The notes under the pieces were generated by a model. The model was not told the origin of the DNA. It did not search any database and worked only from the letters and a program-made list of their open reading frames with translations. This document shows, in pieces, positions 1 to 64,000 of a stretch of DNA of 64,000 nt. The DNA is from Escherichia coli. GTDB taxonomy: Bacteria; Pseudomonadota; Gammaproteobacteria; Enterobacterales; Enterobacteriaceae. Made by a program: the position numbers and the translations under genes. The stretch's first letter is position 1; the number at the start of each line of letters is the position of its first letter. The stretch lies in NCBI RefSeq assembly GCF_044324785.1, contig NZ_CP172129.1; one strand, given 5' to 3'.

Positions 1-114
1 CATCAGCTTACGCGCCTGCGCAATGGCTGCGTCTGGCGCCAGATACCGGCCTCCATCGGAGAAACTGTCCGAGGTTATGTTGACGATGCCGAAAATGATG
101 AGCGATTTATTCAT
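1..114 (-). CDS. sul2: Sulfonamide-resistant dihydropteroate synthase Sul2, 5' end only (gene continues beyond window start)
   Basis: Reverse-strand translation from 114 gives MNKSLIIFGIVNITSDSFSDGGRYLAPDAAIAQARKLM, recognised as the Sul2 N-terminus. It lies downstream of repC, as in RSF1010. Confidence 0.85.
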   Translation of the reverse strand, partial: MNKSLIIFGIVNITSDSFSDGGRYLAPDAAIAQARKLM

Positions 115-421
115 GGGGGCTTCTATAATAATAATAATCGAGCATGAGTCTCATACGGATGCTCGGGTCGAAAGGGAATCCCCAGGCGAGTAACCTGTTT
201 GCGGTGATCCATTAGCTGCAGGAGCAGAATAGCATACATCTGGAAGCAAAGCCAGGAAAGCGGCCTATGGAGCTGTGCGGCAGCGCTCAGTAGGCAATTT
301 TTCAAAATATTGTTAAGCCTTTTCTGAGCATGGTATTTTTCATGGTATTACCAATTAGCAGGAAAATAAGTCATTGAATATAAAAGATAAAAATGTCTTG
401 TTTACAATAGAGTGGGGGGGG

Positions 422-1273
422 TCAGCCTGCCGCCTTGGGCCGGGTGATGTCGTACTTGCCCGCCGCGAACTCGGTTACCGTCCAGCCCAGCGCGACCAGC
501 TCCGGCAACGCCTCGCGCACCCGCTGGCGGCGCTTGCGCATGGTCGAACCACTGGCCTCTGACGGCCAGACATAGCCGCACAAGGTATCTATGGAAGCCT
601 TGCCGGTTTTGCCGGGGTCGATCCAGCCACACAGCCGCTGGTGCAGCAGGCGGGCGGTTTCGCTGTCCAGCGCCCGCACCTCGTCCATGCTGATGCGCAC
701 ATGCTGGCCGCCACCCATGACGGCCTGCGCGATCAAGGGGTTCAGGGCCACGTACAGGCGCCCGTCCGCCTCGTCGCTGGCGTACTCCGACAGCAGCCGA
801 AACCCCTGCCGCTTGCGGCCATTCTGGGCGATGATGGATACCTTCCAAAGGCGCTCGATGCAGTCCTGTATGTGCTTGAGCGCCCCACCACTATCGACCT
901 CTGCCCCGATTTCCTTTGCCAGCGCCCGATAGCTACCTTTGACCACCATGGCATCAGCGGTGACGGCCTCCCACTTGGGTTCCAGGAACAGCCGGAGCTG
1001 CCGTCCGCCTTCGGTCTTGGGTTCCGGGCCAAGCACTAGGCCATTAGGCCCAGCCATGGCCACCAGCCCTTGCAGGATGCGCAGATCATCAGCGCCCAGC
1101 GGCTCCGGGCCGCTGAACTCGATCCGCTTGCCGTCGCCGTAGTCATACGTCACGTCCAGCTTGCTGCGCTTGCGCTCGCCCCGCTTGAGGGCACGGAACA
1201 GGCCGGGGGCCAGACAGTGCGCCGGGTCGTGCCGGACGTGGCTGAGGCTGTGCTTGTTCTTAGGCTTCACCAC
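422..1273 (-). CDS. repC: RSF1010/IncQ replication initiator RepC (283 aa, GTG start inside the 316-aa track ORF)
   Basis: The ORF 422..1372 contains VKPKNKHSLSHVRHDPAHCLAPGLFRALKRGERKRSKLDVTYDYGDGKRIEFSG...ITRPKAAG, recognised as RSF1010 RepC. It overlaps the repA stop by 14 nt, as in RSF1010. Confidence 0.9.
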   Translation of the reverse strand: MVKPKNKHSLSHVRHDPAHCLAPGLFRALKRGERKRSKLDVTYDYGDGKRIEFSGPEPLGADDLRILQGLVAMAGPNGLVLGPEPKTEGGRQLRLFLEPKWEAVTADAMVVKGSYRALAKEIGAEVDSGGALKHIQDCIERLWKVSIIAQNGRKRQGFRLLSEYASDEADGRLYVALNPLIAQAVMGGGQHVRISMDEVRALDSETARLLHQRLCGWIDPGKTGKASIDTLCGYVWPSEASGSTMRKRRQRVREALPELVALGWTVTEFAAGKYDITRPKAAG

Positions 1274-1976
1274 GGGGCACCCCCTTGCTCTTGCGCTGCC
1301 TCTCCAGCACGGCGGGCTTGAGCACCCCGCCGTCATGCCGCCTGAACCACCGATCAGCGAACGGTGCGCCATAGTTGGCCTTGCTCACACCGAAGCGGAC
1401 GAAGAACCGGCGCTGGTCGTCGTCCACACCCCATTCCTCGGCCTCGGCGCTGGTCATGCTCGACAGGTAGGACTGCCAGCGGATGTTATCGACCAGTACC
1501 GAGCTGCCCCGGCTGGCCTGCTGCTGGTCGCCTGCGCCCATCATGGCCGCGCCCTTGCTGGCATGGTGCAGGAACACGATAGAGCACCCGGTATCGGCGG
1601 CGATGGCCTCCATGCGACCGATGACCTGGGCCATGGGGCCGCTGGCGTTTTCTTCCTCGATGTGGAACCGGCGCAGCGTGTCCAGCACCATCAGGCGGCG
1701 GCCCTCGGCGGCGCGCTTGAGGCCGTCGAACCACTCCGGGGCCATGATGTTGGGCAGGCTGCCGATCAGCGGCTGGATCAGCAGGCCGTCAGCCACGGCT
1801 TGCCGTTCCTCGGCGCTGAGGTGCGCCCCAAGGGCGTGCAGGCGGTGATGAATGGCGGTGGGCGGGTCTTCGGCGGGCAGGTAGATCACCGGGCCGGTGG
1901 GCAGTTCGCCCACCTCCAGCAGATCCGGCCCGCCTGCAATCTGTGCGGCCAGTTGCAGGGCCAGCATGGATTTACC
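1260..1976 (-). pseudogene. repA: RSF1010 RepA helicase, 5'-truncated by IS26 (N-terminal ~40 codons missing)
   Basis: The reading frame ...GKSMLALQLAAQIAGGPDLLEVGELPTGPVIYLPAEDPP...GVPRGEA matches remembered RSF1010 RepA from its Walker A motif onward. The frame abuts the IS26 terminal repeat at 1977. Confidence 0.85.
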
Positions 1977-2796
1977 GGCACTGTTGCAAAGTTAGCGATG
2001 AGGCAGCCTTTTGTCTTATTCAAAGGCCTTACATTTCAAAAACTCTGCTTACCAGGCGCATTTCGCCCAGGGGATCACCATAATAAAATGCTGAGGCCTG
2101 GCCTTTGCGTAGTGCACGCATCACCTCAATACCTTTGATGGTGGCGTAAGCCGTCTTCATGGATTTAAATCCCAGCGTGGCGCCGATTATCCGTTTCAGT
2201 TTGCCATGATCGCATTCAATCACGTTGTTCCGGTACTTAATCTGTCGGTGTTCAACGTCAGACGGGCACCGGCCTTCGCGTTTGAGCAGAGCAAGCGCGC
2301 GACCATAGGCGGGCGCTTTATCCGTGTTGATGAATCGCGGGATCTGCCACTTCTTCACGTTGTTGAGGATTTTACCCAGAAACCGGTATGCAGCTTTGCT
2401 GTTACGACGGGAGGAGAGATAAAAATCGACAGTGCGGCCCCGGCTGTCGACGGCCCGGTACAGATACGCCCAGCGGCCATTGACCTTCACGTAGGTTTCA
2501 TCCATGTGCCACGGGCAAAGATCGGAAGGGTTACGCCAGTACCAGCGCAGCCGTTTTTCCATTTCAGGCGCATAACGCTGAACCCAGCGGTAAATCGTGG
2601 AGTGATCGACATTCACTCCGCGTTCAGCCAGCATCTCCTGCAGCTCACGGTAACTGATGCCGTATTTGCAGTACCAGCGTACGGCCCACAGAATGATGTC
2701 ACGCTGAAAATGCCGGCCTTTGAATGGGTTCATGTGCAGCTCCATCAGCAAAAGGGGATGATAAGTTTATCACCACCGACTATTTGCAACAGTGCC
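1977..2796 (-). mobile_element. IS26 (820 bp) with 14-bp terminal inverted repeats GGCACTGTTGCAAA
   Basis: GGCACTGTTGCAAA at 1977-1990 and its reverse complement at 2783-2796. The length is exactly 820 bp and the internal Tnp26 ORF is present. The flanking 8 bp differ (gatttacc vs gttttcga). Confidence 0.97.
2029..2733 (-). CDS. tnpA: IS26 transposase Tnp26 (234 aa)
   Basis: MNPFKGRHFQRDIILWAVRWYCKYGISYRELQEMLAERGVNVDHSTIYRWVQRYAPEMEKRLRWYW... recognised as Tnp26. The track ORF adds 6 upstream codons. Confidence 0.96.
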   Translation of the reverse strand: MNPFKGRHFQRDIILWAVRWYCKYGISYRELQEMLAERGVNVDHSTIYRWVQRYAPEMEKRLRWYWRNPSDLCPWHMDETYVKVNGRWAYLYRAVDSRGRTVDFYLSSRRNSKAAYRFLGKILNNVKKWQIPRFINTDKAPAYGRALALLKREGRCPSDVEHRQIKYRNNVIECDHGKLKRIIGATLGFKSMKTAYATIKGIEVMRALRKGQASAFYYGDPLGEMRLVSRVFEM

Positions 2797-3893
2797 GTTT
2801 TCGACGCCAGTGGCACCAACAATGCGCACAGCCCATAGCCAAGTGTGTGACTGGCCGCAAGCCAGCCCGCGCCTGCGCCGTCGGCCAGCTTATCATTCAG
2901 TAAAAGTTGATAAGCGGGTGTTGCCAGAGCGGCCCCAAATGACAGCACTGCACAGCCCAGGTAAAACAACCATAGCTGTTCAGTGAGCATGATAGCCAGA
3001 CCACTACTCATCAACACCCCGGCACTCAGGAGCAGAGCCACTGGAGTCAGGCGCTGTGGACGGAGTACCACGAACTGCGCGATAAGCGCAGCTATTGCGG
3101 ACAGCCCCAACAACCACGCCACCTGTTGGCTAATAGTGGTGGTATCAGTATCGAACTGGCGAGTAAGGGCTGGCGAAAGTCCAAGCTGCATCATGCTCAT
3201 TGCCGCAGCCAGTAACATTGCGCAAAGCAGATAAGGCAGGCAATCCCGCTTCAGGCTGACGCTCTTGCGCTCCGGTGTGGGCTGTGGTGGTGTGCCGGGC
3301 AACCGCAGAAGCATCACCACAGCCCACACCGGAGCTGCCATCAGCATCCACACTGGCGCCAGAGGGTGAATGACCAACATTGCCGCCGCGCACAGCGGCC
3401 CGAATAGCCTGCCGCAGCTCAGGCCGGAGCTGATGGTTGCCAGAGCGGCCATGCGATTCCCTTCTCCCGCTCTCTGCAATGCCCAGACCTGACAGGCTGG
3501 CACCATTGCTGACACGGTCAGACCGTAGACGATCCGGGCGATGATTAATATTCCCAACCCCACCGCTGTTGTTACGGCACCGGTAGCCATCAGCACGCTT
3601 CCCAGCCCAAGCAGGGTAAAGCTTACGCCATATCCTCCCAGAGCCCACAGCACCACAGTCTTACTGCCAGTAAGGGAAATTTGCTTTCCCCACCATGGGG
3701 AAGATGGCAGAAACAGCATTGAGCCCAGCATCAGCAGGGCAGCCCATACAGACAGACTCAGATTTGTCTGTATGACCAGAACAGGGAGTACAACCAGCAG
3801 ACCGTTCTGTCCGATACCGAGAAGACCGGCACTGAACGCCAGTGGCCAGCAGGACAGGGTTTTTTGGGGCGTATCTTCGATCTTAGATGACAT
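2797..3893 (-). pseudogene. shiF: MFS transporter ShiF (aerobactin-locus associated), 3' end removed by IS26
   Basis: 382-aa multi-TM ORF divergent from iucA. Its last ~16 codons (ALLQIVGGDKLIIPFC) are read from IS26 sequence, so the native C-terminus is missing. The shiF name comes from remembered SHI-2/ColV context. Confidence 0.7.
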
Positions 3894-3965
3894 TGTAATG
3901 TTTCAACACCATGTATTAATTGTGTTTATTTGTAAAATTAATTTTTCTGACAATAACATTTCTCA

Positions 3966-4004
3966 TTGATAATGAGAATCATTATTGACATAATTGTTAT
4001 TATT
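3966..4004 (+). promoter_or_regulatory. Aerobactin P1 promoter with overlapping Fur boxes
   Basis: TTGATA (3966-3971), a 17-nt spacer, then CATAAT (3989-3994). GATAATGAGAATCATTATT at 3968-3986 matches the classical Fur box. A second AT-rich Fur-protected stretch follows, to 4004. Confidence 0.9.
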
Positions 4005-4028
4005 TTACTGTGTAGGAGCTGTTTGATT

Positions 4029-5753
4029 ATGATCCTGCCCTCTGAAAAATCCGCCACAGATGTGGCTGCGCAGTGCTTCCTGAATGCCTTGATTCGTGAA
4101 ACCAAAGACTGGCAACTGGCGGAATACCCGCCAGACGAATTGATTATCCCGCTGGACGAACAGAAGTCGCTCCATTTCAGAGTGGCTTATTTCTCCCCAA
4201 CCCAGCATCACCGCTTTGCATTTCCTGCTCATCTGGTCACGGCATCAGGCAGTTATCCTGTCGACTTTACCACTCTCTCCCGGCTTATTATTGATAAGCT
4301 CCGGCATCAACTTTTTCTGCCAGTTCCCCTCTGCGAAACTTTCCACCAACGCGTGCTGGAAAGCTACGCCCATACGCAACAGACAATTGATGCCCGCCAT
4401 GACTGGGCCATCCTGCGTGAAAAAGCGTTGAATTTTGGCGAGGCTGAGCAGGCACTGCTGACAGGACACGCTTTCCACCCTGCACCTAAGTCTCATGAAC
4501 CGTTTAACCGCCAGGAAGCTGAACGATACCTGCCTGACATGGCACCTCACTTCCCGCTGCGGTGGTTTTCGGTGGATAAAACGCAAATCGCTGGTGAAAG
4601 TCTGCATCTTAACCTTCAACAGCGGTTGACGCGATTTGCCGCAGAAAATGCGCCCCAGTTACTCAACGAATTAAGTGACAATCAATGGCTGTTCCCGCTG
4701 CACCCGTGGCAGGGAGAATATCTTTTGCAGCAAGTGTGGTGCCAGGCACTTTTTGCTAAAGGACTTATCAGAGACTTAGGCGAGGCCGGCACGTCGTGGC
4801 TGCCGACCACCTCTTCCCGCTCCCTCTACTGTGCTACCAGCCGCGATATGATCAAGTTCTCCCTGAGCGTTCGGCTGACCAACTCCGTCCGTACTCTGTC
4901 TGTGAAAGAGGTGGAGCGAGGAATGCGCCTGGCACGTCTGGCGCAAACCGACGGCTGGCAGATGCTACAGGCCCGCTTCCCTACTTTCCGGGTAATGCAG
5001 GAGGACGGCTGGGCCGGGCTGCGCGATCTTAACGGCAACATCATGCAGGAAAGTTTGTTTTCCCTGCGTGAAAACCTGCTGCTGGAGCAGCCGCAAAGCC
5101 AGACCAACGTTCTGGTTTCCCTGACTCAGGCCGCACCGGATGGCGGTGATTCGCTGCTGGTTTCGGCGGTAAAACGCCTGAGCGATCGCCTCGGTATCAC
5201 TGTGCAACAGGCCGCCCACGCATGGGTCGATGCTTACTGTCAGCAGGTGCTGAAGCCTCTGTTTACGGCTGAAGCGGATTACGGCCTGGTGCTGCTGGCG
5301 CATCAGCAAAATATTCTTGTGCAGATGCTTGGGGATCTGCCGGTCGGATTTATTTACCGTGACTGCCAGGGCAGCGCGTTTATGCCTCACGCGACAGAGT
5401 GGCTCGATACCATTGACGAGGCGCAGGCGGAAAATATTTTCACCCGTGAGCAGTTGCTGCGCTATTTCCCTTATTACCTGCTGGTTAACTCCACTTTTGC
5501 CGTAACTGCTGCGCTGGGTGCTGCCGGGCTGGACAGCGAAGCGAATCTGATGGCTCGTGTACGAACATTGCTGGCTGAAGTGCGTGACCAGGTGACTCAT
5601 AAAACCTGTCTCAACTATGTTCTGGAAAGTCCGTACTGGAACGTAAAAGGTAACTTTTTCTGTTATCTGAACGATCATAACGAGAACACCATCGTTGACC
5701 CTTCGGTGATCTATTTTGATTTCGCTAACCCGCTGCAGGCTCAGGAGGTCTGA
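4029..5753 (+). CDS. iucA: Aerobactin synthetase IucA (574 aa)
   Basis: MILPSEKSATDVAAQCFLNALIRETKDWQL... with IucA/IucC-family length and context. The ATG at 4029 has AGGAG upstream. The track start at 3966 lies inside the Fur box and promoter. Confidence 0.95.
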   Translation: MILPSEKSATDVAAQCFLNALIRETKDWQLAEYPPDELIIPLDEQKSLHFRVAYFSPTQHHRFAFPAHLVTASGSYPVDFTTLSRLIIDKLRHQLFLPVPLCETFHQRVLESYAHTQQTIDARHDWAILREKALNFGEAEQALLTGHAFHPAPKSHEPFNRQEAERYLPDMAPHFPLRWFSVDKTQIAGESLHLNLQQRLTRFAAENAPQLLNELSDNQWLFPLHPWQGEYLLQQVWCQALFAKGLIRDLGEAGTSWLPTTSSRSLYCATSRDMIKFSLSVRLTNSVRTLSVKEVERGMRLARLAQTDGWQMLQARFPTFRVMQEDGWAGLRDLNGNIMQESLFSLRENLLLEQPQSQTNVLVSLTQAAPDGGDSLLVSAVKRLSDRLGITVQQAAHAWVDAYCQQVLKPLFTAEADYGLVLLAHQQNILVQMLGDLPVGFIYRDCQGSAFMPHATEWLDTIDEAQAENIFTREQLLRYFPYYLLVNSTFAVTAALGAAGLDSEANLMARVRTLLAEVRDQVTHKTCLNYVLESPYWNVKGNFFCYLNDHNENTIVDPSVIYFDFANPLQAQEV

Positions 5754-6701
5754 ATGTCTGGGGCAAACATTGTTCACAGCGGATATGGACTGCGCTGTGA
5801 AAAACTCGACAAGCCTCTGAATCTTGGCTGGGGGCTGGACAATAGCGCGGTGTTGCACTGGCCCGGGGAGCTGCCAACAGGGTGGCTGTGCGACGCGCTG
5901 GATCAGATATTTATCGCCGCACCACAACTTTCAGCAGTGGTTCTTCCCTGGTCCGAATGGTGTGAGGAGCCACAGGCGCTGACGCTTTTCGGACAGGTAC
6001 AAAGCGACATTATCCATCGTTCCGCTTTCTGGCAGTTACCGTTATGGCTGAGTTCTCCGGCAAACCGGGCCTCCGGTGAAATGGTTTTTGATGCAGAGCG
6101 TGAGATTTATTTCCCGCAGCGCCCCCCCCGTCCGCAGGGTGAAGTTTATCGTCGTTACGATCCACGCATTCGCAGGATGCTGAGTTTCCGCATTGCCGAT
6201 CCCGTTTCTGATGCAGAACGTTTCACTCGCTGGATGAACGATCCGCGCGTTGAGTATTTCTGGGAGCAAAGTGGCTCACTGGAGGTACAGATCGCCTATC
6301 TGGAACGCCAGCTCACCAGTAAACATGCATTCCCGCTGATTGGTTGTTTCGACGATCGGCCGTTCAGTTATTTCGAAATCTACTGGGCGGCGGAAGACCG
6401 CATTGGTCGCCACTATTCGTGGCAGCCCTTTGACCGTGGCCTGCATCTGCTGGTTGGTGAACAGCAATGGCGCGGAGCCCACTATGTGCAAAGCTGGCTG
6501 CGCGGGGTGACACATTACCTGCTGCTGAATGAGCCACGTACGCAGCGCACAGTACTGGAGCCACGCATCGATAACCAGCGCCTGTTCCGCCATCTTGAGC
6601 CTGCGGGATACCGGACAATTAAAGAGTTCGACTTCCCACATAAACGCTCGCGCATGGTGATGGCGGATCGTCATCACTTCTTCACGGAGGTCGGTCTGTA
6701 A
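5754..6701 (+). CDS. iucB: N6-hydroxylysine O-acetyltransferase IucB
   Basis: 315 aa, starting immediately after the iucA stop. Second gene of the iuc operon. Confidence 0.95.
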   Translation: MSGANIVHSGYGLRCEKLDKPLNLGWGLDNSAVLHWPGELPTGWLCDALDQIFIAAPQLSAVVLPWSEWCEEPQALTLFGQVQSDIIHRSAFWQLPLWLSSPANRASGEMVFDAEREIYFPQRPPRPQGEVYRRYDPRIRRMLSFRIADPVSDAERFTRWMNDPRVEYFWEQSGSLEVQIAYLERQLTSKHAFPLIGCFDDRPFSYFEIYWAAEDRIGRHYSWQPFDRGLHLLVGEQQWRGAHYVQSWLRGVTHYLLLNEPRTQRTVLEPRIDNQRLFRHLEPAGYRTIKEFDFPHKRSRMVMADRHHFFTEVGL

Positions 6702-8443
6702 TGAATCACAAAGACTGGGATTTGGTCAACCGCCGCCTGGTGGCAAAAATGTTGTCTGAGCTGGAGTATGAGCAGGTTTTCCACGCGGAATCTCAGGGCG
6801 ATGACCGCTACTGCATTAACCTGCCGGGAGCACAATGGCGCTTCATCGCTGAACGTGGTATCTGGGGCTGGCTCTGGATTGATGCTCAAACTCTGCGCTG
6901 CGCGGACGAGCCAGTACTGGCTCAGACGCTGCTGATGCAGCTAAAGCAGGTACTGTCAATGAGCGATGCAACCGTTGCTGAGCATATGCAGGATTTGTAT
7001 GCCACGCTGCTGGGCGACCTGCAACTACTGAAAGCCCGTCGCGGGCTGAGCGCCAGTGACCTGATTAATCTTAATGCCGACCGCCTGCAATGCCTGCTGA
7101 GCGGTCATCCTAAATTCGTTTTTAATAAAGGTCGCCGTGGCTGGGGTAAAGAGGCGCTGGAACGATATGCGCCAGAGTATGCCAACACCTTCAGACTGCA
7201 CTGGCTGGCGGTAAAACGTGAACATATGATCTGGCGCTGTGATAACGAGATGGATATTCATCAGTTGTTGACGGCCGCAATGGATCCGCAGGAGTTTGCC
7301 CGCTTCAGTCAGGTCTGGCAGGAAAACGGACTGGATCATAACTGGCTGCCGCTGCCGGTACATCCGTGGCAGTGGCAGCAAAAAATCGCTACCGACTTCA
7401 TCGCTGATTTTGCCGAAGGCAGGATGGTGTCTCTCGGCGAGTTTGGCGACCAGTGGCTCGCCCAGCAGTCGCTGCGTACCCTGACCAACGCCAGTCGCCG
7501 GGGCGGGCTGGATATCAAGCTGCCGCTGACCATCTACAACACCTCATGCTACCGGGGGATCCCTGGCAGATACATCGCTGCCGGACCACTGGCTTCACGC
7601 TGGCTACAACAGGTTTTTGCGACCGACGCCACCCTAGTGCAAAGCGGCGCAGTGATACTTGGTGAACCGGCTGCAGGCTATGTCTCCCATGAAGGCTATG
7701 CCGCGCTTGCCTGGGCTCCCTATCGCTACCAGGAAATGCTTGGTGTTATCTGGCGGGAGAATCCGTGCCGCTGGCTGAAACCGGATGAAAGTCCGGTTCT
7801 GATGGCAACACTGATGGAGTGCGACGAAAACAATCAGCCGCTGGCAGGCGCATATATAGACCGCTCCGGGCTGGACGCTGAAACCTGGCTTACGCAACTG
7901 TTCCGGGTGGTCGTGGTTCCTCTGTATCACCTGCTTTGCCGCTACGGTGTCGCGCTTATTGCACATGGACAAAATATAACTCTCGCCATGAAAGAGGGGG
8001 TTCCACAGCGTGTTCTGCTGAAAGACTTCCAGGGCGATATGCGACTGGTGAAAGAAGAGTTCCCCGAAATGGACTCTTTGCCTCAGGAGGTTCGTGATGT
8101 TACATCCCGCCTGAGTGCGGACTACTTAATCCATGATTTGCAGACGGGTCACTTCGTGACAGTACTGCGTTTTATTTCGCCACTGATGGTTCGTCTTGGC
8201 GTACCTGAAAGGCGATTTTATCAACTGCTGGCAGCAGTGTTGAGTGATTACATGAAAAAACATCCACAAATGTCAGAGCGTTTTGCGCTTTTCTCACTTT
8301 TCAGGCCACAAATCATTCGCGTGGTGCTGAACCCGGTAAAACTGACCTGGCCTGATCTGGATGGCGGCAGCCGCATGCTGCCGAATTACCTTGAGGATCT
8401 GCAAAATCCGCTGTGGCTGGTAACTCAGGAATATGAATCATGA
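6701..8443 (+). CDS. iucC: Aerobactin synthetase IucC
   Basis: 580 aa IucA/IucC-family paralogue. Its start overlaps the iucB stop. Confidence 0.95.
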   Translation: MNHKDWDLVNRRLVAKMLSELEYEQVFHAESQGDDRYCINLPGAQWRFIAERGIWGWLWIDAQTLRCADEPVLAQTLLMQLKQVLSMSDATVAEHMQDLYATLLGDLQLLKARRGLSASDLINLNADRLQCLLSGHPKFVFNKGRRGWGKEALERYAPEYANTFRLHWLAVKREHMIWRCDNEMDIHQLLTAAMDPQEFARFSQVWQENGLDHNWLPLPVHPWQWQQKIATDFIADFAEGRMVSLGEFGDQWLAQQSLRTLTNASRRGGLDIKLPLTIYNTSCYRGIPGRYIAAGPLASRWLQQVFATDATLVQSGAVILGEPAAGYVSHEGYAALAWAPYRYQEMLGVIWRENPCRWLKPDESPVLMATLMECDENNQPLAGAYIDRSGLDAETWLTQLFRVVVVPLYHLLCRYGVALIAHGQNITLAMKEGVPQRVLLKDFQGDMRLVKEEFPEMDSLPQEVRDVTSRLSADYLIHDLQTGHFVTVLRFISPLMVRLGVPERRFYQLLAAVLSDYMKKHPQMSERFALFSLFRPQIIRVVLNPVKLTWPDLDGGSRMLPNYLEDLQNPLWLVTQEYES

Positions 8444-9717
8444 AAAAAAGTGTCGATTTTATTGGTGTAGGGACAGGGCCATTTAATCTCAGCATTGCTG
8501 CGTTGTCACATCAGATCGAAGAACTGGACTGTCTCTTCTTTGATGAACATCCTCATTTTTCCTGGCATCCGGGTATGCTGGTACCGGATTGTCATATGCA
8601 GACCGTCTTTCTGAAAGATCTGGTCAGTGCTGTTGCACCTACAAATCCCTACAGTTTTGTTAACTATCTGGTGAAGCACAAAAAGTTCTATCGCTTCCTT
8701 ACAAGCAGACTACGTACAGTATCCCGTGAAGAGTTTTCTGACTACCTCCGCTGGGCTGCTGAAGATATGAATAACCTGTATTTCAGTCATACCGTTGAAA
8801 ACATTGATTTCGATAAAAAACGTCGATTGTTTCTGGTGCAAACCAGCCAGGGAGAATATTTTGCCCGCAATATCTGCCTTGGTACAGGAAAACAACCTTA
8901 TTTACCACCCTGTGTGAAGCATATGACACAATCCTGTTTCCATGCCAGTGAAATGAATCTTCGTCGGCCGGACCTTAGTGGAAAACGGATAACCGTGGTT
9001 GGTGGAGGACAGAGTGGTGCAGACCTGTTCCTTAATGCATTACGCGGGGAATGGGGAGAAGCGGCGGAAATAAACTGGGTCTCCCGGCGTAATAATTTTA
9101 ACGCACTGGATGAGGCTGCTTTTGCTGATGAGTATTTTACACCTGAATATATTTCAGGCTTCTCCGGACTGGAGGAAGATATTCGCCATCAGTTACTGGA
9201 TGAGCAGAAAATGACATCGGATGGCATCACTGCCGATTCTTTACTGACCATTTATCGTGAGTTGTACCACCGTTTTGAAGTTCTGAGAAAACCAAGAAAT
9301 ATCCGTCTGCTACCCAGCCGCTCGGTAACAACTCTGGAAAGTAGTGGTCCTGGCTGGAAGTTGCTGATGGAGCATCATCTGGATCAGGGCAGGGAGAGCC
9401 TGGAAAGTGATGTGGTGATTTTCGCCACAGGTTACCGTTCTGCGTTGCCACAAATACTTCCCTCACTGATGCCCCTGATCACCATGCACGATAAGAACAC
9501 CTTTAAAGTGCGTGATGACTTCACTCTGGAATGGAGTGGCCCGAAAGAGAACAACATCTTCGTGGTCAACGCCAGTATGCAAACCCATGGCATCGCCGAA
9601 CCCCAGCTCAGCCTGATGGCATGGAGATCTGCACGTATTCTTAATCGCGTAATGGGACGTGATTTATTCGATCTCAGTATGCCGCCCGCCCTGATTCAGT
9701 GGCGCAGCGGCACCTAG
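8440..9717 (+). CDS. iucD: L-lysine N6-monooxygenase IucD
   Basis: 425 aa with an N-terminal dinucleotide-binding GVGTGPFN motif and a second GGGQSG motif. Overlaps the iucC stop by 4 nt. Confidence 0.95.
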   Translation: MKKSVDFIGVGTGPFNLSIAALSHQIEELDCLFFDEHPHFSWHPGMLVPDCHMQTVFLKDLVSAVAPTNPYSFVNYLVKHKKFYRFLTSRLRTVSREEFSDYLRWAAEDMNNLYFSHTVENIDFDKKRRLFLVQTSQGEYFARNICLGTGKQPYLPPCVKHMTQSCFHASEMNLRRPDLSGKRITVVGGGQSGADLFLNALRGEWGEAAEINWVSRRNNFNALDEAAFADEYFTPEYISGFSGLEEDIRHQLLDEQKMTSDGITADSLLTIYRELYHRFEVLRKPRNIRLLPSRSVTTLESSGPGWKLLMEHHLDQGRESLESDVVIFATGYRSALPQILPSLMPLITMHDKNTFKVRDDFTLEWSGPKENNIFVVNASMQTHGIAEPQLSLMAWRSARILNRVMGRDLFDLSMPPALIQWRSGT

Positions 9718-9798
9718 GGAAAACGCAGCCGGAGGCTGCTTCTTTAACTCGCTACACAGCATCTTTGGGCTGATTTTTTCCGCCCGTATGGAGGAATA

Positions 9799-12000
9799 AT
9801 GATGATAAGCAAAAAGTATACGCTTTGGGCTCTCAACCCACTGCTTCTTACCATGATGGCGCCAGCAGTCGCTCAACAAACCGATGATGAAACGTTCGTG
9901 GTGTCTGCCAACCGCAGCAATCGCACCGTAGCGGAGATGGCGCAAACCACCTGGGTTATCGAAAACGCCGAACTGGAACAGCAGATTCAGGGCGGCAAAG
10001 AGCTTAAAGACGCACTGGCTCAGCTGATCCCTGGCCTTGACGTCAGCAGCCGGAGCCGCACCAACTACGGTATGAATGTGCGTGGCCGCCCGCTGGTCGT
10101 GCTGGTTGACGGCGTGCGTCTCAACTCTTCACGTACCGACAGCCGACAACTGGACTCTATAGATCCTTTTAATATCGACCATATTGAAGTGATCTCCGGT
10201 GCGACGTCCCTGTACGGCGGCGGCAGTACCGGTGGCCTGATCAACATCGTGACCAAAAAAGGCCAGCCGGAAACCATGATGGAGTTTGAGGCTGGCACCA
10301 AAAGTGGCTTTAGCAGCAGTAAAGATCACGATGAACGCATTGCCGGAGCTGTCTCCGGCGGAAATGAGCATATCTCCGGACGTCTTTCCGTGGCATATCA
10401 GAAATTTGGCGGCTGGTTTGACGGTAACGGCGATGCCACCTTGCTTGATAACACCCAGACCGGCCTGCAGTACTCCGATCGGCTGGACATCATGGGAACT
10501 GGTACGCTGAACATCGATGAATCCCGGCAGCTTCAGTTGATCACACAGTACTATAAAAGCCAGGGCGACGACGATTACGGGCTTAATCTCGGGAAAGGCT
10601 TCTCTGCCATCAGAGGGACCAGCACGCCATTCGTCAGTAACGGGCTGAATTCCGACCGTATTCCCGGCACTGAGCGGCATTTGATCAGCCTGCAGTACTC
10701 TGACAGCGCTTTTCTGGGACAGGAGCTGGTCGGTCAGGTTTACTACCGCGATGAGTCGTTGCGATTCTACCCGTTCCCGACGGTAAATGCGAACAAACAG
10801 GTGACGGCTTTCTCTTCGTCACAGCAGGACACCGACCAGTACGGCATGAAACTGACTCTGAACAGCAAACCGATGGACGGCTGGCAAATCACCTGGGGGC
10901 TGGATGCTGATCATGAGCGCTTTACCTCCAACCAGATGTTCTTCGACCTGGCTCAGGCAAGCGCTTCCGGAGGGCTGAACAACAAGAAGATTTACACCAC
11001 CGGGCGCTATCCGTCGTATGACATCACCAACCTGGCGGCCTTCCTGCAATCAGGCTATGACATCAATAATCTCTTTACCCTCAACGGTGGCGTACGCTAT
11101 CAGTACACTGAAAACAAGATTGATGATTTCATCGGCTACGCGCAGCAACGGCAGATTGCCGCCGGGAAGGCTACATCCGCCGACGCCATTCCTGGCGGCT
11201 CAGTCGATTACGACAACTTCCTGTTCAACGCCGGTCTGCTGATGCACATCACCGAACGCCAGCAGGCATGGCTCAACTTCTCCCAGGGCGTGGAGCTGCC
11301 GGACCCGGGTAAATACTATGGTCGCGGCATCTATGGTGCTGCAGTGAACGGCCATCTTCCTCTAACAAAGAGTGTGAACGTCAGCGACAGCAAGCTGGAA
11401 GGCGTGAAAGTCGATTCTTATGAGCTGGGCTGGCGCTTTACTGGCAATAATCTGCGTACCCAAATCGCGGCCTACTATTCGATTTCTGATAAGAGCGTGG
11501 TGGCGAATAAAGATCTGACCATCAGCGTGGTGGACGACAAACGCCGTATTTACGGCGTGGAAGGTGCGGTGGACTACCTGATTCCTGATACTGACTGGAG
11601 TACCGGAGTGAACTTCAACGTGCTGAAAACTGAGTCGAAAGTGAACGGTACCTGGCAGAAATACGATGTGAAGACAGCAAGCCCATCAAAAGCGACAGCC
11701 TACATTGGCTGGGCACCGGACCCGTGGAGTCTGCGCGTGCAGAGCACCACCTCCTTTGACGTGAGCGACGCGCAGGGCTACAAGGTCGATGGCTATACCA
11801 CCGCGGATCTGCTCGGCAGTTATCAGCTTCCGGTGGGTACACTCAGCTTCAGCATTGAAAACCTCTTCGACCGTGACTACACCACTGTCTGGGGGCAGCG
11901 TGCACCACTGTACTACAGCCCGGGTTACGGCCCAGCGTCACTGTACGACTACAAAGGCAGGGGCCGAACCTTTGGTCTGAACTACTCTGTGCTGTTCTGA
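9799..12000 (+). CDS. iutA: TonB-dependent ferric aerobactin receptor IutA
   Basis: 733 aa with signal peptide ...MMAPAVAQQ, a TonB-box-like DETFVVSA and a C-terminal ...NYSVLF beta-barrel terminus. Confidence 0.95.
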   Translation: MMISKKYTLWALNPLLLTMMAPAVAQQTDDETFVVSANRSNRTVAEMAQTTWVIENAELEQQIQGGKELKDALAQLIPGLDVSSRSRTNYGMNVRGRPLVVLVDGVRLNSSRTDSRQLDSIDPFNIDHIEVISGATSLYGGGSTGGLINIVTKKGQPETMMEFEAGTKSGFSSSKDHDERIAGAVSGGNEHISGRLSVAYQKFGGWFDGNGDATLLDNTQTGLQYSDRLDIMGTGTLNIDESRQLQLITQYYKSQGDDDYGLNLGKGFSAIRGTSTPFVSNGLNSDRIPGTERHLISLQYSDSAFLGQELVGQVYYRDESLRFYPFPTVNANKQVTAFSSSQQDTDQYGMKLTLNSKPMDGWQITWGLDADHERFTSNQMFFDLAQASASGGLNNKKIYTTGRYPSYDITNLAAFLQSGYDINNLFTLNGGVRYQYTENKIDDFIGYAQQRQIAAGKATSADAIPGGSVDYDNFLFNAGLLMHITERQQAWLNFSQGVELPDPGKYYGRGIYGAAVNGHLPLTKSVNVSDSKLEGVKVDSYELGWRFTGNNLRTQIAAYYSISDKSVVANKDLTISVVDDKRRIYGVEGAVDYLIPDTDWSTGVNFNVLKTESKVNGTWQKYDVKTASPSKATAYIGWAPDPWSLRVQSTTSFDVSDAQGYKVDGYTTADLLGSYQLPVGTLSFSIENLFDRDYTTVWGQRAPLYYSPGYGPASLYDYKGRGRTFGLNYSVLF

Positions 12001-12029
12001 CCGGTATTCCTTTACAACAAAGGTACGCT

Positions 12030-12065
12030 GATATCAACATGGCCGCTGACAGCCAAGTTGATATC
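12030..12065 (+). terminator. Hairpin downstream of iutA (14-bp stem, 1 mismatch)
   Basis: gatatcaacatggc / gccaagttgatatc flank an 8-nt loop, 30 nt after the iutA stop. No clean U-tract follows. Confidence 0.45.
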
Positions 12066-12072
12066 ATATAAT

Positions 12073-12133
12073 ACACGACATAATCTGTAGTCAGGGAGGA
12101 TAGACTCTTTACTGACTACAGATTATGTCGTGT
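12073..12133. repeat. Perfect 22-bp inverted repeat with 17-nt spacer
   Basis: acacgacataatctgtagtcag (12073-12094) and ctgactacagattatgtcgtgt (12112-12133). Confidence 0.9.
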
Positions 12134-12419
12134 TCCGTGCTCATTTCCTCAAAAAATACAAGAAAAGAATTAGTATTCTAACAAAAAGTGAAATAAATTG
12201 TATCAAACTCCCTCTTTTAATCCTGTTGAGTAAATCAGCTTTTGCAATAGGATTGAAAGAGTGTAAGTGGAATCTCTTCCGGATACTCGTTACCACCGTG
12301 GCTAGAATATCTACGGCTGCGGGCCAGTAATAGATTAAGTGATAACAGCTGTCTGGAAATGTAGGGGCGTATCCACTAATCATAATCATTGTGAGATAAA
12401 TATTACGGGGCATTTTATA

Positions 12420-12469
12420 ATGAATAAAATATACTCTCTAAAATATTGTCATATTACCAATACCATGAA
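12420..12469 (+). pseudogene. 5' remnant (16 codons) of an autotransporter gene with extended signal peptide region, truncated by IS1
   Basis: ATG at 12420 encodes MNKIYSLKYCHITNTM, matching the MNKIYxLKYC/S ESPR consensus of SPATE-type autotransporters (SepA, EspC and Pic N-termini as remembered). The reading frame runs straight into the IS1 left repeat at 12470. Confidence 0.6.
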
Positions 12470-12524
12470 GGTGATGCTGCCAACTTACTGATTTAGTGTA
12501 TGATGGTGTTTTTGAGGTGCTCCA

Positions 12525-12800
12525 GTGGCTTCTGTTTCTATCAGCTGTCCCTCCTGTTCAGCTACTGACGGGGTGGTGCGTAACGGCAAAAGCACCGCCG
12601 GACATCAGCGCTATCTCTGCTCTCACTGCCGTAAAACATGGCAACTGCAGTTCACTTACACCGCTTCTCAACCCGGTACGCACCAGAAAATCATTGATAT
12701 GGCCATGAATGGCGTTGGATGCCGGGCAACTGCCCGCATTATGGGCGTTGGCCTCAACACGATTTTACGTCACTTAAAAAACTCAGGCCGCAGTCGGTAA
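12525..12800 (+). CDS. insA: IS1 InsA
   Basis: 91 aa [51 protein letters not shown]... The A6C slippery run at 12776-12782 supports the -1 frameshift into insB. Confidence 0.95.
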
Positions 12801-13222
12801 CCTCGCGCATACAGCCGGGCAGTGACGTCATCGTCTGCGCGGAAATGGACGAACAGTGGGGCTATGTCGGGGCTAAATCGCGCCAGCGCTGGCTGTTTTA
12901 CGCGTATGACAGTCTCCGGAAGACGGTTGTTGCGCACGTATTCGGTGAACGCACTATGGCGACGCTGGGGCGTCTTATGAGCCTGCTGTCACCCTTTGAC
13001 GTGGTGATATGGATGACGGATGGCTGGCCGCTGTATGAATCCCGCCTGAAGGGAAAGCTGCACGTAATCAGCAAGCGATATACGCAGCGAATTGAGCGGC
13101 ATAACCTGAATCTGAGGCAGCACCTGGCACGGCTGGGACGGAAGTCGCTGTCGTTTTCAAAATCGGTGGAGCTGCATGACAAAGTCATCGGGCATTATCT
13201 GAACATAAAACACTATCAATAA
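12719..13222 (+). CDS. insB: IS1 InsB frame (expressed as InsAB' transposase by -1 frameshifting)
   Basis: 167-aa ORF overlapping the insA 3' end in the -1 frame, the classical IS1 organisation. Confidence 0.93.
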
Positions 13223-13419
13223 GTTGGAGTCATTACCGCCTTGACCATCAGATAGTTATTTTGGTGCTAGGGATACTGAGTGTGAACAGTTAGCGCGCGT
13301 CCTCGCCAGTTAGCTCGCTACGCTCGGTTACACGACGGCTACGAGTACTAGTGATAATTATTGACTGAGGTATGTGCTCTTCCTGTTTCCTTTTTTGATG
13401 TGTTGCTCTCATTTTAAAC

Positions 13420-13500
13420 AACTTTGCGGTTTTTTGACTACTTTGCAATTTTGTTGTTGCTTTGCAATAAAATGCAAGATTAAATGAAAATATGCAAAGC
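13420..13500 (+). promoter_or_regulatory. sopAB promoter/operator with CTTTGC SopA-binding hexamers
   Basis: CTTTGC at 13422-13427, 13441-13446 and 13460-13465, and the inverted GCAAAG at 13494-13499, immediately upstream of sopA. Confidence 0.75.
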
Positions 13501-13521
13501 AATGATTAAAGGATGTTCAGA

Positions 13522-14688
13522 ATGAGACTCATGGAAACACTTAACCAGTGCATAAACGCTGGTCATGAAATGACGAAGGCTATCGCCATTGCACAGTTTA
13601 ATGATGACAGCCCGGAAGCGAGGAAAATCACCCGACGCTGGAGAATAGGTGAAGCAGCGGATTTAGTTGGAGTATCTTCTCAGGCTATCAGGGATGCCGA
13701 GAAAGCAGGCCGGCTACCGCACCCGGATATGGAAATACGAGGACGGGTTGAGCAACGTGTTGGTTATACAATTGAACAAATTAATCATATGCGTGACGTG
13801 TTTGGTACGAGACTACGACGTGCTGAAGACGTATTTCCGCCGGTGATTGGAGTTGCTGCTCATAAAGGGGGCGTTTACAAAACCTCTGTTTCTGTTCATC
13901 TTGCTCAGGATCTGGCTCTGAAGGGATTACGTGTTCTGCTCGTGGAAGGTAACGACCCCCAGGGAACAGCATCGATGTATCACGGCTGGGTGCCAGATCT
14001 TCATATTCATGCAGAGGATACTCTCCTTCCCTTCTATCTTGGGGAAAAGGACGATGTCACTTATGCAATAAAGCCTACTTGCTGGCCTGGGCTTGACATT
14101 ATTCCTTCCTGTTTGGCTCTGCACCGCATTGAAACTGAGCTAATGGGCAAATTTGATGAAGGTAAATTGCCCACCGATCCACACCTGATGCTCCGACTGG
14201 CCATTGAAACCGTCGCTCATGACTATGATGTCATTGTCATTGACAGCGCGCCTAACCTAGGTATCGGCACGATTAATGTTGTATGTGCTGCTGATGTGTT
14301 GATTGTCCCCACGCCTGCTGAGTTGTTCGACTACACTTCCGCTCTGCAGTTTTTCGATATGCTTCGTGATCTGCTCAAAAACGTAGATCTTAAAGGATTC
14401 GAGCCTGATGTACGTATTTTGCTTACCAAATACAGTAATAGTAATGGTTCTCAGTCCCCGTGGATGGAGGAGCAAATTCGGGACGCCTGGGGAAGCATGG
14501 TCCTAAAAAATGTTGTGCGTGAAACGGATGAAGTTGGTAAAGGTCAGATCCGGATGAGAACTGTTTTTGAACAGGCTATTGATCAACGCTCTTCAACAGG
14601 TGCCTGGAGAAATGCCCTTTCTATTTGGGAACCTGTCTGCAATGAAATTTTCGATCGTTTGATTAAACCACGCTGGGAGATTAGATAA
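13522..14688 (+). CDS. sopA: Partition ATPase SopA (ParA family, 388 aa)
   Basis: [40 protein letters not shown]... with deviant Walker A KGGVYKTS. The F SopA length is obtained from the ATG at 13522. An alternative in-frame ATG lies at 13513. Confidence 0.93.
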
Positions 14689-15659
14689 TGAAGCGTGCGC
14701 CTGTCATTCCAAAACATACGATTAAGACTCAACCGCTTGAAGATACTCCGTCATCGGCACCAGCTGCACCGATGGTGGATTCGTTAATTGCGCGCGTAGG
14801 AGCTATGGCTCGTGGCAATGCTATTACTTTGCCTGTATGTGGTAGGGACGTGAAATTTACCCTTGAGGTGCTCCGGGGAGATAGTGTTGAGAAGACCTCT
14901 CGGGTATGGTCAGGTAATGAACGTGACCAGGAACTGCTTACCGAAGACGCCCTGGATGATCTTATCCCTTCTTTTCTACTGACAGGTCAGCAGACACCAG
15001 CATTCGGTCGAAGAGTGTCTGGGGTCATAGAAATTGCCGATGGGAGCCGCCGTCGTAAAGCTGCTGCACTTACAGAAAGTGATTATCGAGTTCTGGTTGG
15101 TGAGCTGGATGATGAGCAGATGGCTGCATTGTCCAGATTGGGTAACGATTATAGGCCAACAAGTGCTTATGAACGTGGTCAGCGTTATGCAAGCCGATTG
15201 CAGAATGAATTTGCTGGAAATATTTCTGCGCTGGCTGATGCAGAAAATATTTCACGTAAGATTATTACCCGCTGTATCAACACAGCTAAACTGCCTAAAT
15301 CAGTTGTTGCTCTTTTTTCTCATCCCGGTGAACTATCTGCCCGGTCAGGTGATGCACTTCAAAGAGCTTTTACAGATAAAGAAGAATTACTTAAGCAGCA
15401 GGCATCTAACCTTCACGAGCAGAAAAAAGCAGGAGTGATATTTGAAGCTGAAGAAGTCATCACTCTTTTAACGTCTGTGCTTAAAACGTCATCTGCCTCA
15501 AGAACTAGCTTAAGCTCACGACATCAGTTTGCTCCTGGAGCGACAGTGTTGTACAAGGGCGATAAAATGGTGTTAAACCTAGATAGATCTCGTATTCCAA
15601 CTGAGTGTATAGAGAGAATTGAAGCCATTCTTAAGGAACTTGAAAAAGCGGCACTTTGA
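14688..15659 (+). CDS. sopB: Centromere-binding protein SopB (ParB family)
   Basis: 323 aa, start overlapping the sopA stop, followed by sopC repeats. Confidence 0.95.
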
Positions 15660-15750
15660 TGCGGCACGTTTTAGTCTACATTTATCTGTCTTTACTTAAT
15701 TTCCTTTAGCACAGGCTAGAAAACATAACTAACTGGCCTGAATATTATAT

Positions 15751-16137
15751 CTGGGACCACGGTCCCAGTTGTATTGTCGGTCTGATAATCAGTCTGGGAC
15801 CACGGTCCCACTCATATTGTCGGTCTGATAATCAGTCTGGGACCACGGTCCCACTCATATTGTTGGTCTGCTAATCAGTCTGGGACCACGGTCCCACTCA
15901 TATTGTCGGTCTGCTAATCAGTCTGGGACCACGGTCCCACTCATATTGTTGGTCTGATTATCGGTCTGGGACCACGGTCCCACTCATATTGTTAGTCTGA
16001 TAATCAGTCTGGGACCGCGGTCCCACTCGTATTGTTGGTCTGCTAATCAGTCTGGGACCACGGTCTCACTTGTATTGTCGATCTGATTATCAGCGTGAGA
16101 CTACGATTCCATTAATGCCTGCCAGTGAGTGTGTGGA
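15751..16137. repeat. sopC: sopC centromere: 8 intact 43-bp tandem repeats plus 1 degenerate unit
   Basis: Units start at 15751, 15794, 15837, 15880, 15923, 15966, 16009 and 16052. Each carries the 16-bp palindrome TGGGACCACGGTCCCA. A degenerate ninth unit (cgtgagactacgattcca) begins near 16094. Confidence 0.93.
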
Positions 16138-16705
16138 ACATATCTTGGCCAGTGGCTTGGTCTGTGATGTGCTGCGTATACCGGGTGAACCGCCCCGCCG
16201 CTTGTTTGACCGCTATATTCTGCGGGAGTTTTCTTGGAGGCACGGGATGAAATCCGCAGCATGGCGGATGCCCTGGCAAAAATCCGGAAATGATGACGAT
16301 GGCGGGGAAAATCCCCGCCTTTTTCCTGCCGGTCCCCGGACAGAGCACAAAGGAAGTCGCCGCCGGCTCCGCTTTACCCGGCCATGCGGAGCATGGCCTT
16401 GTGGGGGTTCAGTTATGTGGACGTCGAGTCGTGTGCGGGCTGTGCCGTGCCTCCATCTTAGCCGGGCTGGCGTTGATGCAAGCAACTGTCTTAATGGGAG
16501 GCGGTTATCTGAAAAAAGTACGGGATAATATTATGGAATCGCCCATCTCAAGCAAAAAACTGACTCGCTTCGATACTACGCTGACAGGCTGTTTTGAGCG
16601 AGATATCTCTCGTGTCGGGCATCGACATTTTAAATGATTCTAAATAATATGAGCAGGGTCAGTCTTATTAAAGATTAAAACACCGGATAACAAGTTTTAT
16701 TGATT

Positions 16706-17281
16706 ATGGATGAAGAGAAAACTCGTGCTGAAGTGGCACACATAGAATTTATTTCATATGGTACGTCTCGAATTTTTGATAGGCGTATGAGATCCTTAGA
16801 CTGGAAGCGTAAGGTTGTCACCTTCCTTGGGGTCTTTGTTCCACTGATGATAGGTTGTGCAGTTTTATCATTCGGACTTGAAGCTCCATTTCTGCCGCTT
16901 TGCATCACAATTGCCGGTGTGGCAAGTATCATGCAATTGGGGTTCTCGCTGTGGTCTTTGGTTTCCGGATGGGATCGCTCATATAGTGATTGCATGGCTT
17001 CCGTTAAGGAAAATACAGCCATTTATAACCTAGCTGGTAGTGTTCGCAAGAAAATAGGTAAGCTTGACGAAGCCAAATTGGAAATTTTGATAGACGATTT
17101 GACGGAAAAATTTGAGCGAAGGGAGCAGGAAGACTTAACTTTGTGTGTGAGTGATAAAGAACTTCGTTATGCAAACCGTATGTCCTGTTTCTACTTCAAA
17201 AAAAAATGCCATATTTGTAATGTCGTTCCCCTAACTTTGAAACCGGGAAAATGTGTTTGTGATGGTTGTGGGAAATTTTAA
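16706..17281 (+). CDS. Hypothetical 2-TM protein, SLATT-like architecture with C-terminal Cys cluster (CHIC-x11-CVCDGC)
   Basis: 191 aa from the ATG at 16706 (the track uses TTG at 16700). A charged N-terminal helix is followed by two adjacent hydrophobic helices (VVTFLGVFVPLMIGCAVLSFGL and FLPLCITIAGVASIMQLGFSLWSLV). A charged helical region and then a Cys-rich tail complete the protein. AT-rich relative to the flanks. No strong SD. Confidence 0.7.
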   Translation: MDEEKTRAEVAHIEFISYGTSRIFDRRMRSLDWKRKVVTFLGVFVPLMIGCAVLSFGLEAPFLPLCITIAGVASIMQLGFSLWSLVSGWDRSYSDCMASVKENTAIYNLAGSVRKKIGKLDEAKLEILIDDLTEKFERREQEDLTLCVSDKELRYANRMSCFYFKKKCHICNVVPLTLKPGKCVCDGCGKF

Positions 17282-17293
17282 CAAGGAGAACAT

Positions 17294-17506
17294 ATGAGTA
17301 GTGCAAAAATTCTTAACGCTTACTTCGAGGCTTCTGAAGAAGATCGAAAGGAGTTCCTACGGGTTCTTAGTCATTTTTATAAGGATAACCGAAGAGTACC
17401 TCTGCAAGAGGGCATGGAGAGCTTTGCCGTCAATGAAAGCATCCGTAAATCGCAGTCAATTAACTTTGCCCCTATGCAAGGTGGGTGTCCACTCTGCGGC
17501 AAGTAA
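17294..17506 (+). CDS. Hypothetical 70-aa protein ending in CPLCGK, likely co-transcribed with the 2-TM protein
   Basis: ATG lies 12 nt after the upstream stop and is preceded by AAGGAG. The N-terminus is acidic and helical (EASEEDRKEFLRVLSHFYKD), and a CxxC sits at the extreme C-terminus. Confidence 0.65.
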   Translation: MSSAKILNAYFEASEEDRKEFLRVLSHFYKDNRRVPLQEGMESFAVNESIRKSQSINFAPMQGGCPLCGK

Positions 17507-17513
17507 CGACCAA

Positions 17514-17532
17514 AGCCGCTTGACTAGCGGCT
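17514..17532 (+). terminator. Hairpin after the two-gene cassette
   Basis: agccgct / agcggct 7-bp stem with a 5-nt loop, 8 nt after the stop. A T-rich stretch (gatagatttctttat) follows. Confidence 0.45.
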
Positions 17533-17559
17533 TGATAGATTTCTTTATATTGTAACTAG

Positions 17560-18940
<1,381 letters not shown>

Positions 18941-19139
18941 TCCCTCCTTCCCGTCTGCCGTGATTTTCCGGTCGTTTACCCGCTCAGATTTCGCGGTCTC
19001 ACCCTCCAACTCCCGCCAGCCGTGTGTGTCAGGCTGCGGCTTCCCTTGCGCCCTTTGCATCCCCGCCTTATCGCCCGGCTTTTATGGAGGCACGGCACAG
19101 CCCGGTGTCGCGGAATATGTGAACAACGGAGGAAATCCC

Positions 19140-19565
19140 ATGCAGTATGCGAAACCTGTCACTCTGAATGTTGAAGAGTGCGACCGTCTGTCTTTTCTGC
19201 CTTACCTGTTTGGCAACGATTTTCTGTATGCCGAAGCATATGTGTACGCGCTGGCGCAAAAAATGATGCCGGAATATCAGGGAGGCTTCTGGCACTTCAT
19301 CCGCCTGCCGGACGGTGGCGGTTACATGATGCCGGATGGCGACCGTTTTCATCTGGTTAACGGTGAAAACTGGTTTGACCGCACGGTCAGTGCCGATGCC
19401 GCAGGCATCATTCTGACTTCCCTTGTGATTAACCGCCAGTTGTGGCTGTACCACGACAGCGGTAACGCAGGGCTGACACACCTGTACCGGATGCGTGATG
19501 CGCAGTTGTGGAGCCACATCGAATTTCACCCCGAATGTAACGCGATTTACGCGGCGCTGGACTGA
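19140..19565 (+). CDS. klcA: Antirestriction protein, KlcA/ArdB family (141 aa)
   Basis: [67 protein letters not shown]... matches the remembered Antirestrict/KlcA family of F-like leading regions. The ATG at 19140 has GGAGG upstream. The upstream part of the track ORF is GC-rich non-coding. Confidence 0.8.
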
Positions 19566-19654
19566 TTAACGGACGGGGCGGCAATGCCGCCCCTGTAAAG
19601 GAGACGAGAACATGTACTGTTAAAGAAATTATCCGCGATGTACTGGATACAGAC

Positions 19655-20026
19655 GTGCCGGACAGTGAATGCGTTTTTGCCGTGGTGCTGACCCGTGGGA
19701 ATGTGCGCCATATGGCTCAGGACTGGAACCTGTCAGACGATGAGCTGGAAACCGTCATGCAGCGGCTGGACGATGCTTTTGTATATGGCGCATGTGACAG
19801 AGTTGTTTCCGATATTGTCAATGAACTGATGGAGGAAAAGCGCGTAAACCGCCTTGTAACAGTCCCTGCGGTGCTGCTGGAAAAAGTGATGGTGATGGCT
19901 GGTAGTGAAATTTATCGCCTCCATGCTGTCGGGAGCGAGAACGGGGGCGACGGTGACGCATTTGTCAGGGAAGAACGTGAGATTATGCGGGTGATGCGTC
20001 AGGCGCTGGACGGGGAGAACGGGTAA
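19655..20026 (+). CDS. Leading-region hypothetical protein (123 aa as called; 5' end probably frameshifted)
   Basis: Long acidic ORF. The only in-frame start is GTG at 19655, yet a strong SD and ATG (19612) sit 43 nt upstream in another frame (see findings). Confidence 0.6.
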   Translation: MPDSECVFAVVLTRGNVRHMAQDWNLSDDELETVMQRLDDAFVYGACDRVVSDIVNELMEEKRVNRLVTVPAVLLEKVMVMAGSEIYRLHAVGSENGGDGDAFVREEREIMRVMRQALDGENG

Positions 20027-30058: not shown

Positions 30059-30880
30059 ATGCGATTAGCTTCCCGTTTTGGTCGGTATAATTCCATCCGC
30101 CGTGAACGTCCTTTAACGGATGATGAATTAATGCAGTTTGTGCCTTCGGTGTTTTCCGGTGATAAACATGAGTCCCGGAGTGAACGTTATACGTATATTC
30201 CAACAATCAATATCATCAATAAGTTACGTGATGAAGGTTTCCAGCCATTCTTTGCCTGTCAGAGTCGGGTTCGTGATTTGGGACGTCGCGAATACAGTAA
30301 ACATATGTTACGTCTTCGCAGGGAAGGGCATATTAACGGGCAGGAAGTTCCTGAAATTATCCTGCTTAATTCACATGATGGTTCATCCAGTTATCAGATG
30401 ATCCCCGGAATTTTTCGTTTTGTCTGCACAAATGGCCTGGTGTGCGGAAATAATTTTGGCGAAATCCGCGTTCCACATAAAGGTGATATTGTCGGGCAGG
30501 TTATCGAGGGAGCGTATGAAGTGCTCGGTGTCTTTGATAAGGTCACTGATAATATGGAGGCGATGAAAGAAATTCATCTTAACAGTGACGAGCAACATTT
30601 ATTTGGCAGAGCTGCACTGATGGTCAGGTATGAAGATGAAAATAAAACGCCGGTGACGCCTGAACAGATAATTACTCCCCGTCGTCGGGAGGATAAACAG
30701 AACGATCTCTGGACAACCTGGCAGCGGGTTCAGGAGAATATGATAAAAGGTGGATTATCGGGGCGAAGTGCCTCCGGGAAAAATACCAGGACAAGAGCCA
30801 TTACAGGTATTGATGGTGATATAAGAATCAACAAAGCATTATGGATGATTGCCGAACAGTTCAGGGAGTGGAAGTCGTGA
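30059..30880 (+). CDS. DUF932-like leading-region protein (273 aa)
   Basis: The ATG at 30059 follows AAAGGAG. MRLASRFGRYNSIRRERPLTDDELMQFVPSVFSGDKHESRSERYTYIPT... matches my memory of the YubP/YfjQ-type DUF932 family. Confidence 0.75.
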   Translation: MRLASRFGRYNSIRRERPLTDDELMQFVPSVFSGDKHESRSERYTYIPTINIINKLRDEGFQPFFACQSRVRDLGRREYSKHMLRLRREGHINGQEVPEIILLNSHDGSSSYQMIPGIFRFVCTNGLVCGNNFGEIRVPHKGDIVGQVIEGAYEVLGVFDKVTDNMEAMKEIHLNSDEQHLFGRAALMVRYEDENKTPVTPEQIITPRRREDKQNDLWTTWQRVQENMIKGGLSGRSASGKNTRTRAITGIDGDIRINKALWMIAEQFREWKS

Positions 30881-30890
30881 TAATATAGGT

Positions 30891-30917
30891 AAAGCCCCGA
30901 AAAATTTTCGGGGCTTT
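30891..30917. terminator. Bidirectional Rho-independent terminator
   Basis: Palindrome aaagccccgaaaaattttcggggcttt with A/T runs on both sides, 11 nt after the stop. Confidence 0.75.
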
Positions 30918-31175
30918 ACTTATATTGTCATCCTTCGGCATTGCTATGTCGTCTGATATGCCTCAATTTCATCAACTGGCTTTTCGGTAGTCTGTAAATA
31001 TTGTGCCCGCGAAAAATGGTCTGGCAGGAGGCTACGCAGTTACCGGATATATATAATATGGGTTCCCGCTTTGCGGGGCTTCGGCCAGTCAGCATTATCA
31101 CTCATATGATATTTTTGTGTGTGGCCTTCCATGCCGCTGTCGCGGCATAACCGGTATTTGACAATGTATACAATA

Positions 31176-31685
31176 TTAATTGTTCTGCACACTGTTCATT
31201 TGGGAAAGTGATTTCTTCGTGGTCGGAACCCGGATACCTTTACTGCTTTTTATCCCGGTATAAATCCGGTAAACATCTGATGCGTAGGCAAGACGCCTCT
31301 GGTTCTGGCGTTCGGTTTTCCTGAATCCGGCATTGTATGCACCAACGGCCTCCCAGGTGACGCCCCATTTTTTAAATGCTATTGCCAGATAATAAGCACC
31401 GGTATAAATGTTCATGCAGGGATCTGTTGTCATATGTTCCGGCTTAATTCCGTAGCGGGCCAGTTCGTTAAAATGCTGGGAATCTACCTGCATCAGTCCG
31501 CTGCCATATCCCGTTACCGGATTAATACCGATGGCATTAACCCGGTAACGGGATTCTTGCCATGATATTGCTCTCAGTAAATCAGGATCTATTTTGTAAT
31601 CCCTGCCTGCAAGATCAAAGCAATCAGTGGCCAGACAGATCTCATTTATAAACATCAGGCAGATGGCTAACATCCATTTTTTCAT
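31176..31685 (-). CDS. Lytic transglycosylase orf169 (gene X / P19 family)
   Basis: 169 aa with a signal peptide and an SLT-domain motif (AISWQESRY...GLMQV). The first gene next to oriT on the leading side, as in F. Confidence 0.9.
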
Positions 31686-31699
31686 TTTTCCACCTCTGG

Positions 31700-32090
31700 T
31701 GACTTTATCCGTAAATAATTTAACTCACTCCACAAAAAGGCTCAACAGGTTGGTGGTTCTCACCACCAAAAGCACCACACCCCACGCAAAAACAAGTTTT
31801 TGCTGATTTTTCTTTATAAATAGAGTGTTATGAAAAATTAGTTTCTCTTACTCTCTTTATGATATTTAAAAAAGCGGTGTCGGCGCGGCTACAACAACGC
31901 GCCGACACCGTTTTGTAGGGGTGGTACTGACTATTTTTATAAAAAACATTATTTTATATTAGGGGGGGCTGCTAGCGGCGCGGTGTGTTTTTTTATAGGA
32001 TACCGCTAGGGGCGCTGCTAGCGGTGCGTCCCTGTTTGCATTATGAATTTTAGTGTTTCGAAATTAACTTTATTTTATGTTCAAAAAAGG
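31700..32090 (-). other. oriT: F-type oriT region. It includes the nic region, an inverted repeat at 31748-31769, a TraM-site palindrome at 31875-31887/31898-31910, and GCTGCTAGCGG repeats upstream of traM.
   Basis: The minus strand reads TTTGCGTGGGGTGTGGTGCTTTTGGTGGTGAGAACCACCAACCTGTTGAGCC, the remembered F oriT nic region. Also present are the 13-bp perfect palindrome cggtgtcggcgcg/cgcgccgacaccg and two ctgctagcgg motifs. Confidence 0.9.
31776..31777 (-). other. nic: nic site (between these two positions on the minus strand, GGGGTGT^GGTGCTTT)
   Basis: Placement follows the remembered F relaxase cleavage sequence. The 5' end generated leads toward decreasing coordinates, into the leading region. 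Confidence 0.8.
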
Positions 32091-32099
32091 TAATCTCTA

Positions 32100-32483
32100 A
32101 TGGCTAAGGTGAACCTGTATATCAGCAATGATGCCTATGAAAAAATAAATGCGATTATTGAGAAGCGTCGACAGGAAGGGGCAAGGGAAAAAGATGTCAG
32201 TTTTTCAGCAACAGCTTCAATGCTTCTTGAACTGGGGCTTCGTGTACATGAGGCTCAGATGGAGCGTAAAGAGTCTGCATTTAATCAGACTGAGTTTAAT
32301 AAATTGCTTCTTGAATGCGTTGTAAAAACACAATCATCAGTAGCGAAAATTTTGGGTATTGAGTCTCTCAGTCCTCATGTCTCCGGAAATCCAAAGTTTG
32401 AATATGCCAATATGGTTGAAGATATCAGGGAGAAGGTATCATCTGAGATGGAACGATTTTTTCCAAAAAATGATGATGAATAA
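32100..32483 (+). CDS. traM: Relaxosome accessory protein TraM
   Basis: 127 aa MAKVNLYISNDAYEKINAIIEKRRQEGAREKDVSFSATASMLLELGLRVHEAQ... recognised as F TraM. Confidence 0.96.
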   Translation: MAKVNLYISNDAYEKINAIIEKRRQEGAREKDVSFSATASMLLELGLRVHEAQMERKESAFNQTEFNKLLLECVVKTQSSVAKILGIESLSPHVSGNPKFEYANMVEDIREKVSSEMERFFPKNDDE

Positions 32484-32597
32484 AAGAAATTTGACTTCGT
32501 TCAAATATCAGAGTTTTTATGATTTAAAAAGGTGACAGTACGAAAGATAATTAGTATATTAATTACGTGGTTAATGCCACGTTAAAATTTGAAATTG

Positions 32598-32676
32598 AAA
32601 ATCGCCGATGCAGGGAGACGTGAACTCCCTGCATCGACTGTCCATAGAATCCTTTGTGAGGAGGTTCCTATGTATC
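32598..32676 (-). ncRNA. finP: FinP antisense RNA (79 nt)
   Basis: The reverse complement reads GATACATAGGAACCTCCTCACAAAGGATTCTATGGACAGTCGATGCAGGGAGTTCACGTCTCCCTGCATCGGCGATTTT. It has two stem-loops and a U-tail and is complementary to the traJ RBS and start. Confidence 0.85.
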
Positions 32677-33359
32677 CGATGGATCGTATTCAACAAAAAC
32701 ATGCTCGTCAAATAGATCTGCTGGAAAATCTGACGGCAGTTATTCAGGATTATCCAAATCCAGCCTGTATCAGGGACGAAACTGGAAAATTTATTTTTTG
32801 CAATACGCTGTTTCATGAGTCATTTCTTACACAAGATCAAAGTGCTGAAAAATGGCTTCTGTCGCAGAGAGATTTTTGTGAATTGATCTCTGTCACAGAG
32901 ATGGAAGCATATAGGAATGAGCATACGCATCTTAATCTTGTAGAGGATGTTTTTATTCAGAACAGATTCTGGACAATATCTGTCCAGTCATTTCTTAATG
33001 GACACAGAAATATTATTCTGTGGCAATTTTATGATGCTGCTCATGTTCGTCATAAAGACAGTTATAATCAAAAAACGATTGTCAGTGATGATATCAGAAA
33101 TATAATCAGAAGAATGAGTGATGATTCTTCTGTATCATCATATGTAAATGATGTCTTTTACTTATATAGCACCGGAATCAGTCATAATGCTATAGCAAGA
33201 ATATTAAATATATCCATCTCCACATCAAAGAAACACGCATCTCTGATATGCGACTACTTCTCTGTTTCTAATAAAGATGAGTTAATTATCTTACTCTACA
33301 ATAAAAAGTTTATTTATTATTTATACGAGAAAGCTATGTGTATCATAAATACGCGTTAA
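32670..33359 (+). CDS. traJ: Transfer activator TraJ (229 aa)
   Basis: MYPMDRIQQKHARQIDLLENLTAVIQDYPNPACIRDETGKF..., F-type TraJ, with SD GAGGAGG upstream. The track ORF extends upstream into the leader. Confidence 0.95.
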   Translation: MYPMDRIQQKHARQIDLLENLTAVIQDYPNPACIRDETGKFIFCNTLFHESFLTQDQSAEKWLLSQRDFCELISVTEMEAYRNEHTHLNLVEDVFIQNRFWTISVQSFLNGHRNIILWQFYDAAHVRHKDSYNQKTIVSDDIRNIIRRMSDDSSVSSYVNDVFYLYSTGISHNAIARILNISISTSKKHASLICDYFSVSNKDELIILLYNKKFIYYLYEKAMCIINTR

Positions 33360-33457
33360 TAAGGTGTTAATAAAATATAGACTTTCCGTCTATTTACCTT
33401 TTCTGATTATTCTGCAAACATAAGTGGTAACCAGAAGATAAACAGCGGGAGGTGTTA

Positions 33458-33853
33458 TTGAAAAGATTTGGTACACGTTCTGCAACAGGTAAGATGGTAA
33501 AACTAAAATTACCTGTAGATGTGGAAAGTCTATTAATTGAGGCAAGTAACAGAAGCGGAAGAAGTCGATCGTTTGAGGCAGTAATAAGACTTAAAGATCA
33601 TCTTCACCGCTATCCAAAGTTTAACAGGGCAGGGAATATCTATGGTAAGTCGCTGGTTAAGTATCTGACAATGCGTCTGGATGATGAAACTAACCAGCTA
33701 CTTATTGCAGCCAAAAATCGTAGTGGATGGTGTAAAACAGATGAGGCTGCAGACAGAGTTATTGATCATTTGATCAAGTTTCCTGATTTTTATAACTCGG
33801 AGATATTCAGGGAGGCAGATAAAGAGGAAGATATAACATTTAATACACTCTAG
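33458..33853 (+). CDS. traY: Relaxosome protein TraY (131 aa, TTG start)
   Basis: (M)KRFGTRSATGKMVKLKLPVDVESLLIEASNRSGRSRSFEAV... GGGAGG lies 5 nt upstream of the TTG at 33458. Confidence 0.93.
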   Translation: MKRFGTRSATGKMVKLKLPVDVESLLIEASNRSGRSRSFEAVIRLKDHLHRYPKFNRAGNIYGKSLVKYLTMRLDDETNQLLIAAKNRSGWCKTDEAADRVIDHLIKFPDFYNSEIFREADKEEDITFNTL

Positions 33854-33885
33854 TTTTATTCATTTATCCGAAATTGAGGTAACTT

Positions 33886-34251
33886 ATGAATGCTGTTTTA
33901 AGTGTTCAGGGTGCTTCTGCGCCCGTCAAAAAGAAGTCGTTTTTTTCCAAATTCACTCGTCTGAATATGCTTCGCCTGGCTCGCGCAGTGATCCCGGCTG
34001 CTGTTCTGATGATGTTCTTCCCGCAGCTGGCGATGGCCGCCGGCAGCAGTGGTCAGGACCTGATGGCAAGCGGTAACACCACGGTTAAGGCGACCTTCGG
34101 TAAGGACTCCAGTGTTGTTAAATGGGTTGTTCTGGCTGAAGTTCTGGTCGGTGCTGTCATGTACATGATGACCAAAAACGTCAAGTTCCTGGCCGGTTTT
34201 GCCATCATCTCTGTATTTATTGCTGTGGGTATGGCCGTCGTTGGCCTCTGA
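33886..34251 (+). CDS. traA: F propilin TraA
   Basis: 121 aa with leader ...FFPQLAMA, then [25 protein letters not shown]... identical to remembered F pilin. Confidence 0.97.
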
Positions 34252-34265
34252 CAGGAAATAAAACG

Positions 34266-34577
34266 ATGTCGGGAGACGAGAATAAACTTAAGAAATATCG
34301 TTTCCCGGAAACACTGACCAACCAGAGCCGCTGGTTTGGCCTGCCACTGGATGAACTGATCCCCGCAGCAATCTGTATTGGCTGGGGTATCACAACATCG
34401 AAATATCTGTTCGGTATTGGTGCAGCGGTTCTGGTTTATTTCGGGATTAAAAAACTGAAAAAAGGGCGGGGCAGTTCCTGGTTACGTGACCTGATTTACT
34501 GGTATATGCCAACAGCCCTGCTGCGCGGTATTTTTCATAATGTTCCCGATTCGTGTTTCCGGCAGTGGATTAAATAG
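34266..34577 (+). CDS. traL: TraL
   Basis: Position and sequence are typical of F TraL (VirB3-like). Confidence 0.9.
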
Positions 34578-34598
34578 AACTGATACCAGGATTGTTAT

Positions 34599-35165
34599 AT
34601 GGAACACGGTGCCCGTTTAAGTACCAGTCGTGTAATGGCCATCGCCTTTATATTTATGTCAGTGCTTATTGTTCTCAGCCTCTCTGTTAACGTCATTCAG
34701 GGGATGAATAACTACCGTCTTCAGAATGAGCAACGCACTGCCGTGACGCCAATGGCATTTAATGCCCCCTTTGCCGTGTCACAGAACAGTGCCGACGCCT
34801 CTTATTTACAGCAGATGGCGCTGTCATTTATTGCCCTCCGTCTGAATGTTTCATCAGAAACCGTCGATGCCTCACATCAGGCGCTTCTGCAATATATCCG
34901 CCCGGGCGCACAGAACCAGATGAAAGTTATTCTGGCTGAAGAAGCGAAGCGTATTAAAAACGATAACGTGAACTCAGCCTTTTTCCAGACCAGTGTTCGT
35001 GTCTGGCCTCAGTATGGCCGTGTGGAAATTCGAGGTGTGCTTAAAACCTGGATTGGTGATTCAAAACCTTTCACTGATATCAAACATTACATCCTTATTC
35101 TGAAGCGGGAAAACGGGGTGACCTGGCTGGATAATTTCGGGGAAACAGACGATGAGAAAAAATAA
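34599..35165 (+). CDS. traE: TraE
   Basis: 188 aa with an N-terminal TM segment, in F gene order. Confidence 0.93.
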
Positions 35166-35880
35166 TACGGCAATAATATTCGGCAGCCTGTTTTTTTCCT
35201 GCAGCGTGATGGCCGCAAACGGTACGCTGGCCCCCACCGTGGTGCCAATGGTGAACGGTGGTCAGGCCAGTATTGCCATCAGCAATACCAGCCCGAATCT
35301 GTTTACCGTTCCCGGTGATCGGATTATCGCCGTGAACAGTCTGGATGGTGCCCTGACCAATAATGAGCAGACCGCCTCCGGCGGTGTGGTGGTTGCCACC
35401 GTCAACAAAAAGCCCTTTACGTTCATTCTGGAAACAGAACGTGGTCTGAATCTTTCCATTCAGGCCGTTCCCCGTGAAGGCGCGGGGCGTACCATTCAGC
35501 TGGTCAGTGACCTGCGCGGAACCGGAGAAGAAGCCGGTGCGTGGGAAACGTCCACGCCTTACGAATCCCTGCTTGTGACCATCAGCCAGGCCGTCCGTGG
35601 CGGAAAATTACCCGCAGGCTGGTATCAGGTCCCAGTGACAAAGGAAACCCTGCAGGCCCCGGCGGGGCTGTCTTCAGTGGCAGATGCCGTATGGACGGGG
35701 AATCACCTGAAGATGGTCCGCTTTGCCGTGGAAAATAAAACGCTGTCTGCCCTGAATATCCGGGAAAGTGACTTCTGGCAGCCGGGAACCCGTGCCGTGA
35801 TGTTCAGCCAGCCTGCCAGCCAGTTACTGGCAGGTGCGCGCATGGATGTGTATGTCATCCGTGACGGGGAGGGCAACTGA
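35152..35880 (+). CDS. traK: TraK (secretin-like, VirB9 analogue)
   Basis: 242 aa with a signal peptide, in F gene order. Confidence 0.93.
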
Positions 35881-37307
35881 TGGCCAGTATCAATACCATT
35901 GTGAAACGCAAGCAGTACCTGTGGCTGGGGATTGTGGTTGTCGGTACAGCCTCCGCGATTGGTGGGGCACTGTATCTGTCTGATGTGGACATGTCCGGTA
36001 ACGGTGAAACCGTGGCTGAACAGGAGCCTGTGCCGGATATGACCGGTGTGGTGGATACGACCTTTGATGACAAGGTGCGTCAGCATGCCACCACCGAGAT
36101 GCAGGTGACGGCAGCGCAGATGCAGAAGCAGTATGAGGAAATCCGTCGTGAGCTGGATGTTCTGAACAAACAGCGCGGTGATGACCAGCGTCGTATTGAA
36201 AAGTTGGGACAGGACAATGCCGCCCTGGCAGAGCAGGTAAAAGCCCTGGGTGCTAATCCCGTCACGGCGACCGGTGAGCCTGTACCGCAGATGCCTGCCT
36301 CACCGCCCGGCCCGGAAGGCGAACCACAGCCAGGAAACACCCCCGTATCCTTCCCGCCGCAGGGCAGCGTTGCTGTTCCACCGCCGACGGCGTTTTATCC
36401 CGGGAATGGTGTCACGCCACCACCACAGGTGACGTACCAGTCTGTGCCGGTGCCTAACCGGATACAGCGTAAGGTGTTTACCCGTAATGAGGGAAAACAG
36501 GGACCATCACTGCCGTACATTCCGTCAGGAAGTTTTGCGAAAGCCATGCTGATTGAAGGGGCGGATGCCAATGCCTCTGTCACCGGTAATGAATCCACGG
36601 TGCCGATGCAGCTGCGTATCACCGGCCTGGTGGAAATGCCGAACAGCAAGACGTATGACGCAACGGGATGTTTTGTGGGTCTGGAAGCCTGGGGGGATGT
36701 GTCCAGTGAGCGTGCCATTGTACGCACCCGCAATATCAGTTGCCTGAAGGACGGCAAAACTATTGATATGCCGATTAAGGGGCATGTCAGCTTCCGGGGT
36801 AAAAACGGTATCAAGGGCGAAGTGGTGATGCGTAACGGCAAAATCCTCGGCTGGGCATGGGGCGCGGGATTTGTTGACGGTATTGGTCAGGGAATGGAGC
36901 GCGCCTCCCAGCCGGCTGTCGGGCTGGGTGCCACAGCCGCTTACGGGGCTGGTGATGTCCTGAAAATGGGTATCGGTGGCGGCGCATCGAAAGCCGCACA
37001 GACGCTCAGTGACTACTACATCAAACGTGCCGAACAGTATCACCCGGTGATACCGATTGGTGCGGGCAACGAAGTGACCGTGGTGTTCCAGGACGGCTTC
37101 CAGCTGAAAACCGTGGAAGAGATGGCGCTGGAACGCACGCAGAGCAGAGCGGAAGAAGACAATCCGGAAAGTCCGGTTCCTGTTCCGCCATCGGCTGAAA
37201 GTCATCTTAACGGCTTTAATACTGACCAGATGCTGAAGCAGCTGGGCAACCTGAATCCGCAGCAGTTTATGTCCGGCAGCCAGGGAGGGGGCAACGATGG
37301 CAAATAA
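35880..37307 (+). CDS. traB: TraB (VirB10 analogue)
   Basis: 475 aa with an N-terminal TM segment, a coiled coil and a Pro-rich linker. Confidence 0.95.
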   Translation: MASINTIVKRKQYLWLGIVVVGTASAIGGALYLSDVDMSGNGETVAEQEPVPDMTGVVDTTFDDKVRQHATTEMQVTAAQMQKQYEEIRRELDVLNKQRGDDQRRIEKLGQDNAALAEQVKALGANPVTATGEPVPQMPASPPGPEGEPQPGNTPVSFPPQGSVAVPPPTAFYPGNGVTPPPQVTYQSVPVPNRIQRKVFTRNEGKQGPSLPYIPSGSFAKAMLIEGADANASVTGNESTVPMQLRITGLVEMPNSKTYDATGCFVGLEAWGDVSSERAIVRTRNISCLKDGKTIDMPIKGHVSFRGKNGIKGEVVMRNGKILGWAWGAGFVDGIGQGMERASQPAVGLGATAAYGAGDVLKMGIGGGASKAAQTLSDYYIKRAEQYHPVIPIGAGNEVTVVFQDGFQLKTVEEMALERTQSRAEEDNPESPVPVPPSAESHLNGFNTDQMLKQLGNLNPQQFMSGSQGGGNDGK

Positions 37308-37887
37308 TATGTCGTCCCGTCAGGCGTGCCATGCCGCCCGGTATGTTGTCGCCCGGGTTCTGCGAGGACTGTTCTGGTGTCTGAAGTACACCGTCATTCT
37401 GCCACTGGCCACAATGGCCCTGATGACTCTGTTTGTTTTATGGAAGGACAACACCACGCCGGGGAAATTACTGGTTAAGGAGATTAACTTCGTAAGACAA
37501 ACAGCACCTGCCGGACAGTTCCCGGTCAGTGAATGCTGGTTTTCTTCCTCTGATTCTTCAGGCAGATCAGAAATACAGGGTATCTGCCATTACCGCGCGG
37601 CTGATGCTGCAGATTATGTCAGGGAGACTGACCGGTCACTGATGCAACTGGTCACCGCATTATGGGCAACACTGGCACTGATGTATGTCTCGCTGGCAGC
37701 GATCACCGGGAAATATCCGGTGCGACCCGGAAAAATGAAATGTATCCGGGTGGTAACCGCAGATGAACATCTGAAGGAAGTTTATACGGAAGACGCTTCC
37801 CTGCCGGGAAAAATCAGGAAATGCCCTGTTTATCTTCCTGATGACAGAACAAACAGAAACAACGGAGATAAAAATGAACATGCGTAA
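37297..37887 (+). CDS. traP: TraP
   Basis: 196 aa, in F gene order. Confidence 0.88.
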   Translation: MANNMSSRQACHAARYVVARVLRGLFWCLKYTVILPLATMALMTLFVLWKDNTTPGKLLVKEINFVRQTAPAGQFPVSECWFSSSDSSGRSEIQGICHYRAADAADYVRETDRSLMQLVTALWATLALMYVSLAAITGKYPVRPGKMKCIRVVTADEHLKEVYTEDASLPGKIRKCPVYLPDDRTNRNNGDKNEHA

Positions 37888-38071
37888 TATTAATGTTATT
37901 ACAGCCCTCTCTGTGCCGGGTAAAACCGTGTCAGATGATTTTATGCATGCTGTTCTCAGTAACTGCGCCACAAGAATCGTACTTCCTGCACCGGAGAAAT
38001 TCGGTTCTGAGTCATTGCCGGACAATTTTAATATGACTGCTGTCGGTGTGATGAAGAATTCAGAAATATAA
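37874..38071 (+). CDS. trbD: TrbD (65 aa)
   Basis: MNMRNINVITALSVPGKTVSDDFMHAVLSNCATRIVLPAPEKFGSESLPDNFNMTAVGVMKNSEI. The 65-aa length from the ATG at 37874 agrees with remembered F TrbD. Confidence 0.7.
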   Translation: MNMRNINVITALSVPGKTVSDDFMHAVLSNCATRIVLPAPEKFGSESLPDNFNMTAVGVMKNSEI

Positions 38072-38082
38072 GGAACCCTTCG

Positions 38083-38334
38083 ATGAATAAGCTGGTTTCT
38101 GATGGCAGCGTCAAAAAAATAAATTATCCGGTGCTGTATGAGTCCGGAATAACACCTCCGTTATGTGAAGTCAGTGCACCAGAACCTGATGCGGGTGGGA
38201 AACGCATTGTGGCATATGTTTATAAATCATCACGGAGTACGGTTTTTGAAAATCCTGACATTGTAAAAACCTGTACGGTCAGGGATTTGAAGAAGGATTT
38301 TGTGAACTGCGATGAGAAAGGTGAGGGACAATGA
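38083..38334 (+). CDS. trbG: TrbG
   Basis: 83 aa, in F gene order. Confidence 0.85.
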   Translation: MNKLVSDGSVKKINYPVLYESGITPPLCEVSAPEPDAGGKRIVAYVYKSSRSTVFENPDIVKTCTVRDLKKDFVNCDEKGEGQ

Positions 38335-38846
38335 AACAGATTTCTTTCTTTATTCCTCTGCTGGGGACCTTATTACTTTCCGGCTGTGCCGGAACCAGTA
38401 CGGAATTTGAGTGTAACGCCACCACATCCGATACCTGTATGACGATGGAGCAGGCCAATGAGAAGGCCAAAAAACTGGAGCGGTCCTCAGAAGCAAAGCC
38501 GGTTGCGGCATCACTGCCGCGCCTGGCTGAAGGGAACTTCCGGACAATGCCGGTGCAGACCGTCACCGCGACCACTCCGTCCGGCAGCAGACCTGCGGTG
38601 ACAGCACATCCGGAGCAGAAACTGCTGGCACCTCGCCCGCTGTTTACCGCTGCCCGGGAAGTGAAAACGGTTGTTCCGGTCAGTTCAGTTACGCCGGTAA
38701 CACCTCCTCGTCCGCTAAGAACGGGTGAGCAGACGGCAGCATTATGGATAGCGCCTTATATTGATAACCAGGATGTTTATCATCAGCCATCCAGCGTGTT
38801 TTTTGTTATTAAACCGTCTGCGTGGGGAAAACCACGTATTAATTAA
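38331..38846 (+). CDS. traV: Lipoprotein TraV
   Basis: 171 aa with lipobox LLLSGC. Confidence 0.93.
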   Translation: MKQISFFIPLLGTLLLSGCAGTSTEFECNATTSDTCMTMEQANEKAKKLERSSEAKPVAASLPRLAEGNFRTMPVQTVTATTPSGSRPAVTAHPEQKLLAPRPLFTAAREVKTVVPVSSVTPVTPPRPLRTGEQTAALWIAPYIDNQDVYHQPSSVFFVIKPSAWGKPRIN

Positions 38847-38980
38847 CTGGCCCTGAAGTTGTATATCAGCCGGCAATGCCGGCGGGCTTTCTGTATTCAA
38901 AATCTGCCTGTAAAACGAGTGCCCTGTGCGTGAAAAGGGATGGGCGGTAGCGTGTCAGAATATGTCGGGAGGAATATTCC

Positions 38981-39202
38981 GTGAGTGATGAAGCCGATGA
39001 AGCATATTCAGTGACAGAACAACTGACCATGACAGGAATAAACCGGATACGCCAGAAAATAAATGCTCATGGTATTCCTGTTTATCTCTGTGAAGCATGC
39101 GGAAATCCTATTCCGGAAGCCCGGCGGAAAATATTTCCCGGTGTGACGTTGTGCGTTGAATGTCAGGCGTATCAGGAAAGACAGAGAAAACATTATGCAT
39201 AA
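38981..39202 (+). CDS. traR: TraR (DksA-type zinc finger)
   Basis: 73 aa with a GTG start after GGGAGG. Contains CEACGNPIPEARRKIFPGVTLCVEC. Confidence 0.9.
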   Translation: MSDEADEAYSVTEQLTMTGINRIRQKINAHGIPVYLCEACGNPIPEARRKIFPGVTLCVECQAYQERQRKHYA

Positions 39203-39361
39203 GTCAGTCGCAGAACATAGTGATTTAATTCCGGATGAACATGAGTGGATATTCAGAAAACAGAAATCTTTGTATATGCGCCGGGAAATGGCGCGTTAAT
39301 TACAGGTATTCCCTTCATGGCTACCGCATTTCTCGCTTTATTTTTCAACTAAGGAATTCAT

Positions 39362-41989
39362 GTGAATAACCCACTTGAGGCCGTCACTCAGGCGGTTAAC
39401 TCCCTCGTCACAGCACTGAAACTGCCTGACGAATCCGCAAAGGCCAATGAAGTTCTGGGCGAAATGAGCTTCCCGCAGTTCAGCCGTCTGCTGCCGTACC
39501 GTGATTACAACCAGGAATCCGGTCTGTTCATGAATGACACCACGATGGGCTTTATGCTGGAAGCCATTCCCATCAATGGGGCGAATGAGTCCATTGTGGA
39601 GGCCCTCGATCACATGCTGCGCACCAAACTGCCGCGCGGTATTCCGTTGTGTATCCATCTGATGTCCAGTCAGCTGGTTGGTGACAGGATTGAATACGGG
39701 CTGCGTGAGTTCTCCTGGTCAGGTGAACAGGCTGAACGGTTTAACGCCATTACCCGGGCCTATTATATGAAAGCGGCAGCGACACAGTTTCCGCTGCCGG
39801 AGGGGATGAATCTGCCCCTGACCCTGCGCCATTACCGGGTGTTTATCTCGTACTGTTCTCCTTCGAAGAAAAAAAGCCGGGCCGACATTCTGGAAATGGA
39901 AAACCTGGTGAAAATCATCCGGGCGTCGTTACAGGGGGCCAGTATCACCACACAGACGGTGGATGCACAGGCCTTTATCGATATTGTCGGGGAGATGATT
40001 AACCATAACCCGGACTCCCTGTACCCGAAAAGACGCCAGCTGGACCCGTATTCTGATCTGAATTATCAGTGTGTGGAGGACAGTTTTGACCTGAAAGTCC
40101 GGGCTGATTACCTGACGCTGGGCCTGCGTGAGAGCGGCAGGAACAGTACGGCCCGCATCCTGAATTTCCATCTGGCCCGTAACCCGGAAATCGCTTTTTT
40201 GTGGAACATGGCCGACAACTACAGCAACCTGCTGAACCCGGAGTTGTCCATCTCCTGCCCGTTCATCCTGACGCTGACTCTGGTGGTGGAAGACCAGGTG
40301 AAAACCCACAGCGAAGCCAACCTGAAGTACATGGACCTGGAGAAAAAGTCGAAGACCTCCTATGCCAAATGGTTTCCGTCCGTGGAGAAAGAAGCGAAGG
40401 AGTGGGGGGAACTGCGTCAGCGGCTGGGCTCCGGTCAGTCCTCTGTCGTGTCCTACTTCCTCAACATCACAGCCTTCTGCAAGGACAATAATGAAACGGC
40501 ACTGGAAGTGGAGCAGGACATCCTGAACAGCTTCCGTAAAAACGGTTTTGAGCTGATTTCACCGCGCTTTAACCACATGCGCAATTTCCTGACCTGTCTG
40601 CCCTTTATGGCCGGGAAAGGGTTGTTTAAACAGCTGAAAGAGGCCGGAGTGGTACAGCGCGCAGAGAGCTTTAATGTGGCCAACCTGATGCCGTTAGTGG
40701 CGGATAACCCCCTGACACCGGCAGGTCTGCTGGCACCCACCTACCGTAACCAGCTGGCGTTTATCGATATTTTCTTCCGGGGGATGAATAACACCAACTA
40801 TAACATGGCGGTCTGTGGCACCTCCGGGGCCGGTAAAACCGGGCTGATACAGCCACTTATCCGCAGCGTGCTGGACTCCGGAGGCTTTGCCGTGGTGTTC
40901 GACATGGGGGATGGATACAAGTCCCTGTGTGAGAACATGGGCGGGGTGTATCTGGACGGTGAAACCCTGCGCTTTAACCCGTTTGCGAACATCACCGATA
41001 TTGACCAGTCAGCGGAGCGTGTCCGTGACCAGCTGTCGGTGATGGCCAGCCCCAACGGTAACCTGGATGAAGTGCATGAAGGTCTGCTGCTGCAGGCAGT
41101 CAGGGCATCATGGCTGGCCAAAGAGAACAGGGCACGTATTGATGACGTGGTGGATTTCCTGAAAAACGCCAGTGACAGCGAGCAGTATGCCGAGTCACCG
41201 ACCATCCGCAGCCGTCTGGACGAAATGATTGTGCTGCTTGACCAGTACACTGCTAACGGCACTTATGGCCAGTATTTCAACTCCGATGAGCCGTCCCTGC
41301 GGGATGATGCGAAAATGGTGGTGCTGGAGCTGGGCGGACTGGAAGACCGTCCGTCCCTGCTGGTTGCGGTGATGTTCAGCCTTATCATTTACATTGAGAA
41401 CCGGATGTACCGCACGCCGCGTAACCTCAAGAAACTGAACGTCATTGATGAAGGCTGGCGTCTGCTGGACTTCAAAAATCACAAGGTCGGTGAATTTATT
41501 GAGAAAGGCTACCGTACCGCCCGCCGTCATACCGGTGCCTATATCACCATCACCCAGAACATCGTCGACTTTGACTCTGACAAGGCCTCCAGTGCGGCCC
41601 GTGCAGCATGGGGTAACTCCTCCTACAAAATTATCCTCAAACAGAGTGCGAAGGAGTTCGCGAAATACAACCAGCTGTATCCGGACCAGTTCCTGCCACT
41701 GCAGCGTGACATGATTGGTAAGTTCGGTGCGGCCAAAGATCAGTGGTTCAGTTCCTTCCTGCTGCAGGTGGAAAACCATTCCTCCTGGCACCGCCTGTTT
41801 GTGGACCCGTTAAGCCGCGCCATGTACAGCTCTGACGGCCCGGATTTTGAGTTTGTGCAGCAGAAACGTAAAGAGGGGCTGAGTATTCATGAGGCAGTGT
41901 GGCAGCTGGCGTGGAAGAAGTCAGGGCCGGAGATGGCTTCGCTGGAAGCCTGGCTGGAAGAACATGAGAAATACAGGAGTGTTGCATGA
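39362..41989 (+). CDS. traC: TraC (VirB4-family ATPase)
   Basis: 875 aa with Walker A GTSGAGKT. Confidence 0.96.
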   Translation: MNNPLEAVTQAVNSLVTALKLPDESAKANEVLGEMSFPQFSRLLPYRDYNQESGLFMNDTTMGFMLEAIPINGANESIVEALDHMLRTKLPRGIPLCIHLMSSQLVGDRIEYGLREFSWSGEQAERFNAITRAYYMKAAATQFPLPEGMNLPLTLRHYRVFISYCSPSKKKSRADILEMENLVKIIRASLQGASITTQTVDAQAFIDIVGEMINHNPDSLYPKRRQLDPYSDLNYQCVEDSFDLKVRADYLTLGLRESGRNSTARILNFHLARNPEIAFLWNMADNYSNLLNPELSISCPFILTLTLVVEDQVKTHSEANLKYMDLEKKSKTSYAKWFPSVEKEAKEWGELRQRLGSGQSSVVSYFLNITAFCKDNNETALEVEQDILNSFRKNGFELISPRFNHMRNFLTCLPFMAGKGLFKQLKEAGVVQRAESFNVANLMPLVADNPLTPAGLLAPTYRNQLAFIDIFFRGMNNTNYNMAVCGTSGAGKTGLIQPLIRSVLDSGGFAVVFDMGDGYKSLCENMGGVYLDGETLRFNPFANITDIDQSAERVRDQLSVMASPNGNLDEVHEGLLLQAVRASWLAKENRARIDDVVDFLKNASDSEQYAESPTIRSRLDEMIVLLDQYTANGTYGQYFNSDEPSLRDDAKMVVLELGGLEDRPSLLVAVMFSLIIYIENRMYRTPRNLKKLNVIDEGWRLLDFKNHKVGEFIEKGYRTARRHTGAYITITQNIVDFDSDKASSAARAAWGNSSYKIILKQSAKEFAKYNQLYPDQFLPLQRDMIGKFGAAKDQWFSSFLLQVENHSSWHRLFVDPLSRAMYSSDGPDFEFVQQKRKEGLSIHEAVWQLAWKKSGPEMASLEAWLEEHEKYRSVA

Positions 41990-42372
41990 CCACAACGCAA
42001 AAAACGACTGACGTTACAGCCCCCCGACGCAGCCACTGGTGGTGGACGGTGCCGGGATGCCTGGCAATGGTGTTACTGAACGCAGCCATCAGTTACGGCA
42101 TTGTCAGACTGAACGCACCGGTGACTGCCGCCTTCAACATGAAACAGACCGTGGATGCGTTTTTTGACAGCGCCAGTCAGAAACAACTGTCAGAAGCACA
42201 GTCAAAAGCCCTTTCAGCGCGTTTTAACACGGCACTGGAAGCCAGCCTGCAGGCATGGCAGCAGAAACACCACGCGGTCATTCTGGTGTCGCCTGCCGTG
42301 GTACAGGGGGCTCCGGATATCACCCGGGAAATCCAGCAGGATATCGCCCGGCGAATGAGGGCGGAGCCATGA
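41986..42372 (+). CDS. trbI: TrbI
   Basis: 128 aa, overlaps the traC stop. Confidence 0.9.
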   Translation: MTTTQKTTDVTAPRRSHWWWTVPGCLAMVLLNAAISYGIVRLNAPVTAAFNMKQTVDAFFDSASQKQLSEAQSKALSARFNTALEASLQAWQQKHHAVILVSPAVVQGAPDITREIQQDIARRMRAEP

Positions 42373-43001
42373 GATGCCGGGGGCTGATTGCCCTGCTGAT
42401 ATGGGGGCAGAGTGTGGCCGCCGCCGATCTTGGTACCTGGGGCGATCTGTGGCCGGTAAAGGAGCCGGACATGCTGACGGTGATCATGCAGCGCCTGACG
42501 GCACTGGAGCAGTCCGGTGAGATGGGCCGGAAAATGGATGCCTTTAAGGAGCGGGTGATCCGCAACAGTCTGCGGCCCCCTGCCGTGCCCGGTATCGGAC
42601 GCACGGAGAAATACGGCAGCCGGTTGTTTGACCCGTCCGTCAGACTGGCTGCGGATATCCGGGATAACGAAGGGCGGGTGTTTGCCCGTCAGGGTGAAGT
42701 GATGAATCCGCTGCAGTATGTTCCTTTTAACCAGACGCTGTATTTCATCAATGGCGATGATCCGGCGCAGGTGGCCTGGATGAAACGCCAGACGCCGCCC
42801 ACACTGGAGAGCAAAATTATCCTCGTGCAGGGCAGTATCCCGGAGATGCAGAAGTCTCTGGACAGCCGTGTTTACTTTGACCAGAACGGTGTGCTCTGCC
42901 AGCGCCTCGGCATTGATCAGGTCCCGGCACGGGTGAGCGCCGTTCCCGGCGATCGCTTCCTGAAGGTGGAATTTATTCCGGCAGAGGAGGGCAGAAAATG
43001 A
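42369..43001 (+). CDS. traW: TraW (210 aa)
   Basis: MRCRGLIALLIWGQSVAAADLGTWGDLWPVKEPDML... The ATG at 42369 overlaps the trbI stop. The track ORF starts further upstream inside trbI. Confidence 0.92.
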   Translation: MRCRGLIALLIWGQSVAAADLGTWGDLWPVKEPDMLTVIMQRLTALEQSGEMGRKMDAFKERVIRNSLRPPAVPGIGRTEKYGSRLFDPSVRLAADIRDNEGRVFARQGEVMNPLQYVPFNQTLYFINGDDPAQVAWMKRQTPPTLESKIILVQGSIPEMQKSLDSRVYFDQNGVLCQRLGIDQVPARVSAVPGDRFLKVEFIPAEEGRK

Positions 43002-43990
43002 AGCGAAGCCTGTGGCTGCTGATGTTATTCCTTCTCGCCGGTCATGTCCCTGCAGCGTCTGCGGATTCTGCCTGTGAGGGGCGTTTTGTAAACCCGATCA
43101 CGGATATCTGCTGGAGCTGTATTTTCCCGCTCTCGCTGGGCAGTATCAAAGTCAGTCAGGGTAAGGTCCCCGACACGGCGAACCCGTCGATGCCCATTCA
43201 GATTTGTCCGGCACCGCCGCCGCTGTTCAGGCGTATCGGGCTGGCCATTGGTTACTGGGAGCCGATGGCGCTGACGGACGTCACCCGATCACCGGGATGC
43301 ATGGTTAACCTGGGCTTCAGCCTGCCGGCTTTTGGTAAAACGGCACAGGGAACGGCGAAAAAGGATGAGAAGCAGGTGAACGGGGCGTTCTATCACGTTC
43401 ACTGGTACAAATACCCGCTGACGTACTGGCTTAACATCATCACATCGCTGGGCTGTCTGGAAGGTGGTGACCTGGATATCGCTTATCTTTCTGAAATCGA
43501 CCCCACCTGGACGGACAGCAGCCTGACCACCATTCTCAATCCGGAAGCTGTCATCTTTGCCAATCCGATAGCACAGGGGGCCTGTGCAGCAGATGCCATT
43601 GCCAGCGCCTTTAATATGCCTCTCGATGTTCTGTTCTGGTGTGCCGGTTCGCAGGGCAGTATGTACCCGTTCAATGGCTGGGTGAGTAATGAGTCCAGTC
43701 CGTTGCAGTCCTCCCTGCTGGTCAGTGAACGCATGGCGTTCAAGCTGCACCGTCAGGGCATGATTATGGAAACCATCGGGAAAAATAACGCCGTCTGTAA
43801 TGAATATCCGTCCCCAATCCTGCCCAAAGAACGCTGGCGTTACCAGATGGTGAATATGTACCCGGACAGCGGACAGTGCCACCCGTTCGGGCGCAGTGTG
43901 ACCCGCTGGGAAACCGGGAAAAATCCGCCCAATACAAAGAAAAACTTCGGCTACCTGATGTGGCGTAAACGTAACTGTGTCTTCCTGTGA
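42998..43990 (+). CDS. traU: TraU
   Basis: 330 aa with a signal peptide, Cys-rich. Confidence 0.95.
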   Translation: MKRSLWLLMLFLLAGHVPAASADSACEGRFVNPITDICWSCIFPLSLGSIKVSQGKVPDTANPSMPIQICPAPPPLFRRIGLAIGYWEPMALTDVTRSPGCMVNLGFSLPAFGKTAQGTAKKDEKQVNGAFYHVHWYKYPLTYWLNIITSLGCLEGGDLDIAYLSEIDPTWTDSSLTTILNPEAVIFANPIAQGACAADAIASAFNMPLDVLFWCAGSQGSMYPFNGWVSNESSPLQSSLLVSERMAFKLHRQGMIMETIGKNNAVCNEYPSPILPKERWRYQMVNMYPDSGQCHPFGRSVTRWETGKNPPNTKKNFGYLMWRKRNCVFL

Positions 43991-43995
43991 GGTGA

Positions 43996-44637
43996 ATGAT
44001 GAAGCTGAGTATGAAATCTCTGGCAGCACTGCTGATGATGCTGAACGGGGCGGTTATGGCGTCAGAAAACGTGAACACTCCTGAAAACCGCCAGTTCCTG
44101 AAGCAGCAGGAAAATTTAAGCAGACAACTGCGTGAAAAACCTGACCATCAGCTGAAAGCCTGGGCGGAGAAGCAGGTGCTGGAAAACCCCCTTCAGCGTT
44201 CAGATAACCATTTCCTGGATGAGCTGGTTCGTAAACAGCAGGCTTCGCAGGACGGGAAACCCCGGCAGGGTGCTCTGTATTTTGTGTCGTTTTCCATTCC
44301 CGAAGAGGGGCTGAAACGAATGCTGGGCGAAACCCGGCACTACGGTATACCCGCCACACTGCGGGGCATGGTGAACAATGACCTGAAGACCACCGCTGAA
44401 GCCGTGCTGTCCCTGGTGAAAGACGGCGCGACTGATGGTGTTCAGATCGACCCGACGCTGTTTTCACAGTACGGCATTCGCAGTGTACCGGCACTGGTGG
44501 TGTTCTGCAGTCAGGGATACGACATCATCCGGGGAAACCTGCGGGTCGGCCAGGCGCTGGAGAAAGTGGCCGCCACGGGTGACTGCCGGCAGGTGGCTCA
44601 TGATTTACTGGCAGGGAAAGGAGTTTCCGGGAAATGA
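43996..44637 (+). CDS. trbC: TrbC
   Basis: 213 aa periplasmic protein, in F gene order. Confidence 0.92.
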   Translation: MMKLSMKSLAALLMMLNGAVMASENVNTPENRQFLKQQENLSRQLREKPDHQLKAWAEKQVLENPLQRSDNHFLDELVRKQQASQDGKPRQGALYFVSFSIPEEGLKRMLGETRHYGIPATLRGMVNNDLKTTAEAVLSLVKDGATDGVQIDPTLFSQYGIRSVPALVVFCSQGYDIIRGNLRVGQALEKVAATGDCRQVAHDLLAGKGVSGK

Positions 44638-46442
44638 AACGTATTTTACCTCTGATACTGGCTCTGGTTGCCGGCATGGCACAGGCTGACAGCAACAGTG
44701 ATTACCGGGCCGGTTCTGATTTTGCTCACCAGATCAAAGGGCAGGGAAGCAGCAGTATTCAGGGCTTTAAGCCACAGGAGAGTATCCCCGGCTATAACGC
44801 GAATCCGGACGAGACAAAATACTACGGTGGCGTGACTGCCGGCGGGGATGGCGGCCTGAAAAATGACGGCACCACGGAATGGGCGACCGGTGAAACCGGA
44901 AAAACCATCACAGAGTCATTCATGAACAAGCCGAAAGACATTCTTTCACCGGATGCACCGTTTATCCAGACCGGCAGGGATGTGGTGAACCGGGCTGACA
45001 GCATTGTGGGAAACACCGGGCAGCAGTGCAGTGCGCAGGAGATTAGCCGGAGTGAATACACGAATTACACCTGTGAGCGGGATTTACAGGTGGAGCAGTA
45101 CTGCACACGAACTGCCCGTATGGAGCTGCAGGGGAGTACCACATGGGAAACCCGGACGCTGGAGTATGAAATGAGTCAGCTACCTGCACGTGAAGTGAAT
45201 GGTCAGTATGTTGTCTCCATTACCTCTCCCGTTACCGGTGAAATTGTCAATGCGCATTACAGCTGGAGTCGTACTTACCTGCAGAAGAGTGTACCTATGA
45301 CAATTACAGTACTGGGAACCCCACTGAGCTGGAATGCCAAATACTCAGCAGATGCCTCATTTACACCAGTACAGAAAACACTGACTGCCGGTGTTGCTTT
45401 TACGTCATCTCACCCCGTCCGGGTCGGGAATACAAAATTCAAACGTCATACGGCAATGAAGCTGCGTCTGGTTGTCAGGGTAAAAAAAGCCTCGTACACC
45501 CCGTATGTTGTCTGGTCTGAAAGCTGCCCGTTCAGCAAGGAGCTGGGGAAACTGACAAAAACAGAATGTACGGAGGCTGGCGGGAACAGGACGCTGGTGA
45601 AAGACGGTCAGTCATACAGCATGTACCAGAGCTGCTGGGCATACCGGGACACGTATGTCACACAGTCAGCAGACAAGGGAACCTGTCAGACCTACGCCGA
45701 CAATCCTGCCTGTACCCTGGTGTCACACCAGTGCACCTTTTACTCCGAAGAAGGTGCCTGTCTGCATGAATATGCCACGTACTCCTGTGAGTCAAAAACA
45801 TCCGGGAAAGTGATGGTCTGTGGGGGAGACGTCTTCTGTCTCGATGGCGAATGCGATAAGGCTCAGAGCGGGAAGAGTAATGATTTTGCCGAAGCCGTTT
45901 CTCAGCTGGCGGCACTGGCCGCAGCAGGTAAGGATGTTGCGGCGCTGAACGGGGTGGATGTCCGTGCTTTCACCGGTCAGGCGAAATTTTGTAAGAAGGC
46001 TGCAGCCGGATACAGCAACTGCTGTAAGGACAGCGGCTGGGGACAGGATATCGGGCTGGCCAAATGCAGCAGTGATGAAAAAGCCCTGGCTAAAGCAAAA
46101 TCAAACAAACTGACCGTCAGTGTCGGAGAGTTCTGTTCGAAGAAAGTGCTGGGTGTCTGCCTGGAGAAAAAACGCAGTTACTGTCAGTTTGATTCGAAGC
46201 TGGCGCAGATAGTCCAGCAGCAGGGGCGCAACGGACAGCTGCGTATCAGTTTTGGCAGTGCGAAGCATCCTGACTGTCGGGGGATTACGGTTGATGAGCT
46301 GCAGAAAATTCAGTTCGACAGACTGGATTTCACTAACTTCTACGAAGACCTGATGAATAACCAGAAAATCCCGGACAGTGGTGTTCTGACGCAGAAAGTG
46401 AAAGAGCAGATTGCTGACCAGCTGAAACAGGCAGGACAGTAA
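44634..46442 (+). CDS. traN: Mating-pair stabilisation protein TraN
   Basis: 602 aa with a signal peptide and many Cys. Confidence 0.95.
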   Translation: MKRILPLILALVAGMAQADSNSDYRAGSDFAHQIKGQGSSSIQGFKPQESIPGYNANPDETKYYGGVTAGGDGGLKNDGTTEWATGETGKTITESFMNKPKDILSPDAPFIQTGRDVVNRADSIVGNTGQQCSAQEISRSEYTNYTCERDLQVEQYCTRTARMELQGSTTWETRTLEYEMSQLPAREVNGQYVVSITSPVTGEIVNAHYSWSRTYLQKSVPMTITVLGTPLSWNAKYSADASFTPVQKTLTAGVAFTSSHPVRVGNTKFKRHTAMKLRLVVRVKKASYTPYVVWSESCPFSKELGKLTKTECTEAGGNRTLVKDGQSYSMYQSCWAYRDTYVTQSADKGTCQTYADNPACTLVSHQCTFYSEEGACLHEYATYSCESKTSGKVMVCGGDVFCLDGECDKAQSGKSNDFAEAVSQLAALAAAGKDVAALNGVDVRAFTGQAKFCKKAAAGYSNCCKDSGWGQDIGLAKCSSDEKALAKAKSNKLTVSVGEFCSKKVLGVCLEKKRSYCQFDSKLAQIVQQQGRNGQLRISFGSAKHPDCRGITVDELQKIQFDRLDFTNFYEDLMNNQKIPDSGVLTQKVKEQIADQLKQAGQ

Positions 46443-46465
46443 GGTAGGGAAAATAACCGGGGAAA

Positions 46466-46726
46466 ATGATGAAAGTCATATTCACGTCGAACCGTTTTAT
46501 TGATTTTCTTATCCGGCTTTTGATTACAGCGATTGTCATTTCCCCGGTAATTATCTGGTCGTGGGATACGGTAAAAGAAACCACTGCAGGTGAGATACTT
46601 GCTGCTGCTTTCGTTATTTTTTACTCCGGTGTGCTCCTGTTTATTCTGTATTTTTGTTTTTCTGCCCTGACTGACCTGCAGAAACCTGATGAAAGAAAAA
46701 GTGATGAAAGGAATGAAGATGAATAA
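46466..46726 (+). CDS. trbE: TrbE
   Basis: 86 aa membrane protein, in F gene order. Confidence 0.85.
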   Translation: MMKVIFTSNRFIDFLIRLLITAIVISPVIIWSWDTVKETTAGEILAAAFVIFYSGVLLFILYFCFSALTDLQKPDERKSDERNEDE

Positions 46727-47462
46727 AGCATTACTGCCACTGTTACTCTGCTGCTTTATTTTTCCGGCGTCAGGAAAAGATGCAGGCTGGCAGTGGTATA
46801 ACGAGAAAATAAATCCGAAGGAAAAAGAAAATAAACCAGTACCTGCAGCCCCCCGTCAGGAGCCGGACATTATGCAGAAACTGGCCGCACTGCAGACGGC
46901 AACAAAGCGGGCGCTGTACGAAGCTATTCTGTATCCCGGCGTGGATAATTTTGTGAAATATTTCCGGCTGCAGAATTACTGGACTCAGCAGGCCGGGCTT
47001 TTCACCATGAGCGCCAAAAAAGCCATGCTGGCGCATCCCGAACTGGACTATAACCTGCAGTACAGCCATTACAACGGCACGGTCCGGAACCAGCTGGCGG
47101 CAGACCAGGTGCAGCAGCGACAGGCCATTGCGAAACTGGCTGAACACTACGGCATCATGTTCTTTTACCGGGGGCAGGGCCCCATCGACGGGCAGCTGGC
47201 GCAGGTCATTAATGGCTTCAGGGATACCTATGGTCTGAGTGTTATTCCCGTTTCCGTGGATGGCGTGATTAATCCGCTGTTGCCGGATTCCCGGACTGAC
47301 CAGGGGCAGGCGCAGCGCCTCGGCGTGAAATATTTCCCGGCCATGATGCTGGTTGACCCGAAACAGGGCAGTGTTCGCCCGTTATCATACGGTTTTATTT
47401 CGCAGGACGACCTGGCAAAACAATTCCTGAACGTTTCTGAAGATTTTAAACCCAATTTTTAA
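46719..47462 (+). CDS. traF: TraF (thioredoxin-fold pilus assembly protein, 247 aa)
   Basis: MNKALLPLLLCCFIFPASGKDAGWQWYNE... from the ATG at 46719. Confidence 0.93.
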   Translation: MNKALLPLLLCCFIFPASGKDAGWQWYNEKINPKEKENKPVPAAPRQEPDIMQKLAALQTATKRALYEAILYPGVDNFVKYFRLQNYWTQQAGLFTMSAKKAMLAHPELDYNLQYSHYNGTVRNQLAADQVQQRQAIAKLAEHYGIMFFYRGQGPIDGQLAQVINGFRDTYGLSVIPVSVDGVINPLLPDSRTDQGQAQRLGVKYFPAMMLVDPKQGSVRPLSYGFISQDDLAKQFLNVSEDFKPNF

Positions 47463-47477
47463 TCGCGGATTTGATTT

Positions 47478-47825
47478 ATGAGTGAAGATTGTTTGAAAAT
47501 GTTTACAGGTGTTGTTCTGTTAATATTTGTCATTATTGCCGGTTATTTCTTTTCTGAGCGTAATGACAGGAAAATGTTTCTCCTGAGCTCACTGGTTTTC
47601 CTTGTTATTAATATCGCGTGTTTATATGTGCTGACTGCCAGTCTCTGGTTTCTGTGTGGTGCAATTATGAATCAGGGCGCAGCAATGGTTGTTCCAATGG
47701 TTATTGGCTCATTACCGAACGTTACGAGCTTCGACGGGTTCAGAAGAATATTTATCTGTATTATGTTGTCATCAGTATGGTCCGGAGTGATGTGGTTTTT
47801 TATAAGGGGGCTTATGACAGGCTAA
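47478..47825 (+). CDS. trbA: TrbA
   Basis: 115 aa polytopic membrane protein, in F gene order. Confidence 0.85.
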   Translation: MSEDCLKMFTGVVLLIFVIIAGYFFSERNDRKMFLLSSLVFLVINIACLYVLTASLWFLCGAIMNQGAAMVVPMVIGSLPNVTSFDGFRRIFICIMLSSVWSGVMWFFIRGLMTG

Positions 47826-47943
47826 GTCATATAAAACGGTAATAAAAACCATACAAAATAATGAGGTTGATCTGATTAATATCACACAAACGCGAATATT
47901 ACAGACATAAATACTCTCATGTAAATAATAACCGGAGTTTAAC

Positions 47944-48228
47944 ATGATAAGTAAACGCAGATTCTCTTTACCCCGGCTTGATATTACGGGAATGTGGGTA
48001 TTTTCCCTGGGTGTCTGGTTTCATATCGTCGCCCGTCTTGTTTACAGCAAACCCTGGATGGCTTTTTTTCTGGCGGAGTTGATTGCGGCCATCCTTGTGC
48101 TGTTCGGCGCATACCAGGTGCTGGATGCATGGATTGCCCGTGTCAGCCGGGAAGAGCGTGAGGCACTGGAAGCCAGGCAACAGGCCATGATGGAAGGGCA
48201 GCAGGAGGGCAGACATGTCTCTCATTAA
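47944..48228 (+). CDS. traQ: Pilin chaperone TraQ
   Basis: 94 aa, in F gene order. Confidence 0.9.
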   Translation: MISKRRFSLPRLDITGMWVFSLGVWFHIVARLVYSKPWMAFFLAELIAAILVLFGAYQVLDAWIARVSREEREALEARQQAMMEGQQEGRHVSH

Positions 48229-48760
48229 ATCACTGTTGTTCACCCTGTTGCTGGCAGCCGCTGCCGTGCAGGCCTCCACCCGGGATGAAATTGAACGACT
48301 CTGGAATCCGCAGGGCATGGCCGCGCAGCCTGCACAACCGGCAGCAGGCACGTCAGCCAGGACAGAAAAGCCGGCTCCCCGCTGGTTCCGCCTCAGCAAC
48401 GGCAGGCAGGTTAACCTGGCCGACTGGAAGGTGGTGCTGTTTATGCAGGGGCATTGCCCTTACTGTCACCAGTTTGACCCGGTACTGAAACAGCTGGCAC
48501 AGCAGTACGGCTTTTCCGTTTTTCCCTACACCCTGGATGGTCAGGGGGATACCGCCTTTCCGGAAGCATTACCGGTGCCACCGGACGTGATGCAGACCTT
48601 CTTCCCGAATATCCCGGTGGCCACACCGACCACCTTCCTGGTCAACGTCAACACGCTTGAGGCATTACCGCTTTTACAGGGGGCAACGGATGCCGCCGGT
48701 TTTATGGCGCGGATGGATACCGTTCTGCAGATGTACGGAGGAAAAAAAGGTGCGAAATAA
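48215..48760 (+). CDS. trbB: TrbB (thiol-disulfide isomerase)
   Basis: 181 aa with a signal peptide and a CPYC active site. Confidence 0.93.
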   Translation: MSLIKSLLFTLLLAAAAVQASTRDEIERLWNPQGMAAQPAQPAAGTSARTEKPAPRWFRLSNGRQVNLADWKVVLFMQGHCPYCHQFDPVLKQLAQQYGFSVFPYTLDGQGDTAFPEALPVPPDVMQTFFPNIPVATPTTFLVNVNTLEALPLLQGATDAAGFMARMDTVLQMYGGKKGAK

Positions 48761-49052
48761 GCAGGTGGTGTTACTCATTGCCGGAATATCCGGCATCGCG
48801 ACGGGAATAATCGTCAGCCTGAATATCCCCTTTATCCATCAGGGGCTTTTTTATCCCGCCAGCCCTGTAGAAATTGTCGTTTCGCTGTGCCTTACCTTTT
48901 CTGTTTCTGTTGTGTTTTTTGTGGGGGCAATTGTGGGATGGATTTCGGTGTCTGAAATATATTACAGCCGCAGGACTGGACGGAAATATCGGGATATTCC
49001 TGCTGAAATGTCGTATGCGCCGGGAGAACAAATTAAGGGAGGGCAAGAATGA
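48750..49052 (+). CDS. Small inner-membrane protein in the trbJ/trbF position (100 aa from GTG 48750; the same frame is open from 48657, 131 aa)
   Basis: Two TM segments. GTG at 48750 is preceded by GGAGGAAAAAAAG. I cannot tell from memory whether this corresponds to F trbJ or trbF. Confidence 0.55.
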   Translation: MRNKQVVLLIAGISGIATGIIVSLNIPFIHQGLFYPASPVEIVVSLCLTFSVSVVFFVGAIVGWISVSEIYYSRRTGRKYRDIPAEMSYAPGEQIKGGQE

Positions 49053-50425
49053 TGCCACGCATTAAACCTCTTCTGGTTCTTTGTGCTGCTTTACTGACGG
49101 TCACACCCGCAGCGTCAGCGGATGTGAACAGCGACATGAATCAGTTCTTTAACAAGCTGGGCTTCGCCTCCAATACCACACAGCCGGGCGTCTGGCAGGG
49201 GCAGGCCGCCGGTTATGCTTACGGTGGCTCCCTGTATGCCCGTACTCAGGTCAAAAATGTTCAGCTGATTTCCATGACGCTGCCGGATATCAATGCCGGA
49301 TGTGGCGGCATCGACGCCTATCTCGGCTCGTTCAGTTTTATTAATGGCGAGCAGCTGCAGCGTTTTGTTAAGCAGATTATGAGCAATGCTGCCGGTTACT
49401 TTTTTGACCTTGCCCTGCAGACAACGGTGCCGGAAATCAAAACCGCAAAAGACTTCCTGCAGAAAATGGCAAGCGACATTAACAGTATGAACCTCAGTTC
49501 CTGCCAGGCTGCACAGGGGATTATCGGCGGGCTCTTCCCCCGGACGCAGGTGTCCCAGCAGAAAGTCTGTCAGGACATTGCCGGTGAGAGCAATATTTTT
49601 GCTGACTGGGCGGCTTCCCGGCAGGGATGTACCGTTGGCGGGAAATCTGACAGTGTCAGGGATAAAGCCAGCGACAAGGATAAGGAGCGGGTGACCAAAA
49701 ACATCAACATCATGTGGAATGCGCTTTCCAAAAACAGAATGTTTGACGGCAACAAAGAGCTGAAAGAGTTTGTGATGACGCTGACCGGCTCACTGGTGTT
49801 TGGGCCTAACGGCGAAATCACACCCTTGTCAGCCAGAACCACTGACCGCTCAATTATCCGGGCCATGATGGAAGGCGGCACAGCAAAAATTTATCACTGC
49901 AACGATTCTGATAAATGCCTGAAAGTGGTGGCAGACACACCGGTGACCATCAGCCGGGATAATGCACTGAAGTCTCAGATTACTAAACTTCTGGCCAGCA
50001 TTCAGAACAAGGCTGTCAGTGACACGCCTCTGGATGACAAGGAAAAAGGCTTTATTTCCAGTACCACCATCCCCGTCTTCAAATACCTGGTTGACCCGCA
50101 GATGCTCGGTGTTTCCAACAGTATGATTTACCAGCTGACGGACTATATCGGTTACGACATCCTGCTGCAGTACATTCAGGAGCTGATACAGCAGGCCAGG
50201 GCGATGGTGGCCACAGGAAATTATGACGAAGCAGTTATCGAACATATTAACGACAACATGAATGATGCCACCCGGCAGATTGCGGCGTTTCAGTCACAGG
50301 TGCAGGTACAGCAGGATGCGCTGCTGGTTGTCGATCGTCAGATGAGCTACATGCGTCAGCAGCTTTCCGCCCGCATGCTCAGTCGTTACCAGAACAACTA
50401 TCACTTCGGAGGGAGCACGCTGTGA
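49049..50425 (+). CDS. traH: TraH
   Basis: 458 aa with a signal peptide, the same length as F TraH. Confidence 0.95.
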   Translation: MMPRIKPLLVLCAALLTVTPAASADVNSDMNQFFNKLGFASNTTQPGVWQGQAAGYAYGGSLYARTQVKNVQLISMTLPDINAGCGGIDAYLGSFSFINGEQLQRFVKQIMSNAAGYFFDLALQTTVPEIKTAKDFLQKMASDINSMNLSSCQAAQGIIGGLFPRTQVSQQKVCQDIAGESNIFADWAASRQGCTVGGKSDSVRDKASDKDKERVTKNINIMWNALSKNRMFDGNKELKEFVMTLTGSLVFGPNGEITPLSARTTDRSIIRAMMEGGTAKIYHCNDSDKCLKVVADTPVTISRDNALKSQITKLLASIQNKAVSDTPLDDKEKGFISSTTIPVFKYLVDPQMLGVSNSMIYQLTDYIGYDILLQYIQELIQQARAMVATGNYDEAVIEHINDNMNDATRQIAAFQSQVQVQQDALLVVDRQMSYMRQQLSARMLSRYQNNYHFGGSTL

Positions 50426-53243
50426 ATGAAGTTTATGTGATTGCCGGTGGTGAGTGGTTGCGGAATAACCTGAACGCCATTGCCGCCTTTATGGGAACCA
50501 GGACGTGGGATTCCATTGAAAAAATTGCGCTCACATTGTCTGTTCTCGCGGTGGCCGTGATGTGGGTACAGCGGCACAACGTGATGGATTTGCTGGGCTG
50601 GGTGGCCGTGTTTGTGCTTATCAGCCTGCTGGTTAATGTCCGCACATCGGTGCAGGTTATTGATAACAGTGACCTGGTCAAAGTTCACCGGGTGGATAAT
50701 GTGCCGGTCGGACTGGCGATGCCACTTTCACTGACGACCCGTATCGGGCATGCAATGGTGGCCAGTTACGAGATGATCTTCACGCAACCGGACAGCGTCA
50801 CCTACAGCAAAACGGGGATGCTGTTTGGCGCAGAACTGGTATCAAAAAGCACCGACTTTTTGTCCCGGAATCCGGAAATCACCAATCTTTTCCAGGATTA
50901 TGTGCAGAACTGCGTGATGGGGGATATTTACCTGAACCACAAATATACGCTGGAGGAGCTGATGGCCTCCGCTGATCCCTACACGCTGATTTTTTCCCGC
51001 CCCAGCCCGCTGCGGGGCGTTTATGACAGCAATAATAATTTCGTAACCTGTAAGGACGCTTCGGTTTCGCTGAAAGACAAGCTGAATCTGGACACACAGA
51101 GTGGCGGAAAAACCTGGCATTATTATGCCCAGCAGCTATTTGGCGGACGCCCTGATCCTAACCTGCTGTTCAGTACGCTGATTGGCGACAGTTACAGTTA
51201 CTTCTATGGCTCAAGTAAATCAGCCAGCCAGATCATCCGCCAGAATGTCACCATCAATGCGCTGAAGGAGGGGATCACCAGTTATGCCGCACGTAATGGT
51301 GATTCGGCCAGCCTGGTGAATCTGGCCACCACGTCATCGATGGAGAAACAACGTCTGGCACATGTCTCCATCGGTCATGTGGCGATGCGGACACTGCCCA
51401 TGACGCAGACCATCCTGACGGGGATCGCCATCGGTATTTTCCCGCTCCTGGTACTGGCGGCTGTCTTCAACAAACTGACGCTGTCCGTCCTGAAAGGCTA
51501 TGTGTTTGCCCTGATGTGGTTGCAGTCATGGCCAATGTTGTACGCCATTCTGAACAGCGCCATGACATTTTATGCAAAGCAGAATGGTGCACCGGTGGTG
51601 CTCTCGGAAATTTCACAGATACAGCTGAAATACTCCGATCTGGCTTCCACTGCCGGGTATCTTTCCATGATGATCCCGCCATTATCCTGGATGATGGTCA
51701 GGGGGCTCGGGGCAGGATTTTCCAGTGTGTACAGCCATTTCGCTTCCTCTGCTATCAGCCCGACCGCCAGTGCAGCAGGCAGTGTGGTTGACGGTAATTA
51801 CTCCTACGGCAACATGCAGACGGAAAACGTGAACGGCTTCAGCTGGAGCACCAACAGCACCACGTCGTTTGGTCAGATGATGTACCAGACCGGCAGTGGC
51901 GCAACCGCCACACAGACCCGTGACGGTAATATGGTGATGGATGCAAGCGGAGCGATGTCCCGGTTACCGGTCGGCATCAATGCAACGCGTCAGATTGCGG
52001 CGGCACAACAGGAAATGGCCCGGGAAGCATCGAACAGAGCAGAAAGTGCCCTGCATGGGTTCAGCAGCAGTATTGCCAGTGCCTGGAACACGCTCAGTCA
52101 GTTTGGTTCTAACCGGGGGAGCAGTGATTCTGTCACCGGTGGTGCTGACAGCACGATGAGTGCACAGGACTCCATGATGGCCAGCCGTATGCGCAGTGCA
52201 GTGGAAAGCTATGCGAAGGCGCATAATATCAGTAATGAGCAGGCGACTCAGGAACTGGCATCAACAAGTACCAGGCTATCTGGTGGAATGTATGCTGATG
52301 CTCATGCTGAATGGGGGGTTAAACCTAAAATTCTTGGTGTTGGTGGTGGGGTAGGCATCAGAGGTGGATTTAAGGGGAGCCTGGATGCAACGGATGATGA
52401 CTCACATTCAGCAAGTAGTGGCAGCAGGGCTACCCATGATGCTCGCCATGATATCGATGCTAAAGCCAGTAAGGACTTTAAAGAGGCCAGCGATTACTTT
52501 ACCAGTCGCAAAGTCAGTGAATCCGGCAGCCATACTGACAATAATGCCGATTCCCGCGTGGACCAGTTGTCTGCAGCCCTGAACTCAGCGAAACAGAGTT
52601 ACGACCAGTACACGACGAATATGACCCGCAGCCATGAATATGCTGAAATGGCATCCCGTACTGAAAGCATGAGTGGGCAGATGAGCGAAGATTTGTCGCA
52701 ACAGTTTGCACTGTATGTGATGAAACACGCACCGCAGGATGCCGAAGCTATTCTGACAAACACCAGTTCACCGGAGATTGCAGAACGCCGTCGGGCGATG
52801 GCATGGTCTTTTGTTCAGGAACAGGTGCAGCCTGGTGTTGATAATGCCTGGCGTGAATCCCGTGGGGATATTGGTAAAGGAATGGAGAGCGTACCTTCGG
52901 GTGGTGGCAGCCAGGATATTATTGCTGACCATCAGGGGCATCAGGCCATTATTGATCAAAGAACGCAGGACAGTAATATCCGTAATGATGTAAAACATCA
53001 GGTTGATAATATGGTCACAGAATATAAAGGGAATATCGGAGATACTCAGAATAGTATTCATGGCGAAGAAAATATTGTAGACAGACAATATTCAGAGTTA
53101 AAAAATAATCACAAACAGGAAGAAATTCAACAAAACAACAGATATAATGAAGAAAATAAACGACAGAAATTAATGCCAACACCGTCTGAAGATGCATTAA
53201 AACAGATGGTGGATGATAAGAAAGAACGATTGAAGGGGCCATT

Positions 53244-53247
<4 letters not shown>
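50422..53247 (+). CDS. traG: TraG (pilus assembly, mating-pair stabilisation, entry-exclusion target)
   Basis: 941 aa with a GTG start, a polytopic N-terminus and a large periplasmic C-terminus. Confidence 0.95.
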
Positions 53248-54944
<1,697 letters not shown>

Positions 54945-54965
54945 TTAGTTAAAAGGATATTTTGG

Positions 54966-55697
54966 ATGAAAACAAAAAAATTGATGATGGTTGCACTGGT
55001 CAGTTCCACTCTGGCCCTTTCAGGGTGTGGTGCGATGAGCACAGCAATCAAGAAGCGTAACCTTGAGGTGAAGACTCAGATGAGTGAGACCATCTGGCTT
55101 GAACCCGCCAGCGAACGCACGGTATTTCTGCAGATCAAAAACACGTCTGATAAAGACATGAGTGGGCTGCAGGGCAAAATTGCTGATGCTGTGAAAGCAA
55201 AAGGATATCAGGTGGTGACTTCTCCGGATAAAGCCTACTACTGGATTCAGGCGAATGTGCTGAAGGCCGATAAGATGGATCTGCGGGAGTCTCAGGGATG
55301 GCTGAACCGTGGTTATGAGGGCGCAGCAGTTGGTGCAGCGTTAGGTGCCGGTATCACCGGATATAATTCCAGTTCTGCCGGTGCCACACTCGGTGTGGGC
55401 CTTGCTGCCGGTCTGGTGGGTATGGCTGCAGATGCGATGGTGGAAGATGTGAACTATACCATGATCACGGATGTGCAGATTGCAGAGCGTACTAAGGCAA
55501 CGGTGACAACGGATAATGTTGCCGCCCTGCGTCAGGGCACATCAGGTGCGAAAATTCAGACCAGTACTGAAACAGGTAACCAGCATAAATACCAGACCCG
55601 TGTGGTCTCAAATGCGAACAAGGTTAACCTGAAATTTGAAGAGGCGAAGCCTGTTCTCGAAGACCAGCTGGCCAAATCAATCGCAAATATTCTCTGA
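54966..55697 (+). CDS. traT: Surface exclusion / serum resistance lipoprotein TraT (243 aa)
   Basis: [47 protein letters not shown]... with lipobox LSGC. The track ORF start at 54855 lies inside the IS. Confidence 0.96.
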
Positions 55698-55949
55698 TTA
55701 TCTTCCGGAGGCTGGTCTGACCGGCCTCCTGACTGACGCCTCGCTTTGCTCGTTGTCCAACCCCGGAAAGAAATAAAATAAATTTTATTTCTCCCCGGCG
55801 TTTCCGAAATAAATATGAAAACACTGAGCGGTTGTGCAAATTCTTTGTGCGACCGTGAAGTGTTGCCGGCGAAGCCGGAATTTAACGGTTATTAATCTTT
55901 TCATCATTAATAATCAGTCCGACTGACTTTTTTTCTTCGGAATATCATC

Positions 55950-58103
55950 ATGAGTTTTAACGCAAAGGATATGACCCAGGGCGGTCAGATTGCGTCCATG
56001 CGTATCCGCATGTTCAGCCAGATCGCCAATATCATGCTTTACTGCCTGTTTATTTTTTTCTGGATACTCGTTGGTCTGGTTTTATGGGTAAAAATAAGCT
56101 GGCAGACGTTTGTGAACGGCTGTATTTACTGGTGGTGTACCACGCTGGAAGGCATGCGGGATTTAATCAAGTCCCAGCCGGTATATGAGATCCAGTATTA
56201 CGGCAAAACCTTCCGGATGAACGCTGCTCAGGTACTGCATGATAAATATATGATCTGGTGCGGAGAGCAGCTATGGTCCGCATTCGTTCTGGCTACAGTT
56301 GTGGCACTGGTTATTTGCCTGATTACCTTCTTTGTTGTCTCCTGGATTCTGGGGCGTCAGGGTAAACAACAGAGCGAAAATGAAGTCACAGGTGGTCGTC
56401 AGCTGACGGAGAACCCGAAAGACGTTGCCCGGATGCTGAAAAAAGACGGCAAGGACTCCGATATCCGGATTGGCGACCTGCCGATTATCCGGGATTCCGA
56501 AATCCAGAACTTCTGTCTGCACGGCACGGTCGGGGCCGGTAAGTCGGAAGTTATCCGTCGTCTGGCCAACTACGCCCGTCAGCGTGGAGATATGGTGGTG
56601 ATTTATGACCGTTCAGGGGAATTTGTTAAAAGTTACTATGATCCCTCCATCGATAAAATCCTGAATCCGCTGGATGCCCGCTGTGCCGCCTGGGATTTGT
56701 GGAAGGAGTGCCTGACACAGCCGGATTTTGATAATACCGCGAACACGCTGATCCCGATGGGCACAAAAGAGGACCCGTTCTGGCAGGGTTCAGGACGTAC
56801 CATTTTTGCGGAAGCGGCGTACCTGATGCGTAATGACCCCAACCGCAGCTACAGCAAACTGGTGGACACACTGCTTTCCATCAAAATCGAAAAACTGCGT
56901 ACCTTCCTGCGTAATTCACCGGCGGCCAACCTGGTGGAAGAGAAAATTGAGAAAACGGCGATTTCCATCCGTGCTGTGCTGACCAACTACGTGAAAGCCA
57001 TCCGTTACCTGCAGGGGATTGAGCATAACGGTGAGTCTTTTACCATCCGTGACTGGATGCGGGGTGTCCGGGAAGATCAGAAAAACGGCTGGCTGTTTAT
57101 CTCGTCGAATGCCGACACCCATGCCTCCCTGAAGCCGGTGATCTCCATGTGGCTGTCCATTGCCATTCGTGGTCTGCTGGCAATGGGAGAAAACCGTAAC
57201 CGTCGTGTGTGGTTTTTCTGTGATGAGCTACCCACGTTACACAAACTGCCGGACCTGGTGGAGATCCTGCCGGAAGCCCGTAAGTTCGGTGGCTGTTATG
57301 TGTTTGGTATCCAGTCCTATGCCCAGCTGGAAGATATCTACGGTGAGAAAGCGGCTGCCACGCTGTTTGACGTCATGAACACCCGTGCCTTTTTCCGTTC
57401 TCCCAGCCATAAGATTGCAGAGTTCGCTGCCGGTGAGATTGGTGAGAAAGAGCACCTGAAAGCCAGCGAGCAGTACTCCTACGGTGCTGATCCGGTACGT
57501 GACGGGGTATCGACCGGTAAGGATATGGAGCGCCAGACGCTGGTCAGTTATTCCGACATTCAGTCTCTGCCGGATTTGACCTGTTATGTCACCCTGCCCG
57601 GACCGTATCCGGCAGTAAAACTCTCACTGAAATATCAGGCACGTCCGAAGGTTGCCCCTGAGTTTATTCCGCGTGACATCAACCCGGAAATGGAGAACCG
57701 CCTGAGCGCCGTACTTGCCGCAAGGGAAGCAGAAGGTCGTCAGATGGCCAGCCTCTTCGAACCGGATGTGCCGGAGGTTGTTTCCGGAGAAGACGTGACT
57801 CAGGCTGAACAGCCGCAACAGCCGGTGTCTCCTGCCATCAACGATAAGAAGTCAGATTCAGGTGTGAATGTTCCGGCAGGGGGGATCGAGCAGGAGCTGA
57901 AAATGAAACCGGAAGAAGAGATGGAACAGCAACTGCCACCCGGGATCAGTGAATCCGGTGAAGTGGTGGATATGGCCGCTTATGAGGCATGGCAACAGGA
58001 AAATCATCCGGACATCCAGCAGCAGATGCAGCGTCGTGAAGAGGTGAACATTAATGTGCACCGGGAGCGCGGGGAGGATGTTGAGCCGGGAGATGATTTC
58101 TGA
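55950..58103 (+). CDS. traD: Type IV coupling protein TraD
   Basis: 717 aa with two N-terminal TM segments and Walker A GTVGAGKS. Confidence 0.96.
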
Positions 58104-61100
58104 TGATGAGTATCGCGCAGGTCAGATCGGCCGGAAGTGCCGGTAACTATTATACCGACAAGGATAATTACTATGTGCTGGGCAGCATGGGAGAACGCTG
58201 GGCCGGCAGGGGGGCTGAACAGCTGGGACTGCAGGGCAGTGTCGATAAGGATGTTTTTACCCGTCTTCTGGAGGGCAGGCTGCCGGACGGAGCGGATCTA
58301 AGCCGCATGCAGGATGGCAGTAACAGGCATCGTCCCGGCTACGATCTGACCTTCTCCGCCCCCAAAAGTGTCTCCATGATGGCCATGTTAGGTGGCGATA
58401 AGCGCCTGATTGATGCACATAACCAGGCCGTGGACTTTGCTGTTCGTCAGGTGGAGGCGCTGGCCTCCACACGGGTGATGACGGACGGACAGTCAGAAAC
58501 GGTGCTGACCGGTAATCTGGTGATGGCACTGTTTAACCACGACACCAGTCGCGATCAGGAACCACAGTTACACACGCATGCGGTGGTGGCTAATGTCACG
58601 CAGCATAACGGCGAATGGAAGACACTTAGCAGTGACAAAGTGGGGAAAACGGGGTTCATTGAGAATGTGTACGCTAATCAGATTGCCTTTGGCAGGCTCT
58701 ACCGGGAAAAACTGAAAGAGCAGGTTGAGGCGCTGGGCTATGAAACCGAAGTGGTGGGTAAGCACGGTATGTGGGAGATGCCGGGCGTACCGGTGGAGGC
58801 CTTTTCCGGACGCTCACAGGCAATCCGGGAGGCCGTCGGGGAAGATGCCTCGCTGAAATCCCGGGATGTGGCGGCACTGGATACGCGAAAATCCAAACAG
58901 CACGTCGATCCTGAAGTCAGAATGGCTGAATGGATGCAGACGCTGAAGGAAACCGGGTTCGACATCCGGGCATATCGTGACGCGGCGGATCAGCGTGCGG
59001 AGACCCGCACGCAGGCGCCCGGGGCTGTTTCACAGGAGGGGCCGGATGTGCAGCAGGCGGTGACACAGGCCATTGCCGGATTAAGTGAACGAAAAGTGCA
59101 GTTTACGTACACGGACGTGCTGGCCAGAACGGTCGGCATACTGCCGCCGGAAAATGGTGTGATTGAGCGGGCCCGCGCCGGTATCGATGAGGCCATCAGC
59201 CGTGAGCAGCTCATTCCCCTCGATCGTGAGAAGGGGCTGTTCACGTCCGGGATTCATGTGCTCGATGAGCTGTCAGTCCGGGCACTCAGTCGTGACATCA
59301 TGAAACAGAACCGGGTGACCGTACATCCGGAGAAAAGTGTCCCCCGGACGGCTGGTTACAGCGATGCGGTCAGTGTTCTGGCACAGGACCGTCCGTCGCT
59401 GGCCATTGTGTCCGGGCAGGGCGGTGCAGCCGGGCAGCGTGAGCGGGTGGCTGAACTGGTCATGATGGTCCGGGAGCAGGGGCGGGAGGTGCAGATTATC
59501 GCTGCTGACCGTCGCTCGCAGATGAACCTGAAGCAGGATGAACGGCTGTCCGGTGAGCTGATAACCGGACGTCGTCAGTTGCTGGAAGGCATGGCCTTCA
59601 CGCCGGGCAGTACTGTTATCGTTGACCAGGGCGAAAAACTCTCCCTGAAAGAGACGTTAACCCTGCTGGACGGTGCCGCACGTCATAACGTACAGGTCCT
59701 GATAACCGACAGCGGGCAGCGAACCGGTACAGGCAGTGCGCTGATGGCCATGAAGGATGCCGGGGTGAACACATATCGCTGGCAGGGGGGAGAACAGCGA
59801 CCGGCCACCATCATCAGTGAACCGGACCGTAATGTCCGCTATGCCCGGCTGGCAGGAGATTTTGCGGCCAGCGTGAAAGCCGGAGAAGAGAGCGTGGCAC
59901 AGGTCAGCGGGGTACGGGAACAGGCCATACTGACACAGGCCATTCGCAGTGAGCTGAAAACACAGGGCGTGCTCGGACATCAGGAGGTGACCATGACGGC
60001 ACTGTCACCGGTCTGGCTGGACAGCCGGAGCCGTTATCTGCGGGATATGTACCGCCCGGGAATGGTGATGGAGCAGTGGAACCCGGAGACACGCAGTCAT
60101 GACCGCTATGTGATAGACCGGGTGACGGCGCAGAGTCACAGCCTGACCCTGCGGGATGCGCAGGGTGAAACGCAGGTGGTGCGTATTTCTTCTCTGGACA
60201 GCAGCTGGTCGCTGTTCCGGCCGGAAAAAATGCCGGTGGCAGACGGCGAGCGTCTGAGGGTGACAGGGAAAATTCCCGGACTCCGCGTCTCCGGCGGTGA
60301 CCGCCTGCAGGTGGCATCCGTCAGTGAAGATGCGATGACGGTTGTTGTGCCGGGGCGGGCTGAACCGGCCACCCTGCCTGTGGCTGATTCACCGTTCACG
60401 GCACTGAAGCTGGAGAACGGCTGGGTGGAAACGCCCGGGCATTCCGTCAGCGACAGTGCGAAGGTTTTTGCCTCCGTCACACAGATGGCAATGGACAACG
60501 CCACCCTGAACGGTCTGGCCCGCAGCGGTCGTGATGTCCGGCTGTATTCCTCACTGGATGAAACCCGTACTGCGGAAAAACTTGCCCGCCATCCCTCCTT
60601 TACGGTGGTTTCTGAGCAGATAAAGGCGCGTGCCGGTGAGACATTGCTGGAAACCGCTATCAGTCTGCAGAAAGCCTGGCTTCACACGCCGGCACAGCAG
60701 GCTATTCATCTGGCGCTTCCTGTGGTGGAAAGTAAAAACCTGGCCTTCAGCATGGTGGACCTGCTGACAGAGGTGAAGTCGTTTGCTGCAGAAGGAACCA
60801 GTTTTACTGAACTGGGAGGGGAAATCAATGCGCAGATAAAACGCGGTGATTTACTGTATGTGGATGTGGCAAAAGGCTATGGCACAGGCCTGCTGGTTTC
60901 CCGTGCGTCGTATGAGGCAGAAAAGAGCATTCTTCGCCATATTCTCGAAGGTAAGGAGGCGGTCACGCCGCTGATGGAGAGAGTACCTGGCGAACTCATG
61001 GAGAAACTGACATCAGGACAGCGTGCCGCTACCCGCATGATACTGGAAACGTCCGACCGTTTCACGGTGGTGCAGGGCTATGCCGGTGTGGGTAAGACCA

Positions 61101-63373
61101 CACAGTTCCGGGCGGTGATGTCAGCCGTGAACATGCTGCCGGAGAGTGAACGTCCCCGTGTCGTGGGGCTGGGGCCCACGCACCGTGCGGTCGGTGAGAT
61201 GCGCAGCGCCGGCGTGGATGCACAGACGCTGGCGTCCTTTCTGCATGACACGCAGCTGCTGCAGCGCAGCGGAGAAACGCCGGATTTCAGCAACACGCTG
61301 TTCCTGCTCGATGAGAGCTCAATGGTGGGCAATACCGACATGGCACGGGCATACGCCCTGATTGCGGCCGGTGGTGGTCGTGCCGTGGCCAGCGGTGATA
61401 CGGACCAGCTGCAGGCCATCGCGCCCGGTCAGCCCTTCCGTCTCCAGCAGACGCGCAGTGCTGCCGATGTGGCCATCATGAAGGAGATTGTGCGTCAGAC
61501 GCCGGAACTGCGGGAGGCGGTATACAGCCTGATTAACCGGGATGTGGAAAGGGCACTGTCCGGGCTTGAGAGTGTGAAACCGTCTCAGGTTCCCCGTCAG
61601 GAGGGCGCATGGGCACCGGAGCACTCCGTGACGGAGTTCAGTCACAGCCAGGAAGCGAAACTGGCAGAAGCGCAGCAGAAGGCGATGCTGAAAGGCGAGG
61701 CTTTCCCGGATATCCCCATGACACTGTATGAAGCCATTGTCCGCGACTATACCGGCAGGACACCGGAAGCACGGGAGCAGACGCTGATTGTCACACACCT
61801 GAATGAGGACCGGCGCGTACTGAACAGCATGATTCATGATGCACGGGAAAAGGCCGGTGAGCTGGGGAAAGAGCAGGTCATGGTGCCTGTCCTGAACACA
61901 GCGAATATACGTGACGGAGAACTGCGTCGTCTCTCCACCTGGGAGAATAACCCGGATGCCCTTGCCCTGGTGGATAGTGTGTATCACCGGATTGCCGGTA
62001 TCAGCAAGGATGACGGGCTGATAACCCTGGAGGATGCGGAAGGTAACACGCGGCTGATTTCGCCCCGGGAGGCGGTGGCTGAAGGCGTCACACTGTACAC
62101 CCCGGACACCATCCGGGTGGGAACCGGTGACCGGATGCGCTTCACGAAGAGTGACCGGGAGCGCGGTTATGTGGCCAACAGCGTCTGGACGGTGACAGCG
62201 GTTTCCGGTGACAGTGTCACGCTGTCGGACGGACAGCAGACCCGGGTGATTCGCCCCGGTCAGGAGCGGGCAGAGCAACATATTGACCTGGCCTATGCCA
62301 TCACCGCCCACGGTGCGCAGGGGGCAAGTGAAACCTTTGCCATTGCGCTTGAAGGCACGGAAGGCGGGCGGAAACAGATGGCCGGCTTTGAGTCGGCCTA
62401 CGTGGCCCTGTCGCGTATGAAGCAGCATGTGCAGGTGTACACCGATAACCGTCAGGGCTGGACGGATGCCATCAACAATGCCGTACAGAAAGGAACTGCC
62501 CACGATGTGCTGGAGCCGGGGTCTGACCGGGAGGTTATGAATGCAGAGCGGCTGTTCAGTACGGCACGGGAACTGCGGGACGTGGCGGCAGGCCGCGCCG
62601 TTCTTCGTCAGGCGGGACTTGCCGGGGGGGACAGTCCGGCACGGTTTATTGCACCTGGGCGCAAATATCCGCAGCCGTATGTGGCACTGCCGGCGTTTGA
62701 CCGTAACGGCAAGTCAGCCGGTATCTGGCTGAACCCGCTGACCACGGATGACGGAAACGGGCTGCGGGGATTCAGTGGTGAAGGCCGGGTGAAAGGCAGC
62801 GGGGATGCGCAGTTCGTGGCCCTGCAGGGCAGCCGTAACGGCGAGAGCCTGCTGGCGGATAACATGCAGGATGGCGTCCGGATTGCCCGTGATAACCCCG
62901 ACAGCGGTGTGGTGGTGAGAATCGCCGGTGAAGGCCGTCCGTGGAATCCCGGTGCCATCACCGGTGGCCGCGTGTGGGGGGATATCCCGGACAACAGCGT
63001 CCAGCCGGGAGCCGGAAATGGCGAACCGATCACGGCAGAGGTACTGGCACAGCGGCAGGCTGAAGAGGCCATCCGCCGTGAAACGGAACGCCGTGCGGAT
63101 GAAATTGTCCGTAAAATGGCAGAGAACAAACCTGACCTGCCGGACGGCAAAACAGAGCAGGCTGTCAGGGAGATTACCGGGCAGGAGCGTGACCGGGCTG
63201 CCATAACTGAACGGGAAGCCGCGCTGCCGGAGAGTGTACTGCGTGAACCACAACGGGAACGGGAAGCGGTCCGCGAGGTTGCCCGGGAAAACCTGCTGCA
63301 GGAGCGTCTGCAGCAGATGGAGCGGGATATGGTTCGTGACCTGCAGAAAGAGAAAACCCTGGGCGGAGACTGA
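58103..63373 (+). CDS. traI: Relaxase/helicase TraI (1756 aa)
   Basis: [27 protein letters not shown]... with relaxase Tyr cluster and HxH motif (QLHTHAVVANV) and helicase Walker A GYAGVGKT. The length equals F TraI. Confidence 0.97.
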   Translation: MMSIAQVRSAGSAGNYYTDKDNYYVLGSMGERWAGRGAEQLGLQGSVDKDVFTRLLEGRLPDGADLSRMQDGSNRHRPGYDLTFSAPKSVSMMAMLGGDKRLIDAHNQAVDFAVRQVEALASTRVMTDGQSETVLTGNLVMALFNHDTSRDQEPQLHTHAVVANVTQHNGEWKTLSSDKVGKTGFIENVYANQIAFGRLYREKLKEQVEALGYETEVVGKHGMWEMPGVPVEAFSGRSQAIREAVGEDASLKSRDVAALDTRKSKQHVDPEVRMAEWMQTLKETGFDIRAYRDAADQRAETRTQAPGAVSQEGPDVQQAVTQAIAGLSERKVQFTYTDVLARTVGILPPENGVIERARAGIDEAISREQLIPLDREKGLFTSGIHVLDELSVRALSRDIMKQNRVTVHPEKSVPRTAGYSDAVSVLAQDRPSLAIVSGQGGAAGQRERVAELVMMVREQGREVQIIAADRRSQMNLKQDERLSGELITGRRQLLEGMAFTPGSTVIVDQGEKLSLKETLTLLDGAARHNVQVLITDSGQRTGTGSALMAMKDAGVNTYRWQGGEQRPATIISEPDRNVRYARLAGDFAASVKAGEESVAQVSGVREQAILTQAIRSELKTQGVLGHQEVTMTALSPVWLDSRSRYLRDMYRPGMVMEQWNPETRSHDRYVIDRVTAQSHSLTLRDAQGETQVVRISSLDSSWSLFRPEKMPVADGERLRVTGKIPGLRVSGGDRLQVASVSEDAMTVVVPGRAEPATLPVADSPFTALKLENGWVETPGHSVSDSAKVFASVTQMAMDNATLNGLARSGRDVRLYSSLDETRTAEKLARHPSFTVVSEQIKARAGETLLETAISLQKAWLHTPAQQAIHLALPVVESKNLAFSMVDLLTEVKSFAAEGTSFTELGGEINAQIKRGDLLYVDVAKGYGTGLLVSRASYEAEKSILRHILEGKEAVTPLMERVPGELMEKLTSGQRAATRMILETSDRFTVVQGYAGVGKTTQFRAVMSAVNMLPESERPRVVGLGPTHRAVGEMRSAGVDAQTLASFLHDTQLLQRSGETPDFSNTLFLLDESSMVGNTDMARAYALIAAGGGRAVASGDTDQLQAIAPGQPFRLQQTRSAADVAIMKEIVRQTPELREAVYSLINRDVERALSGLESVKPSQVPRQEGAWAPEHSVTEFSHSQEAKLAEAQQKAMLKGEAFPDIPMTLYEAIVRDYTGRTPEAREQTLIVTHLNEDRRVLNSMIHDAREKAGELGKEQVMVPVLNTANIRDGELRRLSTWENNPDALALVDSVYHRIAGISKDDGLITLEDAEGNTRLISPREAVAEGVTLYTPDTIRVGTGDRMRFTKSDRERGYVANSVWTVTAVSGDSVTLSDGQQTRVIRPGQERAEQHIDLAYAITAHGAQGASETFAIALEGTEGGRKQMAGFESAYVALSRMKQHVQVYTDNRQGWTDAINNAVQKGTAHDVLEPGSDREVMNAERLFSTARELRDVAAGRAVLRQAGLAGGDSPARFIAPGRKYPQPYVALPAFDRNGKSAGIWLNPLTTDDGNGLRGFSGEGRVKGSGDAQFVALQGSRNGESLLADNMQDGVRIARDNPDSGVVVRIAGEGRPWNPGAITGGRVWGDIPDNSVQPGAGNGEPITAEVLAQRQAEEAIRRETERRADEIVRKMAENKPDLPDGKTEQAVREITGQERDRAAITEREAALPESVLREPQREREAVREVARENLLQERLQQMERDMVRDLQKEKTLGGD

Positions 63374-63392
63374 TACAGGAAGATAAACGCTG

Positions 63393-64000
63393 ATGACAAC
63401 GGATAACACGAACACGACACGTAACGATTCACTGGCTGCCCGGACCGATACCTGGTTGCAGTCGTTGCTGGTCTGGTCACCCGGACAGCGGGATATCATC
63501 AAAACGGTGGCACTGGTGCTGATGGTACTGGACCATGCAAACCGCATTCTGCATCTGGACCAGACGTGGATGTTTCTGGCCGGGCGTGGAGCCTTTCCGC
63601 TGTTTGCCCTGGTGTGGGGGCGGAATCTGTCCCGTCATGCGCATATCCGGCAGGTGGCCATTAACCGGCTGTGGGGATGGGCAGTGATTGCCCAGTTCTC
63701 GTATTATCTGGCCGGCTTTCCGTGGTATGAGGGGAATATCCTGTTTGCCTTTGCAGTGGCGGCACAGGTGCTGACGTGGTGTGAGACGCGCAGCTTGTGG
63801 CGTACTGCTGCGGCCATACTCCTGATGGCACTGTGGGGGCCTTTGTCCGGCACCAGTTACGGCATTACCGGGCTGCTGATGCTGGCAGTCAGTCACCGGC
63901 TGTACCGGGCGGAAGACAGAACGGAACGTCTGGCGCTGGTTGCATGCCTGCTGGCCGTGATTCCGGCACTTAACCTTGCCTCCAGTGATGCGGCGGCTGT
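63393..64000 (+). CDS. traX: F-pilin acetylase TraX, 3' end beyond window
   Basis: The ATG at 63393 opens MTTDNTNTTRNDSLAARTDTWLQSLLVWSPGQRDIIKTVALVLMVLDHANRILH..., a polytopic protein. It is absent from the ORF track because no stop lies within the window. Confidence 0.88.
   Translation, partial: MTTDNTNTTRNDSLAARTDTWLQSLLVWSPGQRDIIKTVALVLMVLDHANRILHLDQTWMFLAGRGAFPLFALVWGRNLSRHAHIRQVAINRLWGWAVIAQFSYYLAGFPWYEGNILFAFAVAAQVLTWCETRSLWRTAAAILLMALWGPLSGTSYGITGLLMLAVSHRLYRAEDRTERLALVACLLAVIPALNLASSDAAA

Follow-up and report, generated by a model that had tools for sequence, protein, structure and literature searches.

Locus and gene content

We analyzed a window of 64,000 nucleotides from an Escherichia coli contig (NZ_CP172129.1), in which two short genes on the plus strand lie between the partition region and the leading region of an IncF plasmid. 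We refer to the first gene as the effector gene and to the second as its partner, and the features of the locus are as follows.

16483 to 18909, no strand assigned: 2,427-bp insertion relative to typical F-like plasmids, made up of an AT-rich promoter piece, the module, and ISEc32 (plasmid comparison)
16622 to 16650, plus strand: candidate sigma-70-like promoter upstream of the effector gene, TCGACA-17-TAATAT (consensus scan, 9/12 positions)
16678 to 17548, plus strand: portable module shared with chromosomal islands at 81 to 84% identity (blastn boundaries)
16706 to 17281, plus strand: effector gene, encoding a 191-aa Mob_CxxC_CxxC protein, WP_000343071.1 (ORF, TIGR04402/PF27874 match)
16814 to 16963, plus strand: predicted transmembrane hairpin, about residues 37 to 58 and 62 to 86, with the short loop LEAP between them (hydropathy)
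17207 to 17269, plus strand: probable C-terminal C4 zinc ribbon, C168, C171, C185, and C188 (Cys conservation)
17283 to 17288, plus strand: Shine-Dalgarno sequence AAGGAG of the partner gene (read from the sequence)
17294 to 17506, plus strand: partner gene, 70 aa, WP_000092896.1, annotated as "hypothetical" (ORF)
17486 to 17503, plus strand: single Cys knuckle CPLCGK at the extreme C terminus of the partner (conservation)
17513 to 17533, plus strand: terminator-like hairpin with an 8-bp stem and a 5-nt loop, followed by a T-rich tract (read from the sequence)
17767 to 18738, minus strand: transposase gene of ISEc32 (IS110 family), a neighbor within the insertion and not a functional part of the module

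Both open reading frames (ORFs) were present as described in the first-pass annotation. The effector ORF runs from an ATG at 16706 to a stop codon at 17279 to 17281, with an alternative upstream start (TTG at 16700) that would give 193 aa, and the partner ORF runs from an ATG at 17294 to a stop codon at 17504 to 17506. The 12-nt spacer with its AAGGAG and the hairpin after the partner gene (AAGCCGCT-tgact-AGCGGCTT) had also been noted correctly. The hairpin falls within the conserved module, and a strict terminator pattern scan did not call it.

Family membership and selection on the two genes

The NCBI family that the first-pass annotation had suggested for the 191-aa protein proved to be the right one. 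In a profile search, the protein matched TIGR04402 (E = 8e-55) with 185.8 bits against a cut-off of 70, and residues 8 to 191 aligned to positions 2 to 180 of the 180-position profile. The same profile matched all 103 aligned relatives, and every homologue carries the PF27874 label Mob_CxxC_CxxC; our local copy of Pfam matched neither window protein. The effector is a clear, full-length member of TIGR04402/PF27874. Representatives of 442 clusters formed at 50% identity match this family, and nearly all of them are single-domain proteins of 180 to 210 aa.

The window protein resembles other family members in size, 2-TM core, C-terminal Cys quartet, and mobile-element setting, but differs from canonical TIGR04402 proteins in its Cys spacing (x13, compared with x11 in the family) and in having a fifth Cys. 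The RefSeq name of the family, "mobilome CxxCx(11)CxxC protein," is already used on about 340 IncF plasmids, and the literature, searched under the names and accessions of the family and under PF27874, yielded neither a paper that names it nor a functional study. The definition of TIGR04402/PF27874 covers only the effector; the partner, the SLATT link, and the defense context are in no annotation that we saw.

Compared with the homologues on chromosomal islands, dN/dS was 0.05 to 0.09 for the effector gene and 0.04 to 0.07 for the partner gene, and both genes are thus under strong purifying selection (0.04 to 0.09 overall). Because of the TIGR04402 score and these low ratios, we regard both ORFs as real genes and not as chance ORFs.

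Membrane hairpin and zinc ribbon

The features quoted for the 191-aa protein, namely its hydrophobic segments, charged helix, and Cys tail, were all found in it, and the proposed layout of a helix, a TM-TM hairpin, further helices, and a zinc tail was borne out by the AlphaFold2 model and by hydropathy. The model (pLDDT 80.7) has helices at residues 3 to 56, 63 to 87, 89 to 116, 122 to 146, and 151 to 164. Two hydrophobic peaks were present in 121 of 124 relatives, and the hairpin holds the conserved residues G42, P46, G50, and Q77, with W89 just past the second helix. Seven of the 16 residues preceding the first TM helix are K or R, which by the positive-inside rule suggests an N-in/C-in topology. 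Sequence and model together predict that the effector sits in the inner membrane by means of an N-in/C-in hairpin and that it has a helical bundle in the cytoplasm and a C4 zinc ribbon at its C terminus.

The first-pass annotation had read the tail as a zinc ribbon of the form CxxC-x11-CxCxxC. A C4 ribbon is probable, but the spacing was misread, as the ligands give CxxC-x13-CxxC. All of the 103 relatives have C168 and C171, at least 90% of them have C185 and C188, and the region weakly matched Zn_ribbon_NOB1 and DZR. The Cys motif was found in 134 of 146 representatives, with the x11 spacing in 113 of them and spacings of x9 to x16 in the others. Both the x13 spacing and the extra Cys of "CVC" come from a 2-residue insertion that is missing from the canonical x11 relatives.

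Relationship to SLATT domains and other known systems

CBASS, Pycsar, and DRT10-type immune systems use SLATT domains as their 2-TM effectors. The effector has a layout of the same type, with two adjacent TM helices, N- and C-terminal flanking helices, and an N-in/C-in topology. Likeness to SLATT domains had been proposed from this layout, and the proposal held at the level of remote superfamily similarity, in profiles and in Foldseek, but not for the window protein itself, which matched no SLATT model at E <= 5. The models that we compared were Pfam SLATT_1 to SLATT_5, SLATT_fungal, and DUF4231, and NCBIfam NF03363x. Among the 103 family members, 54 weakly matched SLATT_1 (best E = 2.5e-5) and 18 weakly matched SLATT_4 (best E = 8.6e-6). 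The relatives scored 12 to 20 bits against cut-offs of 41 to 55, below every curated SLATT family model. The alignments were colinear (protein residues of about 27 to 135 against profile positions 13 to 124 of 132). Other weak matches within the family were to DUF4231, SLATT_4, and SLATT_fungal in Pfam and to CBASS "2TM," RTasSLATT, and PycTM in PADLOC.

In a Foldseek search against viral models (BFVD), the highest-ranked named matches were SLATT-annotated proteins. There were ten of these (ranks 2, 4, 5, 10, 12, 14, 17, 25, 40, and 43), the best with E = 0.017 and a TM score of 0.52; no solved structure matched the effector at E <= 1e-3. The profile and structure searches are independent of each other, and although both fall short of curated or significance thresholds, both support the view that the membrane core of the effector is probably a distant SLATT relative.

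Burroughs et al. 2015, as cited in PMC11381338 and bioRxiv 10.64898/2026.04.29.721553, described SLATT domains as 2-TM effectors. Comparators include the CBASS type I SLATT_4 effectors, of about 190 aa, and the SLATT_5 proteins of DRT10/UG17 (PMC11381338; bioRxiv 10.64898/2026.04.29.721553). SLATT effectors and the window effector are alike in size, in topology (helix, TM hairpin, helices), and in their occurrence in defense islands. Unlike SLATT effectors, the window effector has a C4 zinc ribbon, and its conserved neighbor is a Cys-knuckle protein of about 65 aa and not SMODS/CD-NTase, SLOG, TIR, or a reverse transcriptase (RT). The earlier statement that no SMODS/CD-NTase or SLOG gene is adjacent was correct for the window, and none was conserved beside the relatives in 15 neighborhoods; a TIR gene (L025) and a retron RT gene (L005) were each seen once, as unrelated, separate neighbors. 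In contrast to the systems that use SLATT effectors, this is a two-gene unit without a nucleotide or cDNA signal generator.

Type II PANGU couples a small nucleoid-associated sensor to a transmembrane effector (bioRxiv 10.64898/2026.04.06.716658). In PANGU as in the pair, an operon of two genes links a small soluble protein to an effector in the membrane, but the effector families differ and no sequence relationship was detected. Searches of Pfam and the PDB found no similarity of the partner to nucleoid-associated proteins.

The partner gene and its pairing with the effector

The small Cys-tailed gene had been put forward as a partner of the effector gene, and it was found beside it in all 15 contexts, across phyla. 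These contexts come from Enterobacterales, Vibrio, the actinomycetes Amycolatopsis and Rhodococcus, and uncultured lineages represented only by metagenome contigs. The partner gene follows the effector gene at a distance of -32 to +16 nt in each of them, although it is missing from the annotation in 4 of the 15. Further, two natural fusions of effector and partner were found (P0085 and P0086). We also considered a fusion by read-through of the effector stop codon; effector and partner genes share a reading frame in the window, but this holds at only 4 of 14 loci, as expected by chance, and the idea was dropped.

The 70-aa protein had been described as acidic, which is wrong (10 K/R against 9 D/E; pI of about 7.8). 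Its AlphaFold2 model has an N-terminal hairpin of helices at residues 3 to 12 and 15 to 32 (pLDDT of about 90) and a disordered tail, and relatives sought in Pfam and the PDB were not found. Across 14 diverse partners, P60, C65, C68, and G69 are invariant, in the C-terminal pattern ...GPxxxxCPxCG(K/R)-stop; each of the 15 partners has CxxCG(K/R) at its very C terminus, with an extra R in one case. Gene 2 is an obligate partner of 63 to 81 aa, in which a helical hairpin is followed by a flexible tail, and the tail terminates exactly in a single CPxCG(K/R) knuckle. We dropped the possibility that it is a RiPP precursor, since no modifying enzyme is conserved nearby.

A single CxxC knuckle cannot coordinate zinc tetrahedrally by itself, which suggests an intermolecular site. 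The first-pass annotation had suggested that the partner might complete the metal site of the effector; this is disfavored because the effector brings four conserved Cys of its own, with no further Cys or His that is conserved. In the Rad50 zinc hook, two CxxC half-sites of two chains share one zinc ion, and purely by analogy the single knuckle of the partner may be likened to it.

A portable module and its neighborhoods

The two genes form a conserved unit of 870 bp that recurs in chromosomal islands of Pectobacterium and Franconibacter and in Citrobacter-type islands, with blastn boundaries at 16678 to 17533 (L005) and at 16692 to 17548/17551 (L007 to L011). The segment 16706 to 17506 is a self-contained, horizontally mobile two-gene module. 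The family name was already known; the pairing with the partner gene and the mobile two-gene unit are new here.

The family is found on many kinds of mobile element, including IncF plasmids, an actinomycete conjugative plasmid, P4-like islands, prophages, and integrase-linked islands. A scan of genome contigs with a narrow family alignment gave one locus. No copy was found by tblastn in 50,697 phage genomes or, with the patterns used, in IMG/VR. Known or candidate defense genes lie within a few kilobases of the pair at L005, L008 to L012, L013, L015, L020, L022, L025, L026, and L031. For instance, a dCTP-deaminase defense gene stands beside the pair in P4-like islands (PADLOC, 3e-148), and other neighbors include PDC-S65/caspase genes, a GajB-like helicase with a methyltransferase, AriA/AriB-like genes, a retron I-C RT with PLD, ThsB_TIR, HEPN_AbiV, a BsuBI restriction-modification system, and a deaminase with a QueC-like gene. 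It is important to note that this association comes from about 10 neighborhoods inspected by hand, with no background statistic, and is not a statistical enrichment. Neither window protein matched PADLOC-DB 2.0.0 at E <= 1.

In two of these neighborhoods, the pair is packed tightly against other genes. At L015 it lies between a 971-aa UvrD-PDDEXK protein gene (3-nt gap) and a methyltransferase gene (16-nt gap), and at L013 a 583-aa caspase-like/PDC-S65 gene starts 4 nt past the partner gene. Such packing is what would be seen if the pair were a plug-in effector submodule of larger systems (helicase-nuclease/methyltransferase or caspase-like operons) and the window copy a functionless orphan. 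We consider this decidedly improbable, as the neighbors change from one context to the next, many copies are freestanding and have a terminator to themselves (in the window, in P4-like islands, and in prophages), and the module is conserved as an 870-bp unit.

In two lambdoid prophages, the pair occupies the early-left accessory region beside xis-int, which is where sieB-type genes lie. SieB-type proteins are about 190 aa long, carry TM helices at the N terminus, and are encoded in the early-left region of lambdoid phages, and the effector is like them in size, membrane location, and position in these two prophages. The pair could therefore act in superinfection exclusion or an entry block like that of SieB, Imm, or Sp, protecting the host at the membrane without killing the cell; the predicted inner-membrane location of the effector and the wide spread of the pair on mobile elements would agree with this. 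However, the Pfam scans gave no SieB family match for the effector, nor did any other scan show SieB similarity, and SieB has neither a zinc ribbon nor a separate Cys-knuckle partner. The kinship that can be detected is with SLATT effectors, which damage the membrane. Moreover, most of the effector and both Cys motifs are predicted to be cytoplasmic, which points to intracellular sensing. Exclusion is thus improbable in our view.

Position on the plasmid and natural insertions

The plasmid is an IncF plasmid of the ColV type, and the 2.4-kb insertion made up of the module and ISEc32 lies in its leading region, at the distal end, close to sopC. The placement proposed earlier, between the partition centromere and the leading region, was confirmed: sopA, sopB, and eight 43-bp sopC repeats lie upstream, and downstream come the IS110-family neighbor, ISEc32 on the minus strand, and then the leading-region genes on the plus strand. 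In plasmid pEC16-CTX-55, window positions 16123 to 16482 and 18910 to 20365 are contiguous, and for the majority of the 5,000 best-matching plasmids the match is confined to these flanks of the insertion. The segment is absent from most F-like plasmids, and is foreign to the F backbone as had been supposed. It is also AT richer than its flanks (GC of 0.38 to 0.43 at 16600 to 17600, compared with 0.55 to 0.56 upstream and 0.51 to 0.53 downstream).

The candidate promoter is within the insert but outside the segment that it has in common with the chromosomal islands. A 115-aa upstream ORF was rejected as a third component, as it spans the point of insertion and no other context has it. ISEc32 was seen only beside the module in 5,426 E. 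coli genomes; we nevertheless rejected the idea that it carries the module as cargo, because every non-IncF context has the module without an IS110 element.

The pair is on the same strand as the leading-region genes, as the first-pass annotation had stated, and lies about 15 kb from oriT. Its position and orientation would also fit an establishment role. Leading regions are enriched for anti-defense genes on the T-strand within the first ~30 ORFs (PMC11541004), and this enrichment speaks for a leading-region establishment or anti-defense function with early expression in the conjugation recipient. Several observations argue against it. The insertion, with its IS, is recent relative to most F-like plasmids; the same module is found in nonconjugating chromosomal defense islands and in prophages; and a 2-TM membrane protein would be an unusual form for an anti-defense factor. 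Further, transcripts of pS88039 to pS88041 were detected by qRT-PCR in LB, serum, and urine (PMC3438092), and we infer, by gene order only, that pS88040 and pS88041 are the effector/partner pair; on that mapping, transcripts are detectable in established hosts. Finally, the effector gene is often destroyed, with IS1 at codon 111 in 154 of 336 E. coli carriers (46%). We regard an establishment function as highly improbable.

About 6% of complete E. coli genomes have the module on a ColV-type virulence plasmid, and the IS1 insertions show that the effector gene is clearly dispensable on IncF plasmids. Insertions were also found in the partner gene. At least two plasmids from different countries (NZ_CP019055.1 and NZ_OZ392460.1) have IS3 in the partner gene and an intact effector gene; the truncated partner, as found in p1540-4, is a 39-aa stump with 35 native residues, which lacks the knuckle and keeps the N-terminal helical hairpin. 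A partial partner gene was present in at most 9 of 207 genomes, up to 9 of which may share the IS3 state.

These insertions bear on whether the pair is a type II-like toxin-antitoxin system for addiction or postsegregational killing, in which a stable membrane toxin and a labile small antitoxin stabilize plasmids, prophages, and islands. Two small, tightly coupled genes that are inherited as a unit on many kinds of mobile element would suit such a system, as would the resemblance of the larger product to a membrane-damaging protein. The plasmids with IS3 in the partner gene and an intact effector weaken a simple antitoxin role, although the stump, with its helical hairpin, might still bind the effector. 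The loss of the effector to IS1 in nearly half of the carriers shows no sign of compensation, the effector-first gene order is not usual, and the natural fusions fit poorly with a degradable antitoxin. The host plasmid also already has hok and other stability systems. Hok/Gef toxins are membrane-active killers on IncF plasmids, and hok itself lies at about 28.6 kb in the window. However, the Hok peptide has about 50 aa and a single TM helix and is controlled by antisense RNA, whereas the effector has 191 aa, two TM helices, and a protein as its partner, and an Rfam search of positions 15600 to 19300 found no RNA family. An addiction role is, in our judgment, quite unlikely.

Proposed function

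The reading that we favor, tentatively and without going so far as to call it probable, is that the pair is an abortive-infection-type membrane effector under partner control, acting independently of a nucleotide signal. As a conflict module of the abortive-infection type, the pair would require no nucleotide-signal synthase. The partner would dock on the cytoplasmic domain of the effector, probably with 1:1 stoichiometry as in the natural fusions, and control effector assembly, and two partner tails may share one zinc ion and so form a bridge between effector units. Upon a trigger, for example, phage infection, the SLATT-like hairpins would oligomerize and permeabilize or depolarize the inner membrane, and the damage to the membrane would stop both the cell and the invader. 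It is by pure inference that we give the partner a role, whether as inhibitor, sensor, or assembly factor, and that we propose zinc bridging.

A bolder version, which we think unlikely, is that these two genes alone make up an unrecognized, phylum-spanning immune system. Here, a SLATT-type pore would work without a nucleotide second messenger, a mini-protein of about 65 aa would sense the invader, and half zinc knuckles would pair to drive or restrain pore assembly as a "zinc-hook" trigger.

SLATT-type effectors are usually seen as the output arm of nucleotide- or cDNA-signaling immunity. If the favored reading is true, a tiny Cys-knuckle companion would be another control route for SLATT-like membrane effectors, and a named family whose annotation has so far been functionless would gain a function. 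The partner was often unannotated, and it illustrates how a two-gene system can seem incomplete when one half is a small ORF. The module is also tractable, with a length of 870 bp, an E. coli origin, and natural knockouts of each gene. A role in phage resistance or plasmid biology on ColV-type virulence plasmids would have practical relevance.

Gene pair and host plasmid

The window matches a ColV-type IncFIA/FIB plasmid, with the order sitD, iucABCD-iutA, IS1, sopA, sopB, eight sopC repeats, the two-gene cassette, ISEc32, and the leading region (yubI [antirestriction], DUF1380, DUF3560, a methyltransferase, a ParB-like gene, psiB, hok, and DUF932), followed by oriT near 31.9 kb and the tra genes. 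ColV-type virulence cargo (sitD, crcB, an MFS transporter in a shiF-like position, iucABCD-iutA, and IS1) occupies positions 1 to 13500, which identifies the host replicon as a ColV-like IncFIA/FIB virulence plasmid. As the first-pass annotation had placed it, the cassette lies between the partition centromere (sopC) and the leading region and adjoins ISEc32. Its two open reading frames (ORFs) encode a 191-aa protein, here called the effector, and a 70-aa protein, here called the partner; we refer to the pair as the module.

Features of the module and its surroundings (window positions)
15750-16093: sopC centromere, eight tandem 43-bp repeats (92% match)
16483-18909: insertion of 2,427 bp relative to an ordinary F-like plasmid (AT-rich promoter piece, module, and ISEc32)
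16706-17281, plus strand: effector ORF, 191 aa, ATG at 16706 and stop at 17279-17281 (ORF list and sequence)
17283-17288, plus strand: AAGGAG ahead of the partner ORF (sequence)
17294-17506, plus strand: partner ORF, 70 aa, 12 nt after the effector
17513-17533: hairpin 3' of the partner gene, 8-bp stem and 5-nt loop (sequence)
17549-18909, minus strand: ISEc32, with transposase at 17767-18738
16436-16482 and 18910-19100: split inverted repeat, arms 16440-16467 and 19073-19100

Both ORFs, their spacing, the intervening AAGGAG, and the hairpin agreed with the first description, and the hydrophobic stretches, charged helix, effector tail (KKKCHIC...CVCDGCGKF), and partner terminus (CPLCGK) were all found in the sequence. 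The partner had been called acidic, which it is not (10 K/R versus 9 D/E; pI, ∼7.8). An alternative effector start, TTG at 16700, adds two residues. Compared with chromosomal-island copies (81 to 84% DNA identity), dN/dS was low for both the effector (0.05 to 0.09) and the partner (0.04 to 0.07), and thus both ORFs are genuine genes.

The cassette is AT-richer than its flanks, as noted from the sequence (GC, 0.38 to 0.43 versus 0.55 to 0.56 upstream and 0.51 to 0.53 downstream), and the suspicion that it lies outside the F backbone was borne out by the 2,427-bp insertion, only the flanks of which are present in the majority of the 5,000 best-matching plasmids. A 115-aa "hypothetical protein," WP_001350917.1 (16290 to 16637, plus strand), spans the junction at 16482/16483, being GC-rich backbone in the first half and AT-rich insert in the second, and it is probably no real gene. 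The insertion also divides a long inverted repeat just 5' of the antirestriction gene (ATG at 19140). With the insert removed, the sequence folds as single-stranded DNA at -94.5 kcal/mol, versus -74.9 ± 4.6 kcal/mol for shuffled sequences, and it may be a Frpo/ssi-type single-strand promoter hairpin disrupted by the insertion. The IncF plasmid pCERC14 (L029, NZ_MN053930.1) holds a different insert of ∼1.3 kb with no annotated gene (1070 to 2340) at the same place, which suggests that the sopC-yubI site is an insertion hot spot. Of 5,426 complete E. coli genomes, just 200 cover ≥80% of window positions 17400 to 19000, and all other genomes among 30 evenly spaced matches have just the 90-bp backbone end; in this survey, ISEc32 adjoined the module wherever it was seen. 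The two may have entered jointly; alternatively, ISEc32 may be inactive in E. coli.

Effector family and architecture

The effector belongs over its full length to NCBIfam TIGR04402, "mobilome CxxCx(11)CxxC protein" (E = 8.4e-55; 185.8 bits versus a cutoff of 70), the very family suggested in the first-pass annotation. RefSeq WP_000343071.1 is this exact protein and already bears the name, and all homologues in the public protein collection are labeled Pfam PF27874 (Mob_CxxC_CxxC), a model more recent than the Pfam copy scanned locally. When 1.84 billion cluster representatives were scanned in full with HMMER, 442 qualified as members (E ≤ 1e-3), and almost all of them were single-domain proteins of 180 to 210 aa. 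A literature search for the family, its accessions, or the Pfam number found no paper.

The AlphaFold2 model (pLDDT, 80.7) has a continuous helix at residues 3 to 56, the second half of which is TM1, then a loop of 4 to 5 residues, TM2 (63 to 87), and cytoplasmic helices at 89 to 116, 122 to 146, and 151 to 164, with the Cys tail modeled less confidently. This layout is the one originally described, and two hydrophobic peaks in 121 of 124 relatives agree with it. Since seven K/R residues fall within the 16 positions ahead of TM1 and the inter-TM loop is tiny, both termini should be cytoplasmic. Across 103 relatives (25 to 40% identity), the nearly invariant residues are T20, F24, and R27 in the N-terminal helix; G42, P46, and G50 in TM1; Q77 inside TM2 and W89 just beyond it; D143, E152, R158, and L161 in the cytoplasmic helices; and C168, C171, P175, C185, C188, and G189 in the ribbon. 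The predicted zinc ribbon therefore stands as a four-Cys site with C168, C171, C185, and C188 as ligands, while the extra Cys of "CVC," formerly included in the motif, is nonconserved and sits in a two-residue insertion. A C-terminal CxxC-x(9-16)-CxxC was present in 134 of 146 inspected members, with x11 spacing in 113 of those. That the effector is a nonlethal exclusion protein is quite unlikely, as it has no similarity to SieB and its sensing parts are cytoplasmic.

Kinship with SLATT proteins

The proposed likeness to SLATT domains, a superfamily of 2-TM effectors in conflict systems, held as a remote signal at the level of the family and the fold. The effector itself, below every curated threshold, matched no SLATT model even at E ≤ 5. 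Among the 103 family members, however, SLATT_1 (NCBIfam) was matched by 54 (best, 2.5e-5), SLATT_4 by 18 (best, 8.6e-6), and SLATT_5, SLATT_6, and SLATT_fungal by one each, whereas the next unrelated membrane family was matched by only 9. The SLATT_1 alignments scored 12 to 20 bits against a cutoff of 41 and were colinear well beyond the hairpin (protein ∼27 to 135 versus profile 13 to 124 of 132). Weak family matches were also found to DUF4231, SLATT_4, and SLATT_fungal in Pfam and to CBASS "2TM" effectors, RT-associated SLATT, and PycTM in PADLOC. Independently of the profiles, a Foldseek search of predicted viral structures with the effector model placed SLATT-annotated giant-virus proteins at ranks 2, 4, 5, 10, and 12 and again at 14, 17, 25, 40, and 43 (best E = 0.017, TM 0.52; none at E ≤ 1e-3). 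Searches of solved structures gave nothing informative. Distant kinship is thus supported: the effector belongs to no defined SLATT family and is probably a divergent branch of the superfamily with an added zinc ribbon.

A co-inherited partner

The partner is obligate and co-inherited. A 70-aa homologue lies 3' of the effector gene in the close clade (Pectobacterium, Citrobacter-type islands, Franconibacter, Xenorhabdus, and Pantoea), and distant pairs (effectors at 25 to 38% identity) have partners of 67 aa in Vibrio splendidus, 63 to 81 aa in metagenomic lineages, 65 aa in Amycolatopsis, 70 aa on a Rhodococcus conjugative plasmid, and 65 aa in a lineage flanked by a BsuBI-type restriction system. 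In total, the neighborhood survey found it in 15 of 15 contexts, at -32 to +16 nt relative to the effector stop, so the two genes do co-occur elsewhere. Automated annotation systematically overlooks it: in four public records the gene was uncalled or unannotated and was recovered by scanning the downstream gap (L006, 5503-5715; L019, 7623-7820; L020, 1237-1440; L022, 7586-7783).

Every partner has an N-terminal helical segment, roughly (V/I)L..(F/Y)..L...E..E(F/L), and a tail (F/L)(G/A)Pxxxx-C-P-x-C-G-(K/R) ending at the stop, with an extra R in one. No relative was found in Pfam or the PDB. In the model, helices at 3 to 12 and 15 to 32 are confident (pLDDT, ∼90), a third is weak, and the tail is disordered. 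One CPxCG knuckle amounts to half a rubredoxin-type site. Because the effector has a full Cys quartet and no further conserved Cys or His, the knuckle most plausibly pairs with that of a second partner; completion of the effector's metal site by the partner is disfavored on the same grounds. Two database representatives are effector-partner fusions, P0085 (260 aa) and P0086 (241 aa). In P0085, W occupies the stop-codon position, which may reflect a TGA-to-TGG change or the gene caller's alternative genetic code.

Distribution and natural knockouts

At ≥99% identity, 346 plasmid records contain the module, as do 337 of 5,426 complete E. coli genomes, in which it is nearly always plasmid borne; on IncF plasmids it is dispensable. 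IS1 interrupts effector codon 111 (window, ∼17037) at the identical point in 154 of 336 E. coli carriers, and a codon-111 probe is uninterrupted in only 182. Interrupted copies (examined at loci L002 and L003) often lose everything downstream as far as ISEc32; the 111-aa stump, WP_000343070.1, comprises the N-terminal helix and both TM helices and still carries the family name. A partial partner gene was found in at most 9 genomes. In at least two plasmids, from Hong Kong and Germany (L023, NZ_CP019055.1, 4695-4830; L030, NZ_OZ392460.1), IS3 follows partner codon 35, leaving 35 native residues and an intact effector; these constitute a natural partner knockout lineage. An addiction toxin-antitoxin pair is an unlikely reading, weakened by the natural fusions and by these IS3 plasmids, although the latter retain a partner stump.

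Plasmid pS88 has an intact pair. By qRT-PCR, every tested ORF between sopB and yubI on pS88 was transcribed in LB, serum, and urine, with expression changes under the authors' 4-fold threshold (PMC3438092). From gene order, pS88040 and pS88041 appear to be the pair.

Mobility and genomic neighborhoods

The module is mobile as a discrete unit of ∼870 bp. Homology with island copies begins at 16678/16692, just 5' of the start codon, and ends at 17533/17551, just past the hairpin. As had been asked of it, the pair was in mobile elements (plasmids, P4-like islands, and prophages) in a hand sample.

Hosts and neighbors of the module
P4-like integrative islands: integrase, AlpA, and DUF927 primase; module beside a 576-aa protein (PADLOC dCTP-deaminase defense model, 3e-148)
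Pectobacterium island: adjoins a second island with a type I-C retron RT-Toprim gene and PLD nuclease
Vibrio: caspase-like/PDC-S65 gene begins 4 nt past the partner
Metagenomic operon: module between a GajB-like UvrD-PDDEXK helicase-nuclease and a methyltransferase
Two lambdoid prophages: early-left accessory region, just upstream of xis-int
Other neighbors: AriA/AriB-like genes; BsuBI-type restriction-modification pair; ThsB-type TIR gene; HEPN_AbiV with a 1,658-aa methylase-helicase; deaminase with a QueC-like gene

In this hand-picked sample of loci, which carries no enrichment statistic, the neighborhoods are typical defense-island or prophage-accessory territory, and a conflict-system setting is supported. 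Consistent with the earlier observation in the window, no nucleotide-signal generator is a conserved neighbor in the inspected contexts. A plug-in effector serving larger systems is very unlikely, given that the neighbors differ in every context. Least probable of the readings weighed here is a leading-region establishment or antidefense function: position and strand fit the pattern in PMC11541004, but the module entered this region recently and is also present in nonconjugative elements.

In two unrelated lineages, the immediate neighbor of the pair encodes a protein with a cytidine/dCMP-deaminase domain, an adjacency that may be coincidence or a recurring association.
L008, 8120-9850, minus strand: dCTP-deaminase defense protein, 576 aa
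L031, 4974-5876, plus strand: MafB19-type deaminase, 300 aa, then the QueC-like gene

Proposed function

We tentatively favor, at somewhat less than an even chance, a membrane effector of the abortive-infection type that needs no nucleotide messenger, is controlled by its partner, and collapses the membrane potential when triggered. The partner would dock on the effector's cytoplasmic domain, in a 1:1 ratio as the natural fusions suggest, and would govern its oligomerization, possibly through a zinc site common to two partner tails; upon a trigger, the hairpins would assemble and the membrane potential would collapse. Compared with known systems, this would be a SLATT-type effector coupled to a miniprotein and not to a signal-generating enzyme.

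The large protein belongs to a named family, so the gene itself is not new. We found no description of the universal occurrence of the partner, the twofold evidence linking the family to SLATT, the defense-type neighborhoods, or the natural knockouts. Many candidate two-gene defense modules still await testing, and this module, while no surprise, is a solid lead that is cheap to test.
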